Notes under the pieces: model-generated
The model's input: the letters and a program-made list of their open reading frames with translations, nothing else
Databases searched by the model: none
What the model was told of the DNA's origin: nothing
NCBI GenBank assembly: GCA_964543375.1
Contig: CAZIYD010000002.1
Location: 7,354-71,353, forward strand
Length of the DNA stretch: 64,000 nucleotides
Source of the DNA: an uncultured Muribaculaceae bacterium
Lineage (GTDB): Bacteria; Bacillota_I; Bacilli_A; RF39; UBA660
Direction of reading: 5' to 3'
Position numbers and translations under genes: made by a program
Shown here: positions 1 to 64,000 of the stretch, piece by piece
Layout: every line of letters begins with the position of its first letter
Position numbering within the stretch: position 1 is the stretch's first letter

Positions 1-382
<382 letters not shown>

Positions 383-388
383 AATTAA

Positions 389-416
389 ATTATAACATTT
401 AATGAACATTTGTCAA
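389..416 (-). promoter_or_regulatory. sigma-A type promoter for the metG T-box leader
   Basis: Minus strand reads TTGACA-16nt-TATAAT (complement of 411-416 and 389-394), directly downstream of the mfd stop codon. Confidence 0.6.
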
Positions 417-420
417 CTTT

Positions 421-3400
421 TTATTTATCAACTATATTTAAAAATTCTAATGCATAAAAAAGAAAATGTTTATCTAATTTAAAAGTATCTAAAGTAACTT
501 TTAAACGCTTATATTCGTATGAGAATCTAAATTTTTTGTTTATAAACTGTGCTTCATAATATAAATCGTTTATATTTAATGTTTCTGTTTTTTCTCTAGT
601 AAATAGCAAATCTATGCTGTTTTTATTTTGATTTACTTTTTCTATACCCTTATCTCTAGCGAGTTTTTCAAACCATTCTTGATACATATAAAGTGTTAAA
701 TTATCAGATACTTTACCAAACCTATCTTCAATTTCTTCTTTTATCTCTAATAATTTTTCATAACTATCAATTTCATTTATCTTTTTATGTATTTCTATTT
801 TTATATTTTCATCTAAAACATATGTATCTTCTATGTGTGTGTCTATATTTATAAGTGGGGTTTGATCTTTTTCCAGTTTTTCTTTGTATGTACCTTTTAT
901 TTTTTCTACCTCTTCATTTATCATGCGAGTATATAATTCAATACCTACAGTATCAATAAAGCCGGACTGTTCACTACCCAATATATCTCCAGAACCTCTT
1001 ATTGAAAGATCTCTAATCGCAATGGACAGACCACTTCCAAGTTCCGTAAATTCTTTTATAGTTTTTAATCTTTTTGTTGCCATTTCACTTAATATTTTCT
1101 TTTTATCATACATTAAATAAGCATACGCAATTTTATTTGTTCTACCAACCCTTCCTCTTATTTGATATAACTGAGATAATCCAAATTTATCTGAATCTAT
1201 TATAATAAGGGTATTTACGTTAGGTATATCTATTCCCGTTTCTATTATTGTGGTACACACTAATATATCGTACTTTTTATCTATAAAGTCTATCATTATA
1301 TTTTCTATTTCATTTTTATTCATTTTACCGTGAGCGAATGTAATTTTAGAATCTGGAACTAGTTTTTCTATTTCTTTTACTTTAGATTCTATTTTTTCAA
1401 CATTATTAAAAAGGATATATACTTGTCCACCTCTAGACATCTCTTTATATATTGCCTCTTTTATTATAAGTGGATTTTCTTCGAGAACATAGGTTTGTAC
1501 TGGATATCTATTTATTGGAGGTGTTTCTATTAAAGAAAGGCCCCTTAAACCAACCATGGCCATTTGAAGAGTTCTTGGTATGGGTGTTGCGGATAAAGTT
1601 AAAACATCTATATTTGACTTGTATTCTTTAATTTTCTCTTTGTGAGTGACTCCAAAACGTTGTTCTTCATCTATAATAAGAAGTCCCAAGGATTTAAATT
1701 TAACATCTTTACTTAATAGTCTATGGGTTCCAAAAAGAATATCTATTTTTCCTTTTACTAAATCTTCTAAAATTTTATTTAATTCTTTTTTAGTGGTAAA
1801 TCTATTTAACAACGCAATAGAAACAGGATAATTTTTAAACCTTTCTAATGCGCTATTATATTGTTGTTTTGATAATAGTGTTGTTGGGCAAAGATATGCT
1901 ACTTGTTTATTATTTGATATTGCTTTAAAGATAGCTCTAAAAGCAACTTCTGTTTTTCCATATCCAACATCACCACATAGAATTCTATCCATTGGATATG
2001 GCAACTCCATATCATCTTTTATTTGTTTTGTAGATAATAGTTGATCTTTAGTTTCTTCGTATATAAATTCTTTTTCAAATTCTGTTTGATCTTCCGTATC
2101 TTTTGAAAAAGAGAAACCCTCTTGAAGTTTTCTTTCTGCAGAAACTTTTATTAATTTTTGAGCGATATCGTTTATTTTATTTCTCACTCTTAGTTTTGTT
2201 TTTTGCCAATCTGTTCCACCTAAACTATTTATTTTAGGTTTTGTTCCCTGACTTTCTTGAAATTTAGTTATTAAATCAATCTTTTCAACTGGAATATAAA
2301 GGTTTTCATTATTTTTATATTTAACCAATATATAGTCTTTTAAAACTCCGCCTTTTTCTAACGTAACGATTCCCGAATATATTCCAATCCCATGTGATTC
2401 GTGAACAACATAATCTCCAAAATTGAGTTTATTTATATCGTTTATTTTTGTGCCATATTTAAATTTACTTGCATATTTTGATTTTGTGCTTTTAGCTTTT
2501 AATATGTTTTTCTCACTAAAAACAACATAATTTTCGTAGATAAAACCATCATTTATCTTTTTTTCTAGTAAATTAATTGTATTTTCTTTTATATTTGATT
2601 CGTCTGTGATTATGGATTTATCTTTGATTATGTCTTTGATATTTAATATTTGCTTTTTTGATGAAAGAGCAATTATTACCGTTTTTTCTTGTTTTATATA
2701 CTGACTTATGTCTAAATTTAGTAATTCTATATTTTCTTCATAGTTATATTGATTTTTTACATCAAGAGTTATTGTTAAATCATAGTCTTTTGAACCTATA
2801 TTATCTAAACTACTTATATGAACTTCTTTATTCGCACTTATTTTATAAAGATCGTGTATATAGTTTGCTTCCTCGTTTTCTTTTATTTCTTTTGAATAAT
2901 TAAATATATCTTCTTCTAACTTATTATATGATGTGATTATTTGATTTATGTCTTTGTAAACTAATATAGAATTTTCTAAATAATCTAATATTGATGCTGT
3001 TTTTTCATAATTTTTTAAGTATTTTTGTTGTTTTTTTGCATCTTTGTTTTTTGAAATAAATTCACTCATTGGATATATTGTTATTTCATCTAGTTCTTTG
3101 ATTGATAATTGATTATCTATATCGAATTCTCTAATAGATTCTATTTGATCTCCAAAAAATTCTAATCTTATGGGATTTTCTTCTAAACAAGGGAAAATGT
3201 CGAGTATAAATCCTCTTTTTGCTATATCTCCAGTCTTTTTTACAAAACTATCTACTTCGTATCCTATTTCAAAAAGATGATTTATAAGATCATCTTTGTT
3301 TATATCTTGATTTAACTTTAAATTTAATATGCTATTTTTCCAATTTTCCTTTGTTGGAAGAATTCTTAAAAGCCCTGTTAAACTCGTTATTACTATTTTT

Positions 3401-3696
3401 TTTGAATTTGGTTGTACTATTTTATTTAGTGTTTCTAATCTAGTAACTTTTAATTCTGGACTTGTTGCATATATTTCTTCTGATATAAACTCATCAGTTG
3501 GAAAAAAAAGAACATCATTATTGTAGTTAGATATTGAATCGTAAATTTTGTTTGCTTCATATAAGGTATTTGCAACAACAAGTATATTTTTATCTTTTAA
3601 TGAATTTATATATATACTTAAAAATTCATCACTCTGACAAACTATTAAGGTCTTTTTTTCAATATTTGTGTTTATCTTATCGTATAAAAACTCCAT
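421..3696 (-). CDS. mfd: transcription-repair coupling factor
   Basis: 1091 aa. Superfamily-2 helicase motifs (LLCGDVGYGKTEVA Walker A, IIDEEQRFGV DEEQ box) in the C-terminal half and a UvrB-like N-terminal region. Size and layout fit Mfd rather than RecG. Sits in the pth-mfd neighbourhood. Confidence 0.9.
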   Translation of the reverse strand: MEFLYDKINTNIEKKTLIVCQSDEFLSIYINSLKDKNILVVANTLYEANKIYDSISNYNNDVLFFPTDEFISEEIYATSPELKVTRLETLNKIVQPNSKKIVITSLTGLLRILPTKENWKNSILNLKLNQDINKDDLINHLFEIGYEVDSFVKKTGDIAKRGFILDIFPCLEENPIRLEFFGDQIESIREFDIDNQLSIKELDEITIYPMSEFISKNKDAKKQQKYLKNYEKTASILDYLENSILVYKDINQIITSYNKLEEDIFNYSKEIKENEEANYIHDLYKISANKEVHISSLDNIGSKDYDLTITLDVKNQYNYEENIELLNLDISQYIKQEKTVIIALSSKKQILNIKDIIKDKSIITDESNIKENTINLLEKKINDGFIYENYVVFSEKNILKAKSTKSKYASKFKYGTKINDINKLNFGDYVVHESHGIGIYSGIVTLEKGGVLKDYILVKYKNNENLYIPVEKIDLITKFQESQGTKPKINSLGGTDWQKTKLRVRNKINDIAQKLIKVSAERKLQEGFSFSKDTEDQTEFEKEFIYEETKDQLLSTKQIKDDMELPYPMDRILCGDVGYGKTEVAFRAIFKAISNNKQVAYLCPTTLLSKQQYNSALERFKNYPVSIALLNRFTTKKELNKILEDLVKGKIDILFGTHRLLSKDVKFKSLGLLIIDEEQRFGVTHKEKIKEYKSNIDVLTLSATPIPRTLQMAMVGLRGLSLIETPPINRYPVQTYVLEENPLIIKEAIYKEMSRGGQVYILFNNVEKIESKVKEIEKLVPDSKITFAHGKMNKNEIENIMIDFIDKKYDILVCTTIIETGIDIPNVNTLIIIDSDKFGLSQLYQIRGRVGRTNKIAYAYLMYDKKKILSEMATKRLKTIKEFTELGSGLSIAIRDLSIRGSGDILGSEQSGFIDTVGIELYTRMINEEVEKIKGTYKEKLEKDQTPLINIDTHIEDTYVLDENIKIEIHKKINEIDSYEKLLEIKEEIEDRFGKVSDNLTLYMYQEWFEKLARDKGIEKVNQNKNSIDLLFTREKTETLNINDLYYEAQFINKKFRFSYEYKRLKVTLDTFKLDKHFLFYALEFLNIVDK

Positions 3697-3709
3697 TTTA
3701 GTACCTGTT

Positions 3710-4273
3710 TTATTGTTTTTTGTTATATTTCGTCATTAATTTTTCGAAATCAATAGTTAAAAAATCCATTAATATTTTATTTGTTGTAGAAAAAACATCC
3801 TTTAATATTTGTTTTTCTTCTTTACTAAATTTTCCTAAAACATAGTTCTTTTTATCAATATTATTATCTTTTGATATTCCTATTTTTAATCTTTTATAGT
3901 TTTTTGTATTTAGGTTATTTTCTATGTTTTTAAGTCCGTTGTGTCCAGCAGAGCTTCCAAACAATTTTAGTTTATAATTACCTATTTTTATATCCATATC
4001 ATCATTAATAACAATTATGTTCTCTATGTCTATTTTGTAAAAATTAATAAAGTTTTTTATAACTTCTCCAGATAAATTTATATATTTTAATGGTTTTAAT
4101 ATTATAACCTTTTCATTATTTATATTAAATATCCCATATATAGCATCCATCTTTTTTTCATTTAAATTGAGATTGTTTTTTTTACAAAATTCGTCGATAA
4201 CAGAAAAACCGACATTGTGTCTTGTCGACTTATAAAGTATTCCCGGATTTCCAAGACCTACTATTAACTTCAT
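3710..4273 (-). CDS. pth: peptidyl-tRNA hydrolase
   Basis: 187 aa, N-terminus MKLIVGLGNPGILYKSTRHNVGF is the Pth signature. Adjacent to mfd as in most bacteria. Confidence 0.92.
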   Translation of the reverse strand: MKLIVGLGNPGILYKSTRHNVGFSVIDEFCKKNNLNLNEKKMDAIYGIFNINNEKVIILKPLKYINLSGEVIKNFINFYKIDIENIIVINDDMDIKIGNYKLKLFGSSAGHNGLKNIENNLNTKNYKRLKIGISKDNNIDKKNYVLGKFSKEEKQILKDVFSTTNKILMDFLTIDFEKLMTKYNKKQ

Positions 4274-4289
4274 GTTATCACTCCTTTTA

Positions 4290-5069
4290 TTAAAGTATTG
4301 TTTCTTCTATTTGATCGTTTTCGTTTATTGTTTTATACTTTCTATTTAATATATCTACTGATATTACTCTTTTAATTCCATCTTTTGTCTTTAATTTTTC
4401 GCCAATATTAGGCAATCCTCTTCTAAATTCTTCATATAAGTCATTTTCGTATCCTAAACAACAAAGAAGTCTTCCGCACGCTCCATTTATTTTATTTGGA
4501 TTTAAAGCAAGATTTTGATTTTTTGCCATATTTATTGAAAGGCTATCAAAAGATTTTAAAAAAGTTGAACAACAAAGACATCTTCCACAAGAACCAATTC
4601 CACCGACTTCTTTTGCTTTATCTCTAACACCTATTTGTCTAAGTTCTATTCTTGTTTTATATATGGTTCCAAGTTCTTTTGCTAATTTTCTAAAATCTAC
4701 TCTTTCTTCTGATATGAAGTGAAATAATAATTGTTTTTTATCAAAAGTAAAGTTTGCATTTACTACTGTCATTTTTAAATTGTATTCTTTTATTAATTTT
4801 TCAGCACTTTTTACTGCCTCTTTAGCGATTTTTATGTTTTCTTCGTGCTTTTTTATATCTTCTTCAGTTGCTATTCTTATTACTGGTTTTAGCACGTTTA
4901 CTATTTTTGAACTCTCTAGTCCAGTTATATCGGTCATCGTTTTTCCAAATTGAAAACCTCTTTCTGTTTCCACTATAACAAATTGATTCTTTTTTAAATC
5001 AAGTTTGTTAGAAGAAAAATAATATATTTTATTGTTGTCTTCAAAAGATATGCCTATAACATCTATCAT
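4290..5069 (-). CDS. ricT: PSP1-domain protein (RicT/YaaT-like, Fe-S cluster-binding regulator)
   Basis: 259 aa with Cys clusters GSCGRCLCCSTF and GACGRLLCCLGYE typical of the PSP1 C-terminal domain. Located immediately downstream of holB as yaaT is in Bacillus. Confidence 0.7.
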   Translation of the reverse strand: MIDVIGISFEDNNKIYYFSSNKLDLKKNQFVIVETERGFQFGKTMTDITGLESSKIVNVLKPVIRIATEEDIKKHEENIKIAKEAVKSAEKLIKEYNLKMTVVNANFTFDKKQLLFHFISEERVDFRKLAKELGTIYKTRIELRQIGVRDKAKEVGGIGSCGRCLCCSTFLKSFDSLSINMAKNQNLALNPNKINGACGRLLCCLGYENDLYEEFRRGLPNIGEKLKTKDGIKRVISVDILNRKYKTINENDQIEETIL

Positions 5070-5998
5070 AAATTTACTCCTTCAAATTCAAATATTAATG
5101 AGTCAATAAGTAGATTAACATTTATATTATTTTTTATCAAATCTTTTTTATTTAATAATATATTTATTTTGTCTATTAACGAGTTTTTTGTGTTTTTTTC
5201 ATCAATTTTGATTAAATCAGACTTGAAATTGTTAAAAAACTTAGGTTTATTGCTAATTTTGTAACTAAATGCATCTTTATAAACAAGTATCATTATTTGA
5301 AAACAAGCTTCTACTTCTTCTCTTTTTTTGAATATATTGTGAAAGTATTCTCTACTGAAACAAATCATCTTTTCTTTTTGTTCCTCTAACTTCAGAATAA
5401 AATTAAATGTATTTTTTATAAAATTTATTCCGTAATCTTCTTTTTCATATTCTTCTTTTTCTATTATGTTTTTGAAAACGAAATATAATTGTTCATAAAT
5501 ATTTTTATCGATATTATTGTCTTTTGGAATATTTATAATTTGACACCTAGAAACTATCGTATCTAATACTCCACCTAAATTATTGGTTATAAGTATCGCT
5601 ATTATGTCGTCTTCTGGTTCCTCTAAAAATTTTAAGACACTATTTGATGATGATTGATTAAGTTTATTAGCCTCATGTATTACGTATATCCTTTTTTTTG
5701 CATTTAATGATTTTGTTTTAAAGTCGCTCTTTAGGGAGATCATTTGATCTTTTTTAATCCACATTCCATCTGGTCTTATTTCTTTTAATTCACTAAAGTT
5801 TTTATCATCTATGGCCTTTATTATTTGATTTTTGTTTTCTTTTGTTTCGTCTATAGTAAATATATTCTTTATAAATTTATAAATTATCTTTTCTGAAAGA
5901 GTGTTGTTATTAGTGACAAATAAATATGCATGAGAAAGATGGTTTAAAGCTAAATTTAACTGTTCTTCCAATTGTTCATATTTAATTTGATTTGTCAT
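5066..5998 (-). CDS. holB: DNA polymerase III delta-prime subunit
   Basis: 310 aa. N-terminal clamp-loader-like region with LSHAYLF motif (degenerate Walker A region typical of delta-prime). Conserved position upstream of ricT/yaaT. Confidence 0.75.
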   Translation of the reverse strand: MTNQIKYEQLEEQLNLALNHLSHAYLFVTNNNTLSEKIIYKFIKNIFTIDETKENKNQIIKAIDDKNFSELKEIRPDGMWIKKDQMISLKSDFKTKSLNAKKRIYVIHEANKLNQSSSNSVLKFLEEPEDDIIAILITNNLGGVLDTIVSRCQIINIPKDNNIDKNIYEQLYFVFKNIIEKEEYEKEDYGINFIKNTFNFILKLEEQKEKMICFSREYFHNIFKKREEVEACFQIMILVYKDAFSYKISNKPKFFNNFKSDLIKIDEKNTKNSLIDKINILLNKKDLIKNNINVNLLIDSLIFEFEGVNL

Positions 5999-6006
5999 AT
6001 TAACAC

Positions 6007-6609
6007 CTATTCTGAGATCTTCTTTCTATCAGATATGGCCATTTCCAAAGTTAAAGAATCCAAATACTCCATATCTGTTCCAAGAGGAACACCATGTGCT
6101 ATTTTTGATACTATGGTTTTTGTGTCTTTTAAGGTTTTAAGTATATAAAGGGAGGTAGTTTCTCCTTCTATTGTTGGTTTAACAGCGATAATTACTTCTT
6201 TTATTCCTTCTTTTTTTACTCTCTCTATTAAACTATTGATACTTATATCTTCTGGATTAATCCCATTTAAAGGGGAAATTAAACCTCCTAAAACATGATA
6301 TAAACCTTTATAATTACCTGTTTTTTCGAATAATATTAAATTTTTTGCATCTTCTACAACACAAATAGTTTTTCTATCTCTTTTTAAATCGTTACATATT
6401 GAACATTTATCCGTTTCAGTTAGGTTATTACAAATAACACATTTCTTTATTTTGTTTTTTACGTCCTCTATTGATCTTGAAAATTTAATAACGCTTTCTT
6501 CTTCTAAGTTTAAAACAGAAAACGCTAACCTTTCTGCCGTTTTTTCTCCAATTCCTGGCAAAATTTTAAAAGAATCTATTAAGTTTTTTAAGCTTTCTGG
6601 ATAATTCAT
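6007..6609 (-). CDS. recR: recombination protein RecR
   Basis: 200 aa. MNYPESLKNLIDSFKILPGIGEKTAERLAF (HhH) plus C4 zinc finger CVICNNLTETDKCSIC and Toprim region. Conserved dnaX-ybaB-recR order. Confidence 0.95.
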   Translation of the reverse strand: MNYPESLKNLIDSFKILPGIGEKTAERLAFSVLNLEEESVIKFSRSIEDVKNKIKKCVICNNLTETDKCSICNDLKRDRKTICVVEDAKNLILFEKTGNYKGLYHVLGGLISPLNGINPEDISINSLIERVKKEGIKEVIIAVKPTIEGETTSLYILKTLKDTKTIVSKIAHGVPLGTDMEYLDSLTLEMAISDRKKISE

Positions 6610-6612
6610 TTT

Positions 6613-6906
6613 TTAAAAACCCAAAGAACCTAAATTATATTTTCCTAATTTTGATTCTAACTCTTTATCAACTTGCCCAAAAGCTTCATTTAAAGATACT
6701 AAAATTAAATCTTCTAAGACCTCTATATCTTCTTTTGTTATATTATCATTAGAAATTTTAATTCTTAATACCTCTTTTTTCCCATTTACTGAAACTTCAA
6801 CTAAAGATTTAGAAACAACAAAAGTTTTTGATTCTACTTCCTCTTTCGCTTTTGTTATCTCTCTTTGCATTTTTTGTGCTTGTTGCATCATTGCTTGCAT
6901 ATTCAT
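6613..6906 (-). CDS. ybaB: nucleoid-associated protein YbaB/EbfC
   Basis: 97 aa. MNMQAMMQQAQKMQ N-terminus typical of the YbaB family. Lies between dnaX and recR. Confidence 0.92.
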   Translation of the reverse strand: MNMQAMMQQAQKMQREITKAKEEVESKTFVVSKSLVEVSVNGKKEVLRIKISNDNITKEDIEVLEDLILVSLNEAFGQVDKELESKLGKYNLGSLGF

Positions 6907-6910
6907 AATT

Positions 6911-8593
6911 TTATTCCTCCATTTCGATAATACCTAATCCAAAGTCATTTATAGTTTCCTCTAATTCACTATTTGATGTTTCTATTTTGCAAGAAATAGT
7001 TTCTTCTTCTATTTCTTCCATTAGCTCTATTTTTTTGTTATTCTTCTTTAATTCAATGTATTTTGGTCTTAACTCTTTCCATTTATCTTCACTTATCGCC
7101 ACTATCTTGTATTTTTTATTTAATAGTTCACTTACAATTTTTTCTATTTTATTTTTATTTTGATCGTGTTCATAGACTAAACTGTCATATTTGTAAGTTA
7201 ATAAGAGTCTGTCTTCGCTCGCAGCATTAACATTACAATCCATTAAAATCGTTGCAATCGCTTTATATTTGTTTGTTGCTAAATATTTATTTAATTTCAT
7301 AAATGATTTTTTTACTTCATCTTTACAATCTTTATTAGCTAAAGCAATTGTATTGTTTATTAGTGCTTCCTTTAAAGAATAAGAGTACTCGATATTTATT
7401 TTTTGAATTTTTTCTTCATTCTTTTCATCTTTTTGTTCTTCTTTTAAATCTGTTTTGTTTTCTAATTCAATAACTTGTTTAAATTCGTAATTGGCTTTTT
7501 CCTCTTTTTGCTCTTCTTTGTTTGTTAGTTTAAACAAAGATAACTCAAATAATATGTTGGGATTAGATGATTTTTTCATGTTTTCCAATAAATTATTTAG
7601 TTCTTCTATTATTTCGCTTAATTTATCTTTTGAAACACGTTCATCTAAATTTATTAAATCCTCTTTATAGTGAATTGTTTTTTTATCAAAATATTTTTTA
7701 GCATTTTTATATATAAGCAAATTTATTAAAAAATCTATCAAGGTTTCGGTTATAACTTCAAAGTTTTTTCCTTCATTATATAAATCTTCAGTAATCTCTA
7801 TTAGTGAACTTATATCATTTTCAAAGATTTTTTCTAATATATTTATTATTTTTGAAGTTTCTAAATTGCCCGTTAATTCATACAAGATTTCAACTGTTAT
7901 ATTACCATTTGAAAATGAATTTGCTTGATCCAAAAGTCCTATAGCATCTCTAAGAGAACCATCAGAAATTTTGGCTATTTCAAGTAAACAAGCAGAATCT
8001 ATTTCTATTTTTTCTTTTTTTGCTATGGTTTTCAATCTTTTTTGAATTTCAATAATTGGAATTTTCTTAAAATCAAAGCGTTGGCATCTAGAAATTATTG
8101 TAACTGGAATTTTTTGTGGTTCTGTTGTTGCTAAAATAAACATTGCATGCATTGGTGGTTCTTCCAAAGTTTTTAACAATGCATTAAATGCTCCAATCGA
8201 AAGCATGTGAACTTCATCAATAATATAAACTTTGTATTTGCAAAAAACAGGAACTAATGCCGCTTTATTCTTTATTTCTCTTATTTCATCAACTCCGTTA
8301 TTAGATGCAGCATCTATTTCTATAATGTCAGGATTTTCATCTATGGTTTTTGTTTCACAAACCTTACATTTTTTACAAGGTAAACCATTTTTTAAATCTT
8401 CACAATTTATAGTTTTGGCAAAAATCTTTGCAACTGTGGTTTTTCCGGTTCCTCTTGTTCCAGTAAATAAATATGCATGACCAACTTTATTTTCTTTTAT
8501 TGAGTTAGTTAAAGTTTTTATTATTGGATCTTGTCCAATTACATCTTCAAATTCAATAGGTCTATATTTTCTATATAAAGCTTTGTATTGCAT
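6911..8593 (-). CDS. dnaX: DNA polymerase III subunits gamma/tau
   Basis: 560 aa. N-terminus MQYKALYRKYRPIEFEDVIGQD, Walker A GTRGTGKTT, zinc module CEDLKNGLPCKKCKVC and clamp-loader AAA+ core. Confidence 0.93.
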   Translation of the reverse strand: MQYKALYRKYRPIEFEDVIGQDPIIKTLTNSIKENKVGHAYLFTGTRGTGKTTVAKIFAKTINCEDLKNGLPCKKCKVCETKTIDENPDIIEIDAASNNGVDEIREIKNKAALVPVFCKYKVYIIDEVHMLSIGAFNALLKTLEEPPMHAMFILATTEPQKIPVTIISRCQRFDFKKIPIIEIQKRLKTIAKKEKIEIDSACLLEIAKISDGSLRDAIGLLDQANSFSNGNITVEILYELTGNLETSKIINILEKIFENDISSLIEITEDLYNEGKNFEVITETLIDFLINLLIYKNAKKYFDKKTIHYKEDLINLDERVSKDKLSEIIEELNNLLENMKKSSNPNILFELSLFKLTNKEEQKEEKANYEFKQVIELENKTDLKEEQKDEKNEEKIQKINIEYSYSLKEALINNTIALANKDCKDEVKKSFMKLNKYLATNKYKAIATILMDCNVNAASEDRLLLTYKYDSLVYEHDQNKNKIEKIVSELLNKKYKIVAISEDKWKELRPKYIELKKNNKKIELMEEIEEETISCKIETSNSELEETINDFGLGIIEMEE

Positions 8594-8654
8594 TTTGCCT
8601 CCATATTTACAGTTTAATTATAACATGTTATTGTACTATATTTATAAATAACAA

Positions 8655-9083
8655 CTACTTTTTTCTTTGAATTTCAAAAAATTCTTTTATTATATCTTTA
8701 GACTCGTTTTCCATTAAACCGTATTCTATATCAATGTTATTTTGTTTTATTATTACATCTAAACTCTCTTTATAACGGTTGTTCCTAACAGAAGCATAAA
8801 TCTTCTTTATTCTCGTTTCTGCTATCAACCCCATACACATAATACACGGTTCTAGGTTTACAAATAGTAAACAACCATTTAATCTCCAATCGCCAAGTTT
8901 TTTACAAGCCTTTTTTATAGCAATTATTTCAGCATGATCAAACGGATTGTTATTTGATTCTTTTTTGTTGTGTGCTTTTGAGATTATTTTTCCATCACAA
9001 ACAACTATAGCCGCTACAGGTGTTTCATTGTTTTTGAAAGCTTTTTTTGCTTCTTTAATAACTTCTATCATATAAGATTTCAT
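8655..9083 (-). CDS. tadA: tRNA-specific adenosine deaminase
   Basis: CDA-fold zinc motifs HAEIIAI and PCIMC. Start placed at MKSYMIEV (complement 9081-9083), preceded by GGAGG-7nt. The longer ORF in the track (to 9113) starts inside a palindromic repeat and has no RBS. Confidence 0.85.
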   Translation of the reverse strand: MKSYMIEVIKEAKKAFKNNETPVAAIVVCDGKIISKAHNKKESNNNPFDHAEIIAIKKACKKLGDWRLNGCLLFVNLEPCIMCMGLIAETRIKKIYASVRNNRYKESLDVIIKQNNIDIEYGLMENESKDIIKEFFEIQRKK

Positions 9084-9095
9084 TTTGTTCCTCCA

Positions 9096-9176
9096 ATGTT
9101 CCACGTGGAACATAGTTTTTCTTATTAAAATTATTTCCCGGGAAATAATTTACCCTTAATGTTTCACGTGGAACAT
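9096..9176. repeat. composite palindromic repeat unit, copy 1 (ATGTTCCACGTGGAACAT - 17 bp - ATTTCCCGGGAAAT - 15 bp - ATGTTTCACGTGGAACAT)
   Basis: Read directly. Two near-identical 18-bp CACGTG-centred palindromes flank a 14-bp perfect CCCGGG-centred palindrome. An 82-bp near-identical copy lies at 9325-9405 on the other side of the SRP RNA gene. Confidence 0.75.
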
Positions 9177-9178
9177 TA

Positions 9179-9258
9179 AAAATGACGTACACGAATCGGG
9201 TTTGATTGGCTGCTACCTCTCGGTCCTGACCTGGTTATCAAGTGACTCGTTACGTCTC
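9179..9258 (-). ncRNA. ffs: signal recognition particle RNA (small 4.5S-type)
   Basis: Minus-strand sequence GAUAACCAGGUCAGGACCGAGAGGUAGCAGCCAAUCAAACC matches the universal SRP RNA domain IV (E. coli ACCAGGUCAGGUCCGGAAGGAAGCAGCCAAGG). Flanking GACGUA...UACGUC closing helix and a 3' U-run. Length about 80-100 nt, so the ends are approximate. Confidence 0.75.
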
Positions 9259-9262
9259 TTTA

Positions 9263-9291
9263 ATTATATTTTATAAGTTAAAATTAATCAA
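9263..9291 (-). promoter_or_regulatory. promoter of SRP RNA gene
   Basis: Minus strand TTGATT-17nt-TATAAT, ending about 7 nt upstream of the predicted SRP RNA 5' end. Confidence 0.5.
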
Positions 9292-9324
9292 CATTTATTG
9301 TTTTAATCTTTAGTTGGAGAGTTT

Positions 9325-9405
9325 ATAGTTTCACGTGAAACATAGTTTATTTTATCAAATTATTTCCCGGGAAATAATTTCCTCTTAATGTTTCACGTGG
9401 AACAT
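9325..9405. repeat. composite palindromic repeat unit, copy 2
   Basis: ATAGTTTCACGTGAAACAT...ATTTCCCGGGAAAT...ATGTTTCACGTGGAACAT. Ends 2 nt from the gyrA stop codon and lies just upstream of the ffs promoter. Confidence 0.75.
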
Positions 9406-9406
9406 A

Positions 9407-11836
9407 CTATTCTTTTACATTAAAAACAGCGGTTACTAATTGATCTTCTTTTAAGTTAATTAATCTAACTCCTTGGGTTACTCTTCCCATTGTAGATATT
9501 TGATCTATTGGAATTCTTATTACCATACCGCTATCGGTTATTATAATTAGATCCTCTTCTTCCTCGACTATTTTAAAAGCAACTATCTTTCCAGTTTTTT
9601 CTGTTGTGTTTAAAGTTTTAACACCTTTGCTCCCTCTTTTTGTTGTTCTATACTCATTTATTTCGGTTCTTTTTCCGTAGCCGTTTTCACTAACAACCAG
9701 AATTTTGCTATTTTCATCAACTATATTTGCGTCTATACAAACAGCATCTTTATCTAAATTAATTCCTCTAACTCCAGAAGCTGTTCTACCCATTATCCTT
9801 ACTTCTTCTTCATTAAACCTTACCATCTTGCCCTTTGAAGAAGCCATTACAATTTCAGAGTGTCCGTTTGTTTTTATTACAGAAATTAATTTATCTTCAT
9901 CTTTTAGCTTTATAGCAATCTTTCCAGTTTTTCTTATATTATGGAATTCTTCTACGTGACATCTTTTTACTAATCCGCCTTGTGTTGCAAATAATAAGCA
10001 CTTATTTTCTTCATCTTTTGAAACTTTTAATATTGAGGTTATTTTTTCATCTTTTTCTAAAGGTAATAAGTTTACAATTGGTAAACCTTTTGATTGTCTA
10101 CTGAACTCTGGAACCTCATAACCTTTTATTCTATATATTAAACCTTTATCAGAAAACAACATTAAGTAATCATGTGTATTTAACATTAATAGGTTCTCTG
10201 CAAAATCTTCTTCGTTTGTAGTCATTCCTTTTACGCCAGTTCCTCCACGATTTTGAGTTCTATAAGTATCTAGTGGCAATCTTTTTATATAACCTTTATT
10301 TGTTAAAGTTATTATAATTTCTTCTTGTGGAATTAACTCTTCATCGTCAATGTGTTCTATTGAAGACATATCAATTTTTGTTCTTCTTTCATTGGCATAC
10401 TTTTCTTTTATTTCAAGCATTTCTTTCTTAATTATTTCTAAAACCTTTTGAGTATCCGCTAAAATTTCTTCTAATTCTTTTATTAAGATTAAAAGATTTT
10501 TTAGTTCTTCTTCTATTTTGCCTCTTTCTAAACCTGTTAGACGTCTTAATTTCATTTCAAGTATTGCTTCTGATTGTAATTCACTCAATCCAAAACGATT
10601 TTTTAACTCTTCTTTTGCTTTTTGATCATCTTTTGAAGTTTTAATTATCTTTATTATTTCGTCTATATTATCTAAAGCTATTTTTAATCCTTCTAGTATG
10701 TGTTCTCTAGCCTTTGATTTTTCTAGATCAAATTGTGTTCTTCTAATAATTATTGTCTTTTGATAGTCAACATAATGCATAAAAATATCTCTTAAACCTA
10801 AAGTTTTTGGTTTACCGTCTACTAACATAAGTAAGTTTATACCATAAGATATTTGTAGTGGTGTGTGTTTATATAAGTTATTTAAAACAACATTGGCATT
10901 TGCTTCCTTTTTTAATTCAATATTTAATTTCATTCCTTCTAAAGAAGATTCATCGTGTAAGTCGCTTATGCCATCTAATTGTTTATTTCTTATTAACTCA
11001 CCTATTTTTTTTGTTAAATCATTCGTTTTACTTATTTGATATGGGACTTCTGTTATTAAAATTTTGCTTTTCTTACCTTCTTCTTCTATTATTTCAGCTT
11101 TTCCTCTTAATATAATAGATCCTTTTCCTGTTTCATATGCTTTTTTTATACCACTATTTCCTAATATATATCCATATGTTGGAAAATCTGGACCTTTTAC
11201 ATATTGCATTAATTCTAAAACTGTTATCTCTGGATTATCTATGTATGCTATACATCCATCTATTACTTCTCCAAGATTATGTGGAGGTATATTTGTTGCC
11301 ATACCAACGGCTATTCCCATGTTTCCGTTTACTAATATATTTGGAAATCTAGATGGTAATATATTTGGTTCTCTTCTTTGACCGTCATAGTTATCAGAAA
11401 AATCTACTGTATTTTTATTTATATCTCTTAAAATTTCCATAGAAATTTTTGATAATCTTGCTTCTGTATAACGAGATGCAGCTGGGCTGTCACCATCTCC
11501 AGAACCAAAGTTACCGTGTCCATCTACTAGTACGTGTCTATATGTAAAATCTTGAGCCATTCTAGCCATTGAATCATATATTGCTGAATCTCCATGAGGA
11601 TGATAATGCCCCATTACTGCCCCAACAGCATTAGCACTTTTTTGATGCTTTTTTTCTGGCGTCATTCCTTCTTCAAACATTGTGTAAAGAATTCTTCTAT
11701 GAACTGGTTTTAAACCATCTCTAACGTCGGGTATTGCTCTAGCTACTATTACACTCATAGAGTAATCTAAAAATGAGTTTTTAATTTCAGCGGATAAATT
11801 TATATCTTCTATTCTATCTATTATTTTTTCTTCCAT
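9407..11836 (-). CDS. gyrA: DNA gyrase subunit A
   Basis: 809 aa. N-terminus with AIPDVRDGLKPVHRRILY, active-site region, C-terminal beta-pinwheel repeats. Immediately follows gyrB. Confidence 0.97.
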   Translation of the reverse strand: MEEKIIDRIEDINLSAEIKNSFLDYSMSVIVARAIPDVRDGLKPVHRRILYTMFEEGMTPEKKHQKSANAVGAVMGHYHPHGDSAIYDSMARMAQDFTYRHVLVDGHGNFGSGDGDSPAASRYTEARLSKISMEILRDINKNTVDFSDNYDGQRREPNILPSRFPNILVNGNMGIAVGMATNIPPHNLGEVIDGCIAYIDNPEITVLELMQYVKGPDFPTYGYILGNSGIKKAYETGKGSIILRGKAEIIEEEGKKSKILITEVPYQISKTNDLTKKIGELIRNKQLDGISDLHDESSLEGMKLNIELKKEANANVVLNNLYKHTPLQISYGINLLMLVDGKPKTLGLRDIFMHYVDYQKTIIIRRTQFDLEKSKAREHILEGLKIALDNIDEIIKIIKTSKDDQKAKEELKNRFGLSELQSEAILEMKLRRLTGLERGKIEEELKNLLILIKELEEILADTQKVLEIIKKEMLEIKEKYANERRTKIDMSSIEHIDDEELIPQEEIIITLTNKGYIKRLPLDTYRTQNRGGTGVKGMTTNEEDFAENLLMLNTHDYLMLFSDKGLIYRIKGYEVPEFSRQSKGLPIVNLLPLEKDEKITSILKVSKDEENKCLLFATQGGLVKRCHVEEFHNIRKTGKIAIKLKDEDKLISVIKTNGHSEIVMASSKGKMVRFNEEEVRIMGRTASGVRGINLDKDAVCIDANIVDENSKILVVSENGYGKRTEINEYRTTKRGSKGVKTLNTTEKTGKIVAFKIVEEEEDLIIITDSGMVIRIPIDQISTMGRVTQGVRLINLKEDQLVTAVFNVKE

Positions 11837-11846
11837 ATTATCCTCC

Positions 11847-13787
11847 TTATACGTCTAGGTTTCTTACCTTTAAGGCATTTTCTTCTATGAATTGCCTACG
11901 TGGTTCTACGTTTTCTCCCATTAATATTTGGAAAGTTTCATCTGCAAGTATTGCATCTTCTACGTTTAATCTTATTAAAGTTCTTGTTTCTAAGCTCATT
12001 GTCGTCTCTCTTAGTTCTATTGCATCCATTTCTCCAAGACCCTTCATACGAACTATCTCAACTTTTGTATTTTCTGGTAGTGTTGCAATATAGGCATCTT
12101 TTTCTTTTTCGTTTAATACATATTTTTGAGTTTTTCCATGAGATACTCTAAATAGTGGGGGTTGGGCAGCATAAACGTGACCCTTTTCTACTAAAGGTTT
12201 GAAATATCTATATAAGAAAGTTAGTAAAAGTGTTCTAATATGGGCACCATCTACGTCAGCATCTGTCATTATTATTATTTTGTGATATCTTAATTTGGAA
12301 TAATCAAATTCTTCTCCTATTCCAGTACCAAAAGCGGTAATTAAATTTCTTATTTCTTCATTTCCTAAGATTTTGTCAAGTCTTGCTTTTTCTACGTTTA
12401 TTATTTTTCCTCTTATTGGAATTACAGCTTGAGTTTTTGAATCTCTACCTTGTTTTGCTGGACCTTCTGCACTTCGCCCTTCCACTATAAATATTTCAGA
12501 TTCAGTAGGATCTTTACTTGAACAATCCGTAAGTTTTTCCCACTGATTTGATATATCCAAAAGACCTTTTCTTCTTGTTAATTCTCTTGCTTTTTTTGCT
12601 GCTGCTCTAGCTCTTGCTGCTGTTAACGTTTTATCGATTATTTTTCTTGCTTCATCTGGATTTTCTAATAAATATCTTTCTAGTCCCCTTGCAAAAATGC
12701 TATCGGATATTTTTCTTACTTCTATATTACCTAGTTTTGTCTTGGTTTGGCCTTCAAATTGAGGATTAGGGTGCTTTACTGAAATAATCATTGTTATTCC
12801 TTCTCTAACATCTTCTCCTGTTAATGCTTCATCATTTTGTTTTAGCATATTTGAACTTTTACCATAATTATTTATAACTCTTGTTAAAGCTCTTTTTACA
12901 CCTTCATCATGTGTTCCGCCCTCATATGTATTTATATTATTTACAAATGTATATATGTTTTCTGTGTATGAATCAGTATATTGAAGTGCTATTTCTATTT
13001 TTATATCGTTTTCAATATCTTCAAAATAAACAATGTCTTTATTTACTGGTGTTTTATTCTTGTTTAGTAATTCTATATATTCTTTTATTCCGCCTTCATA
13101 TAAAAATATATCTTTTTTATCGTCTACTCTATTGTCCGTTAAAATAAATCTTAACCCTTTGTTTAGAAATGCTAACTCTCTAGTTCTAGACTTTAAAGCA
13201 TCATAATCGAACTCAGTTGTCTCTTCAAAAATATTTGGATCGGGTTTAAAAGAGACAGTTGTACCTGTTCTATCTAATTCACAATCTCCTATTATTTTTA
13301 ATTTTTCTTCTGCTTTTCCTCCGTTTTTAAAACGTTGAAAATATATTTTTCCATTTTTATAAATAGTAACTTCTAAATAAGAACTCAGTGCATTAACAAC
13401 TGATGCTCCAACTCCGTGTAGTCCTCCTGATACTTTGTATCCTCCGCCCCCAAATTTTCCGCCTGCATGTAATACCGTATAAACGGTTTCAACAGTTGAA
13501 ACACCTGTTTTTGGATGAATGTCTACCGGTATTCCTCTTCCATCATCTTTTATAGTAATTGCATTATTCTTTTCTATAGTTATTTCTATATCATCGCAAT
13601 AACCCGCTAAAGCTTCATCTACTGCGTTATCTACTATTTCCCATACTAGGTGATGTAATCCTTTAGAACCAGTAGTTCCTATATACATCCCTGGACGCTT
13701 TCTAACAGCCTCTAATCCCTCAAGAACTTGAATATCTGTTGAATCATAATGTAAACTTTTATCTTTTTCCATTGTTTCTCCCTTCAA
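11847..13787 (-). CDS. gyrB: DNA gyrase subunit B
   Basis: 646 aa. GHKL ATPase N-terminus ([24 protein letters not shown]), Toprim with EGDSA-like motif (IVEGRSAEG), PLRGKILN motif. Confidence 0.97.
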
Positions 13788-13880
13788 AACAAAAAAACGC
13801 TTTTATTTTGTTTTTAATAAATTACGTGTAGGTTGATACTTACATTATAATTATAGCACAAAAATGAGCGTTTTATACAC

Positions 13881-15005
13881 TTAAATGTCAATTTGGTTGT
13901 TTTCTTTTATTTTTTTACTTTTTATATTGAATGTTTTTGCTCCATTTAATACTTTTTTATCTATATTGTTTAAATCAGTAGTTGTAATAAAGGTTTGAAC
14001 GTCTTTTTTGATATATTTTATTATGTTATTTTTCTTGTTTTCATCTAATTCGCTAAAAATATCATCTAATAAAAGGACTGGATAATCTCCTGTTTCTTCT
14101 TTAAATATTTCTATTTCAGCAAGTTTAAGACAAACTATTATTATTCTTTGTTGACCTTGTGAAGCGTGAAGTCTAACATCCTTTTTATTTATATAAAAAA
14201 TTATATCGTCTCTGTGAGGACCATTTATAGTCATACCTAAAAATAAATCTCTTTTAATATTTGAAGATAGTTTTTTATAAAAATTTTCTTTAATATTTGA
14301 TAAATCTTTAAACTCCTCTATATCTATGTTTGTTTTATATTCTAATATTAATTCTCCTTCTTTAAATATTGTTTTATATATTTTTTGTGCTTTTTTATTC
14401 AGTTTTTGAACAAATAAACTTCTTTTTTGATATATTATTGCTCCTTTTTTTGATATTTGTTCATTTATTATAGATAAATAGTCTAAATCTAAGTCTTCAT
14501 ATTTTTTGTTTTTTATATATTCGTTTCTAGTTTTTACAAGCAAATTGTATTCGTTTAATTCAGACAAGTATTTATTGTCTATTTGCGCTATTTCTATATT
14601 TAAGAATTTTCTTCTATATGATGGATTTCCCTTTATTAGATCTAAATCGCTGGGATTAAACATTATTACATTGAAATTTGAAATATAGTTACTTATTTTT
14701 TTAATTATTATATTATTTATTTTTGCACTTTTTCCTTTTGTGTTTATTAAAATTTCTAATTTTTTTAATTCGTTTTTTTGTTCTACTTTACCCATTATTT
14801 TTGTAGCTTGCAATCCATCTTTTATTAGGTGTTTGTCGATTCCTACTCTATGAGATTTAGTTATAGCTAAAACATATATACTTTCTAATATATTTGTTTT
14901 TCCTTCTGCATTTTCACCATAAAAAATGTTTATGTTTGGTGAAAAAGACAAGTTTAAATTTTCATAATTTCTGAAGTTTTTTAATTCTAATTCTTTTAAT
15001 ATCAT
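13881..15005 (-). CDS. recF: DNA replication and repair protein RecF
   Basis: 374 aa. MILKELELKNFRNYENLNLSFSPNINIFYGENAEGKTNILESIY Walker A (SMC-like ABC ATPase), signature and Walker B (LLLDDIFSELD) in the C-terminus. Confidence 0.93.
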   Translation of the reverse strand: MILKELELKNFRNYENLNLSFSPNINIFYGENAEGKTNILESIYVLAITKSHRVGIDKHLIKDGLQATKIMGKVEQKNELKKLEILINTKGKSAKINNIIIKKISNYISNFNVIMFNPSDLDLIKGNPSYRRKFLNIEIAQIDNKYLSELNEYNLLVKTRNEYIKNKKYEDLDLDYLSIINEQISKKGAIIYQKRSLFVQKLNKKAQKIYKTIFKEGELILEYKTNIDIEEFKDLSNIKENFYKKLSSNIKRDLFLGMTINGPHRDDIIFYINKKDVRLHASQGQQRIIIVCLKLAEIEIFKEETGDYPVLLLDDIFSELDENKKNNIIKYIKKDVQTFITTTDLNNIDKKVLNGAKTFNIKSKKIKENNQIDI

Positions 15006-15006
15006 G

Positions 15007-16362
15007 TTATTTTCCTAAACAAAAGTTATTGAATATTTCATCTACTAGTTCATCTTTATAACTCTTTCCTATTACATCTCCAAGTAATTCCCAAATTTGT
15101 TTTAAATCTATTTCTAGTATATCAACAGGCAAGTCTGCTTTTAAACCTTGTTTTAAATCCTCTATATTATCTATAGTTTGTTTTAATGTGCTTATTTGAC
15201 GTATGTTAAACAAATAATTTGGATCTTTTTTATCTATTTCATTCAAGTTGAATTTTTCTATTATTTTATCTTTAAGCTTTATTATATTGTTATCTATTGC
15301 ACTTATTTCTACAATATCTCCATTGAGATTTTCTTTGTTTATTTTTTGATCTAAATCTATTTTATTTATTACAATTATTCTGTTTTTGTTTTTTGTTTTT
15401 TCTAATAATTCATTATCCTCTTTACTAAGTGGCTCGTTATTATTTAAAACTAATATTATTAAATCTGCTTCTTCTATTAAATTTAAAGATTTGTCTACTC
15501 CAATTTTTTCTATTACATCAGTTGTTTCTCGTATTCCTGCTGTATCGGTTATATTTAAAAGTATCGAATTTATTGTAATTGACCCTTCGACAACATCTCT
15601 AGTAGTTCCTGCTATGTCAGTTACTATAGCCTTATCTTCATCTATTAATCGATTTAACAAACTACTTTTACCTACGTTTGGCTTACCCAATATAACAGTA
15701 TTTATCCCTTCTTTTATTAATTTTCCGTTTTCACTTTCTTTAATTATGTTTTTTATTTCTTTTTCTATTATTATAATTTCTTTTGAAATCATTTCTCTTG
15801 TTATAACTAATATATCTTCGTATTCTGGATAATCTATATTTGCTTCTATATTTGCAAGAATTTTAGATATTTTATTTCTTAATATTTCTATCATTTCTGA
15901 AATATTGCCTTTTATTCCATTAATTGCTAACTTTCTTGCTGATTCTGTTTTAGAATTTATTAAATCCATAATGGCTTCTGCTTCTATTAAATCTATTCTT
16001 CCATTTAAAAATGCTCTTTTTGTAAATTCTCCTGGTTCTGCAAGTCTAGCACCATTTTTTATTAATAATTCTAATATCTTATTAGTAGAGGTTATGCCAC
16101 CATGACAATTTATTTCTACTATATCTTCTTTTGTAAAAGTTTTAGGAGATCTCATTACGCTTACTAAAACTTCATCTATTATTATATCTTCATCTTTTAT
16201 AAAGCCATAATTAATAGTATGAGTGTTTACTTTACTCAAGTCTCTACTAAATAGTTTATTTACTATATCAATTGAATTTTTACCACTTAGTCTTATTATA
16301 GATATTGCTCCTATACCTAAGGCTGTTGATATTCCCGCTATTGTGTCATACATAAAAATCAC
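15007..16362 (-). CDS. mnmE: tRNA modification GTPase MnmE
   Basis: 451 aa. G-domain GKPNVGKSSLLN, DTAG, NKID motifs, C-terminal CLGK tetrapeptide typical of MnmE. Confidence 0.95.
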   Translation of the reverse strand: MIFMYDTIAGISTALGIGAISIIRLSGKNSIDIVNKLFSRDLSKVNTHTINYGFIKDEDIIIDEVLVSVMRSPKTFTKEDIVEINCHGGITSTNKILELLIKNGARLAEPGEFTKRAFLNGRIDLIEAEAIMDLINSKTESARKLAINGIKGNISEMIEILRNKISKILANIEANIDYPEYEDILVITREMISKEIIIIEKEIKNIIKESENGKLIKEGINTVILGKPNVGKSSLLNRLIDEDKAIVTDIAGTTRDVVEGSITINSILLNITDTAGIRETTDVIEKIGVDKSLNLIEEADLIILVLNNNEPLSKEDNELLEKTKNKNRIIVINKIDLDQKINKENLNGDIVEISAIDNNIIKLKDKIIEKFNLNEIDKKDPNYLFNIRQISTLKQTIDNIEDLKQGLKADLPVDILEIDLKQIWELLGDVIGKSYKDELVDEIFNNFCLGK

Positions 16363-16401
16363 CCAAATATATTATATCATTAAAAAAAAGAGTATTAAAC
16401 T

Positions 16402-17013
16402 CTAATCTTTTTTCTTTATAGTTATACATCTATTTGGTTCTTCACCAATAGATTCTGTCGATATTCCTGTTATTTTAGAACAGATACTATGTACTAACCT
16501 TCTTTCATAAGAATTCATAGGATCTAAAGTGGTTGTAACTCCAGTTTTCTTAACATTAAAAGCTATATTTTTTATTGTTCTTTCTAAATTTCTTTGTTGT
16601 TTTTCTCTATAATCTTCGACATCTATAATTATATTAACTTTAAAGCCCGTTAAATTTTGAATTGAACTTCTAACTATAACTTGTATAGAATCTAAAGTTT
16701 GACCATTTCTTCCTATTAAAATAGAATTATTGTCTGAAAATAAAGTGAATTTTAAATAATCATCTCTCTTTTTTGCCTCAACATTAGCATCTAATCCCAT
16801 TTTTGATGTTATATCAATAAGTAATGTTTTTATATATTCTATTAAATCGTCTTTTAATATTGCTACAAGTTTAGCTTTCTTTGTTTTAAAAAGACCTCCA
16901 TATTCTTCTGTTTCTTTATATAATATGTCTTTTTCTGAAACATTTAATTCATAAAACATTTTTTCTTTTGCTAACTCTATATTTTTTTCAATATATTCAT
17001 AATTTTTTATCAT
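16402..17013 (-). CDS. khpB: RNA-binding protein Jag/KhpB (Jag_N, KH and R3H domains)
   Basis: 203 aa. C-terminal R3H-like YERRLVHSICSKITGISTESIGEEPNRCITIKKK. Conserved position between mnmE and yidC. Confidence 0.85.
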   Translation of the reverse strand: MIKNYEYIEKNIELAKEKMFYELNVSEKDILYKETEEYGGLFKTKKAKLVAILKDDLIEYIKTLLIDITSKMGLDANVEAKKRDDYLKFTLFSDNNSILIGRNGQTLDSIQVIVRSSIQNLTGFKVNIIIDVEDYREKQQRNLERTIKNIAFNVKKTGVTTTLDPMNSYERRLVHSICSKITGISTESIGEEPNRCITIKKKD

Positions 17014-17014
17014 A

Positions 17015-18028
17015 CTAACCTCTTTTCTTGACTAATACATTTTGTATTACTGTGAAAATATTTGATGCAATCCAATATAAACTTACTGCAGTTGTCATAG
17101 AAAAGGACATAAATACTATCATCACTATAAATACTGTATTCATTATATTCATTTGTTTTTGATTTTCTAAAGAAGATGAAGCACCTTTATTAAGTTTAAA
17201 TGATAGGTATGTTATTATAGCAAGAACCAGTACTATGATTATATAAAACCAAAGACCTTTTTGAATTGCAATTGTTGGTGTCATACCTAAATTAAACCCT
17301 AAAAATTTGCCTTCAAATATCGCAGGAGTTCTATTTATTGCCTCTATAAATGCAAATAATAATGGTATTTGAATTATTGCAAATAAGCAACTAGACATAG
17401 GATTAATATTATATTTTTTATATAAAAGCATAGTTTCTTGACTTTTTTTCATAACAGATTCTTGATCTGTCTTGCCTTCATATTTTTTTTCTATTTTCTT
17501 TATTTCTGGTTGTGCTTTTTTTATATTTTCAGATTGTAAAGCAGTATTTTTTGTTACAGGCATAAGTACAACTCTAATAAGAATACTTATTATTATTAAA
17601 GATAAACCATAGTTATTTAACCATGCACCAACTTTTAATATTAGCCATGCTAATGGTTTTACAAAGACAGTATCCCATAAACCTTCATATTTAGAATCTG
17701 ATAGTTTGTACTCATTACAAGCAGGTAATTTTTCTATATCTACTTTATATTTTTCATATATTTTTATTACATCTTTATTAGTGGGTTTACAAAGTATATT
17801 TTCTGTTAACATTTGACCTGTTTCGTTTGTCTTAAAAATACTACAATTATCATTGCATTCTTTTTTACAACTTTCTTTCGTGTCTTCGTTTATACATATT
17901 TCATCACATTTTTCACATAAATGAATTGCTTCATATTTTACTGGTTTTTTATCTTTATCTACTAGTGTTTTTGAGCATCCAGTTAAAACAATGACAAGAA
18001 ATAGTATTAATATTATTTTTTTATTCAT
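17015..18028 (-). CDS. yidC: membrane protein insertase YidC/OxaA with Cys-rich extracytoplasmic N-terminal extension
   Basis: 337 aa. Lipoprotein signal MNKKIILILFLVIVLTGCS, about 95-aa Cys-rich segment (10 Cys), then the 5-TM YidC core starting near GLWDTVFVKPLAWLI. Conserved position next to rnpA. Confidence 0.9.
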   Translation of the reverse strand: MNKKIILILFLVIVLTGCSKTLVDKDKKPVKYEAIHLCEKCDEICINEDTKESCKKECNDNCSIFKTNETGQMLTENILCKPTNKDVIKIYEKYKVDIEKLPACNEYKLSDSKYEGLWDTVFVKPLAWLILKVGAWLNNYGLSLIIISILIRVVLMPVTKNTALQSENIKKAQPEIKKIEKKYEGKTDQESVMKKSQETMLLYKKYNINPMSSCLFAIIQIPLLFAFIEAINRTPAIFEGKFLGFNLGMTPTIAIQKGLWFYIIIVLVLAIITYLSFKLNKGASSSLENQKQMNIMNTVFIVMIVFMSFSMTTAVSLYWIASNIFTVIQNVLVKKRG

Positions 18029-18036
18029 ATTTACCT

Positions 18037-18375
18037 CTAAAGATTTTTTAATAAATCAACAAGTTCATTTTCTTTTTCTCTATAATCTAAATTTAAGATT
18101 AAACTTCTTGCTATTATTATGTAATCCAATTTTTTTAATTTTTCTCTGTTATTATCAATTATATTTTTTAATTGACGTTTGATTTTATTTCTAACCACTG
18201 CTATTCCTATTTTTTTGGGAATAGATATACCAACTCTATATTTATCTTTTTTTTTGTCTATATAATATATTACATAGTACTTATTTTTTAATAATTTCCC
18301 GTTTTTTATTATGTTATTAAAATCTTCATTAGATTTAACTATATTTATTTTTTTCATTAATACTCCACATAACAA
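18037..18375 (-). CDS. rnpA: ribonuclease P protein component
   Basis: 112 aa. Basic protein with KYRVGISIPKKIGIAVVRNKIKRQLKN (RNR motif region). Follows rpmH. Confidence 0.92.
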   Translation of the reverse strand: MLCGVLMKKINIVKSNEDFNNIIKNGKLLKNKYYVIYYIDKKKDKYRVGISIPKKIGIAVVRNKIKRQLKNIIDNNREKLKKLDYIIIARSLILNLDYREKENELVDLLKNL

Positions 18376-18378
18376 AAA

Positions 18379-18395
18379 ACCACTAAAGTGGTGTT
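18379..18395 (-). terminator. hairpin plus U-run between rpmH and rnpA (partial terminator/attenuator)
   Basis: Minus strand ACCACTTTAGTGGTTTTTTGTT: 6-bp stem ACCACT/AGTGGT followed by a U-run. A partial terminator at this position is known in Bacillus rpmH-rnpA. Confidence 0.4.
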
Positions 18396-18524
18396 CTATT
18401 TAGTTAATTTTTTTCTTCCTTTTTTTCTTCTAGCTGAAACAACACCAGAATCTGCTTTTTTTCGAGCAAAGAATCCATGTATCTTTTTAGCTTTAGATTT
18501 ATTAGGTTGATATGTTCTTTTCAT
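18396..18524 (-). CDS. rpmH: 50S ribosomal protein L34 (ORF absent from the supplied track)
   Basis: Manual translation [42 protein letters not shown] (42 aa) is a canonical L34. RBS GGAGGAAGT precedes the ATG. Located at oriC upstream of rnpA. Confidence 0.9.
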
Positions 18525-18540
18525 ACTTCCTCCTCTTCTT

Positions 18541-18816
18541 AAAACATTATAATTATAAAGGTTAAGCATTTAAAAGTCAATTAAAAAATTATAAACATAT
18601 TAACATACTTGTTGATTAAAAATAATAGTTGTTAATTACAAAAAATATATGATTTTGTGGATAAGTGTATTCTTTTACTATAAAAACTAATAATTAGTTG
18701 TTATTAACTCTGTGGATAAGTTGTTATTAACTTGTTATTTATTATTTTGTTGTTTAATTTTTGAAGAAAATGATTTACAATATAGTTAAATTGTTTGAAA
18801 GTAGGAGGTAAATTTT
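18541..18816. promoter_or_regulatory. oriC region upstream of dnaA with DnaA boxes
   Basis: Two perfect DnaA boxes (TGTGGATAA, the complement of TTATCCACA) at 18657-18665 and 18711-18719, AT-rich flanks and the dnaA promoter region. Confidence 0.75.
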
Positions 18817-20166
18817 ATGGATGAAATAAAATTATGGGAAAATTTTTTAAATTTAATTAAAGATAAAATATCTCCTATATCATATGATACTTGGTTTAGT
18901 GATACAAAATTACATAAAATAGAAAATAAAAAGATATTTATTATAGTTCCCATGAACATTCACAAAAAAAATATTCAAGAAAATTATTCAGATTTATTAA
19001 AAGAAACTATTAACTCTTTAACAGGAACTAATTTTGAATTTATATTTTTATTAGAAGAAGAAATCAATGTTAAAGATGTAAACAATGTAGAAGAGGGTGT
19101 CCCTTTTAATAATCCTATACAAGCTAATTTAAATCCTAATTATACTTTTGATACTTTTGTTATTGGAGAAACTAATAGAATGTCATTTACTGCTGCTTTT
19201 GCGGTTGCAGAAAGACCGGGAAAAGCATATAATCCACTATTTTTATATGGTAGTAGTGGTCTTGGAAAAACTCATTTAATGCAAGCTATTGGAAATTATA
19301 TAATTGAAAATACTAATAAAAAGGTTTTATATATAACAAGTGATAAATTTAAATCAGATTTTATAGCAATAAATAAGAGAAAACATGATGAAAATAATAT
19401 AGAATATGTTGATTCTTTTAAAGAAAAATACAGAAATATAGATGTATTAATAATAGATGATATACAATTTCTAGCAGGCGCTACCGAAAGTCAAACAGAA
19501 TTTTTTCATACATTTAATGAACTTCATCAAGAAGGAAAACAAATAATAATTTCTTCAGACAGATCTCCAGATGATTTAAAATTACTAGAAGAACGTTTAA
19601 GAACTAGATTTAACTGGGGACTTGCAGTAAATATATTTCCACCTGATTATGAACTTAGAATTGAAATATTAAAGAAGAAGTTATCTGTTCACGATATAGC
19701 TAGACCTATAAAAGAAGATGTTCTTGTATTTATTGCTACCAATTGTGCTTCAGATGTAAGAAAGTTAGAAGGAGCATTAAATAGATTATTTGCTTATACA
19801 GCAATGTTTAATAAAGAAATTATAGATATTGATGTTGCTAAAGAAGCCTTAAATGATTTTTTAAGTAGTACTGAATATATAAAAAATAATATTCAAAAAA
19901 TTCAAAAAATTGTAAGTGATTTTTATCAAATAACCGTTGAAGATTTAAATTCTAAAAAAAGAAATAATAAGGTTGCTTTTCCTAGACAAGTAGCAATGTA
20001 TTTATCTAGACAATTAACAGATGAAAGTTTTCCTAGAATTGGTATAGAATTTGGGGGAAGAGATCATACAACGGTAATACATGCATGTAATAAAATTGAA
20101 CAAGAAATTAAAAATAATAAAGAATTTAAAAATACAATAGAGTTGTTGAAAAAGAAGTTAAAATAA
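18817..20166 (+). CDS. dnaA: chromosomal replication initiator protein DnaA
   Basis: 449 aa. AAA+ Walker A GSSGLGKTHL, sensor motifs, C-terminal DNA-binding helix VAMYLSRQLTDESFPRIGIEFGGRDHTTVIHA. Confidence 0.97.
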   Translation: MDEIKLWENFLNLIKDKISPISYDTWFSDTKLHKIENKKIFIIVPMNIHKKNIQENYSDLLKETINSLTGTNFEFIFLLEEEINVKDVNNVEEGVPFNNPIQANLNPNYTFDTFVIGETNRMSFTAAFAVAERPGKAYNPLFLYGSSGLGKTHLMQAIGNYIIENTNKKVLYITSDKFKSDFIAINKRKHDENNIEYVDSFKEKYRNIDVLIIDDIQFLAGATESQTEFFHTFNELHQEGKQIIISSDRSPDDLKLLEERLRTRFNWGLAVNIFPPDYELRIEILKKKLSVHDIARPIKEDVLVFIATNCASDVRKLEGALNRLFAYTAMFNKEIIDIDVAKEALNDFLSSTEYIKNNIQKIQKIVSDFYQITVEDLNSKKRNNKVAFPRQVAMYLSRQLTDESFPRIGIEFGGRDHTTVIHACNKIEQEIKNNKEFKNTIELLKKKLK

Positions 20167-20271
20167 TGTGTATAATAATAACAAAAATGGATTAAATAAA
20201 AGGAATAAATTGAATTATTCACATTATCCACTATAATAATAAAAATATAATAAAAAAGAAAGGAATATAAA
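20167..20271. promoter_or_regulatory. dnaA-dnaN intergenic AT-rich region with a DnaA box-like site (second oriC half / DUE candidate)
   Basis: TTATCCACT (8/9 match) at 20225-20233 within >85% AT sequence. Confidence 0.45.
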
Positions 20272-21390
20272 ATGAATTTTATAATAAAAAAAGAAATATT
20301 TTTAGAAAACTTAAACAATGTATCGAAAGCCATCTCATCAAAAAACATAATACCTATATTAGGAGGAATTAAATTAGATTTAGATAGTAATGGATTATCA
20401 CTAACTTGTAGTGATAATGAAATAACTATTAGAAGTTTTATAGAAAAAAAATACATAGATAAAATAAATACAAAAGGAAGTATTGTAATATTAGGTAGAT
20501 ATTTTATAGAATTAATTAGAAAAATACCTTGTGATACTATAGAAATAGTTACAGATGGATTAAATTTAACTATAAATACAAAAAATGGAGAATATAATTT
20601 AAATGGTATGAACCCAGAAGAATTTCCAGATAAAACTTTAGAATTAGTAGAAAATCCTATAAAAATAGATAAAAATGTAATAAAAAACATAATAAATCAA
20701 ACATCATTTGCAATATCAAATCAAGAATCTCGTCCAATATTAACGGGTATAAATATCAAAATCAAAGATAATAAAATGGAATGTGTAGCAACAGATTCTT
20801 ATAGACTTGCTAAAAAAATGCTAAAAATTGAAGAAAATATAAAAGAAGAAGTAAATATAGTAATACCTGGAAGAAATTTAATAGAACTATCCAAAATAAT
20901 AAATGATGAACCAGAAAAAGTAGAATTTCATATTTTTTCAAGTAATGTTTTATTTAAATTTGATAATATCTTATTTCAATCTAGATTATTAAATGGAACT
21001 TATCCAGATACTTCAAAATTAATAAAATTAGATTCTTTAGTAAATATAACTGTTAATACAGAAGAATTATATAATTCAATAGATAGAGCTTCTCTTTTAA
21101 CTAATGAAAAAGATAAAAATGTAATAAAAATGGAATTAAAAGAAAAAGAGTTAATAATAAGTTCAACATCTCAAGAAATAGGTAATATAGAAGAAAAGAT
21201 AGAAATAGAAAAAAATAATGATACAAATATAGAAATATCATACTCTTCTAAATATATGATGGAAGCACTTAGAACTATAAAAAGTCAAAAAACGGAAATT
21301 CATATAGGTGGCGAGATAAAACCTATAATATTAAAATCCACAGAAGATGATAATTTAATTCAATTAATAGTTCCAATAAAAACTTTTTAA
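20272..21390 (+). CDS. dnaN: DNA polymerase III beta sliding clamp
   Basis: 372 aa. Three-domain beta-clamp pattern, N-terminus MNFIIKKEIFLENLNNVSKAI. Conserved position after dnaA. Confidence 0.95.
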   Translation: MNFIIKKEIFLENLNNVSKAISSKNIIPILGGIKLDLDSNGLSLTCSDNEITIRSFIEKKYIDKINTKGSIVILGRYFIELIRKIPCDTIEIVTDGLNLTINTKNGEYNLNGMNPEEFPDKTLELVENPIKIDKNVIKNIINQTSFAISNQESRPILTGINIKIKDNKMECVATDSYRLAKKMLKIEENIKEEVNIVIPGRNLIELSKIINDEPEKVEFHIFSSNVLFKFDNILFQSRLLNGTYPDTSKLIKLDSLVNITVNTEELYNSIDRASLLTNEKDKNVIKMELKEKELIISSTSQEIGNIEEKIEIEKNNDTNIEISYSSKYMMEALRTIKSQKTEIHIGGEIKPIILKSTEDDNLIQLIVPIKTF

Positions 21391-21450
21391 TAAATATTGT
21401 TAAATTATAAAAAAAATATTATAATCTAACTTTAGAAATCAGGTGATTTT

Positions 21451-23259
21451 ATGGATTATGATGTAATAATAGTTGGTGGAGGACACGCAGGATGCGAAGC
21501 AGCTTTGGCTACTTCGCGTTTATCACATAAAACCTTACTAATAACTAGTAATTTTAATACTGTAGCACAAATGCCTTGTAATCCATCTATTGGTGGTTCT
21601 GCTAAAGGAATAGTCGTTAGAGAAATAGATGCACTTGGTGGAGAAATGGGTAAATGTGCTGATAAAACATTAATTCAAATGAAAATGTTAAATACTGGAA
21701 AAGGTCCAGCAGTAAGAAGTTTAAGAAGTCAAGCAGATAAAGAAACTTATCCAAAAGAAATGTTAAAAACATTAAAAGAACAAGTAAATCTAGAACTATT
21801 AGAATCTATGGTAGAAGATTTAATAATAGAAAATGGTGTTATTAAAGGGATAGTTTTAGAAAATAATAAAAAAATAACTTCAAAAATAGTAATTTTAACC
21901 ACTGGTACATACTTAAAAAGTGATATATTAGTGGGTTCAACTAGAACAAGAAGTGGTCCAATGAACGAAAAACCATCTTTATTTTTAAGTGATAATTTAA
22001 AAAAGATAGGTTTTGATATATTGAGATTAAAAACAGGAACACCTCAAAGAATAGAAAAAAGTTCTATAGATTTTTCTAAAACAAAAGAAGAATTTGGATC
22101 TGAAATACCATATACATTTAGTTTTGAAAATAAAATATATTATGATGTTAATAATCAAGTATCTTGTCATTTAATTCATACAACAAAAGAAACGAAACAA
22201 ATAATATTAAATAACTTAGAAAAATCCTCAATGTATGGAGCAATAGAGGATATTTTAGGAGTTGGTCCTAGATATTGTCCTTCAATAGAAGATAAAATCG
22301 TAAGATTTCAAGATAAAGAAACTCATCAAATTTTTTTAGAACCTGAAAGTTTATATAGTAATGAAATATATCTTCAAGGTTTTTCAACAAGTATGCCAAA
22401 AGATATACAAGAAAAACTTGTAGCATCACTCCCGGGATTAGAAAATGCTAAAATATTGAAATATGCATATGCAATAGAATATGATGCAATAAATCCAACA
22501 CAGTTGAAAAATAATTTAGAAACAAAATTAATAGAAAATTTATTTACAGCAGGTCAAATAAATGGTACAAGTGGATATGAAGAAGCAGCTTGTCAAGGTC
22601 TTATAGCAGGAATAAATGCCTCAAATAAATTAAATAATAAAGAACCATTAATTTTAAAGAGAAACGAAGCATATATAGGTGTTTTAATAGATGATTTAAT
22701 AACAAAAGGAACATATGAACCATATAGATTACTTACATCAAGGGCAGAATATAGATTATTACTTAGACATGATAATGCAGATTTAAGATTAACTGAATAT
22801 GGATATAATGTTGGTTTAATCAGTCAAGAAAGATATAATAAATTTAAACAAAAACAAAAAAATATAGAGAATTTATTAGAATTATCTAAAACAATTAAAG
22901 TAAAAAATGAATCAATGTATAAATACTTAAAACATCCTGAATCTAGTATATTTGATATAAAAGATTTAGAAAATAAATATACTAAAGAAGAGTTAGAACA
23001 AGTAGAAATTATAATCAAGTATGAAGGATATATTAAAAAAACAGAAAAACAAGCAGAAAATATGTTAAAACTTGAATTTAAAAAAATACCAGAAGATATA
23101 AATTACGATAATATTAAAAATTTAGCTTCTGAAGCAAGACAAAAATTAAATAAAATAAGACCAGAATCTATAGGTCAAGCAAGTAGAATAAGTGGTGTTA
23201 ATTTATCAGATATTGCAATATTATTAGTATATATGAAGAGGTATTTTAAAAATGAATGA
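21451..23259 (+). CDS. mnmG: tRNA uridine 5-carboxymethylaminomethyl modification enzyme MnmG (GidA)
   Basis: 602 aa. FAD-binding N-terminus MDYDVIIVGGGHAGCEAALA and conserved MnmG C-terminal region. Confidence 0.96.
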   Translation: MDYDVIIVGGGHAGCEAALATSRLSHKTLLITSNFNTVAQMPCNPSIGGSAKGIVVREIDALGGEMGKCADKTLIQMKMLNTGKGPAVRSLRSQADKETYPKEMLKTLKEQVNLELLESMVEDLIIENGVIKGIVLENNKKITSKIVILTTGTYLKSDILVGSTRTRSGPMNEKPSLFLSDNLKKIGFDILRLKTGTPQRIEKSSIDFSKTKEEFGSEIPYTFSFENKIYYDVNNQVSCHLIHTTKETKQIILNNLEKSSMYGAIEDILGVGPRYCPSIEDKIVRFQDKETHQIFLEPESLYSNEIYLQGFSTSMPKDIQEKLVASLPGLENAKILKYAYAIEYDAINPTQLKNNLETKLIENLFTAGQINGTSGYEEAACQGLIAGINASNKLNNKEPLILKRNEAYIGVLIDDLITKGTYEPYRLLTSRAEYRLLLRHDNADLRLTEYGYNVGLISQERYNKFKQKQKNIENLLELSKTIKVKNESMYKYLKHPESSIFDIKDLENKYTKEELEQVEIIIKYEGYIKKTEKQAENMLKLEFKKIPEDINYDNIKNLASEARQKLNKIRPESIGQASRISGVNLSDIAILLVYMKRYFKNE

Positions 23260-23947
23260 ATTAGAATTTATAGATCATTTAAAAGATTTAAATATAGAAA
23301 TAACTAAAAAACAACTAGATAATTTAAATAAATATTATAATCATTTAGTAGAATATAATTCTAAAATAAATATAACTTCAATAATAAATAAAGAAGATGT
23401 TTATTTAAAACATTTTTATGATAGTTTAACGTTAACCAAAGCAACAGATTTAACACAAAATATAACGGTTTGTGATTTTGGAACAGGGGCAGGTTTTCCC
23501 GGATTGGTATTAAAAATAATATTTCCAAATATAAAATTAACATTAATAGAGTCTATAACTAAAAAAACAAAATTTTTAAAAGAAATTGTTAATTTATTAA
23601 ACTTAGAAGGAATAGAAATAATAAATGATAGGGTAGAAATTTTTGCTAAAAATAATATTAATAGATTTGATTTAGTAACATGTAGGGCTGTATCAAGTTT
23701 AAGTATAATATCAGAATTATCTCTTCCTATGACAAAAATAAACGGATATTTTATACCAATGAAAGGTGAACTAACAGAAGATATATCATTTTTAGTAAAA
23801 TTAAATAGTAAAGTAGAAAAAACATATGAATTTAATTTACCAATAGAAAATAGTAAAAGAACTTTAATAAAAATAAAGAAATTAGATAAAACAAATAAAA
23901 TTTATCCAAGAGATTATAAAATAATTAAAGAAAAACCATTAAGATGA
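23252..23947 (+). CDS. rsmG: 16S rRNA (guanine527-N7)-methyltransferase RsmG (GidB)
   Basis: 231 aa. SAM-binding motif DFGTGAGFPGLVLKI. Overlaps the mnmG stop as in the conserved mnmG-rsmG operon. Confidence 0.9.
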   Translation: MNELEFIDHLKDLNIEITKKQLDNLNKYYNHLVEYNSKINITSIINKEDVYLKHFYDSLTLTKATDLTQNITVCDFGTGAGFPGLVLKIIFPNIKLTLIESITKKTKFLKEIVNLLNLEGIEIINDRVEIFAKNNINRFDLVTCRAVSSLSIISELSLPMTKINGYFIPMKGELTEDISFLVKLNSKVEKTYEFNLPIENSKRTLIKIKKLDKTNKIYPRDYKIIKEKPLR

Positions 23948-24013
23948 AAATATATTGTGTTTTTATCTTTTTTTTAGTATCATTATATGTATAAGAATAA
24001 AAAGGTGATATAT

Positions 24014-25411
24014 ATGAATGGTAATTTTGATAAAGAGATAAGAGAAATATTTTTAGACGATATAATTCCTAACAGATTTCAACCAAGATTAAATTTTGAT
24101 GAAAAATCTCTTTTAGAATTAGCTGAATCAATAAAGCAACATGGAATAATACAACCATTAGTTTTAAGAAGGCTTGGAGATAAATATGAAATTATTGCTG
24201 GAGAAAGAAGATTCAAAGCATCTCAAATTGCCGGTTTAACCAAAGTTCCTGCTTTAATAGCAGATTTAGATGATAATTCAAGCGCAGAAGTTGCAATAGT
24301 AGAAAACCTACATAGAAAAGAAATGTCATCATTAGAAGAAGCAAAATCTTTCAAGAAACTTTTAGAAAGAGGTATAACACAAGAACAACTTGGTATTCGT
24401 TTAGGAAAAAGTCAATCATATATTGCAAACAAACTTAGATTATTATCTTTGAGTGAAGCCGTGCAAAACGCTTTAGTTCAAGAACAAATATCAGAAAGAC
24501 ATGCAAGAAGTCTTCTATCTGTAAAAGATTCTGTTGAACAACAAAACATCTTAAATGAGATAATTTCAAGAAAATTAACGGTAAAAGAGACAGATGAACT
24601 TATAAAAGAACGATTTGGTGAAGAAGAGGTAGATGAGTTAATTCTACAACCAGAATTATCAAACAATAAAAGTGCAGATATAATGAGTTTTAATCTAGAA
24701 GATTTAAAAAAAGATAAACCTATTCAAGAAAATATATATGAACAAGAAAACATACCTAAACCAACAAATAGTCAAGAAGTTATTAATAATCAACCATTTA
24801 TTCAAACACAACCAGTTTTAAATAATATGGAAAATAACGAAATAAATGTTCCAAAACCATTTGTTTTAATTGATGAAAATTCAAATAAAACAGAAACTAT
24901 TCCAGAACCACATAGAAATACTGAACTTAATCCTCAACTTAATTTAATAAATAAATTAAGTGATCCAAATGAAACCTCAGAATCTATATCTTTTAAAGAA
25001 ACAATTGGAACAATATCAAGCCCTTATGTAATTCCAAAAGCAGATATAGAAACAGATTATTTAAAACCTAGAAACATATTTGATGTAGAAGAAATAAAAA
25101 ATAATGCTCAAAACGTTAATCAAGAAACAAAAACCAGTTTTGATATAAATCAGTTGCTTATTTCTGATTCTAAGCAAGCAGAAATAGAACCTAATAACGT
25201 TCAACCAACTGAAGAAACGGCTCATCAAAATAAATTTATAATGAATTTAAATGAACAACCTAAAACAATATCAGAAAATAAAGATATAAATAATTCAAAA
25301 GAAATGATAAAAACAGTTTTAGACACTATAAAAAATAGCGGAGTTAAAATTGACTATGAAGAATTTGACTTTGAAAGATTATATCAAATAATAATAAAAA
25401 TAGAAAAATAA
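24014..25411 (+). CDS. ParB/Spo0J/Noc-family partition-like protein with long low-complexity C-terminal tail; no parA partner
   Basis: ParB N-domain (IPNRFQPRLNFD, GIIQPLVLRR, GERRFKA) and HTH (ITQEQLGIRLGKSQSYIANKLRLLSL), then about 250 aa of N/E/Q/P-rich sequence. Start placed at MNGNFDK with RBS AAAGGTGA. Flanking DNA encodes no ParA (Walker ATPase). Confidence 0.8.
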   Translation: MNGNFDKEIREIFLDDIIPNRFQPRLNFDEKSLLELAESIKQHGIIQPLVLRRLGDKYEIIAGERRFKASQIAGLTKVPALIADLDDNSSAEVAIVENLHRKEMSSLEEAKSFKKLLERGITQEQLGIRLGKSQSYIANKLRLLSLSEAVQNALVQEQISERHARSLLSVKDSVEQQNILNEIISRKLTVKETDELIKERFGEEEVDELILQPELSNNKSADIMSFNLEDLKKDKPIQENIYEQENIPKPTNSQEVINNQPFIQTQPVLNNMENNEINVPKPFVLIDENSNKTETIPEPHRNTELNPQLNLINKLSDPNETSESISFKETIGTISSPYVIPKADIETDYLKPRNIFDVEEIKNNAQNVNQETKTSFDINQLLISDSKQAEIEPNNVQPTEETAHQNKFIMNLNEQPKTISENKDINNSKEMIKTVLDTIKNSGVKIDYEEFDFERLYQIIIKIEK

Positions 25412-25442
25412 AAATTCACTATTTTTTCTGAAAGGAGTTTTC

Positions 25443-26036
25443 ATGAAAAGAAATGGATTTACTTTAGTTGAATTACTGGCAGTATTAATAATATTGATGT
25501 TATTAATAACTATAACTGTGCCACTAATAAGTAATGTTATGAAAGATTCTAGAAAAAAAGCAACAGAAAAATTAATAAGTAATATAGAAGTATCAGCAAA
25601 AAAATATGTAACAGATAATATTAGAGACATGGAAGAATTAAATAAATTTGGTTTTATTAATGTATCATTAAAAACTTTAGTTGAAAACAAATATATTCAG
25701 TCAAATTTAAAAAATCCAGAAACAAAAGAAAACTTATTTATTGACGATATTATTTATGTAACTCTAGATTACAACAATAAATTAGATGTTAAATATGATA
25801 TAGAGCAAAAATCAAAAGCGAAAATAACTCTAAATGGTTTTTTTAATGATAGAGTAAAAGTAGGAACGACTTATTCTGATCCAGGAGCAATTGGATTTGA
25901 TGGAACAAATATGAATAATAAAGTAATGGGAGTTGGCACTATAGATACATCAAAAAAAGGAGTATATAAAATAACATATTCCTATGGTAATTCTAATAGT
26001 ATATTTAGATATGTAATAGTAACAGATGATATATAG
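25443..26036 (+). CDS. type IV pilin / pseudopilin-like protein with C-terminal Ig-like domain
   Basis: 197 aa. Class III prepilin signal MKRNG/FTLVELLAVLIIL (G-1, F+1, E+5), C-terminal segment TTYSDPGAIGFDGTN resembling DUF5011 Ig-like domains. Confidence 0.7.
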   Translation: MKRNGFTLVELLAVLIILMLLITITVPLISNVMKDSRKKATEKLISNIEVSAKKYVTDNIRDMEELNKFGFINVSLKTLVENKYIQSNLKNPETKENLFIDDIIYVTLDYNNKLDVKYDIEQKSKAKITLNGFFNDRVKVGTTYSDPGAIGFDGTNMNNKVMGVGTIDTSKKGVYKITYSYGNSNSIFRYVIVTDDI

Positions 26037-26044
26037 GAGATTTT

Positions 26045-26896
26045 ATGAAAAAAAATGGATTTACTTTGATAGAAGTCTTAGCAGTAATAATACTACTTGG
26101 AGTAATTGTAACTATAGTAGTATCCATAGTAGATGGTGATATTAATCTTGTTAAAGAATATGCTAAAGAAAATCAAATAAAACTAATAGAAGAATCAGCA
26201 GAAATTTATTATTTAAATTATAAAAATGAAATTCCATCTATAGATACTACAAAAATAGCAACAATAACAATTCAAACTTTATATGACAAGGGTTTTATAA
26301 AAGATAAAGATTTAGTTGTCAACTCAAAAGAAACAATTAAAAAAACAGATAAAGTATTAATTTATTTAGTAGATGGAGAATTGTTTACTTTGTATGATAA
26401 GACACAAACTATAAGTTTAATGATAATATTAAAAGGTCCTAGTGAAATAAAAATAAGAAAAGATGGAGAATATACTGAATATGGGGCAGTAGTAATAAAT
26501 ACATTAACAACAACAATAATTGATATTCCACCTTCAAACATATCTGGTACAGTTAATAAATCAGTAGAAGGAACATATACAATTACTTATAGTTATAGTG
26601 GTGCGAGCCCAAAAAGTAGAAAAGTAATAGTAGCACAAGCACAAACAATATCTGATACTACCAAACCAGTAATAACTTTATTAGGAACATCACCTATGAC
26701 TATAGCGAGAGGTTCTGTTTTTACAGACCCAGGAGCAACCGCTACTGATAACTTAGATGGTAATATAACAGAAAGAATAATAAAAAGCGGAAAAGTAAAT
26801 ACAAACGTTATGGGAACGTACTATATAAACTACGATGTTAATGATTCATCTGGTAATAAAGCAATAACCAAAACAAGGATAATAAATGTAAATTAA
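26045..26896 (+). CDS. type IV pilin / pseudopilin-like protein with C-terminal DUF5011-like Ig domain
   Basis: 283 aa. Prepilin signal MKKNG/FTLIEVLAVIILL, C-terminal SVFTDPGATATDNLDGNITERII matching the DUF5011 (bacterial Ig-like) consensus. Confidence 0.7.
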   Translation: MKKNGFTLIEVLAVIILLGVIVTIVVSIVDGDINLVKEYAKENQIKLIEESAEIYYLNYKNEIPSIDTTKIATITIQTLYDKGFIKDKDLVVNSKETIKKTDKVLIYLVDGELFTLYDKTQTISLMIILKGPSEIKIRKDGEYTEYGAVVINTLTTTIIDIPPSNISGTVNKSVEGTYTITYSYSGASPKSRKVIVAQAQTISDTTKPVITLLGTSPMTIARGSVFTDPGATATDNLDGNITERIIKSGKVNTNVMGTYYINYDVNDSSGNKAITKTRIINVN

Positions 26897-26897
26897 A

Positions 26898-26925
26898 AGT
26901 CTATGAAAATAGATTTTTTAATTAT
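26898..26925 (+). terminator. possible intrinsic terminator after pilin genes
   Basis: AAAAGTCTATgaaaATAGATTTTTT: imperfect 7-bp stem followed by T-run. Confidence 0.35.
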
Positions 26926-26991
26926 CAAAAAACACTTTATTTTATAAAAATATATGTTATAATGTGCTATGTAATTTTTTATAGGAGAGAC

Positions 26992-27369
26992 ATGAAAGAA
27001 ATAAGAATTAAAACAATTGTAGTAAATTCAGAAGGAGAAACTAGCTATTTAGAAACAATTGCTAAATACGATGATAAGAACAAAGTAATAACTTATAACG
27101 AGGAGGATTTAGAAGTCACATTAACAATAAAAGATCAAAAAATAACACTAAATAGAAAAAATGACGATTATGATTTAAATTTAGAATTTAAAGAAAACAC
27201 TTCAATTGAATGTAAGCATAAAATATTATCTATGGAGTTAATATTGGATCTTACTGTAACAACGCTAAAATTAGAAATAGAAAAAGATTATATTTATGTA
27301 AAATATAAATTAGAAAATTTACAAACAGATATGGGAATATTCGAATATAAATTAATGTTTTTAGAATAA
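26992..27369 (+). CDS. DUF1934-like (YwiB-like) small beta-barrel protein
   Basis: 125 aa from MKEIRIK with RBS AGGAGAGAC. Size, beta-rich composition and position immediately upstream of rpoE are consistent with DUF1934. Homology not verifiable here. Confidence 0.45.
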   Translation: MKEIRIKTIVVNSEGETSYLETIAKYDDKNKVITYNEEDLEVTLTIKDQKITLNRKNDDYDLNLEFKENTSIECKHKILSMELILDLTVTTLKLEIEKDYIYVKYKLENLQTDMGIFEYKLMFLE

Positions 27370-27380
27370 TTGGAGGCAAA

Positions 27381-27860
27381 ATGAAAAAAAGAGATATAGA
27401 TATAGAAAAGTTAACATACCAAGACATAGCATACAACATTATTAAAGAAGATAAAGAAGCAAAAACAACTTTAGAATTATTTAAAGAAATATGCCTTTTG
27501 CTTGATTTAGAAGAAGAAAAATATAAACACGTAATAGGAGATTTTTATACCACTTTAAATTTAGATAAAAGATTTTACTTACTAGAAGATGGAAAGTGGG
27601 ATTTAAAGGAAAAATATGCAGTAAAAACAGTTTTAGATGAAGATGAACTAGATGATTTAGAAGGATTGGATATTTTAGATGATTACGAGTTAGAAGAAAA
27701 CGAAGAAGATGAAGATATAAAAGAAGAAGATGAAGAAGTAGAAGAAGATATAATTGAGGAAGACGAAGACATAATGGATGAAGAAGATGAAATAATAAAC
27801 GAATTAGATGAACTTACTGTAGTAAATGAAGAAGACTTAGAATCAGACGATATAATATAA
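27381..27860 (+). CDS. rpoE: DNA-directed RNA polymerase delta subunit
   Basis: 159 aa. N-terminal HARE-HTH-like domain (LTYQDIAYNIIKEDKEAKTTLELFKEI) followed by about 70-aa poly-acidic tail (DEDELDDLEGLDILDDYELEENEEDED), the hallmark of Firmicutes RpoE. Confidence 0.8.
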   Translation: MKKRDIDIEKLTYQDIAYNIIKEDKEAKTTLELFKEICLLLDLEEEKYKHVIGDFYTTLNLDKRFYLLEDGKWDLKEKYAVKTVLDEDELDDLEGLDILDDYELEENEEDEDIKEEDEEVEEDIIEEDEDIMDEEDEIINELDELTVVNEEDLESDDII

Positions 27861-27870
27861 AGGAGCTATT

Positions 27871-28926
27871 ATGATAGATAGACTAGAAGAAATAGAAAAA
27901 AAATATAAATCTTTAGAAGAAGAACTATTAAAACCAGAAGTACTATCTAATATAAATAGTATTAAAACTTTGTCAAAAGAAAAAAGCAGCTTAGAAGATG
28001 TAGTGTTTGAATATAATAACTATAAGAATACATTACAGTCTATAAAAGATGCAGAAGAAATGTTATCTGAAAAAGAACTAGTAGATTTCACAAAAGAAGA
28101 ATTAGATAAATTGAATCAGAAAAAAGAAAATTTAGAAGAAAAACTAGAACTTATGTTAGTTCCAAAAGACCCAGATGATGATAAAAATGTAATATTTGAG
28201 ATAAGAGGTGCTGCCGGTGGAGATGAAGCAAATATTTTTGCTGGTGATCTTTTTGATATGTATTATAGGTATGTAGAAGAAATGGGATGGAAACTAGAAA
28301 TAATAAATGAAGTAAAGGGTTCCTCTGGCGGTTTTTCACAAATAGAGTTCATTATAAAAGGAACAGGAGCATATTCTAAACTTAAATATGAAAGTGGAAC
28401 ACACAGAGTACAAAGAGTCCCAGAAACAGAATCCCAAGGAAGAGTTCACACATCAACTGCAACCGTTATAGTACTTCCTGAGCACGAAGATATAGATATA
28501 GAAATAAAAGAAACAGATATAAAGGTAGATGTATATAGATCTGGTGGTGCTGGAGGTCAATCAGTAAACACAACAGATAGTGCAGTTAGAATAACTCATA
28601 TACCAACAGGAATTGTTGTAACTTGTCAAAACGAAAGAAGTCAAATTCAAAACAAGGCAAAAGCATTACAACTTTTAAAAAGCAAAGTTTATGAAGAAAC
28701 TATAAAACAACAAGAAGAAAAAGAAGATGCAGAAAGAAGAACAAAAATTGGTAGTGGTGATAGATCTGAAAAAATAAGGACATATAATTACCCACAAAAT
28801 AGGGTTACAGATCATAGAATAAATTTAACATTAATGAATTTAGATAGAATAATGTTAGGAAAATTAGATGATTTAATAGAGGAATTAATAAATGAAGATC
28901 AAAAAAGAAAATTACAAGAAAATTGA
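27871..28926 (+). CDS. prfA: peptide chain release factor 1
   Basis: 351 aa. GGQ motif (RSGGAGGQSVNTTDSAVRITHIPTG), RF1-type codon-recognition region (QRVPETESQGRVHTSTATV). Confidence 0.95.
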   Translation: MIDRLEEIEKKYKSLEEELLKPEVLSNINSIKTLSKEKSSLEDVVFEYNNYKNTLQSIKDAEEMLSEKELVDFTKEELDKLNQKKENLEEKLELMLVPKDPDDDKNVIFEIRGAAGGDEANIFAGDLFDMYYRYVEEMGWKLEIINEVKGSSGGFSQIEFIIKGTGAYSKLKYESGTHRVQRVPETESQGRVHTSTATVIVLPEHEDIDIEIKETDIKVDVYRSGGAGGQSVNTTDSAVRITHIPTGIVVTCQNERSQIQNKAKALQLLKSKVYEETIKQQEEKEDAERRTKIGSGDRSEKIRTYNYPQNRVTDHRINLTLMNLDRIMLGKLDDLIEELINEDQKRKLQEN

Positions 28927-29704
28927 TCTTTTTTCTTATATTACAACATTTAATATAAGCGAAAGAGATGCTAAATATTTTATAAATAGTTTAAATTTAC
29001 CAGAGAATTTTAATAAAAATACATATAATAAAACTATTAAAATAATAAATAGATTAAAAAAAGAACCAATTCAATATGTTTTGGGCCACACGAATTTTTA
29101 TGGCTATGAATATAAAGTAAATAAACACACACTAATACCTAGATTTGAAACAGAGGAACTTGTAGAAAATACAATAAAGTTTATAAATACGCACTTAAAA
29201 GATAATATAAATATATTAGATATAGGAACAGGAAGTGGATGTATTGGAATAACTTTAAAAAGAAAACTACCAAATACAAACGTTACTATATCTGATATAA
29301 GTAAAAAAACATTAAAAGTTGCTAAAGAAAATATAAGAAACTTAGATATAAATATAATAAGAGGCAATTTATTAAAACCCTTTATAAATAAAGAAAAATT
29401 TAATGTAATAATAAGTAATCCTCCATATATATCACATAATGAAAAAATTGCTGAAATAGTCTATAATAATGAGCCCCATATTGCTTTATATGCAAAAAAT
29501 AAGGGTTTATATTATTATGAAGAAATCCTAAAAGATATATCGAAAGTATTAGAAAAAGATTTTATAGTTGCTTTTGAAATAGGTATGAATCAAAAAGAAG
29601 ATATTGAAAAACTTATAAATAAATATTTAAAAAATATAGATATTATATTTAAGAAAGATTTACAAGGAAGAGATAGGATGGTTTTTATAAAAAACAGATA
29701 TTGA
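28892..29704 (+). CDS. prmC: release factor glutamine N5-methyltransferase PrmC (HemK)
   Basis: 270 aa. SAM motif ILDIGTGSGCIGI and NPPY motif (IISNPPYI). Overlaps the prfA 3' end as in the conserved prfA-prmC operon. Confidence 0.9.
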   Translation: MKIKKENYKKIDLFSYITTFNISERDAKYFINSLNLPENFNKNTYNKTIKIINRLKKEPIQYVLGHTNFYGYEYKVNKHTLIPRFETEELVENTIKFINTHLKDNINILDIGTGSGCIGITLKRKLPNTNVTISDISKKTLKVAKENIRNLDINIIRGNLLKPFINKEKFNVIISNPPYISHNEKIAEIVYNNEPHIALYAKNKGLYYYEEILKDISKVLEKDFIVAFEIGMNQKEDIEKLINKYLKNIDIIFKKDLQGRDRMVFIKNRY

Positions 29705-29781
29705 CCTAGATGCAACGTCATATATTTTTAATATAGAAATTGCATTTAACTCTTTAAGTAATAAAAACAAGCACAAAAACT

Positions 29782-29809
29782 TGACAATTTTGTAAATATG
29801 TGTATAATA
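29782..29809 (+). promoter_or_regulatory. strong sigma-A type promoter
   Basis: TTGACA-16nt-TGTGTATAAT (extended -10), read directly. Upstream of ORF 29842. Confidence 0.55.
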
Positions 29810-29841
29810 ACGTTGAAATTATTCAAAAAGGGGGAATTTTT

Positions 29842-30897
29842 ATGAATAATAATAAAAACAAATTTAAAGCATTAGTACTTGCTACAATTATGGCGTTGTC
29901 TGGTCCAATAGCATCAAAAGCAACATCTATAGAAGATGGAAGAAAAATGGATTTATCCGCACCCAGCATAACATATCCAACTAGGAACTATGATGAAAGA
30001 GTAGCTAAACTTATGAGTGAGTTTGGAAGACTAAAACAAGTTGAGTTGGACTCTATGCATAAAGATGCAGATGTTCGTTATGATATGAGTAAAATATCAG
30101 AAGATACGGTTTATAATGCAATAAGCATTTTAAACTTTAGGTTTCCATTTGATGGATTAAATCAAGAAGAATTAGAAAGAGCTTCTTTAGACACTTTTAT
30201 GTTTTTATATGATTGGGGATTTCTTGCTGGAAAATATGGAACAGAAGATATTAAGTTTTCAACATATTTAAGTGATCCAAGAGATTATCAAGCAATAACT
30301 AAAGTCGAAACTTTAGTAGAAATATTTAATAACATATCTCCTAGTGAAGAACAAATAAGAAATGGTAACGTTGAAGATTGGAACAACATAATATTCGCAA
30401 CAAGAGAATTCGATAGAAATGCATACATTCCACCAGTAGAACTTATGAGTTTACTAGTATTAAATGGTGCATTATACGCAATACCATCAAATTATATTAT
30501 AACTGATCCACTTAATGATGTTTTAATTCCAATGGAAGGAAGAGCAAGAAACGATATAATGGAAGATGAAACTGAAAACAAAGTAGACTTTTATGCAACA
30601 AATGAAGGAGGAACTTTATTTACACAGTGGTCTGAATATCCTGCTAAATCATCTATAGAAGACTTTTATGGAGGAATATTTACAGAAAAGGAACTATATG
30701 AACTAGAAATACCATCAAACGTAAAAGAGGCAGGAGAATTTTATCGTTATGGAGTTAGAAGCGATGCTGAAGAGATTGTATTTAAAGCATTAAATGCACT
30801 TCAAAGTAGAGTTCTTGCTCAAGCATCAAGTAAAAATTACGATTCTATAATTGATATAACAGCTAATGAAAAGCCAATAGTTAAAAAATTAGTTTAA
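29842..30897 (+). CDS. secreted protein of unknown function
   Basis: Start at MNNNKNKFKALVLATIMALSGPIASKA (Sec signal peptide, RBS AAAGGGGGAA). No recognisable domain. Confidence 0.55.
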   Translation: MNNNKNKFKALVLATIMALSGPIASKATSIEDGRKMDLSAPSITYPTRNYDERVAKLMSEFGRLKQVELDSMHKDADVRYDMSKISEDTVYNAISILNFRFPFDGLNQEELERASLDTFMFLYDWGFLAGKYGTEDIKFSTYLSDPRDYQAITKVETLVEIFNNISPSEEQIRNGNVEDWNNIIFATREFDRNAYIPPVELMSLLVLNGALYAIPSNYIITDPLNDVLIPMEGRARNDIMEDETENKVDFYATNEGGTLFTQWSEYPAKSSIEDFYGGIFTEKELYELEIPSNVKEAGEFYRYGVRSDAEEIVFKALNALQSRVLAQASSKNYDSIIDITANEKPIVKKLV

Positions 30898-30924
30898 TTA
30901 AAATAAATAAGGGGGAAAATAAAA

Positions 30925-32151
30925 ATGGAAAGAGATTTAAATAATGTTTTATATTATGAAACATTTAAAAGTAATCAAGTGCTTAAACTATACGCTCTTG
31001 ATAAAAACAATCCAAGACAATATGAAGTAGAAACAATTAAAGATTATAAAGAAATAGAAAAACTTTTGCAAACAATAGATTCTAAAATGAAAAAAATTAA
31101 GTATGTATCTAAAAAAGATAATAATGACGTGTTAATTTCTTATGAAAATACTGATACATCTAAATTTGATGTAATATTTAGTAATATAAACTATGAAGAT
31201 GCAATTAGAATAAAAGATAAACAACAAAAGTTAGAAATTGAAAATAAAGATATTGATGTTAAAAAAGCAAAAAGAAGATCAAAGGCTGTAATGTTTACAT
31301 CACTTGCTTTAGCTGCATCAATGATCTTAATTTCTCAAATTTCAAACAAAAAAGTTGATATAAAAAAGGATAAATCAAACGGATATACTGTTTTAGATAG
31401 TATTCCAACAATGAAACCAAGTAAAGTTCAACCTACAGAAATTCAAAATTTGATAACACCAGTTCCAACGGTTATACCTACTTTAGTACCAACACAAGCG
31501 CCAACAATAAAACCTACAGAAGTTGTAAATTCAATAGAAGATCAAAGAGAGATAGATTTTGGTTTTGTCGAATCAACACCAATACCGCTTGATGAAATTG
31601 AATTTCAAAGTGTTCAAATTTTAAATAATGCAGCTTATGAAATCGTTAAAATGGATAACATTGGAACAAGACAAATAAATTCAGAAATATTTTTGGATCC
31701 TAATGCTGCAGCTGCTGCATTCAAATTGATAAATCATAATTTCGACTTTAATGAAGCACTTGTTTCAGAAAACAACGCATTTAAAGGTTTAGTATTTATA
31801 CAACAAGCAACATCAGCATTTGCACTTACAGGTTACGATGGAATTAGACTTTCTCCACACATTCTTGATACAGAAAAAAGAGAAGAAGTTAGAAAAGTTG
31901 AAGATATGGTAAAAGACCACATTAATGGTAAGAACAACGAAAAAGCAATGATTGATAAAGCAAAATCTATATCAAAATTAACTTCTTATGACACAAAAGA
32001 AATAGATTATGTTAATACATCATATATAGCATCAGCTTCTGGAAACTTTTATAAAGAAAAAGGAGATGGAGAGTTCTTATCAAAACTTCAAAACGATTTA
32101 ATGACAGAAATAAATGTATACTGTTTTGAATCTCCTAATAAATCTAAATAA
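30925..32151 (+). CDS. membrane-anchored protein of unknown function with Pro/Thr-rich linker
   Basis: 408 aa. Internal TM AVMFTSLALAASMILISQI followed by PT-rich linker ITPVPTVIPTLVPTQAPTIKPTEV and a C-terminal globular region. No recognisable domain. Confidence 0.5.
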   Translation: MERDLNNVLYYETFKSNQVLKLYALDKNNPRQYEVETIKDYKEIEKLLQTIDSKMKKIKYVSKKDNNDVLISYENTDTSKFDVIFSNINYEDAIRIKDKQQKLEIENKDIDVKKAKRRSKAVMFTSLALAASMILISQISNKKVDIKKDKSNGYTVLDSIPTMKPSKVQPTEIQNLITPVPTVIPTLVPTQAPTIKPTEVVNSIEDQREIDFGFVESTPIPLDEIEFQSVQILNNAAYEIVKMDNIGTRQINSEIFLDPNAAAAAFKLINHNFDFNEALVSENNAFKGLVFIQQATSAFALTGYDGIRLSPHILDTEKREEVRKVEDMVKDHINGKNNEKAMIDKAKSISKLTSYDTKEIDYVNTSYIASASGNFYKEKGDGEFLSKLQNDLMTEINVYCFESPNKSK

Positions 32152-32236
32152 TACATAGACATCCAAATGTAAAAGGGTGTCTTTTTTATTTGACAATATC
32201 TTGATTTCAGAATAATATTAAGTTAAGGAGATAGTT

Positions 32237-33085
32237 ATGGTAAATTCTAATGAAATATTATTAAAAGCATTTAATGAAGGGTACGCTATCCCCCAATTTA
32301 ATATAACTAATTTGGAGTGGATTAAATACATTTTAGAAAAATGTAATGAGTTAAGAAGCCCAGTTATATTAGGGGCTAGTGAAGGCGCAATAAAATATAT
32401 GGGTGGCTATAGTGTTGTTTATAATTTAGTTAATTCCTTATATAAAGAATTAAATATAGTTATTCCGGTTGTTCTTCATTTAGATCATGGAACATCTATA
32501 GAATCTTGTAAAAAGGCAATAGACTCTGGATTTACATCTGTAATGATAGATGCATCTAAATATGAACTAAATGAAAATATAAGAATAACAAAAGACGTAG
32601 TAGATTATGCAAAATTAAAAAATGTATCAGTAGAAGCTGAAGTTGGATCTATTGGTGGGATAGAAGATAATATCGCAGCAAATATAAGATATGCAGATGT
32701 AGAAGATTGTTATACCTTTGTAAAATCAACAACAGTAAACTCTTTTGCACCAGCTTTAGGAACAGTTCACGGCTTTTTTAAAGGAGAACTAAACATAGAT
32801 TTTAATAGAATGAAAAAAATCAAAGAAAAAGTAAATATGCCTTTGGTTTTGCATGGAGGAACAGGAGTACCCGAAGAACTTATAAAGATGTCTATATCTA
32901 ACGGAATATCGAAGATAAATATAGATACAGAGTTAAAAAGTGCTTGGAATAAAGCTGTTAGAGAATTTATGATAGATAATGAAAAAGAATATGATCCAAG
33001 AAAGATAATTGGTTCTGGCGAAAAAGCAATAAAAGAAGTAATAGATAAAAAAATTAATTTATTTGGTAGTTTAAATAAAATTTAG
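32237..33085 (+). CDS. fba: fructose-bisphosphate aldolase class II
   Basis: 282 aa. VVLHLDHGTSIESCKKAIDSGFTSVMIDAS and HGGTG motifs of the class II FBA/tagatose-bisphosphate aldolase family. Confidence 0.9.
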   Translation: MVNSNEILLKAFNEGYAIPQFNITNLEWIKYILEKCNELRSPVILGASEGAIKYMGGYSVVYNLVNSLYKELNIVIPVVLHLDHGTSIESCKKAIDSGFTSVMIDASKYELNENIRITKDVVDYAKLKNVSVEAEVGSIGGIEDNIAANIRYADVEDCYTFVKSTTVNSFAPALGTVHGFFKGELNIDFNRMKKIKEKVNMPLVLHGGTGVPEELIKMSISNGISKINIDTELKSAWNKAVREFMIDNEKEYDPRKIIGSGEKAIKEVIDKKINLFGSLNKI

Positions 33086-33093
33086 GAGGTTTT

Positions 33094-34344
33094 ATGTCTA
33101 AAATAATTATAGAAGGAAAGCATAAATTATCTGGAAAAATTGAAATAAGTGGCGCTAAAAATAGTACGGTTGCTTTAATCCCTGCTGCAATACTTGCAGA
33201 TGATGAAGTAACTATTATGAATGTTCCAGAAATATCGGATACTGCAGCAATGGAAGAAATTCTTACTTTTCTTGGTGCAAAAGTAAAAGGAAATAGTGGA
33301 ACTATAAAAATAGACCCTAAAAATATAGTATCAAAAGAAATACCCGAAGAAATATCCAAAAAATTAAGGGCTTCATATTATTTTATGTCTGCATTATTAT
33401 CAAAGTATAAACATGCTTGTATGTATTTTCCTGGAGGTTGTTCTATAGGATCTCGTCCAATAGATCAAACATTAAAAGGATATAGAGCACTTGGTGCAAC
33501 TGTAATAGAAGAGGGAAATAAATATACAGTTTTTGCTGATAAATTAATTGGTGCTGAAGTTTATTTAGATATGCCTAGTGTTGGTGCAACTGTTAACACT
33601 ATGTTAGTTGCAGTTAAAGCAGAAGGAATTACAACAATAAATAACGCTGCAAAAGAACCAGAAATAGTTAATATAGCAACTTTCCTAAACAATATGGGTG
33701 CAAAAATAAAAGGGGCTGGAACATCTGAAATAAAAATCGAAGGAGTAAAAAATTTAAATAAAGCAACTATAGAGGTAATACCAGATAGAATAGAGGCTGG
33801 AACATATATGATTCTTGCTGCTTTAACTGGCGATAATTTAATAATAGAAAATATAATTCCAGAACATTTAGAATCCTTAATATTAAAACTAAAAGAAGCG
33901 GGTGCTGATATAAAAGTAAAGGAAGATTACTGTATTATAAATAAGGTCGATTATTTAAAAGCAATAAAAATTAAAACTCTAGGTTTCCCAGGTTTTCCAA
34001 CAGACTTACAACAACCATTAGCAACACTTTTAACACAATGTAATGGGGTAAGTGTAATAGAAGAAACTTTGTATGAAAATAGATTTAAGAATTTAGAACA
34101 ACTAGAAAAGATGGGTTCAAAGTATAAGGTAGATGGTAAAAAAGCATATATAACAGGAAAAACACCCCTTTTAGGAAGTGAGGTTGAATCAACAGATTTA
34201 AGAGGTGGAGCGTGTTTAGTAATCGCAGGACTAATAGCAGAAGGTAAAACAGTGGTAAACGAGGCTGAACATATATTAAGGGGTTATTCTTATATAGTTG
34301 AAAAACTAAATAATGTTGGAGCAAAAATAAAAATAGAAGAATAA
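33094..34344 (+). CDS. murA: UDP-N-acetylglucosamine 1-carboxyvinyltransferase
   Basis: 416 aa. MSKIIIEGKHKLSGKIEISGAKNSTVALIPAAILA N-terminus and active-site Cys region (CSIGSRPIDQ) typical of MurA. Confidence 0.95.
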   Translation: MSKIIIEGKHKLSGKIEISGAKNSTVALIPAAILADDEVTIMNVPEISDTAAMEEILTFLGAKVKGNSGTIKIDPKNIVSKEIPEEISKKLRASYYFMSALLSKYKHACMYFPGGCSIGSRPIDQTLKGYRALGATVIEEGNKYTVFADKLIGAEVYLDMPSVGATVNTMLVAVKAEGITTINNAAKEPEIVNIATFLNNMGAKIKGAGTSEIKIEGVKNLNKATIEVIPDRIEAGTYMILAALTGDNLIIENIIPEHLESLILKLKEAGADIKVKEDYCIINKVDYLKAIKIKTLGFPGFPTDLQQPLATLLTQCNGVSVIEETLYENRFKNLEQLEKMGSKYKVDGKKAYITGKTPLLGSEVESTDLRGGACLVIAGLIAEGKTVVNEAEHILRGYSYIVEKLNNVGAKIKIEE

Positions 34345-34410
34345 ATTTGCTTGATAAATCTAATTCCTAGTGATATACTATATAAAGTTTATTTATCAAG
34401 GAGGTATAGT

Positions 34411-34608
34411 ATGAAGAAAAAAGGAAGTATATATAAAGATACAAAAGTAACATGTGCATGTGGAGCATCATTTGACACAAAATCTACTAATGATGAAATT
34501 CGTGTAGAAGTATGTTCTGAATGTCATCCTTTTTATACTGGTAAACAAGTAAGAACTTCAAAAACTGGTCGTGTAGAAAGATTTAATCAAAAACATGGTT
34601 TAGAATAA
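34411..34608 (+). CDS. rpmE: 50S ribosomal protein L31
   Basis: 65 aa from [13 protein letters not shown] with RBS AAGGAGG. CxxC...[12 protein letters not shown] zinc-ribbon signature of L31 type A. The longer ORF in the track lacks an RBS. Confidence 0.92.
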
Positions 34609-34634
34609 AAGATAATGTAAATTATCTTTTTTTA
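34609..34634 (+). terminator. intrinsic terminator after rpmE
   Basis: AAGATAAT-gtaa-ATTATCTT perfect 8-bp stem followed by TTTTTT. Confidence 0.7.
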
Positions 34635-34658
34635 TTGTATAATGTTCTTGGAGGAAGT

Positions 34659-35099
34659 ATGAAAATAGGTATAACTTCTGATCATGGTGGATATAATTTA
34701 AAAACAAAGTTGATAAAATATTTAAAAAATAAATATGAAGTGGTGGATTATGGAACTTATGGTTTAGAGTCTGTTGATTATCCAGATTTTGCTTTTAAAT
34801 TAGGAGAAGCAATCGTAAATGAGGATATTTCTTTTGGTATTGCAATTTGTAAAACTGGAATAGGGATGTCAATAGCTTTAAACAAAGTAAAAGGAATTAG
34901 ATGTGCAAAACTGGATAATATTAAGGATGTGGGATGTTCAAGAAAACACAATAATGCGAATGCTATATCTATATCTGGAAATATGAATTTTTATAAAGCA
35001 AAAATGATTATAAATAGATTTTTAAATACAGAATTTTCTAATGATGAAAGACACGTTAGAAGAATAAACAAAATAAAGGAATATGAAAATGAACATTAA
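34659..35099 (+). CDS. rpiB: ribose-5-phosphate isomerase B (RpiB/LacAB family)
   Basis: 146 aa from MKIGITSDHGGYNLKTKL (RBS GGAGGAAG). Family signature around GIAICKTGIGMSIALNKVKGIRCA. Confidence 0.88.
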   Translation: MKIGITSDHGGYNLKTKLIKYLKNKYEVVDYGTYGLESVDYPDFAFKLGEAIVNEDISFGIAICKTGIGMSIALNKVKGIRCAKLDNIKDVGCSRKHNNANAISISGNMNFYKAKMIINRFLNTEFSNDERHVRRINKIKEYENEH

Positions 35100-35283
35100 A
35101 ATATTAATTTATTTATTTGTATTACCAATTACTATGTGGAGTATAAGTTATATAAACATAGAAAAGATATTTAAAAAAAATAGTTTAAATCAAATAAGAG
35201 TTTTCTATGTATTAATTTCTTTAGCGCTATCTTATTTGGTTTCAAATTTTATATTAGATTTTTATACAATAACATCTATATAA
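35083..35283 (+). CDS. possible small two-TM membrane protein (doubtful)
   Basis: 66-aa ORF with two hydrophobic segments in the rpiB-tagO gap. No RBS of note. Kept only because the gap is otherwise unexplained. Confidence 0.2.
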   Translation: MKMNIKILIYLFVLPITMWSISYINIEKIFKKNSLNQIRVFYVLISLALSYLVSNFILDFYTITSI

Positions 35284-35296
35284 GAAAGGATACAAT

Positions 35297-36352
35297 ATGA
35301 GTTTAGATACAACTGAAATAATATTAATTTTAATATCTACATTTTTATTTTCTTTAATAATTACACCAATAGTAAAAAAAATAGCAATACATATAGGTTC
35401 TGTTGATAAACCCAACAAAAGAAGAATAAATAAAGTTCCAATGCCAACGCTTGGAGGACTAACTATATTCTTATCTTTCATATTTGGGTACGTGTTGTTT
35501 TCTAGCAAAATTACAGATATGATTCCAATTATTCTTGGAGGAATTATAATATTAATAACTGGAATTATAGATGATATAAATCCAATAAAAGCTAGATACA
35601 AACTTATTGGTCAAATAATAGCATCTTTAATAGTTGTTATTTATGGAGGTTTTTCAATAAACTCAGTAGATTTCTTTGGCATAAATTTAGAATTTGGTAT
35701 ATTTAAAGAAGTAATAACTATAATTTTTATAGTAGGTATGATAAATGCTGTTAATTTAATAGATGGTTTAGATGGTCTTGCAGCAGGTTTATCTGAAATA
35801 TTTTTTATAACAATTGCGGTAATAGCCTTAATTCAACAAAAATATAGCGGTCTTGATATATATTTAACTTTAATAATGATCGGTTCAACTATGGGGCTTT
35901 TAATTTATAATTTTTATCCTGCAAAAATATATTTAGGAGATAGTGGAGCAATGTTTTTGGGATACATTATCTCTGTAATCGCGATATTAGGATTTAAAAT
36001 TGTAACAATTACATCTTTTGTTATACCAGTATTTTTAATGGCTATTCCTGTATTTGATACATTACTTGCAATATTAAGGAGAATAAAGAAGAAAAAATCA
36101 TTATCAGAACCAGACAAAGAACACTTACATCATAAATTATTATCACTTGGTTTAAGTCATAGAAATACAGTTCTTGTTTTATATTTTATAAATTTAATAT
36201 TTGCGATAGCATCTGTAATATATGCACTTGTAGAACAAAAAACAGGTATAATAATATACGTTATTATTTTAGTAATTATTATATACTTAGCAATAAGAAT
36301 TAAACAAAATAAAACCAAATTAAAGAAGAAAAGGGTAAAAAAACTATCTTAA
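35297..36352 (+). CDS. tagO: undecaprenyl-phosphate N-acetylglucosaminyl-1-phosphate transferase (TagO/WecA, glycosyltransferase family 4)
   Basis: 351 aa polytopic membrane protein with NAVNLIDGLDGLAAG and GDSGAMFLG motifs of the MraY/WecA family. It lies outside any dcw cluster, so TagO/WecA rather than MraY. Confidence 0.85.
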   Translation: MSLDTTEIILILISTFLFSLIITPIVKKIAIHIGSVDKPNKRRINKVPMPTLGGLTIFLSFIFGYVLFSSKITDMIPIILGGIIILITGIIDDINPIKARYKLIGQIIASLIVVIYGGFSINSVDFFGINLEFGIFKEVITIIFIVGMINAVNLIDGLDGLAAGLSEIFFITIAVIALIQQKYSGLDIYLTLIMIGSTMGLLIYNFYPAKIYLGDSGAMFLGYIISVIAILGFKIVTITSFVIPVFLMAIPVFDTLLAILRRIKKKKSLSEPDKEHLHHKLLSLGLSHRNTVLVLYFINLIFAIASVIYALVEQKTGIIIYVIILVIIIYLAIRIKQNKTKLKKKRVKKLS

Positions 36353-36403
36353 ATATAGTTTTTTTTATTAATTTGTGCTAATATTTTGTTAAGGAGGACA
36401 ATA

Positions 36404-36928
36404 ATGAAAAGTATAATTAGAAGTAAAGATATAGAGGTTACTAAATCAATAAAAGAATACATTGAAGAAAAACTTAGTAAAGTAGATAAATATTTTAGAA
36501 ATCCAGAAGAAATAACTGCAAACATATTACTTAGAGTAAGGAATCATGAGCAAACAATAGAAGTTACAATACCAACAAAGAACTTGCTTATAAGAAACGA
36601 GGTAGAAGATAAAGATCTTTATGCAGCAATAGATCTTGTTATGGATAAGATAGAAAGACAAATTAGAAAAAATAAAGAAAAGATTAGCAAGGTAGACAAA
36701 GAAAAAGTGTTAGACTTTGAAATGATAGAAGAGGACATAAAAGAAAAAGTAAGTAAAGTATCTAAAAGAAAAAGCATCGATACAAAACCAATGAGTGAGG
36801 AAGAAGCAATATTACAAATGGAAATGTTAGGGCATGACTTTTATATATTTAAAGATGGTTTTGATGATAAGATTAAAGTTATCTATTTAAGAAAAGATAA
36901 TGATTATGGAATAATAGAAGTGGAATAA
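36404..36928 (+). CDS. hpf: ribosome hibernation promoting factor (long HPF/YvyD)
   Basis: 174 aa from MKSIIRSKDIEVTKSIKEYIEEKL (RBS AAGGAGG). N-terminal S30AE domain plus C-terminal dimerisation domain. Confidence 0.9.
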   Translation: MKSIIRSKDIEVTKSIKEYIEEKLSKVDKYFRNPEEITANILLRVRNHEQTIEVTIPTKNLLIRNEVEDKDLYAAIDLVMDKIERQIRKNKEKISKVDKEKVLDFEMIEEDIKEKVSKVSKRKSIDTKPMSEEEAILQMEMLGHDFYIFKDGFDDKIKVIYLRKDNDYGIIEVE

Positions 36929-36946
36929 TTGAATTCCACTTTTTTT
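36920..36946 (+). terminator. intrinsic terminator after hpf
   Basis: GTGGAAT-aattga-ATTCCAC stem followed by TTTTTTT, overlapping the hpf stop codon. Confidence 0.65.
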
Positions 36947-36977
36947 ATTTATATAGTATAATGATTATGGTGATTGT

Positions 36978-37940
36978 ATGAAAATAGATTCTAAAAGAGT
37001 AGAAAGTATAGTAAAAAATTCATCTAATATCGTTATAACTTCTCACAAAGATATAGATTTAGATTCTTTAGGATCTATGCTTGGTTTTTATTACTTGTCC
37101 TTAAAATATGATAAAGATACTTGTATTTTAATAGAAGATAAAGTATTTGAATTTGGTGTAGAAACAGCATTTTTAAACATTAAGAAAAATAGTTTGAATA
37201 TATCTATTAAAAAGTTATCAGAAATAAGTATAAATAAAGATACATTACTTGTAATAGTAGATACCAATAAAAAAGAAAGAATTCAAAATGAAAAAGCATT
37301 TAATAAAATTAAAAACAGAATTGTTATAGATCATCATATAAAAGGAAAAACAAATGAATCAGATTACTTATACTATTATGTAGATGATACAGAATCCAGT
37401 GGATCTGAAATTATAACAGACATAATAACAGATTTAAACATATATATACCAGCTTACGCAGCATCTATAATGTTATCTGGAATAATGGTTGATACTAACA
37501 GATTCTATTTAAAAACTACTAAAAATACTTTTGATGTTGCTAGTAAATTAAAAAAACTTGGAGCAACAACAAATGATATACAGTATTTATTTAAGCAAGA
37601 TTTTAATAATTATAAAAAAATTCAAGATATAATAAAAGAATCCACTTTTATTACAGAAAACATATTAATCTCTATTGCAAATGAAGTTTGTGATAATGAG
37701 GAACTTGCTAAAGCAGCAGATACTATGTTAACATTTAACTATGTAGAAGCATCTTTTGTAATAGGACACCTATCTAAAGAAGAAATAGGAATAAGTGCAA
37801 GATCTTTAGGAAAAATAGATGTTCAAAAGTTAATGAAAGAGTTAAATGGTGGAGGACATAAGACCGATGCTGCGACTCAAATAAAAGGAAAAAATCTATC
37901 ACAAGTAAAAGATATGCTTATTGATATAATAATGAAGTAA
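36978..37940 (+). CDS. stand-alone DHH/DHHA1 phosphoesterase (NrnA/Pde2-like; occupies the GdpP position upstream of rplI)
   Basis: 320 aa. DHH motifs (ITSHKDIDLDSLGS, VIDHH) and DHHA1 GGGH motif. No TM, PAS or degenerate GGDEF region. Gene order DHH-rplI-dnaB mirrors gdpP-rplI-dnaC of Bacillus. Confidence 0.75.
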   Translation: MKIDSKRVESIVKNSSNIVITSHKDIDLDSLGSMLGFYYLSLKYDKDTCILIEDKVFEFGVETAFLNIKKNSLNISIKKLSEISINKDTLLVIVDTNKKERIQNEKAFNKIKNRIVIDHHIKGKTNESDYLYYYVDDTESSGSEIITDIITDLNIYIPAYAASIMLSGIMVDTNRFYLKTTKNTFDVASKLKKLGATTNDIQYLFKQDFNNYKKIQDIIKESTFITENILISIANEVCDNEELAKAADTMLTFNYVEASFVIGHLSKEEIGISARSLGKIDVQKLMKELNGGGHKTDAATQIKGKNLSQVKDMLIDIIMK

Positions 37941-38004
37941 CTTTGGTTACTTTTTATTTTCTAAATGTAGTATAATAATTATACAAACAAATCTGGAGGT
38001 TTAA

Positions 38005-38445
38005 ATGAAAGTAATATTCTTAAAAGATTTAAAAGGGCAAGGAAAAAAAGATGAGATTAAGGAAGTAAAAGATGGATATGCGAATAACTTCTTAATTAAA
38101 AATGGTTATGCAGTTAAATATACAGATTTTAGTAAAGAAAAGTTAGATAATCAAATCAAACAAAGAAAAATAGATAAAGCAGAAGAAATAAAAAAATGTA
38201 ATAAAATAAAGAAAGAATTAGAAAATAAAATAATAAAATTTAAAGTTAAAACGGGTGTAGAAGATAAAGTTTTTGGAAGTATTTCATCAAAACAAATATC
38301 AGAAGAGTTAAAAAAACTTAATTATGATATAGATAAGAAAAAAATAATTATTGATGAAATAGCAACACTTGGGTTTCACAATGTAAAAATTATATTGCAT
38401 AAAGAAGTAGAACTTAATTTAAGAGTACAATTGATTAAAGAATAG
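38005..38445 (+). CDS. rplI: 50S ribosomal protein L9
   Basis: 146 aa. [38 protein letters not shown]-domain signature. Confidence 0.92.
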
Positions 38446-38453
38446 AGGTTATT

Positions 38454-39788
38454 ATGAACGAAAGAAAGTTACCACACAATTTAGATGCAGAACAATCTGT
38501 ATTGGGATCTAGTTTTATATCTAAAGAAGCTTTGCAAAAAGTAACAGAAGAATTAGAAAAAGAATCTTTTTATTCTAGTGATAATTCCAAAGTATATGAG
38601 GTTTTAAAGGAATTATATTTAGAAGATATAGCGGTAGATGTTACTACAGTATCAGATAGGTTAAAGAAAAAAAAGTATGTTTCTTCTTCTTTGAATGCCG
38701 AATATATATTGGATTTAGTAAACTCTGTTCCAACAGCCGCTAATATAGACTATTATATAAATATTGTAAAAGAAAAATCACTACTTAGAAAATTAATAGA
38801 TACAGCAACTAATATAGTAACTAGTGCTTATTCTGAAGGCGAAGAGATTGGAGAAATGTTAGATGATGCTGAAAGAAAAATCCTTAATGTAGTAAAAAAT
38901 AGACGTTCTACAGAGTTTAAGAATATTCAAGAAGTATTATTTAGAGCACAAGAAAACTTAGAAAGACTGTCGGAAGCAGGAAGCGATATAACGGGTGTAG
39001 CAAGTGGTTTTCATGATATAGATAGAATAACAACTGGTTTCCATGAAAATGAACTTATAATAGTTGCTTCTCGTCCAGGTATGGGTAAAACCGCGTTTGT
39101 ATTAAATGTTGCAACCAATGTTGCATCATATACAAAAAAAGCAGTAGCAGTATTCAATTTAGAGATGAATGCAGAACAACTTGCAATGCGTATGATAAGT
39201 TCAGTAGGACAAATAGATGGCTATAAAATAAGAACAGGAAAATTAGAAAATAACGATTGGAAGAGAGTTAATGAAGCAATAAGTCAATTAGCAAACACCA
39301 ATTTGAAAATAGACGATACTCCAGGAATTACAATTGGAGAAATAAGAGCTAAATGTAGAAGATTAGCATCGTCAGATGAAGGATTAGAGTTAATAATAAT
39401 AGACTACCTTCAATTAGTAAGTGTGGGTAGAAATACCGATAATAGACAACAAGAAGTAGCAGAAATTTCTAGATCGTTAAAAGAACTATCTTTAGAGCTT
39501 AACGTTCCAATAATAGCGTGTGCTCAGCTATCTAGAGCAGTAGATTCTAGAGAAGATAAAAGACCACTTATGAGCGATTTAAGAGAGTCTGGTTCTATAG
39601 AGCAAGATGCCGATATAGTAGCATTTTTATATAGAGATGATTATTATAATAAAGAAGCAAGAATGGATAACAGTAATAGTGTAGTAGAGTTTATAATTGG
39701 TAAAAATAGAAGTGGTATTGTAGCAACAATTAATCTACTCTTTAAAAAGAATACCTCTACATTTATAGGATATGTAGAAGAAGAATGA
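38454..39788 (+). CDS. dnaB: replicative DNA helicase (DnaB family; DnaC in Bacillus nomenclature)
   Basis: 444 aa. N-terminal domain LPHNLDAEQSVLGS, RecA-like core with Walker A ASRPGMGKTAF and Walker B IIIDYLQL. Confidence 0.95.
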   Translation: MNERKLPHNLDAEQSVLGSSFISKEALQKVTEELEKESFYSSDNSKVYEVLKELYLEDIAVDVTTVSDRLKKKKYVSSSLNAEYILDLVNSVPTAANIDYYINIVKEKSLLRKLIDTATNIVTSAYSEGEEIGEMLDDAERKILNVVKNRRSTEFKNIQEVLFRAQENLERLSEAGSDITGVASGFHDIDRITTGFHENELIIVASRPGMGKTAFVLNVATNVASYTKKAVAVFNLEMNAEQLAMRMISSVGQIDGYKIRTGKLENNDWKRVNEAISQLANTNLKIDDTPGITIGEIRAKCRRLASSDEGLELIIIDYLQLVSVGRNTDNRQQEVAEISRSLKELSLELNVPIIACAQLSRAVDSREDKRPLMSDLRESGSIEQDADIVAFLYRDDYYNKEARMDNSNSVVEFIIGKNRSGIVATINLLFKKNTSTFIGYVEEE

Positions 39789-40528
39789 AAATAGTAGTTC
39801 TTGCAAGTGGTTCAAAAGGAAATTCAACATATATAGAATCTGGCAATACAAAGATTTTGATAGACCTAGGGGTCTCTTCAACATATGTTGAAGATGAACT
39901 TAAAAAAATAAATGTAGATCCAAAAGATATAAATTTAATACTAATTACTCATACGCATTCTGATCACATATTGGGTTTAAAAAGTTTCTTAAAAAAATAT
40001 GAAACATCTTTGCTTATAAGTCCTAATATGGAAGAACATATAAAAAAAGTGATAAAAAAACCAAATATAATTCATTTTAGAAAAGAAATGGATTTAGGGG
40101 ATATTTCTATAAAGATAATAAAAAATTCACACGATACTGAATCGTATGGTTTTATAATAGATGAAAAAATAGTATATATAACAGACACAGGTTATATAAA
40201 CTCTAAACACTTTAATCTAATATCAAACAAAGAGTTATATATAATAGAAAGTAATCACGATGTGGAGATGCTTATGAATGGTAATTATCCACATTATTTA
40301 AAGCAAAGAATATTAAGTGATAAAGGTCATTTATCAAATGAAGCATGTAGTTATTATTTATCTAAGATTATTGGAGAAAAAACCAAATATATTGTTCTTT
40401 CTCATTTGAGCGAAGAAAACAATACAGAAGAAAAGGCTCTAGAAGAACTAAATAACAAGGTAATAAATGATAATATAATAAAGTTAGTTGCAAAACAAAA
40501 CAAAGCATTAGAGGTAATAGAGATATGA
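39785..40528 (+). CDS. MBL-fold metallo-hydrolase (YycJ/WalJ-like)
   Basis: 247 aa. HxHxDH motif ILITHTHSDH and downstream His/Asp ligands of the metallo-beta-lactamase fold. Confidence 0.7.
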   Translation: MKIVVLASGSKGNSTYIESGNTKILIDLGVSSTYVEDELKKINVDPKDINLILITHTHSDHILGLKSFLKKYETSLLISPNMEEHIKKVIKKPNIIHFRKEMDLGDISIKIIKNSHDTESYGFIIDEKIVYITDTGYINSKHFNLISNKELYIIESNHDVEMLMNGNYPHYLKQRILSDKGHLSNEACSYYLSKIIGEKTKYIVLSHLSEENNTEEKALEELNNKVINDNIIKLVAKQNKALEVIEI

Positions 40529-40977
40529 TCAAGATTATATGTGTTGGAAACATAAAAGAGAAATATCTAAAAGATGCAATAAAAGAATATGAAAAAAGGT
40601 TAACGAAATATACAAAACTAGAAATAATAGAAGTAAAATCTTTAGAAACAGATGATATAAACAAAAACTTAAAAGATGAAGCGAATAATATTTTAAAACA
40701 CATAAAAGAAAAAGATTATATTATAAGTTTAGATAGATTTGGAAAAGTTTTTGATTCTGTAGAACTATCAAATCAACTAGAAAAAATTTTAATTCAAAAA
40801 GATATAACTTTTATAATAGGGGGTTCTAATGGACTTGATAAAAGTATCAAAAACGTGTCAAATGACTTATTGTCATTTTCTAATTTGACATTCCCTCATC
40901 AAATCTTTAGAATTCTTTTGTTAGAACAAATATATAGAAGTTTTAAAATATTAAACAATGAACAATATCATAAGTAG
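40525..40977 (+). CDS. rlmH: 23S rRNA (pseudouridine1915-N3)-methyltransferase RlmH (SPOUT)
   Basis: 150 aa. MIKIICVGNIKEKYLKDAIKEYEKRL and C-terminal SPOUT knot region (FPHQIFRILLLEQIYR). Confidence 0.9.
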   Translation: MIKIICVGNIKEKYLKDAIKEYEKRLTKYTKLEIIEVKSLETDDINKNLKDEANNILKHIKEKDYIISLDRFGKVFDSVELSNQLEKILIQKDITFIIGGSNGLDKSIKNVSNDLLSFSNLTFPHQIFRILLLEQIYRSFKILNNEQYHK

Positions 40978-40984
40978 GTATAAA

Positions 40985-41626
40985 ATGATTGGAAATAATT
41001 GGGATAAAATTTTAAGTGAAGAAAAAGAAAAAGATTATTTTAAAAAATTGATATTTTTTTTTAATAATGAAAATAAAACTAAAACTATATATCCAAAAAA
41101 AGAAGATTTATTCAAAGCTTTAAAGTATACAGATTATGAAGATGTTAAAGTTGTAATATTAGGACAGGATCCATATCATGGAGAAGGTGAAGCAAATGGA
41201 CTTTGTTTTTCTGTTAATAACGGAATAAGGATTCCGCCTTCTTTAAGAAATATTTTTAAAGAATTAAAAGAAGATTTAAATGTTGATAGAACTAATACAG
41301 ATTTAATAGATTGGGCTAAGCAAGGAGTTCTATTGTTAAATACAGTTCTAACGGTAGAAAAAGACAAACCGTTTTCACACAGAAATAAAGGATGGGAAAT
41401 TTTTACGGATTCAATAATATCAAAATTAAACGAAAGAGAAGAAATGATAATATTTGTTCTTTGGGGAAGCGCAGCAAGAGAAAAGAAAAGACTAATTACT
41501 AATAAAATTCATAAAATTGTAGAATCCACTCATCCATCTCCTTTTTCATATGATAAGGGCTTTAAAGGTAGTAAACCTTTTACTAAAATAAATAATTACC
41601 TAAATAAAGATAAAATTATTTGGTAA
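40985..41626 (+). CDS. ung: uracil-DNA glycosylase (family 1)
   Basis: Motifs VVILGQDPYHGEGEANGLCFSV (water-activating loop) and HPSPFS (catalytic His; the canonical form is HPSPLS). Start placed at MIGNNWD, after the rlmH stop. Confidence 0.9.
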   Translation: MIGNNWDKILSEEKEKDYFKKLIFFFNNENKTKTIYPKKEDLFKALKYTDYEDVKVVILGQDPYHGEGEANGLCFSVNNGIRIPPSLRNIFKELKEDLNVDRTNTDLIDWAKQGVLLLNTVLTVEKDKPFSHRNKGWEIFTDSIISKLNEREEMIIFVLWGSAAREKKRLITNKIHKIVESTHPSPFSYDKGFKGSKPFTKINNYLNKDKIIW

Positions 41627-41751
41627 TGCTTGTTTTTTTAAAATAAGTGTGCTATTATTATCGATAGATTTTAAATTTGATCCGAACCTCCTCTATATTT
41701 GATTGGAAAGTAAGATAATTAAGATCCAATATTTTAAGAAGGAGGATCCAT

Positions 41752-41934
41752 ATGGAAAAGAAAGAATTTCAAGATAAGAACATGACTTGTAAAGACTGTG
41801 GTAAAGAATTCGTTTTTACTGCTGGTGAACAAGAATTCTACGCAGAAAAAGGTTTTCAAAATGAACCAAGTAGATGCAAACCTTGTAGAGATGCAAACAA
41901 AGCAAGAAGAAATAATCACAGAGAAGGCAGATAA
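41752..41934 (+). CDS. small zinc-ribbon protein (CxxC...CxxC)
   Basis: 60 aa. CKDCGKEFVFTAGEQEFYAEKGFQNEPSRCKPCRD, strong RBS AAGGAGG. Confidence 0.5.
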   Translation: MEKKEFQDKNMTCKDCGKEFVFTAGEQEFYAEKGFQNEPSRCKPCRDANKARRNNHREGR

Positions 41935-41988
41935 TTATATTGTCTTTAATAAGTAACAATGTTATAATAACTTTGTTACTTTTTATAT

Positions 41989-42065
41989 GGCGGCATTGGT
42001 GAAGTGGTTAACACGCTAGATTGTGGCTCTAGTATACGTGGGTTCGATTCCCACATGTCGCCCCA
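41989..42065 (+). tRNA. tRNA-His (anticodon GTG)
   Basis: Cloverleaf read manually. Extra 5' G-1 pairing with discriminator C73 (His hallmark), acceptor GCGGCAT/ATGTCGC, anticodon loop TTGTGGC giving GTG, T-arm GGTTCGATTCC, encoded CCA. Confidence 0.9.
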
Positions 42066-42073
42066 TATGATTA

Positions 42074-42104
42074 TAAAACCTTATTTTATAAGGTTTTTTT
42101 GTTT
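42074..42104 (+). terminator. intrinsic terminator after tRNA-His
   Basis: AAAACCTTAT-ttt-ATAAGGTTTT stem followed by T-run. Confidence 0.6.
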
Positions 42105-42175
42105 TAAAAATTCAATACCACTCAATAACCTCTTAACTTTTCATTTTATAATCTGTATTTTCCACATTAAAAAAT

Positions 42176-42199
42176 AAAAACGAGATTATCTCGTTTTTT
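42176..42199. terminator. bidirectional terminator hairpin
   Basis: AAAAACGAGATAATCTCGTTTTTT: palindromic stem flanked by A-run and T-run. Serves the minus-strand gene 42198-43283. Confidence 0.5.
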
Positions 42200-43283
42200 A
42201 TTTTACTGAATTATAAGTATTACCTATTTTATAATTATCTTGATATATACTCACTTCACCTAAAGTCATTGATTTAGATCTATATTGTTGTGCATATAAT
42301 ATATTTGATGTTTTTCCATCCCAATTTCTTCCAGAGTCTAATGTCCTAAAATAATATATTTGTTTTCCATTAAATAGAGTCTGTTTATTTCCGTTATACC
42401 AAAGTTCAGCAAATCCAACATTGGGATCGGTAGACATCTTCAAGTGAACAATAATGTTTTCCCATCTTAAACCCCTGGATAGTTCTGGCCCGCTCCATAC
42501 CGTTGTGTGAATTGTTCTCGTTCCGGATGTTTGAGCTGAATTAAAAACTATTCTATCATTTGAAACTCCAAATCCAATAGTAGGACTACCGCCCCAAGGG
42601 GGACCATAAACTTGCGCTACACCAAACCAATCCGTTAATTTAGGAAAATTCTCCGGAAAAAATATAGAAAAACTTATATAGTATTCTCCATTTTCCTCTA
42701 AAAGATTTCTACTTAATGTTTGTGCTCTTGGATCACTTGTTGGAGAACCACTACAAAATTCTTTTGTATCATTATCCAAAACAGTGTACATTCCTACTTT
42801 GTTATTTGGATTTAATGGATCATTTACAACACTTATTCTATTTGGACAAGATTGTTTGTGATACCACTGTGATAAATCTCCTGTTTCAAAATCAGCATTA
42901 AATAATAATTTATCAGTTATGACAGGAACTTCTACTGGCTTAACAGGTTCTTCTGGAACCATTTCTGGTTCTTGGTCTTTTGGTTTTTCTTCAATTATTG
43001 TTGGAGTAACTGGAGTTACAACATCCTCTTTAGGGGAGGTAACCGATTCTTCTTTATTGGGTATAACTGACTCCTCTTTAGTGGAATCAATTATTGTTTC
43101 TTTTTCATCTTCGGAAACAGCCTCTTTAATATTTTCGTTTTTCTCTTCTCTAATATTAGTGGATTTATTTTTATTTATATTAGAGTTCTTTTTTGATATA
43201 AGTAAAAGATTAACAGATAATATAATCAATAACATTACTGTTATTCCAACCAATATTATAATTATTTTCTTTTTATCATACAT
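42198..43283 (-). CDS. membrane-anchored secreted protein with Pro/Glu-rich linker and concanavalin-like (putative polysaccharide lyase) domain
   Basis: 361 aa. N-terminal TM IIIILVGITVMLLIILSV, PEV-rich linker, C-terminal beta-rich domain (WFGVAQVYGPPWGGSPTIGFGV, LWYNGNKQ) reminiscent of heparin-lyase-I-like/PL-type lectin folds. Family not verifiable here. Confidence 0.45.
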   Translation of the reverse strand: MYDKKKIIIILVGITVMLLIILSVNLLLISKKNSNINKNKSTNIREEKNENIKEAVSEDEKETIIDSTKEESVIPNKEESVTSPKEDVVTPVTPTIIEEKPKDQEPEMVPEEPVKPVEVPVITDKLLFNADFETGDLSQWYHKQSCPNRISVVNDPLNPNNKVGMYTVLDNDTKEFCSGSPTSDPRAQTLSRNLLEENGEYYISFSIFFPENFPKLTDWFGVAQVYGPPWGGSPTIGFGVSNDRIVFNSAQTSGTRTIHTTVWSGPELSRGLRWENIIVHLKMSTDPNVGFAELWYNGNKQTLFNGKQIYYFRTLDSGRNWDGKTSNILYAQQYRSKSMTLGEVSIYQDNYKIGNTYNSVK

Positions 43284-43339
43284 ATAAACCTCTACTATGC
43301 AATTATAACATTTTTATTTTTAAAGTGTATAATATATAA

Positions 43340-43720
43340 ATGGAGGATAGTATTGATAATTTTAAAGATTATTTAAATAGCATAGAAAATATGGAAAAAA
43401 GGAATAAATTAGAAAGCCTTTTCAAAAACATTTTAAGAGATTTTCCTAATCTGGAGACTAGAATTGCGTGGAATCAACCTATGTTTATTGATCACGGAAC
43501 ATATATTATATCTTTTAGTATTGCTAAAAATCACTTTTCTGTTGGAACAGAAAAAGAAGCATATAATAAGTTCCATAAAGACATATCTAAACAATATAGT
43601 ATCGGGAAAATGTTATTTAGAATAGGGTGGGATGAAAAAATAGATTATGAAATGTTAAAAAACATAATAAAATTTACTATAGAAGTAAAAAAGGATTGTA
43701 AAACTTTTTGGAGTAAATAG
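43340..43720 (+). CDS. DUF1801 (YdhG/YdeI-like) domain protein
   Basis: 126 aa. Pattern IAWNQPMF...HFSVG typical of the DUF1801 family. Confidence 0.45.
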   Translation: MEDSIDNFKDYLNSIENMEKRNKLESLFKNILRDFPNLETRIAWNQPMFIDHGTYIISFSIAKNHFSVGTEKEAYNKFHKDISKQYSIGKMLFRIGWDEKIDYEMLKNIIKFTIEVKKDCKTFWSK

Positions 43721-43817
43721 TTGACGAATTGTATTTTGTATAATATACTATTTTCGTAGTATTTCAATTAGTCCATTCGCGTTTTACTACCAGATAAACT
43801 AAATGTTTAAAGGAATA

Positions 43818-43856
43818 ATGAAGAGTCTTAAGAATCTCCTCATGAATGGCAAATAA
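43818..43856 (+). other. candidate 12-codon leader peptide ORF (MKSLKNLLMNGK)
   Basis: ATG preceded by AAAGGAATA. Overlaps the 5' arm of a terminator-like hairpin in the methyltransferase leader. Confidence 0.25.
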
Positions 43857-43912
43857 TCATACACAAGCTTTGTGATTGGTTTTTGCTGTATGTTCATGAA
43901 AGGAGGTTTTTT
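43836..43912 (+). terminator. leader terminator/attenuator upstream of methyltransferase gene
   Basis: CTCCTCATGAA (43836-43846) pairs with TTCATGAAAGGAG (43892-43904) and is followed by GTTTTTTT. The methyltransferase RBS lies downstream. Confidence 0.4.
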
Positions 43913-43945
43913 TAAATCACAATAATAAAAAATAAAGGAGAATAT

Positions 43946-44680
43946 ATGTTAGAAAAATTATATGAAGAAGGAAATTGGGATTTTAGTAATTTCAATATAA
44001 AAAGCGAACCGTTAACAACTTGGGATATGTACCAAGAAATAAAGAATCATGGAGATAATTTAGTATGTTTAGATTTGGGATGCGCAGCTGGAGAGCGAAT
44101 ATTAAAAAATTATCCTGATGTAAAAGAGTTATTAGCAACCGATTTAATAGACTTGATGATAGAACACGCTAATGAAAACAAAAAGAAAAGGCTAGATTTA
44201 AATGTAACTTTCAAAGTTATGGATAATTTAGATATGAAAGTTAATGATAATTACTTTGATGTTGTCTCGGCAAGACATACTGTAACTGATGCAAAACAAG
44301 TTTATAAAAGTTTAAAAGAGGGCGGGTTATTTGTAGTAAGAGGCATAGATAAAGCTGACTGTTATGATTTAAAAGCATTGTTTGGATATGGGCAAGGATA
44401 TAAAGATTTATTACCTATGAGTATTCAAGATTATAATCAAATAAAAGAAGCAAATTTCAAAGAAATAAAACTATATGCACTACCATCTATAGAATATTTT
44501 AAAGATGAGGATACATTTGTAAAGTTTTTACTTAGTGTTCCAATACTTTGGGATTCAAAGGAAGATATCAAAAAAGATAAAGATGCAAATGAAAAACTAA
44601 AATTGTATGTAAGTTCTCACACTACAGATAAAGGAATATTTTTAATGAGAATGTTGTATGGAATAACTGCGATAAAATAG
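43946..44680 (+). CDS. class I SAM-dependent methyltransferase
   Basis: 244 aa. Motif I LDLGCAAGE and downstream acidic residue (ATDLID). Rossmann-fold MTase pattern. Confidence 0.75.
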   Translation: MLEKLYEEGNWDFSNFNIKSEPLTTWDMYQEIKNHGDNLVCLDLGCAAGERILKNYPDVKELLATDLIDLMIEHANENKKKRLDLNVTFKVMDNLDMKVNDNYFDVVSARHTVTDAKQVYKSLKEGGLFVVRGIDKADCYDLKALFGYGQGYKDLLPMSIQDYNQIKEANFKEIKLYALPSIEYFKDEDTFVKFLLSVPILWDSKEDIKKDKDANEKLKLYVSSHTTDKGIFLMRMLYGITAIK

Positions 44681-44716
44681 TGACAATATGTGCAAATTGA
44701 AATTATTATAAAAATA

Positions 44717-44730
44717 TGATAATATTATCA
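44717..44730. promoter_or_regulatory. perfect 14-bp palindrome TGATAATATTATCA (Fur/PerR-family-like 7-0-7 operator candidate)
   Basis: Read directly, 14 nt upstream of the RBS of the GlsB-like gene. Compare the Bacillus Fur 7-1-7 box TGATAATnATTATCA. Confidence 0.35.
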
Positions 44731-44743
44731 CATAGGAGGTAAT

Positions 44744-44992
44744 ATGGGATTATTATATTGGCTTATTCTTGGAGCTTTAGCTGGATGGCTTGCAAGTATT
44801 TTTATGAAAAAAAATGCAAGCATGGGTTTAATAGCTAACATAATCGTTGGTATAGTGGGTGCATTCTTAGGCGGATTCATAATGAAACTACTTGGTCAAG
44901 ATGGTGTTACTGGATTTAATCTATACAGCATATTAGTAGCGTTCCTTGGTTCTGTTGTATTACTTTGGATTGCAAATAAAATTAAAAGATAA
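44744..44992 (+). CDS. GlsB/YeaQ/YmgE-family transglycosylase-associated membrane protein
   Basis: 82 aa. MGLLYWLILGALAGWLASIFM and GIVGAFLGGFI repeats characteristic of the family. Confidence 0.8.
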   Translation: MGLLYWLILGALAGWLASIFMKKNASMGLIANIIVGIVGAFLGGFIMKLLGQDGVTGFNLYSILVAFLGSVVLLWIANKIKR

Positions 44993-44998
44993 TAAATA

Positions 44999-45022
44999 AA
45001 AAGAGAGAAATCTCTTTTTATT
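44999..45022 (+). terminator. intrinsic terminator
   Basis: AAAGAGAgaaaTCTCTTT followed by T-run. Confidence 0.5.
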
Positions 45023-45240
45023 TATATAATATGGATAATTTATTTTAATGTGTTTATATATAGTCAAAAACAATATGTATACAATAAGATATGAAGATTG
45101 ATTGAATCTTTTTTTTGGTTTATATTATTATAATAAATTTTAAAACTAACCATTTTACACAAAATATACAAAAATCAAAACAAATATTTACTTTTAAAAA
45201 AAAATATAGTATCATTAATTTAATGATAAGGAGGTAAGTA

Positions 45241-45810
45241 ATGGAAAGAGGAAAAAATTCGCAAGTTATAATCATTGGAATATTGGCGGTTGCCTTGTTG
45301 GTTATGTCAGTAGGTTATGCTGCAGCATTTAACACAACTTTAAACATTAATGGTACAGCTACTGCTAAAGCTGCAAAGTGGGATGTTAGTTTTGATACTG
45401 CAAGTTATGCAGAATCAACTGGAAGCGTACAAGCTACAAATCATAATGTTACTGGAACAACTGCATCTTATACGATTACATTGACAAAACCCGGCGATTT
45501 TTATGAGTTTTCTGTAAACGCTGTTAATGGTGGTACTTTTGATGCTAATCTTACAAAGGTTACTTTAAGTGCTCTTAGCGCTGCTCAAGCTGAATATATT
45601 GAATATTCATTAAATTATGCAGGAACAGAGTATACAGCAACAACTGATAGTCTATCTGTTTTATTGGCTGCAAAAAATGATGGTGACACCGATACTGCTA
45701 CAGTAAAAGTTAGAGTTGAATATGTTCAACCTGCTGATGCTGCAAATTTGCCAACATCTGATCAAACAATAACTTTGACAGCTGCATTGGATTACACACA
45801 AGCACAATAA
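45241..45810 (+). CDS. secreted protein with SipW-cognate (TasA/camelysin-class) signal peptide; Ala/Thr-rich candidate fibre subunit
   Basis: 189 aa. N-terminal h-region then VGYAAAF (cf. TasA GGGTWAAFND, CalY GGGTFAFFSD). Strong RBS TAAGGAGGTAAG. Composition differs from neighbours (GC-richer, Ala/Thr/Gly-rich). Confidence 0.6.
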   Translation: MERGKNSQVIIIGILAVALLVMSVGYAAAFNTTLNINGTATAKAAKWDVSFDTASYAESTGSVQATNHNVTGTTASYTITLTKPGDFYEFSVNAVNGGTFDANLTKVTLSALSAAQAEYIEYSLNYAGTEYTATTDSLSVLLAAKNDGDTDTATVKVRVEYVQPADAANLPTSDQTITLTAALDYTQAQ

Positions 45811-45841
45811 ATACATAATATATAAGTGAAAGGCAAAGATT

Positions 45842-46981
45842 ATGAAAAAGAACGAAACAACTATATACTTTGTTTTGGGATTATTAATAATCTTTGCCTT
45901 TATATATTATTTTTTAGTGCAAAATAATTATAATAGTTTTATTGCAGAAACAATATATTTGATTTTTAATGGAGCAATTGCTATATTTTTATATTTTAAG
46001 TTTAATTTAAAACAAAAAAATAAAAAGTTAAATAAAGTAACTACTAGAACTATTATAATAGTTTTTATGAGCACTTTATTGGCAATATATTTAAGTGGAT
46101 TATTTTTGGGTTTTTCTAGGAGTGTATTTTTATTAAAACCATATAATATATTTCTTAACACTTATCCAGTAATACTTTCTGCTTTATTTTTAGAAGTAAT
46201 AAGATATGAGGTTGCTCAAAACTCAAGAAACAAGAACACTCTATTAATATTATTAACAATATATTTTATAGTTTTTAGTTTGGTTTTAAGTGCAAAAACA
46301 TATAGTTTTCATAACAATGAACAAATATTTAGATTTTTTTGTATATATTTTTGTCCGATTTTTGCAAAAGAAATGTTATACAGTTATTTATCATATCATG
46401 TTGGAATCAAATCAACATTTGTCTCAAGAATCATATTTGATTTATACCCGTATGTGTTTCCAATATATCCAAATTTAGGAGAATATTTGAATTGCATAAT
46501 GTTTTTGGTGATCCCTTATATTATATATGCTAAAACTAGTAATTATGTTAAATATGTTGAACAAAATAAAGAGTATAATAGTATTAATAGATGGGTAATG
46601 TTTGTACCATTATTTTTGTTTTTTTTAATAATATTTATTTTATCGTTTGGAATCACTAAATATAAGTTAATTGCTATAGCTACTGGTTCAATGAAGCCGG
46701 TATATGATAGAGGCGATACAATAATATATGAAAAAATGGGAGCAAATAATATATATGTTGGGGAAGTGTTGGCTTTCAAATATAATGGTGTTACTATTAC
46801 TCATAGAGTAGTAAGTAAGTATAAAAATGGAGAAAAGTATATTTTTAAAACAAAAGGTGATGCTAATAAAGATATTGATTTCTTTGAAGTAACAGAAAAC
46901 GAAGTTTTGGGGAAAGTAGAATTTGTTATTCCTTATATTGGGTTCCCATCAATTTTAATTAAAGATTTACTTGGTAAATAG
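45842..46981 (+). CDS. SipW-type (archaeal/ER-type, S26B) signal peptidase I fused to an N-terminal polytopic membrane domain
   Basis: 379 aa. C-terminal about 110 aa contain IAIATGSMKPVYDRGD (catalytic Ser in the SM motif) and VTITHRVV (catalytic His), as in SipW. N-terminal about 260 aa comprise 7-8 predicted TM helices. Confidence 0.7.
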   Translation: MKKNETTIYFVLGLLIIFAFIYYFLVQNNYNSFIAETIYLIFNGAIAIFLYFKFNLKQKNKKLNKVTTRTIIIVFMSTLLAIYLSGLFLGFSRSVFLLKPYNIFLNTYPVILSALFLEVIRYEVAQNSRNKNTLLILLTIYFIVFSLVLSAKTYSFHNNEQIFRFFCIYFCPIFAKEMLYSYLSYHVGIKSTFVSRIIFDLYPYVFPIYPNLGEYLNCIMFLVIPYIIYAKTSNYVKYVEQNKEYNSINRWVMFVPLFLFFLIIFILSFGITKYKLIAIATGSMKPVYDRGDTIIYEKMGANNIYVGEVLAFKYNGVTITHRVVSKYKNGEKYIFKTKGDANKDIDFFEVTENEVLGKVEFVIPYIGFPSILIKDLLGK

Positions 46982-46992
46982 GGTGATAAAAC

Positions 46993-48081
46993 ATGTCAAA
47001 AAATAAATTATTTTTAAAATATTTTTGTTTGTGTATAATAATAGTAATATTAATGCTTTTTAGTTTTTTTATGTTTAAAAAAGGTTTTAGCAATAAAGAA
47101 CAATATGTATTGTCTTACAATAAAACTTCATTAATTGATTACAAAGTGTATTTAAAAGATAATGATTTTTTTGATGTTTCGTTTTTAACTAAAGAAGAAT
47201 TAATAAGAAATAATAGATCAATAATTACAAATTTGATAGATTATTTAGAAATTAATTATAAATATGATATGAAATATTCTGATGTAGTAAAAGGAGAATA
47301 TACATATTATGTTGAATTAATATTAAAAGCTAATAAAATGAATAGTGAAGATAAAAACTATTGGGATAAAACATATCAAATAACAGAACCTAAGAAATTA
47401 ATAATTAATAATGAAAAAAATTTTGGTATTATTCAAAATGTTAAAATAGATTATGAAAAATATAATAATATTTTAGATGATTTTAAGAAGCAACAGGGTT
47501 TGGCGACAAATGGGAATTTAGAAGTAGCTCTCGTTGTTGAGTCTAATGTTAAAAACGAAAAAATAACAAAAAAAATAAATTTAAATAATAGAGAAAGTTT
47601 TAATATACCTCTTTCACAAATGGCGGTAGATGCATCTATAACTTTAGATGAAAAAGGGGAAAAAATAGGTAGTGTTAATGAAACGATTAAATCAAATGAT
47701 TTTAAATTTACAAAATATAAAATAATTGCCCTACTATCAAGTTCTTTGTCGATTACTTTTTTAATAGTATTGATAATTTTAATTAGGTACGATAGAACCT
47801 TGCGCGAGTATAGTATTAAATTAAAAAAAATATTAAGTGGTTATGATGATATTGTCGTAAATGTAAATGTACTTCCCGATGTGAGTAAATTAAACATTAT
47901 ACATGTTGAATCTTTTGCTGAGTTGTTAAATGCTCATGGTGAAGTTAGAATGCCCATTAATTGCTATATAAGTAAAAGAAAAAATAAAGCAACTTTTATA
48001 CTCATAAATGAACCTATTGCGTGGGTATATATATTAAAAGATAAAAATTTGAAAAAGAGTGATATAGATGAAAAATATTAA
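46993..48081 (+). CDS. two-TM membrane protein of unknown function (candidate assembly/anchoring factor)
   Basis: 362 aa. N-terminal TM CLCIIIVILMLFSFFMF, large middle domain, second TM IIALLSSSLSITFLIVLIILI, cytoplasmic tail. Overlaps the next gene by 14 bp. Confidence 0.5.
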   Translation: MSKNKLFLKYFCLCIIIVILMLFSFFMFKKGFSNKEQYVLSYNKTSLIDYKVYLKDNDFFDVSFLTKEELIRNNRSIITNLIDYLEINYKYDMKYSDVVKGEYTYYVELILKANKMNSEDKNYWDKTYQITEPKKLIINNEKNFGIIQNVKIDYEKYNNILDDFKKQQGLATNGNLEVALVVESNVKNEKITKKINLNNRESFNIPLSQMAVDASITLDEKGEKIGSVNETIKSNDFKFTKYKIIALLSSSLSITFLIVLIILIRYDRTLREYSIKLKKILSGYDDIVVNVNVLPDVSKLNIIHVESFAELLNAHGEVRMPINCYISKRKNKATFILINEPIAWVYILKDKNLKKSDIDEKY

Positions 48082-50398
48082 AAAAACATTTTTGTTATTA
48101 CTTTTTTTAGTTCTTTTATCATTTATTACTGTTGGATATGCATATTATACTAAATTATTGAATATTTCTGGTGTTGTTACGATTCCGAATTATGGAAAAG
48201 TATTAATTACCCAAATTAATATGATAGACAGTATGAGTGTAACCGAAAATACACCCACTGTTGTAAATGGCTTAAATTTTGATTTTAATTTAACTATTTC
48301 AGGAAACACATCACAACATTATATTACATATGCTGTTACTCTATCAAATAATTCTGTAGAGGATGTTGTTTATATAGATGCAAATATTAATTGTAACATT
48401 GTACCAAATAGTGGTGATGATACGGCAACATATAATATAGAATTAACGGGTATAAATAGTGGTGATATTATACCGGCAGGAGAGAGTGTAGTAATTCAAT
48501 CTAAAATTATATTTGAAGTAAGTAATCCAAATAATATATATGTAGCAACTGGTAGTATATCTAATGATACCAGTACTGATCAAAGTGGAACATTATTGGG
48601 TAGTATAACTGGTTCAAATACAGGGGACTTAACTGGCAGTAATACGATAACTGATTTTAATTTAAATGTTATAAATTCTTATTCTGTTAATAAAAACTTT
48701 AAAATATTTGTTACTAATTCTAGTAATTTTGAAATATGTGATGAAAACGGAACAGCAAATATTAGTTTTGATATAAATGCTAATTCTCAAGAAAATTATA
48801 CATTCTATATTAAGAAAAAAGATGGAGCGTTATTTCCGAATAATACGGAAAGTTTAAATTTAACATTAAAATCTATTGGTGTACCTAATTGTTCTTTAGG
48901 AACTATAACCATTAGTGTTGACCCATCGCCTGTAGCAGACGCTGAAGCCCCGATTATAAGTAGTGTTACAGCAAACCAAGATACAACTGTTGGGAATGTT
49001 ACTGTTGCTTGGAATGCACAAGATGACTCAACTATTACAAGTTTTACAGTAAATGTTTATAATAGTAGTGGAGTCTTACAAAAAACTGTTAATACATCTG
49101 GAGAAACAACAACTGTTATTAATAATTTAGCTGATGGCACATATTATTTTACTGTTTTTGGCACAGATACACTTGGTAATACTGCAACAGTGCAAGAAAT
49201 TGGCAATGCAACCACTTCTTCTGGGCACGCATCAAGGTCTAGTAATTTGATTTGTAAATGGACTTATACTGTTAATACATCCGGACTAAAAAATATGTCT
49301 TCTAACGGAACTTCAACGGCCAAAAAGGGAACTACATATACAGCAACTTTAACTGCTGCAAGTAACTATACTTTGCCAAACACTATAACTGTAGTAATGA
49401 ATGGTGTAACATTAACTTCTGGAAGCGGTTATTCATATGTTCAGAATACCGGAAAGTTAGACATATACAACGTTAATGGCGATATAAGTATATCTGGTAC
49501 AGCGACATCAAACACTTGTTTAGCAAAAGGAACTTTAATAAAAACATATAATGGATATAAAAAAATAGAAGATATATATTATGATGATTTATTAGAGGTG
49601 TATGATCATATAAGAGGAGTTTTTACCTATAGTTATCCAATATGGATAGAAGAAGCAAAAGAAACAGATAATTATATTTTAGTAACTTTTTCAGATAATA
49701 GTAATTTAAAAGTAGTGTCTTCACATTCGGTATTTGATGTTGATAAAAAAAGATATGTAGAAGTAAATGGTGAATTAAAAGTAAATGATCGAGTATACAA
49801 ATATAATAATGGAAAATTAGATATAGTAACAGTAAAAGGAATTAAAAAAGTTTTTGAAAACACCAAATATTATAATGTTGTAAGTTCCTATTATTATAAC
49901 ATTATAGCAAATAATCTTTTAACTACAGATTCAACATCGAGCATTTCTAACATATATGGTTTTAAAGATAATGCGATATATGATGATAATTTCTACAACA
50001 TTTCTAATGGACCCAAATTAGAATATAAAGATGTTAAAATGATCCCATATTATTTATATAAAGGACTTAATTTACAAAACGCTTTACCTTTAGTTAACAA
50101 TGGATTTAATTATGATTTCTTAACAACATTTTTAAAATTAAAAACTAAAAATCCCATTCAAATTAATAATGTTAACCATTGGATATTTAATGTTAATGGG
50201 GAAAAAATGTTAGTATCTGAAGGTAGTGTTCAAAAAGTGCCATTTACGCTTGATAAATATTATACTAAAGATAATGCTAAAAAATCATTGTTTGGATTGA
50301 GAAAACAAAAATATTATGATACTAGTAGTAATACATATTATTATTCTGGAGATAAAATAAAAATAAATCATAGTGTGTATTTAGAAAAAATAGATTGA
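48068..50398 (+). CDS. large secreted protein: SipW-cognate signal peptide, Ig/FN3-like modules, Hint (bacterial intein-like) domain and unknown about 240-aa C-terminal module
   Basis: 776 aa. Signal region with VGYAYYTK. FN3-like segment (AEAPIISSVTANQDTTVGNVTVAWNAQDDSTITSFTVNVYN...GTYYFTVFGTD). Hint block A CLAKGTLIKTYNGYKKIEDI, block B-like VVSSHSVFDV and block G-like YNIIANN. C-terminal region with no recognisable motif. Confidence 0.6.
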   Translation: MKNIKKTFLLLLFLVLLSFITVGYAYYTKLLNISGVVTIPNYGKVLITQINMIDSMSVTENTPTVVNGLNFDFNLTISGNTSQHYITYAVTLSNNSVEDVVYIDANINCNIVPNSGDDTATYNIELTGINSGDIIPAGESVVIQSKIIFEVSNPNNIYVATGSISNDTSTDQSGTLLGSITGSNTGDLTGSNTITDFNLNVINSYSVNKNFKIFVTNSSNFEICDENGTANISFDINANSQENYTFYIKKKDGALFPNNTESLNLTLKSIGVPNCSLGTITISVDPSPVADAEAPIISSVTANQDTTVGNVTVAWNAQDDSTITSFTVNVYNSSGVLQKTVNTSGETTTVINNLADGTYYFTVFGTDTLGNTATVQEIGNATTSSGHASRSSNLICKWTYTVNTSGLKNMSSNGTSTAKKGTTYTATLTAASNYTLPNTITVVMNGVTLTSGSGYSYVQNTGKLDIYNVNGDISISGTATSNTCLAKGTLIKTYNGYKKIEDIYYDDLLEVYDHIRGVFTYSYPIWIEEAKETDNYILVTFSDNSNLKVVSSHSVFDVDKKRYVEVNGELKVNDRVYKYNNGKLDIVTVKGIKKVFENTKYYNVVSSYYYNIIANNLLTTDSTSSISNIYGFKDNAIYDDNFYNISNGPKLEYKDVKMIPYYLYKGLNLQNALPLVNNGFNYDFLTTFLKLKTKNPIQINNVNHWIFNVNGEKMLVSEGSVQKVPFTLDKYYTKDNAKKSLFGLRKQKYYDTSSNTYYYSGDKIKINHSVYLEKID

Positions 50399-50436
50399 TA
50401 CTTCAATCTATTTTTTATTAATATTAAATATAACTC

Positions 50437-50467
50437 ATTGTTAAAAAGGGTTTTCTATGTTATAATT
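50437..50467 (+). promoter_or_regulatory. candidate promoter upstream of ORF 50482
   Basis: TTGTTA-17nt-TATAAT read directly in the 83-bp gap after the Hint-domain gene. Confidence 0.4.
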
Positions 50468-50481
50468 TTTATGGTGAAAAT

Positions 50482-50979
50482 ATGAATAAAATAGTAGGTA
50501 GGGTATTAGTGTGCGTGTATTTATCTTTTGTGGTTATCTTATCACTATATTTATTTATGTATAGTCGTTTTGGAACATCTTCCATTGGAAAATACGTTGT
50601 TTTTAATGCTGAAAATATTAAATCATTTAGCAATGGCTCTTTAGTTGTGTCAAAGCACGAAGAAAAAGAACTAAATATAGATGATTCTATATTGTTTTAT
50701 AATGTTTATTCAACTAAAAAAGGAGTTTTAGAACAAAAAATAGTTTCTAAAGAAAAACTAAATGAAAAAGAAATAACATACGGTTTAGATAATAATAAGT
50801 TTGTTTCGAGTTCTTATGTTATAGGAAGTGTATCAAAATCTAATGCTATACCACTTCTTGGGCACATATTTAAAGTGTTGTCATCTTCTTTGGGCTATTT
50901 AATTTTTGCGCTGATTCCTACATTGTTTATGTTTGTTCTACAAGTTAGACAACTAACTAAAAAGTATAACATTAGGTGA
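50482..50979 (+). CDS. SipW-like membrane protein lacking catalytic Ser and His (predicted inactive pseudo-peptidase)
   Basis: 165 aa with N-TM and C-TM like SipW. Aligns with the canonical SipW at 55526: VVFNAENIKSF vs IFTVATGSMEP (Ser replaced), GVLEQKIVSKE vs GKVITHRVIEI (His replaced by Lys). C-terminal TM LGYLIFALIPTLFMF vs IGFYLLIVIPVAILI. Confidence 0.45.
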   Translation: MNKIVGRVLVCVYLSFVVILSLYLFMYSRFGTSSIGKYVVFNAENIKSFSNGSLVVSKHEEKELNIDDSILFYNVYSTKKGVLEQKIVSKEKLNEKEITYGLDNNKFVSSSYVIGSVSKSNAIPLLGHIFKVLSSSLGYLIFALIPTLFMFVLQVRQLTKKYNIR

Positions 50980-50982
50980 TTT

Positions 50983-51897
50983 ATGTTTGAAAAGTTAAAG
51001 AACAATAAATTAATCCTTCTAATAATTATAGTTGCTTCTCTTGGATTTTTAACTACTTTTGGAAGGTTTGTATACAATGAAATAAAGAAGAATTATTTCT
51101 TAACCCAAAATTTTTATTTTGAAAGCGACAAACTAAAAGAAAAACAAGTTTTATATAAAATAAATAACTATAATGGTGTAGATAGTTATGATATAGTTAT
51201 AAATATGAATAGTATAAAGAACAACAAAATAATAGCGAGCGAAGATATATCTTATGACATATCATATAATTGCTCTAGTAACGCAAATTGCAGTATAACA
51301 AAAACAAATGGTGTTATATATAAAGAAACAGGAACAGACTACTTTGTAATATCTATAAGTCCAAACACTACTCTTACTGATGGGAATGAAATGCTTTTGG
51401 AATTAATAGCAAGTTCTACTTCTCCATACGAAAAAACATTAAGCGCAAAGTTTCAGTTAGTAGTAGGAAACTATGGACTATCTTATGAGATAAATGATTC
51501 TGTAAATAGTCCTTATTTAGAATTAAAAGTAACAAACACTTTGGACTATTATAAAGTAAAGACAGCGTTTGGAACTTACGCCATAGATGACAAAATAGAT
51601 ATAGAAACCTATCTTACTCTAAGTGATAATGATAAAGCTAAGTGTGCATCTGCAATAATAAACTTAAGTTTTGATCCGAGTGTTGTAATATTTGATAATG
51701 CAACAGGAGTAGATGGAGAGGTTACTAATCAAACAACAACAAACATCGGAGGACATAACTATATAAATGGTATATCATTTAAAGTAGATGCAATATCATC
51801 AAGTGTAGTTAGATTTTATAAGAAAAACTCAAATAATAATTACACATATCCAATAACCAATCCAACATCTATAATCGGTGTAACATATACTTTGTAG
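50983..51897 (+). CDS. secreted/anchored beta-rich protein of unknown function
   Basis: 304 aa. N-terminal TM/signal LILLIIIVASLGFLTTFGRFVYNE (weak SipW-cognate-like TTFGRF), Ser/Thr/Asn-rich beta-type sequence. Confidence 0.5.
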   Translation: MFEKLKNNKLILLIIIVASLGFLTTFGRFVYNEIKKNYFLTQNFYFESDKLKEKQVLYKINNYNGVDSYDIVINMNSIKNNKIIASEDISYDISYNCSSNANCSITKTNGVIYKETGTDYFVISISPNTTLTDGNEMLLELIASSTSPYEKTLSAKFQLVVGNYGLSYEINDSVNSPYLELKVTNTLDYYKVKTAFGTYAIDDKIDIETYLTLSDNDKAKCASAIINLSFDPSVVIFDNATGVDGEVTNQTTTNIGGHNYINGISFKVDAISSSVVRFYKKNSNNNYTYPITNPTSIIGVTYTL

Positions 51898-51907
51898 GAG
51901 GTAAATA

Positions 51908-52876
51908 ATGAAATACAATATAGTAACAGAATATATTAATTTTGCGAAGTCTTGTGTAAACAAATATCTTAAAAAGATATTAGGTAAGTATTACAATCAA
52001 GAATATGCGAGCAGACTATTAAATGTATATATGAATTCTAGATATTTTGATATTTATTTATCTTCACAATCAAATTTAGAAGTAGATATTAGAGAAAATT
52101 TAAAGAGTTCTGCGGGTAGAATAAAGAATGAAGAAAACAAAACAGAACTAGAAAACTTGATTAAAGTTTTTGAATATATATTTTATTTTGATAACGTAGT
52201 AGAGTGCCCGTCTATAAATGAAAAAATTGATGAAATAGAAGCGTTTAGGAAAGACTCCCTAGGTATAAATAAGAACAAAAAATTTAATCAAGATCTTTTT
52301 GATACTATAAGAGATGATTTAATAAAGAAAAAAGAATACTTAGATACTGTGGAAAGTAAAAAGTTTGATTTTGATTGTACTTTAACTAATATTAAAAACT
52401 TATATGATGTGACTTTGACTCATAATTTAAAATTTCCTGTAGTATATAACTCTACAGTAATAGATAAGGTTTTTAACTCAAAAGAATTATCACAAAGAAA
52501 GGCAGTAGTAGAGTTTTCTTATGCTGCACTTAAAGTTTTAAAGGATACTATAAAGGGAAATTTTGAATACAAATATTTAGTTCAATATCCATCTGGAATA
52601 AGTAAAAAGAAAACATTAAGTAAAAAGATGTTTAGTATATTAGATAATGATATACTTAAAGATAAGATATTTATAAAGATAAATTATGATGACTTTGATA
52701 AAGAAAAAGATGAAATATATAGTTACATGAGAGAGGGATATAAGTTTGTAGTAATTTTAGAAAAGAATATAAATGTTGAAAAGATAGAATTATTATCTAT
52801 ATTTAAATATATAATGATGGATAAAAACAAAAGGATAGAAGGGTTAAATAAATTTAAAAACTTAATATTTATTTAA
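51908..52876 (+). CDS. cytoplasmic protein of unknown function, first gene of the McrB-like operon
   Basis: 322 aa, no TM or signal. 10 bp upstream of the McrB-like GTPase gene. RBS GGAGGTAAATA. Confidence 0.5.
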   Translation: MKYNIVTEYINFAKSCVNKYLKKILGKYYNQEYASRLLNVYMNSRYFDIYLSSQSNLEVDIRENLKSSAGRIKNEENKTELENLIKVFEYIFYFDNVVECPSINEKIDEIEAFRKDSLGINKNKKFNQDLFDTIRDDLIKKKEYLDTVESKKFDFDCTLTNIKNLYDVTLTHNLKFPVVYNSTVIDKVFNSKELSQRKAVVEFSYAALKVLKDTIKGNFEYKYLVQYPSGISKKKTLSKKMFSILDNDILKDKIFIKINYDDFDKEKDEIYSYMREGYKFVVILEKNINVEKIELLSIFKYIMMDKNKRIEGLNKFKNLIFI

Positions 52877-52885
52877 GGGGTATTT

Positions 52886-54406
52886 ATGGAAACATTTTTA
52901 AGATTTTTATATGAGATGCTTGCTAACTTCTTTGGAGGTTTAATTCATATATTTAAAGCAATATATGAGTCTTTTAGCATGACTTTTAATATAAAAAGTT
53001 ATATTTCCATAATAAATCACTATAAAGGAGATTTTTCTACTCCCGAATGGTTGTTAGTTGGCCTTGTAATAATAATAATGTTAGCTATAATAGTTGGAAT
53101 AATAGTATTAATAATTGTACTAGTTAGAAAGTATATGAGAATAAGAAAAACTTTGGTAGAACAAGAAACACTGCTTGAAGAAGTGGGAAATTTAAATAAA
53201 AAAGTTTTAAGTTTATCTAAAGAGAAAGATGAAATACTCGCTATGAAAGTATCTCAACTAGGATTAAAACCAGGAGAATCGCCTACCGAAGAATTACCTG
53301 AGGGAGAAGAAGTATTATCTGATGAAAACATAAGATTCTCTAAATTGCATCAAATTGATAAAGATTATATAAATTATAAAGTTCAAAATTATGGGAATAC
53401 ATTTACTTTGCCAGAACTTGTAGATATGTTTAGAAACTTTGCTGCAGCTCAACTTGGTTTATTCTACAAAGAAGAGATGATAAGATTATTTATATCTGCT
53501 CTAGCCTCTACAAAGTTAATAATACTTCAAGGTATATCTGGAACAGGTAAAACATCTTTGGCGTATGCTTGGGGAAAGTTTTTAGATAATGACTCTTGTG
53601 TTGCATCAGTTCAACCATCTTGGAGAGATAGAACAGAATTATTTGGTTACTTTAATGAGTTTACTAAAAAGTTTAATGAAACAGATGTGCTTAAAGAAAT
53701 ATATACAGCGGGTTATACCGATGATATATATACAGTAATACTAGATGAGATGAACATATCTAGAGTTGAGTACTATTTCGCAGAAATGTTATCTATATTA
53801 GAAATGCCGAATAAAGATGAGTGGATAGTTGAACTAGTATCTAGCCCATGGGATAGCGACCCTAAATATGTTAAAGGTGGTAAATTAAAAATAGTACCTA
53901 ATGTTTGGTATATAGGTACTATAAATAATGATGACTCTACATTTATGGTAACGGATAAGGTATACGATAGAGCGATGCCTATTGATATAAATGAAAAGGG
54001 TCAAGAATTTGATGCTAAAGACATTCCGGCACAACACATAAATTATACTTATTTAGATAATTTATTTGAAACTGCTATGAATACATATAGCATATCTGAT
54101 GAAACATTAAAGAAAATAGAAGAAATGGACGATTATGTAATACAACACTTTAGAATAGCATTCGGTAATCGTATTGTAAGTCATATGAAAAAATTTGTTC
54201 CAGTATATATGGCCTGTGGTGGTGATGAAATAGATGGGGTTGATTACTTCGTTGCTAGAAAAATACTTAGAAAATTTGAACAATTAAATATATCTTACAT
54301 AAGAGATGAAGTTGATGGATATGTAGATTTTCTTAATAAGACATTTGGAAAAGACAAGATGAAAGAATCTATAGAATATCTAATTAGACTTAAGAAAAAT
54401 ACATAG
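52886..54406 (+). CDS. membrane-anchored McrB-family (AAA_5) GTPase
   Basis: 506 aa. Walker A ILQGISGTGKTSLA, Walker B TVILDEMN followed by the McrB signature ISRVEYYFAEMLSILE (cf. DEINRANISKIFGELITLLE) and PNVWYIGTINNDDSTF (cf. McrB NFYIIGTMNTADRS). N-terminus has TM helix LLVGLVIIIMLAIIVGIIVLIIVLV, positive-inside RKYMRIRK, and a coiled-coil instead of a DNA-binding domain. Confidence 0.7.
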   Translation: METFLRFLYEMLANFFGGLIHIFKAIYESFSMTFNIKSYISIINHYKGDFSTPEWLLVGLVIIIMLAIIVGIIVLIIVLVRKYMRIRKTLVEQETLLEEVGNLNKKVLSLSKEKDEILAMKVSQLGLKPGESPTEELPEGEEVLSDENIRFSKLHQIDKDYINYKVQNYGNTFTLPELVDMFRNFAAAQLGLFYKEEMIRLFISALASTKLIILQGISGTGKTSLAYAWGKFLDNDSCVASVQPSWRDRTELFGYFNEFTKKFNETDVLKEIYTAGYTDDIYTVILDEMNISRVEYYFAEMLSILEMPNKDEWIVELVSSPWDSDPKYVKGGKLKIVPNVWYIGTINNDDSTFMVTDKVYDRAMPIDINEKGQEFDAKDIPAQHINYTYLDNLFETAMNTYSISDETLKKIEEMDDYVIQHFRIAFGNRIVSHMKKFVPVYMACGGDEIDGVDYFVARKILRKFEQLNISYIRDEVDGYVDFLNKTFGKDKMKESIEYLIRLKKNT

Positions 54407-54414
54407 GTGTTCTT

Positions 54415-55557
54415 ATGGATGATTTGAAGTTATTTGATTTATACAATAGATCTAACGAAAAAAAGAAGGGGGATTTTTGGAAGAATGTAGATGCTTCACT
54501 TCAAGTAGAACACAATTTTGAAAAAAATATAATAGATGATAAATGGTTACTTATGATGGAGGAGACTGTAAGATATTTAGATAATATCTTAAGAAACCCC
54601 AATAGATTTATAATAAATGAAGAAGAAATAGTAAAGATAGAACTTGCAAGAAGAATAACTGTAGACAGTATAAAACATTTATCTAAGAATACCAATTTTA
54701 TACAAGATATAGACGAAGAAAGTGGAGATGTAAAGCCATCTAAAATTTTAAATATAAATAAGGAAGAAAGCTTTAATACGTATGAAAATAGATTTATATA
54801 TAGTTTGATAAAAAACATGAGAATCTATATAGATATGAAAAAAAGAGATATGGATCTTGGTGCTAATGATAAAAGCGATAAGATAATGAATTATGAGGGA
54901 AGAACTAAGGTTGGAAAAGAAAATGTAAATATAAATGTATCTCTTAGATCAACACTGAATAAGGCAGATGATGAGAATTCTTTAGAAAAAAGAATAGAGA
55001 GATTGGAACTTAGAATAAGTGATTTAATGAATACTGATGTTTATAGGACTATAGATAAGCTTAGAATAAGTTTAGTTAACTCTCCAATAAAGAAAACAAA
55101 CTTAATATTAAAAAACACAAACTTTCAGTATGCTGTTAAACTTTGGAACTTTATCCAAGAAAATTTAAAAGATGAAACAAAAGTAGAAGCAGGGAACGAA
55201 ATTTTAAAAGATGATGAAACATTGAAAGATTTCATGGATGAGATATTTATGCTTAACTACTTCGTTGTTAATACGCTTGAAAAAGATGAACCAGAAGAAG
55301 AAAAACAAAAAAAAGTTTCCGAAGTATTAATACAAAACTTAATACAAAAGTTAATATTAACTAACAAGAACATGACAAAGGGTGATTTGAGCAAGGCTGT
55401 ATCAGAACAATATAAATTAATAAAAGATCAGACTCTTGCAACCGAAAAAGAAATCCAAGAAATATTTAAATTAGCAATAAACGAGTATAATAAATCTATA
55501 AGTAATCTAAAACTAAGGAGTACAAATGCAAAAAATAAAAGAAAACCAAATTCTTAA
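54415..55557 (+). CDS. McrC N-terminal-domain-like (DUF2357-like) partner protein, no recognisable nuclease motif
   Basis: 380 aa. Helix NTYENRFIYSLIKNM aligns with the conserved McrC N-domain segment LANRIIKSTLAIL. No hD.K / PD-(D/E)xK motif found in the C-terminal half. 8 bp downstream of the GTPase gene. Confidence 0.45.
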   Translation: MDDLKLFDLYNRSNEKKKGDFWKNVDASLQVEHNFEKNIIDDKWLLMMEETVRYLDNILRNPNRFIINEEEIVKIELARRITVDSIKHLSKNTNFIQDIDEESGDVKPSKILNINKEESFNTYENRFIYSLIKNMRIYIDMKKRDMDLGANDKSDKIMNYEGRTKVGKENVNINVSLRSTLNKADDENSLEKRIERLELRISDLMNTDVYRTIDKLRISLVNSPIKKTNLILKNTNFQYAVKLWNFIQENLKDETKVEAGNEILKDDETLKDFMDEIFMLNYFVVNTLEKDEPEEEKQKKVSEVLIQNLIQKLILTNKNMTKGDLSKAVSEQYKLIKDQTLATEKEIQEIFKLAINEYNKSISNLKLRSTNAKNKRKPNS

Positions 55558-56107
55558 ATATTTGTGGAAAACAATAAAAATAATTGTGACATTATTTATT
55601 TTAATTATTATAGGTATAATAATAACTCAAAGAATATTTAATAATAATGTTTCTGTTTTGGGCTACAGGATATTCACGGTTGCAACTGGAAGTATGGAAC
55701 CTGAATATAAGGTTATGGATATACTATTTGTAAAAGAATCAAAAGAATCTCAAATAAAAGTAGGAGATGATGTAGTATATTTAGGAAAAGGTGGAACTTT
55801 TGATGGAAAAGTAATAACGCACAGAGTAATAGAGATAGAAAAAGAAAATGATATAGTGTCATTTCATACAAAGGGTATTGCAAATGATATAGAGGATCCA
55901 ATTGTCTACTATGATCAAATATACGGTAAAGTAATATACAAAGGAGTAGTACTTAGTTTTGTTAATAAAATAATAAACAACCCAATAGGCTTTTATTTAC
56001 TTATAGTAATACCCGTTGCAATCTTAATAACGCTCGAAATAATAGATAGAAAAAAAGAAAAAGATGAAAAAATAATAGAAGAGGAAATATTAGATTTAGA
56101 TGAATAA
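55526..56107 (+). CDS. sipW: signal peptidase I, SipW type (S26B)
   Basis: 193 aa. N-TM, RIFTVATGSMEPEYKVMD (Ser-Met), KVITHRVIEI (His), C-terminal TM IGFYLLIVIPVAILITL plus basic tail: canonical SipW architecture. RBS CTAAGGAG. Confidence 0.8.
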   Translation: MQKIKENQILKYLWKTIKIIVTLFILIIIGIIITQRIFNNNVSVLGYRIFTVATGSMEPEYKVMDILFVKESKESQIKVGDDVVYLGKGGTFDGKVITHRVIEIEKENDIVSFHTKGIANDIEDPIVYYDQIYGKVIYKGVVLSFVNKIINNPIGFYLLIVIPVAILITLEIIDRKKEKDEKIIEEEILDLDE

Positions 56108-56702
56108 AAAAAATGATGCAGTTATAAAAACTTTAAAGAAAAGTATGCGTCTGAAAGTTTTACTTTTATTAGCAATAATATTGACTTTCAATACTTTTGC
56201 GTGGTTTATATATTCATCTGCTGTATCTAATAGCATAACTACATCAGTTAGAGCTTGGAAGATAGAATTTGAAAATGATAGCCAAACAACGCAATATATA
56301 GAGTTTGATATAGATGATTTATATCCGGGAATGCCAGAATATAATAACTATATAAACGTAGTTAATTATGGTGAAACAGCGGCAACACTAACTTATGAAA
56401 TTATGAGCTTCAAGGTTTTGGGAACCGAATATACTAATCCGCCAGAAACAACTGGTGATCTTGAAAATATTATTGAAAATAATTACCCATTTAAAATAAA
56501 TCTAAATCTTACTAATTCAGACTTAACTCCAGAAAGTGGATCTTCAGAGTTTACAATAAATGTGAAATGGCCATTTGAAAGTGGGGATGATGAAGAAGAT
56601 ACCCTATGGGGACATAGAGCATATACTTATAAGCAAGAAAATCCAACTTTAAAGCAAATATCTATTAATATAAAACTTACTGCAAATCAAGTTAATCCGT
56701 GA
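56100..56702 (+). CDS. secreted protein with SipW-cognate signal peptide (paralog of 45241 and 56692 genes)
   Basis: 200 aa. Signal LLLLAIILTFNTFAWFIYSS, then RAWKIEFEND matching AKWDVSFDTAS (45241 gene) and ARWQISIND (56692 gene). Confidence 0.6.
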   Translation: MNKKNDAVIKTLKKSMRLKVLLLLAIILTFNTFAWFIYSSAVSNSITTSVRAWKIEFENDSQTTQYIEFDIDDLYPGMPEYNNYINVVNYGETAATLTYEIMSFKVLGTEYTNPPETTGDLENIIENNYPFKINLNLTNSDLTPESGSSEFTINVKWPFESGDDEEDTLWGHRAYTYKQENPTLKQISINIKLTANQVNP

Positions 56703-57282
56703 TTTGTTTGAACTTTATAGCAACATTTAAAATTGCTTTCCCTTGATTTATCGCAGCTGTAGTATCTGCGCTGTTGTTCATGTTCTCCTCATCGAAATCT
56801 TCCCATGTTATATAAACTCTTATACTGTTAGTCCTGTTTGTATTTGTTATTAGTATGTCTTTATCTATATTGGTCATGTTACCATTTACTGGAATAATTG
56901 CACCCCCATTTTCAGAATAACCAGTAACCTTTAAATCAGAAACTTCACTACTTGTCGATATACTTGTTGTTATTCCATAATTGAATGATACATCGACGTT
57001 TGTATAGTTTAAAATTAAATCAAAATAACCTAAAGATTGTGGAGCAATTACACCGTCCTTTACATTTGGATTATTCAATAAAGTTGGAGTTATTACATTA
57101 GTAATATATGAATCTGTAATTATATCTTGATCATTTATTGATATTTGCCATCTAGCAATGTTTACACTTGCTTGTCCTTCTGCCTCCGTGTTATATTTAG
57201 CATATGTTTCCTGCACAAAAGATATTAAAACGAAAAGAGATAAGAATGCAACTACTAATTTTAAATTTTTAAAGTTAAACAT
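56692..57282 (-). CDS. secreted protein with TasA-class signal (paralog of 45241 and 56100 genes), convergent and overlapping with 56100 gene
   Basis: 196 aa. MFNFKNLKLVVAFLSLFVLISFVQETYAKYNTEAEGQASVNIARWQISIND, beta-rich C-terminus. 3' ends overlap by 11 bp with the plus-strand gene. Confidence 0.5.
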   Translation of the reverse strand: MFNFKNLKLVVAFLSLFVLISFVQETYAKYNTEAEGQASVNIARWQISINDQDIITDSYITNVITPTLLNNPNVKDGVIAPQSLGYFDLILNYTNVDVSFNYGITTSISTSSEVSDLKVTGYSENGGAIIPVNGNMTNIDKDILITNTNRTNSIRVYITWEDFDEENMNNSADTTAAINQGKAILNVAIKFKQITD

Positions 57283-57377
57283 AACATACTCCTTCCTTTA
57301 CTATATGTTAACACCAGCTATTGTAAATATCAATTAATAAAATGTAAAATATACAGTGTGTTTACAAAAATTTATAA

Positions 57378-64000: not shown

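Follow-up and report, generated by a model that had tools for sequence, protein, structure and literature searches.

A SipW-type signal peptidase paralog without catalytic residues, encoded beside an active SipW

Why does an operon that encodes an active SipW signal peptidase also encode a second, SipW-like protein from which the catalytic residues are missing? The question is raised by a gene located at 50482-50979 (plus strand) of the window, i.e. the whole stretch of DNA analysed in this work (64,000 nucleotides). The product, pseudo-SipW, is a 165-aa membrane protein with two transmembrane (TM) segments, a homologue of the SipW-type (S26B) signal peptidases without the catalytic Ser, His and Asp. 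The active SipW of the same operon (55526-56107, plus strand; GSMEP, THRV and D124 motifs) is its closest active relative; this enzyme scored 77.2 bits against TIGR02228 (cut-off 51.85) and retains the invariant S56, H99 and D124. The original prediction described the gene as an intact, catalytically dead paralog of SipW located within a fibre locus. The GC content of the window is 26%, and genes for a SpoIIIJ-type YidC and a Noc-like protein are present in it.

The pseudo-SipW open reading frame starts with ATG and finishes with TGA, and its length matches that of its relatives (usually about 150-200 aa), indicating that it is full length. A ribosome-binding site, GGTGA, was read from the sequence at 50473-50477 (plus strand). 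The non-coding DNA upstream of the gene carries both a hairpin and a promoter-like site. The hairpin (50385-50416, plus strand; fold energy -13.7 kcal/mol, z -7.55) is perfect and AT-rich, is followed by a U-run and lies 3' of a 776-aa gene; it is likely to be an intrinsic terminator dividing the upstream cluster from the pseudo-SipW operon. A consensus terminator scan missed it, because the G-C pairs of its stem fall below the criterion of the scan. The promoter-like sequence (TTGTTA-17-TATAAT with a preceding TG, 10/12 matches; 50438-50466, plus strand) lies 16 nt before the start codon; across the region, such sites were in total no more numerous than in shuffled sequences.

A duplicated sipW that is decaying without function, or an ORF called in error, would be in keeping with the lack of a family model and with the rapid evolution of pseudo-SipW, whose orthologues are 26-64% identical to the window copy, compared to 68-83% for the neighbouring NTPase. 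Against this, all of the orthologues have intact ORFs of similar length, a profile search for the family (E <= 1e-3) retrieved 612 clusters at 50% identity, the gene has kept its place in the operon and has its own promoter/terminator context, and the fold prediction is confident. The dN/dS ratio was 0.114 in a pair of genes 98% identical and 0.155 in a pair 77% identical; purifying selection acts on pseudo-SipW. A pseudogene or frameshift fragment was rejected because of these ratios and the integrity of the ORF, and decay can be considered effectively refuted. The paralog is thus intact, as originally proposed, and it is conserved in related genomes, with conserved synteny.

The relationship with SipW was weak in direct comparison (BLASTP against the SipW at 55526, 20% identity, E 0.002) and strong between profiles. 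The hhalign comparison of a family alignment (110 relatives, also used for the column counts given below) with 25 SipW sequences reached 98.9% (E 2e-17); the 160 aligned columns span residues 1-161, so that the whole-length alignment claimed in the original prediction was recovered at this level. HMM matches between the pseudo-SipW family and SipW were reciprocal within the fetched loci, and the pseudo-SipW family HMM matched the SipW at 55526 with 2.4e-10. The NCBIfam SipW model was matched sub-threshold by 64 of the 110 members (best 4.7e-14) and TIGR02228, also sub-threshold, by 58, compared to six for the bacterial-type model. The window protein itself scored 15.9 bits against NF046067 (cut-off 190), and had no match to TIGR02228 or to Pfam Peptidase_S26 or S24; a Pfam search gave nothing at E <= 1. 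Pfam analysis of the 110 members returned scattered sub-threshold S24/S26 matches and assigned no family.

Could the resemblance be that of an unrelated bitopic membrane protein, produced by TM composition and a generic small beta barrel? This reading is in line with the absence of a Pfam match and with PDB sequence-profile searches (profiles of 10 and 110 family members), which gave no significant match; only the fold-level searches tied pseudo-SipW to SEC11 and SipA. However, when the outer domain alone was aligned with SipW, box C and the 'IG' strand stayed in register (95.6%, E 1.1e-8), and for this reason the homology signal is more than TM composition. The C-terminal segment alone was also aligned (94.8%, E 5e-8). 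Together with the matches of the NCBIfam SipW model, the outer-domain alignment makes an unrelated origin extremely unlikely. The profile comparisons indicate that pseudo-SipW descends from a SipW (S26B, archaeal/ER-type) signal peptidase.

Pseudo-SipW is a hairpin membrane protein in which TM1 and TM2 flank an outer beta domain of ~100 residues, with the N-terminus and a C-terminal tail both in the cytoplasm. Hydropathy revealed two hydrophobic segments (residues ~8-27 and 136-158), and the AlphaFold model (pLDDT 91.4) is composed of a helix (3-25), a beta domain (33-123) and two further helices (126-134 and 136-162). The N-terminal TM helix (residues ~8-27; 50503-50562, plus strand) corresponds to the first AlphaFold helix and aligns with the N-terminal TM of SipW. 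It is preceded by a basic tail, MNKIVGR, predicted to be cytoplasmic by the positive-inside rule. The extracytoplasmic beta domain (residues 28-125; 50563-50856, plus strand), a remnant of the peptidase domain according to the outer-domain hhalign and to conservation, retains the 'GD' scaffold motif of box C, with an Asp at the D68 position in 84% of the family. The juxtamembrane helix and the C-terminal TM (50860-50961, plus strand; conservation, segment hhalign), behind which lies the basic cytoplasmic tail, harbour the best-conserved motif of the family, G127-x7-S135-x2-G138-[YF]-L-x5-P146, which is common to SipW (G155, L159, P163). The SipW layout (N-terminal TM, outer domain, C-terminal TM) that had been proposed for the protein was therefore found by hydropathy, by the AlphaFold model and by alignment across both TMs. 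Foldseek searches with the model gave SEC11A/C as the top two matches and SipA as the sixth.

The former nucleophile loop of pseudo-SipW, N42-A43-E44-N45-I46 (50605-50619, plus strand), contains no Ser and ranks with the family's most variable stretches. Alignment at this loop is ambiguous by about two positions: SipW Ser56-Met57 fell in a two-residue gap in one hhalign ('NAEN' vs 'VATG'), and Ser56 was opposite N45 in the outer-domain hhalign. Ser is present in the nucleophile column in only 14 of the 110 members, and a non-conserved Ser exists near the loop in about half of the closest orthologues. Both hhalign runs placed Q85 (50734-50736, plus strand) opposite the general-base His99 of SipW ('EQKI' vs 'THRV'). 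None of the 110 relatives has a His in this column, and 56 of them lack His throughout the outer domain. A third loss, not mentioned in the original prediction, affects box E: N105 (50794-50796, plus strand; hhalign and column counts) is opposite the invariant Asp124 of SipW, the column contains Asp in only 32 of the 110 members, and the SipW segment 'KGIAND' (residues 116-121, with the invariant G117 and N120) corresponds to a six-residue deletion in pseudo-SipW. The residue registers originally quoted (FNAEN vs TGSME and QKIV vs THRV) were off by one to three residues; the loss of the dyad stands, with neither Ser nor His on the catalytic positions.

The rest of the family is similar. No [GS]SMxP or [TS]HR motif was found among the best 150 of the 612 cluster representatives, no outer-domain column of the family alignment exceeds 5% His or 70% Ser, and no polar residue of the outer domain reaches 90% conservation. 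By sequence criteria, lacking the nucleophile Ser, the general-base His and the box-E Asp, pseudo-SipW is no enzyme, and with these three residues lost it would be unable to cut signal peptides. A cryptic active peptidase with a relocated catalytic set, for instance a Ser-Lys dyad made of S109/S110 and K58, is highly unlikely. S109 and K58 are invariant among nine close orthologues, and Ser-Lys dyads are used in the sister S26A and S24 families (PMC12445088), but among the 110 members Ser is present at S109 in 68% and at S110 in 65%, and K58 is kept in 54%. Moreover, these residues align with a structural strand of SipW (YYDQIYG), not with the active site, and the conservation of polar outer-domain residues given above also speaks against such a set. 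The S109 + K58 dyad was rejected on family-wide conservation.

The genes around pseudo-SipW belong to two clusters. In the upstream cluster, a second active signal peptidase I (SPase I) (45842-46981, plus strand; 80.7 bits against TIGR02228) combines a polytopic N-terminal membrane domain with a SipW catalytic domain (GSMKP, THRV, GDAN), an architecture described for abpX loci (bioRxiv 10.64898/2026.01.04.697558). The same cluster, adjacent to the pseudo-SipW operon, encodes a DUF5305 protein (46993-48081; Pfam). In the pseudo-SipW operon, the next gene begins 3 nt past the pseudo-SipW stop; it is translationally coupled to it and encodes a 304-aa secreted-type protein (50983-51897). It is followed by genes for a 322-aa protein (51908-52876), a 506-aa TM-anchored McrB-like P-loop NTPase (52886-54406; McrB in PDB, E 2e-4), a 380-aa DUF2357 protein (54415-55557; DUF2357, 1.4e-12), the active SipW, and proteins of 200 aa (56100-56702), 196 aa (56692-57282, minus strand), 235 aa (57484-58191) and 322 aa (58194-59162, the second of that length). 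A giant ORF with an N-terminal TM starts at 59183 and continues past the window end (59183-64000, plus strand; >1,606 aa). PADLOC matched PDC-M26A in the partner genes of 50983-59162 (3e-35) and gave no match for pseudo-SipW.

The term 'fibre locus' used in the original prediction has a solid basis only in the upstream cluster, which has the DUF5305 protein and the polytopic SPase I as in the published AbpX/Tafi loci. The small secreted proteins of the operon had no match to TasA, camelysin, Pfam Peptidase_M73 or TIGR04088, and an alignment of eight of their sequences found nothing in PDB or NCBIfam. The SipW-type N-termini of the secreted proteins of the operon were read by eye, and the label 'substrate' rests on those motifs.

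Synteny was compared in a sample of about a dozen loci. Orthologues of the 50983-59162 partner genes exist in related loci L002-L006, L014, L015 and L021. An active SipW, of one of three subtypes, is part of the pseudo-SipW cluster in the window and in L002, L003, L006, L007, L013, L014, L015 and L021; wherever the flank was sufficient, it was located within a few genes of pseudo-SipW. In L020, an active SipW is likely: the gene that precedes the one for the giant protein is cut by the locus end and shows no more than a faint Peptidase_S24 match. Homologues of the giant ORF (2,216-2,654 aa) adjoin pseudo-SipW in L001, L006, L007, L019 and L020. The gene directly after pseudo-SipW is of the secreted type in all of the subclades (304 aa in the window and L002-L006, about 200 aa in L007, L014 and L015). 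Small secreted proteins, the giant surface protein and the membrane McrB-like NTPase with its DUF2357 partner are frequent co-neighbours of pseudo-SipW. In L013, SipW and pseudo-SipW are found alone, without obvious structural subunits.

What, then, might the protein do? We consider that pseudo-SipW is probably a non-catalytic accessory subunit working with SipW in the biogenesis of surface or fibre proteins, with a probability of roughly 0.55. Its retained membrane-embedded and juxtamembrane surface would bind SipW, or the signal-anchor of one of the secreted proteins of the locus, and pseudo-SipW would then hold or pass on precursors during surface-protein biogenesis, the clients being the small SipW-type secreted proteins and the giant surface protein. 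An accessory role is supported by the distribution of conservation, since conservation is highest in the TM2 motif common to the family and SipW, and the former active-site loop is among the most variable segments. A role of the SipW C-terminus independent of the peptidase was reportedly described by Terra et al. in 2012. We infer the binding of precursors or SipW by pseudo-SipW, and also the formation of a fibre or surface structure from the locus products. The chaperone, platform or regulator function put forward in the original prediction is likewise a putative one.

A possible but somewhat unlikely alternative is that pseudo-SipW acts without contacting SipW, as a client chaperone or membrane anchor of the SipA type. 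It would capture one precursor (the giant protein or the 304-aa protein are the candidates) by its uncleaved N-terminal signal-anchor or first beta strand, and would so provide the nucleus or the anchor of a donor-strand fibre at the membrane. The structural precedent is Streptococcus pyogenes SipA, an SPase-fold protein in which the catalytic Ser and Lys are missing. Pili do not polymerise without it, and a pilus component has been proposed as its binding partner at the membrane (PMC4049620). The fold match with SipA, the secreted-type gene directly after pseudo-SipW and the recurrence of the giant surface protein beside it are all consistent with such a chaperone, and a variable former cleft could co-vary with variable clients. 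However, the SipW and pseudo-SipW pair of L013 has no recognisable structural subunit nearby, and conservation sits in the membrane segment shared with SipW, not in the cleft. The variability of the former cleft disfavours a conserved peptide-binding site, and fits a SipW-partner role better than a SipA-like chaperone.

The comparison with known systems delimits what is particular to pseudo-SipW. With SipW (Bacillus subtilis; TIGR02228, MEROPS S26B) it shares whole-length homology, topology, the box C 'GD', the C-terminal 'IG' strand, the TM2 motif G..G[FY]..L...P and a location in clusters of secreted surface proteins. It differs in the missing Ser, His and Asp, in a shorter outer domain (deletions of two and six residues, in boxes B and E) and in scores far below the curated cut-offs. 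SipA/LepA, from the pilus (FCT) loci of S. pyogenes (PDB 4N31), is one of the top structural matches of the model, an SPase fold minus the catalytic residues, and is encoded inside a surface-filament cluster; the pseudo-SipW operon proteins match no pilin, TasA or camelysin model. By contrast with pseudo-SipW, whose family favours SipW/archaeal-type models (64 and 58 members vs 6), SipA goes back to the bacterial Ser-Lys (S26A) type. The pili that SipA serves are built by sortases, whereas no sortase family was found among the locus proteins scanned here. On these sequence relationships, pseudo-SipW is an independent loss of catalysis, in another branch than SipA.

In Staphylococcus aureus, the gene for SpsA adjoins that for the active SpsB, which would mirror the pairing of pseudo-SipW and SipW; SpsA has one TM, belongs to S26A and is not known to be linked to a surface-structure operon. 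[quoted passage not shown] For TasA-like loci, DUF5305 was suggested to be an accessory subunit of SPase I. DUF5305/TafG (TasA/Tafi/AbpX loci) and the accessory subunits of the eukaryotic signal peptidase complex are, as pseudo-SipW, membrane proteins with an outer beta domain located beside or assembled with an S26B catalytic subunit; however, they are not peptidase homologues, whereas pseudo-SipW is a degenerate copy of the catalytic subunit. No DUF5305 domain was detected in the window pseudo-SipW or in the 110 family members.

A broader proposal, which we consider unlikely as it stands, is that low-GC gut Firmicutes have an undescribed envelope machine in which pseudo-SipW is the subunit that binds signal-anchors without cleaving them; the machine would be a bacterial counterpart of a multi-subunit signal peptidase complex. 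This machine would consist of the active SipW, its dead paralog, a cytoplasmic module, the membrane-anchored McrB-like AAA+ NTPase and a DUF2357 adaptor, and would have arisen by duplication and inactivation of the catalytic subunit. It would process, energise and anchor the giant (>2,200 aa) surface protein and the small donor-strand-type subunits. The cytoplasmic module is fused to SipW in some genomes. Fusions of pseudo-SipW with SipW were not found among the long family members, whose extensions were low-complexity charged cytoplasmic tails.

No Pfam or NCBIfam model, and no name in the source, was found for the pseudo-SipW family, and neither a description nor a name emerged when the literature and databases were searched for inactive paralogs of the SipW or Sec11 type; the suggestion that such pseudoenzymes are poorly documented in S26B agrees with this. 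Automated pipelines give the family no name; 'signal peptidase I' would be the wrong label for it if a name were ever transferred by similarity. All known inactive signal peptidase homologues (SipA and SpsA) belong to the bacterial Ser-Lys branch, and pseudo-SipW represents an independent and much larger family of the S26B branch. The protein is a marker for an uncharacterised group of about 11 genes, conserved in low-GC uncultured bacteria from metagenome assemblies. The group includes SipW, the McrB-like membrane NTPase, DUF2357 and the giant surface protein. Its consistent pairing with an active SipW suggests that duplication of the catalytic subunit followed by its inactivation is a recurring route to accessory subunits of the dedicated signal peptidases of surface-structure systems.

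Pseudo-SipW, the SipW paralog without catalytic residues, is encoded by an intact ORF of the forward strand (50482-50979, ATG to TGA, 165 aa). The 83 bases 5' of the ORF are non-coding, the ribosome-binding site (GGTGA) lies 4 nt 5' of the ATG at 50482, and the downstream gene begins 3 nt past the stop. Directly 3' of the stop of the preceding 776-aa gene there is a hairpin with a U-run on the forward strand (50385-50416, perfect AT-rich stem, -13.7 kcal/mol, z -7.55 vs. shuffles), and a promoter-like site of the same strand (TTGTTA-17-TATAAT, preceded by TG) occupies 50438-50466. Because of these signals and the 3-nt spacing, pseudo-SipW is predicted to head its own transcription unit. Nei-Gojobori dN/dS was 0.114 against a 98%-identical copy and 0.155 against a 77%-identical copy (more distant pairs were saturated at synonymous sites); at the sequence level, the gene is shown to be selectively maintained. 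The original prediction of an intact paralog was borne out by the ORF, its own hairpin and promoter-like context and these ratios: the gene is, judging from its frame and surroundings, no frameshift fragment of a larger gene, and a dead gene is unlikely. Public calls of near-identical copies (P0280-P0285) are often 155/156 aa long and start about nine codons later than ATG 50482, likely at the GTG of V10; of the two starts (50482-50508), the ribosome-binding site is better at the ATG.

Direct comparison of pseudo-SipW with the active SipW of the operon (55526-56107) gave weak similarity (20% identity, pairwise E 0.002). The window protein had no Pfam match and reached only 15.9 bits against the NCBIfam SipW model (cut-off 190). 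A word-indexed search returned only nine relatives (49-98% identity), while an exhaustive profile search of 1.84 billion cluster representatives returned 612 clusters with E <= 1e-3, 171 of them with E <= 1e-10. When 110 full-length family members were aligned with 25 SipW sequences by hhalign, the probability was 98.9% (E 2e-17, 160 aligned columns, residues 1-161). Both alignments were trimmed as a control for transmembrane composition, and the match held for the outer domains alone (95.6%, E 1.1e-8) and the C-terminal segments alone (94.8%, E 5e-8). The HMMs of the two proteins matched reciprocally among the ORFs of the fetched loci; NCBIfam SipW was matched by 64/110 members (best 4.7e-14), TIGR02228 by 58/110 and the bacterial-type model by only 6/110. 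Foldseek, queried with an earlier 10-sequence model (pLDDT 78.4), placed SEC11A/C in the top two ranks and SipA in the sixth; its scores were moderate, with small barrels of generic type (Tudor, BAH) close behind. Homology with the S26B SipW type was accepted as established, since independent lines converge despite the moderate fold scores, and non-homology is improbable.

The layout of pseudo-SipW is that of SipW, with an N-terminal TM, the former catalytic domain and a C-terminal TM, as had been proposed. Two hydrophobic segments were found by hydropathy (residues ~8-27 and ~136-158), and the AlphaFold2 model made with 110 relatives (pLDDT 91.4) has a helix at 3-25, nine short beta strands within 33-123 and helices at 126-134 and 136-162. 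Basic residues occur at both ends, and the protein is consistent with a predicted N-in/C-in topology with the beta domain outside.

SipW-type enzymes of S26B cannot do without a Ser in box B, a His in box D and an Asp in box E, all three invariant in the SipW family of the window (S56, H99, D124). In the full-length alignment 'F-NAEN--I' stands opposite 'FTVATGSME' and Ser56-Met57 falls within a two-residue deletion of pseudo-SipW; with the outer domains alone, Ser56 is opposite N45, so that in either register there is no Ser at the nucleophile position. His99 is opposite Q85 in both alignments. The loss of the Ser-His dyad claimed earlier thus stands, while the registers quoted with it (FNAEN/TGSME, QKIV/THRV) were off by one to three residues. 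The box E Asp is a third lost residue: Asp124 is opposite N105 in the full-length alignment, and 'KGIAND' (SipW 116-121, G117 and N120 invariant) is a six-residue deletion. The loss extends to the relatives. Neither [GS]SMxP nor [TS]HR was found in any of the best 150 of the 612 family representatives; among the 110 members, His stays within 5% in every column and Ser within 70% in every outer-domain column. When these members were aligned to the SipW HMM, the catalytic columns held His in 0/110, Ser in 14/110 and Asp in 32/110, and an alignment-independent count found 56/110 outer domains free of histidine. A relocated Ser-Lys dyad (S109/S110 with K58) was considered unlikely: no more than 68%, 65% and 54% of members keep the respective residues, which align with a structural strand of SipW; cryptic activity is likewise not expected. 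The three defining catalytic features of signal peptidase I as curated were absent and its score cut-offs were not reached, so pseudo-SipW falls outside that family by these measures. The original prediction of a catalytically dead SipW paralog is therefore upheld by profile homology and the lost Ser and His positions, and pseudo-SipW is shown, on sequence grounds, to derive from SipW, to have two TMs and to lack the catalytic triad.

The best-conserved block of the family is residues 127-146 (G127-x7-S135-x2-G138-[YF]-L-x5-P146, key positions 88-98%); it lies across the juxtamembrane helix and TM2 and is common to SipW (G155, L159, P163). The family likewise retains box C 'GD' (D68, 84%) together with the 'IG' strand (G115, 90%). 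The former nucleophile loop (42-53) and His segment (75-96) are the most variable parts; constraint acts on the scaffold and membrane-embedded surface, and not on the old active site. Some relatives (P0211, P0214, P0229 and P0251 among them) carry long low-complexity charged cytoplasmic tails, with total lengths up to 438 aa, in which no second peptidase domain was found; some tails end in repeated 'MTEEEKKALIxAKLxSMTEEEKxALI' and others are Glu/Lys-rich or Thr/Lys-rich.

Downstream, the operon encodes a 304-aa protein (50983-51897), a 322-aa protein (51908-52876), likely cytoplasmic because it has no N-terminal hydrophobic segment, a 506-aa TM-anchored P-loop AAA+ NTPase related to McrB (PDB E 2e-4; PADLOC PDC-M26A 3e-35) and its partner, a 380-aa DUF2357 (McrC-N-like) protein. 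This McrB-like pair (52886-55557), with which no nuclease domain was recognised, sits inside a secretion/surface-protein operon. SipW follows, its start overlapping the DUF2357 gene end by 32 nt (55526-55557), then a 200-aa gene and a convergent 196-aa gene whose 3' ends overlap by 11 nt (56692-56702), genes for 235-aa and 322-aa proteins, and a giant ORF that runs past the window end (59183-64000, > 1,606 aa within the window) and whose product has a TM at its N-terminus and numerous 'YGGxN'-type repeats. Giant-ORF homologues of 2,216-2,654 aa adjoin pseudo-SipW genes in five fetched loci (L001, L006, L007, L019, L020). Read directly from sequence, a (T/G)-(Y/F)-A motif comes after the N-terminal TM in several proteins of the locus (GYA/AAF, GYA/YYT, TFA/WF, TYA/KY, TYA/WF); these motifs look like candidate SipW-type cleavage sites, but they were picked up by no curated model.

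The cluster upstream of the hairpin (45241-50398) encodes a 189-aa subunit-like protein whose N-terminus is of signal type (45241-45810), a polytopic SPase I of 379 aa scoring above the TIGR02228 cut-off (45842-46981), a DUF5305 protein (46993-48081; 41.1 bits, cut-off 29) and, last, the 776-aa protein. It resembles the TasA-like loci published for AbpX and for haloarchaeal Tafi, in which a dedicated SPase I, including multi-TM forms, accompanies a DUF5305 accessory protein and pilin-like subunits (PMC11821415, PMC12337348, bioRxiv 10.64898/2026.01.04.697558). Weak Hint/intein-N-terminal matches at residues 483-556 of the 776-aa protein ('CLAKGTLIKT...') hint that this putative tip protein may carry an autoprocessing domain. 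The assignment to a fibre locus thus holds for the upstream cluster; the secreted proteins of pseudo-SipW's own operon were recognised by no curated model, and its fibre nature is one that we infer. Elsewhere, the window (26% GC) contains Firmicute-type genes (SpoIIIJ-type YidC, Noc-like, SipW) and the chromosomal origin region (18000-21400), with dnaA (18817-20166) and dnaN (20272-21390) adjoining divergent yidC/spoIIIJ-type, mnmE, gyrB and gyrA genes; near 18-20 kb the genes switch strand and the GC skew changes sign. SpoVA genes are present in L013, the locus of a distant relative.

Operon orthologues recur in L002-L006, L014, L015 and L021, in varying gene order; identity is highest for the NTPase (68-83%) and among the lowest for pseudo-SipW (26-64%). 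In those fetched loci that had enough flank, the one constant is an active SipW-type gene no more than a few genes away, in clusters for secreted or surface proteins. In L007, L014 and L015, pseudo-SipW precedes a ~200-aa protein, after which comes an active SipW belonging to another subtype; in L021, pseudo-SipW is directly followed by an active SipW with a homologue of the 322-aa protein (51908-52876) fused at its C-terminus (8783-10666). In L013, a 401-aa SipW with a cytoplasmic C-domain (8707-9912) is directly upstream of pseudo-SipW, with no obvious structural subunit nearby, and L020 has a SipW-type gene (1-272, faint Peptidase_S24 match only, cut by the locus end), then the giant protein and pseudo-SipW. 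The C-terminal domains in L013 and L020 both contain 'YELP.Y...L.LTY.I.Y'; the fusions suggest that the attached module may work with SipW.

We consider a non-catalytic accessory subunit the best general reading of pseudo-SipW, with a probability of roughly 0.55. In the mechanism that we infer, it would contact SipW or the substrate signal peptide via its conserved TM2 and juxtamembrane surface, and processing would be modulated or extended, as by the non-catalytic subunits of the eukaryotic signal peptidase complex or in the role proposed for DUF5305. Its main rival, a SipA-like holder or anchor that captures one precursor uncut, is compatible with the data and seems possible, if doubtful. 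We lean to the SipW partner because SipW pairing is the only invariant feature, L013 has the SipW and pseudo-SipW pair alone, and the conserved surface is one common to SipW. B. subtilis SipW reportedly has a peptidase-independent role, mapped to the C-terminus by Terra et al. in 2012.

By analogy, pseudo-SipW may work in the manner of pseudo-signal-peptidases already described. In SipA of S. pyogenes, which has the SPase fold, Asp and Gly stand in place of the catalytic Ser and Lys; pilus polymerisation requires this protein, for which binding to a pilus component was proposed (PMC4049620). In S. aureus, SpsB has an inactive paralog, SpsA (PMC12445088). That lineage is of the bacterial Ser-Lys type, whereas pseudo-SipW lies outside it. 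As had been anticipated, the searchable literature yielded no account of an S26B or SipW paralog that lacks activity; the family has no Pfam or NCBIfam model, and no source names any member. What is new is a large pseudo-peptidase family that arose independently within the SipW branch and carries no annotation. To a secretion specialist, pseudo-SipW offers a useful parallel to SipA, somewhat unexpected without being a surprise; the more novel object may be the surrounding conserved system of membrane McrB-like NTPase, DUF2357 and giant surface protein.

Follow-up and report, generated by a model that had tools for sequence, protein, structure and literature searches.

A CoCoPALM-type McrBC derivative with a transmembrane helix in a SipW-linked, probable surface-fibre locus of gut Bacillota

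The combination of an NxD McrB-like GTPase fused to a transmembrane (TM) and coiled-coil domain, an McrC homologue and signal peptidases was named CoCoPALM by Bell et al. 2024 (eLife, PMC11090510), who proposed a link to pilus assembly. The published description, comprising two sentences and a supplementary figure, presents the N-terminal domain as homologous to FtsB and the McrC homologue as "usually" carrying a coiled coil too (PMC11090510). In the same paper, CoCoNuTs form the sister clade, predicted to be defensive and always found with HEPN or another nuclease (PMC11090510). The window analysed here (the whole stretch of DNA, 64,000 nucleotides) contains an NxD GTPase, an adjacent DUF2357-containing McrC homologue and a signal-peptidase link, which is the architecture named in 2024. 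The original prediction that no described system matches was wrong, since CoCoPALM had already been named (Bell et al. 2024, PMC11090510). We estimate a probability of roughly 0.6 that the GTPase/McrC-like pair is a CoCoPALM-type McrBC derivative, devoid of the DNA-binding and nuclease domains, that is fixed in a SipW-dependent surface-fibre/adhesin operon of gut Bacillota. The pair and its main features are as follows.

52886..54406, + strand: CoCoPALM-type McrB-like AAA+ GTPase, 506 aa (McrB best in PDB and top in NCBIfam)
53048..53125, + strand: membrane-spanning helix of the GTPase (aa about 55-80) with the positive stretch RKYMRIRK after it (Kyte-Doolittle)
53531..53557, + strand: Walker A GISGTGKTS (aa 216-224); G216, G219, G221, K222 and T223 invariant in 27/27
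53915..53941, + strand: McrB signature GTINNDDST (aa 344-352), shortened NxD type; N347 and D349 invariant
54415..55557, + strand: McrC-like partner, 380 aa, with a DUF2357 McrC N-terminal domain and a helical C-terminal region
54571..54852, + strand: DUF2357 match (aa 53-146), the presumed finger entering the GTPase hexamer

The GTPase consists of an extracytoplasmic N-terminus of ~54 aa, a single TM helix, a helical linker that is short and charged, and an NxD-class core. The sole above-noise matches in the PDB were McrB structures (6ut6, 7vsr, 6hz4; E about 2e-4). McrB was also the top NCBIfam family (E 7e-6; 25 bits, the equivalog cut-off being 637), matched by 18 of the 27 family members, and the AAA_5 profile likewise gave matches in 18 of 27. 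The core further contains Walker B VILDEMN (aa 284-290) and the segments FAEMLSILE (aa 298-306) and NVWYIGTINNDD (aa 339-350). The assignment to the McrB family of AAA+ proteins, as had been predicted, thus holds on best similarity, signature motif and DUF2357 partner together. A MoxR identity was considered and rejected; MoxR is missing among the family matches listed, in which McrB is best. An alignment of 27 diverse GTPases (32-83% identity) revealed that Walker A, Walker B, N347/D349, R293, E295, R362 and R429 are invariant. Residue 350 is not (D in 22, E in 4, Q in 1), and GT[AI]NxD[DE]ST is common to most of the best 150 representatives. The invariance of the catalytic motifs suggests that the GTPase is an active enzyme.

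Canonical McrBC (E. coli, T. gammatolerans; 6hz4, 6ut6, 6ut5) has the same AAA+ core with motifs at equivalent positions, and the N-terminal domain of McrC is common to the McrC-like partner; because of these two matches, the pair probably uses McrBC-type hexamer-plus-finger activation by analogy. The window's GTPase differs from canonical McrB in having a TM helix in place of the N-terminal DNA-binding (modified-base reader) domain, and in the NxD rather than NxxD signature, whose invariant Asp comes two residues after the Asn (+2), the residue at +3 being variable; this corrects the N..D spacing of the original prediction. The partner, unlike canonical McrC, lacks the PD-(D/E)xK nuclease, and the locus lies outside a restriction or defence context.

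Regarding topology, the predicted TM helix stood up to examination, with a Kyte-Doolittle 19-residue mean of up to 3.79, and the closest GTPase representatives of approximately 500 aa have a TM helix at the equivalent position. Since the helix is followed by RKYMRIRK, the topology is N-out/C-in, which gives a cytoplasmic GTPase core. The N-terminal 190 aa consist of the extracytoplasmic segment, TM helix and linker, and no DNA-binding domain was found in them with Pfam or NCBIfam. At aa about 85-127, the coiled-coil linker of the original prediction corresponds to a short helix, amphipathic and 35% charged, that a crude heptad scan did not flag, and the one related hit is a weak match of aa 57-133 to FtsL_Actino (E 0.009). 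This hit, the matches of DivIC and FtsL_2 to one family member each of 27, near noise, and the FtsB homology described for CoCoPALM (PMC11090510) would fit a GTPase that an FtsB/FtsL-like N-terminus recruits to the divisome or wherever the envelope grows, with the fibre genes merely co-regulated. This is very improbable, as the FtsB/FtsL signal may reflect a generic TM plus amphipathic helix, and no conserved division or cell-wall genes surround the GTPase loci, whose conserved neighbours in 80 surveyed loci are all secreted or signal-anchored proteins or signal peptidases.

The McrC-like partner matches Pfam DUF2357 above threshold, and PD-(D/E)xK nuclease searches found no such domain in it, in agreement with the predicted McrC N-domain without nuclease. 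The DUF2357 region is its best-conserved part, with invariant residues clustering at aa 58-129 and TYENRFIYSLI at aa 122-132. A monomer model of moderate confidence (overall pLDDT 66.7) shows low pLDDT at aa 67-117, which would fit a segment that becomes ordered only within the complex. In Clostridia-type relatives, the McrC homologue bears a long charged helix of about 370 aa.

These properties place the pair with CoCoPALM: an NxD McrB-like GTPase whose N-terminal part is a TM and helical domain, a neighbouring McrC homologue that has DUF2357 but lacks a working nuclease, tightly associated genes of the signal peptidase family, and Bacillota hosts. Nothing at the locus contradicts membership; the coiled coils are short in the Bacilli-type member. 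CoCoNuTs belong to the same NxD McrB-like branch and often have McrC homologues without a nuclease; among relatives of the GTPase that have no TM helix, the closest (700-870 aa) look CoCoNuT-like. However, the coiled coils of CoCoNuTs are long and cytoplasmic and a TM helix is missing, whereas the window's GTPase has one and no HEPN or other nuclease was found in its locus. The neighbouring genes are the following.

45842..48081, + strand: second signal peptidase I (379 aa), with a fused multi-TM N-terminus, and a DUF5305 accessory protein (362 aa)
50482..51897, + strand: gene e, 165 aa with two TM helices, and gene f, 304 aa and signal-anchored
51908..52876, + strand: cytoplasmic 322-aa protein with an N-terminal helical domain and a degenerate EAL-like beta/alpha domain (aa about 150-322)
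55526..56107, + strand: SipW-type (archaeal/ER-type) signal peptidase I, 193 aa (TIGR02228 77.2 bits, cut-off 51.85)
56100..56702, + strand: secreted subunit k, 200 aa, SPase-I signal ending ...FAWF (A34, W35 and F36 invariant in the family)
56692..57282, - strand: secreted subunit l, 196 aa, signal ending ...TYAKY (position and orientation kept in 51 loci)
57484..58191, + strand: protein m, 235 aa, signal-anchored (aa 16-54 form a strong TM helix, KD 3.43)
58194..59162, + strand: secreted subunit n, 322 aa, signal ending ...TYAWFS (A27 and W28 invariant)
59183..64000, + strand: giant surface protein, >1,605 aa, extending beyond the window; TM/signal at the N-terminus, and YGGxN repeats that look beta-helix-like

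The open reading frames at 51908-52876, 52886-54406, 54415-55557 and 55526-56107 were confirmed, as were all the motifs quoted for them; the gap before the GTPase gene, given as 10 bp, is actually 9 nt. These four genes (51908-56107) are probably co-transcribed. The canonical sipW expected at their 3' end is the direct neighbour of the McrC-like gene and overlaps it by 32 nt; it also matches SipW NF046067 (E 1e-21) and contains GSMEP and THR motifs. The second SPase I (45842-46981) scores 80.7 bits with TIGR02228, above the cut-off, and the SipW-type SPase I sequences of the window show GSMEP/GSMKP and THR motifs. Gene e has a weak, degenerate similarity to SipW (NF046067 E 0.007), lacking the GSM(E/K)P motif; e and f precede the EAL-like gene in Bacilli-type loci, each being kept in 42 loci, with intergenic gaps of 3 and 10 nt.

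The paralogous fibre subunits have SPase-I signals that end in (S/T)(Y/F)A followed by WF. Subunits k and l are paralogous (hhalign 95.8%, E 7.6e-9), and n, a candidate major fibre subunit, is found in Bacilli-type and Clostridia-type loci alike. Protein m is always encoded directly 5' of n and shares with it a C-terminal W.EG.D.DC motif (hhalign 94.7%); it has no AWF motif and might serve as the base or anchor of the fibre in the membrane. A TasA fold of the secreted subunits is only suggestive: the k-family profile matched AbpX, a TasA-superfamily protein, below threshold (E 0.27-0.33), Peptidase_M73 weakly matched one of 21 members (E 0.022), and the n-family profile gave no relevant match in the PDB. 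The giant surface protein had no Pfam match.

This gene set resembles SipW/TasA-superfamily loci (tapA-sipW-tasA; archaeal AbpA, AbpX and Tafi) in its dedicated SipW-type SPase I and in its several secreted subunits, which are paralogues whose cleavage sites share a conserved aromatic motif. To our knowledge, no characterised TasA-type locus has a cytoplasmic NTPase, unlike the locus in the window. DUF5305 (E 1.8e-10 here) is an SPase-I accessory protein of TasA-superfamily loci, and its pairing with a multi-TM SPase I is shared with the AbpX and Tafi loci (bioRxiv 10.64898/2026.01.04.697558).

The 322-aa upstream protein, originally called a cytoplasmic unknown, remains cytoplasmic and can now be assigned an EAL-like fold, for which LapD and FimX are the best matches. 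Only ~155 of the 240-250 residues of an EAL domain align, and the barrel looks truncated. Pfam EAL did not match it even at E 0.1, and PDB sequence searches gave no match. Just two acidic residues of aa 150-322, D186 and E202, are invariant, both in predicted helices; an approximate mapping did not find the residues on which c-di-GMP phosphodiesterase catalysis depends (EAL Glu, Asn, Glu, Asp-Asp, Lys, Glu). LapD and FimX are c-di-GMP receptors that control adhesin retention and pilus assembly, respectively. The window's protein differs from these degenerate EAL receptors in lacking GGDEF, PAS and HAMP modules and has no detectable sequence similarity to them.

The neighbourhood survey of 80 species-level loci revealed the McrC-like gene after the GTPase in 78 and a SipW-type gene in 77, so that homologs are syntenic; the loci missing either gene are all on short or truncated contigs. 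Two gene orders share the core set, H-I-SipW-k-l-m-n in Bacilli and m-n-SipW-H-I in Clostridia. The CoCoPALM passage of Bell et al. contains no EAL-like upstream gene, pair of gene orders or paralogous subunit set (PMC11090510).

Giant ORFs lie beside the pair in the window, at L057, where a 2,391-aa ORF is directly 3' of the McrC-like gene, and, as homologues following the locus, in 30 of the 80 loci, a count partly limited by contig ends. The pair might accordingly serve the export, anchoring or quality control of the adjacent giant surface protein instead of the small TasA-like subunits, with a secondary link to SipW. At a further locus, L087, a two-TM GTPase relative pairs with a McrC-like protein (two GTPase genes and a single McrC-like partner, confirmed by profile), flanked by an LRR protein of 1,670 aa and another protein of >2,193 aa, and SipW was not detected at this single locus, which counts against the fibre reading. 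Service to the giant protein is nevertheless unlikely, given that SipW and m/n adjoin the pair in both gene orders with much greater regularity (77/80) than any giant ORF that could be detected, that the L087 context is one example, and that giant proteins are common beside any surface-structure operon.

Relatives of the GTPase form 757 clusters at 50% identity (E<=1e-30), with at least 592 species-level matches in GTDB and an identity still about 71% at the 120th match. Hundreds of gut bacterial species carry the GTPase in a probable fibre operon. The locus is part of the core chromosome; dnaA is about 27-45 kb away, and gyrBA, dnaN, dnaB and mfd lie around it.

The original prediction had offered both a defence or abortive-infection module and a fibre-assembly motor, of which the second is better supported, while nothing found favoured the first. 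A membrane-tethered McrBC-like pair could sense phage, for example fibre-using phage, and kill or arrest the cell through a membrane output or an unrecognised effector. The derivation of the GTPase from McrBC restriction systems and the predicted defensive role of CoCoNuTs (PMC11090510) are in line with such a role, as are the match of the core to the PADLOC candidate family PDC-M26A (E 3e-35) and the distant core-only relatives on plasmids and a few viral contigs. The PDC-M26A match, however, spans only aa 189-314, the partner has no PADLOC match, and profile searches found no nuclease, HEPN, pore-former or other effector in any gene of the locus. Full-length GTPase copies were found on no plasmids, phages or viral (IMG/VR) contigs. 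High conservation and fixed synteny with fibre genes in two orders are unlike patchy, fast-turnover defence genes, and the chromosomal site is near oriC. Defence is therefore improbable, and fibre biogenesis is favoured because of the near-universal synteny, high conservation, core-chromosome site and absence of full-length mobile copies.

In the furthest-reaching and rather doubtful reading, CoCoPALM would be a fibre machine whose six-TM-tethered hexameric GTPase, activated by the finger of a nuclease-less McrC protein, mechanically drives or gates SipW processing and the polymerisation of TasA-like subunits and a giant adhesin, under control of a degenerate EAL-like receptor for a nucleotide second messenger in Bacilli. 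More generally, a tentative mechanism can be proposed for fibre biogenesis. The 506-aa GTPase would form a McrB-like hexameric ring at the cytoplasmic face of the membrane, tethered by TM helices and short helical stalks, with about 50 residues per subunit outside the cell. The DUF2357 finger of the 380-aa partner may enter this ring and stimulate GTP hydrolysis as McrC does for McrB, and the GTP-driven conformational changes might be transmitted via the stalk and TM bundle. The ring would thereby drive or gate the step at which SipW receives the signal-anchored subunits (k, l, n, perhaps also the giant adhesin) and cleaves them, and polymerisation would follow on the anchor protein m. In Bacilli-type loci, the degenerate EAL-like protein encoded directly upstream may provide the regulatory input. 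A threading or translocase mechanism is unlikely, because McrC plugs the ring pore in McrBC. The need for a motor is not accounted for by fibre assembly, because donor-strand polymerisation uses no cytoplasmic energy; as far as we know, characterised SipW/TasA systems work without a GTPase of this kind, examples being tapA-sipW-tasA of B. subtilis and sipW-bsa of C. perfringens. If the furthest-reaching reading is true, EAL-like control would parallel that of FimX on the type IV pilus ATPase, built from unrelated parts, and a GTPase derived from a restriction enzyme would represent a previously unrecognised kind of surface-fibre biogenesis machine.

The locus surrounding the McrB-like GTPase is a member of the CoCoPALM class, which has been named in print and is experimentally untouched, and it is proposed here to act in fibre or adhesin biogenesis (probability roughly 0.6). 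Its genes are arranged as follows.

Genes of the fibre locus in the window, with strand in brackets
45842-48081 (+): second SipW-type signal peptidase (SPase I), then a DUF5305 protein
48068-50398 (+): 776-aa signal-bearing protein
50482-50979 (+): gene e, 165 aa
51908-52876 (+): gene g, 322 aa, EAL-like in its modelled fold
52886-54406 (+): McrB-like GTPase, 506 aa
54415-55557 (+): McrC-like partner, 380 aa
55526-56107 (+): SipW-type signal peptidase, 193 aa
56100-56702 (+): gene k, 200 aa
56692-57282 (-): gene l, 196 aa
57484-58191 (+): gene m
58194-59162 (+): gene n, 322 aa
59183-64000 (+): giant ORF, >1,605 aa, running off the end of the window

The four ORFs from g to SipW were recovered at the coordinates first stated. 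A 9-nt gap separates g from the GTPase gene and an 8-nt gap the GTPase gene from the McrC-like one, which overlaps SipW by 32 nt. They are part of a longer, tightly packed plus-strand run (50482-56702), which is interrupted by the opposite-strand gene l and resumes with m, n and the giant ORF. Scans of 44.5-60 kb for promoter-like sites (130 found, 116 +/- 10 expected) and terminator-like sites (4 found, 3.5 expected) stayed at chance level and are uninformative in this 26% GC DNA; no terminator-like site was found on the plus strand at 50.4-56.6 kb. The window is core chromosome, containing dnaA, dnaN, gyrB, gyrA, mfd, mnmG and dnaB. The signs of both GC skew and AT skew flip at about 18.5 kb, where dnaA (18817-20166) and dnaN face divergent genes across the switch point, and gyrB and gyrA lie at 9.4-13.8 kb. 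The region at about 18000-20200 is probably the chromosomal replication origin, and the skew flip together with the replication genes places the fibre locus roughly 27-45 kb from it. Just upstream of the locus, a polysaccharide lyase family gene on the minus strand (42198-43283; PF14099, E 3e-18), whose product has a hydrophobic, Pro-rich N-terminal region, adjoins a tRNA-His gene (41990-42065).

The motifs first read in the GTPase are all present in its sequence, and its assignment to the McrB family was borne out by profile and structure-database searches. McrB structures (6ut6, 7vsr and 6hz4; E about 2e-4) were the only solved structures matched above noise, and NCBIfam McrB ranked first for the GTPase (E 7e-6) and likewise for 18 of the 27 diverse members of its family, the same number as were matched by Pfam AAA_5. 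These McrB-only structure matches and the top-ranking family rule out a MoxR or other AAA+ identity. As the GTPase scores 25 bits against the equivalog cut-off of 637 bits, it is a distant member of the McrB family, not an orthologue. Residues that never vary among 27 relatives (32-83% identity) are those of Walker A, the D287-E-x-N290-x-x-R293-x-E295 block of Walker B, the segment G344-T345-x-N347-x-D349-x-S351-T352, Y360/R362 and G427/R429, which shows that the GTPase is under selection as an active NTPase. An invariant Asp lies two residues past the Asn and the next position varies (D/E/Q), so that the signature reads as a shortened NxD followed by D or E. The canonical NxxD, first suggested by alignment to E. 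coli McrB, is ruled out by this pattern. The predicted transmembrane (TM) anchor is also well supported, with a very hydrophobic helix at about residues 55-80 (Kyte-Doolittle 19-residue mean 3.79) followed immediately by RKYMRIRK, an arrangement that would leave about 54 N-terminal residues outside and the GTPase domain on the cytoplasmic side. The linker that follows (residues 85-127) has a charged, helical character; the coiled coil once proposed for it was not flagged by a crude heptad scan and is not claimed here. HMM support for similarity of the N-terminus to FtsB/FtsL/DivIC is marginal, and a role of the GTPase in cell division appears very improbable.

The partner carries the predicted McrC N-domain, matching Pfam DUF2357 above the gathering score (E 1.4e-12, residues 53-146). 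In an alignment of 38 relatives, its invariant residues cluster at positions 58-129 and include the T122-x-x-N125-R126 helix that had been picked out beforehand, and its C-terminal 230 residues, modelled as helices, hold no invariant D...(D/E)xK pattern, in agreement with the proposed lack of a nuclease. Partners of the Clostridia type are longer (703-724 aa; for example, 11569-13743 in L057 and 11549-13660 in L079, two loci of relatives). Their extra ~370 residues, the C-terminal half or so, form an extremely charged KEKER/AKEKA repeat helix, not an enzyme domain, and would be either a single alpha-helix or a coiled coil.

The GTPase family is very large. A word-indexed search returned 8,000 proteins, and identity had dropped only to about 71% by the 120th; cluster representatives, searched exhaustively, yielded 757 clusters at 50% identity (E <= 1e-30), some of the representatives being 550-700-aa variants that have 4-5 TM helices; and at least 592 relatives were confirmed when each GTDB species was scanned through a single genome. 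The closest species-level relative among the matches listed is a 'Mollicutes bacterium' MAG (82% identity). The neighbourhood survey covered the best 80 of these at least 592 loci, every ORF being searched with all the genes of the locus described here. All 80 belong to MAGs of mostly uncultured Bacillota from the human or animal gut or the rumen, labelled Bacilli, Mollicutes, Tenericutes or Erysipelotrichaceae, or else Clostridia (Acutalibacteraceae, Oscillospiraceae, Ruminococcus sp. CAG:488). The expected synteny of homologues was found: the McrC-like gene follows the GTPase in 78 loci, the two exceptions being contig ends, and a SipW-type peptidase is present in 77, the three exceptions being short contigs. 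Two gene orders exist, e-f-g-GTPase-McrC-SipW-k-l(-)-m-n-giant in the Bacilli type and m-n-SipW-GTPase-McrC in the Clostridia type, where a giant ORF sometimes follows (directly seen in L057). Through both orders a core of m, n, SipW, GTPase and McrC-like genes is kept, and its persistence despite rearrangement is good evidence of a functional unit.

A defence role of the GTPase/McrC-like pair has as its sole defence-database match PADLOC PDC-M26A, which covers only residues 189-314 of the GTPase. The partner had no match in PADLOC, and such a role is considered improbable. A PHROGs search gave nothing relevant, and a literature search for 'PDC-M26' found nothing. A mobile-element origin of the full-length GTPase form is rejected, as plasmid, phage and IMG/VR records contained no full-length copy and matched only through the GTPase core of distant relatives.

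The k, l and n proteins have N-terminal signal sequences, a region common to all three in profile comparison. A conserved (S/T)(Y/F)A, with WF or KY after it, closes these signals and fits SPase-I cleavage; this end is similar to the processing region of TasA/camelysin. By hhalign, k and l are paralogues over their full length (95.8%, E 7.6e-9), and m and n share the C-terminal motif (V/I)Y.W.EG.D.DC..N (94.7%), which could be a metal-binding or interaction site. Invariant residues of the n family are R290, Y292, W294, E296, G297 and D299. The m protein has a long, uncleaved-looking TM anchor, its gene always directly precedes n, and it may be the membrane base of the fibre. The matches that hint at a TasA fold of the subunits are only suggestive, namely AbpX (E about 0.3) and a single weak one to Peptidase_M73, and the n-family profile had no relevant match in the PDB. 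The second SipW-type SPase I is fused to a multi-TM N-terminal domain (~6 hydrophobic segments); a multi-TM SPase I and a DUF5305 protein have been described as typical accessories of TasA-superfamily (AbpX, Tafi) loci (bioRxiv 10.64898/2026.01.04.697558). The 776-aa protein has Fn3/Ig-like matches and a weak N-terminal intein/Hint match (TIGR01445, E 0.069; its sequence reads CLAKGTLIKTYNG...). Its gene is missing from the near-identical contigs L001 and L003, which share the rest of the locus, and thus occupies a variable slot. Gene e, conserved in 42 of the 80 loci, encodes a protein with N- and C-terminal TM helices and weak SipW similarity (NF046067, E 0.007) but without GSM(E/K)P, the motif of the catalytic serine; its product may be a pseudo-peptidase subunit. 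The giant ORF, with an N-terminal TM/signal segment and no match in Pfam or NCBIfam, contains dozens of YGG(G/S)N-type (YGGxN) repeats that suggest a beta-helix, and homologous giant ORFs flank 30 of the 80 loci.

The 322-aa protein encoded by g, originally called an unknown, indeed had no match in Pfam, NCBIfam, PADLOC or PHROG, but its confident model (pLDDT 82.9, pTM 0.80) has an EAL-like fold. The predicted link to EAL proteins is at the fold level only; the family profile (19 relatives detected) gave only noise against the PDB. Just two acidic residues are invariant in residues 150-322, both in helices, making an active phosphodiesterase unlikely. By family profile, the EAL-like gene immediately precedes the GTPase in 48 of the 77 loci, and this slot holds a divergent ~350-aa ORF in six others and SipW in 22 Clostridia-type loci. 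FimX regulates the type IV pilus ATPase, and its likeness to an EAL-like protein beside a GTPase is an analogy, not evidence.

The original claim that no described system matches this locus fails, since the class was named in 2024. Section 7 of Bell et al. (eLife 2024, PMC11090510) describes a large NxD branch of McrB-like GTPases, names the architecture CoCoPALM and defers its analysis to a later paper. The NxD motif, TM helix, DUF2357 partner and signal-peptidase linkage of that class are all present in the window locus, which, in contrast to canonical McrBC, lacks the DNA-binding domain, the NxxD signature and the nuclease, and, unlike CoCoNuT, has no nuclease association. For the two coiled-coil or FtsB-like traits of the CoCoPALM class, this member offers the charged linker and the marginal FtsB/FtsL/DivIC similarity described above. 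Two supplementary files of Bell et al. contain no mention of CoCoPALM, FtsB or pilus. Literature searches found no CoCoPALM follow-up, and the sole co-occurrence of SipW, TasA and McrB was an E. coli strain genotype.

Among the functions first considered, an NTPase co-opted for fibre assembly or secretion is favoured, and the evidence for it shows gene linkage, not mechanism. By homology to McrBC (Nirwan et al. 2019, PMC6624300; Niu et al. 2020, PMC7680126), the GTPase would form a hexameric ring activated by insertion of the DUF2357 finger of its partner. Six TM helices would hold this ring at the inner membrane face, and GTP-dependent movements relayed through the stalk and TM bundle might drive or gate SipW processing and subunit polymerisation. 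The McrB pore is plugged by McrC, which makes substrate threading unlikely, and, to our knowledge, the known TasA systems need no NTPase; both points count against a simple 'motor'. In L087 (an ENA ERZ15610534 contig, 4692-12923), a 2-TM GTPase relative is present twice, in the order GTPase, McrC-like protein (604 aa), GTPase and unassigned 1,141-aa protein, flanked by a 1,670-aa LRR protein and a protein of >2,193 aa, and SipW was not detected. This pairing beside giant proteins also weighs against a simple motor and leaves room for the alternative of a giant adhesin as the true client, which is rather unlikely, though less so than defence.

The biology would be striking if shown, although the idea of a fibre role is already in print. 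The NxD confirmation, five-gene core, two gene orders and EAL-like partner are new here, and the last three should aid experiment design for the CoCoPALM class. SipW/TasA fibre assembly is thought to be independent of cytoplasmic energy, and no component of these systems before the GTPase would have depended on NTP if the fibre reading is true. If the GTPase pair does help to make fibres or adhesins, McrBC would clearly be a defence enzyme that has been repurposed for assembly at the cell surface. Given its wide spread, the system is probably a major adhesion or biofilm determinant in the gut microbiota.
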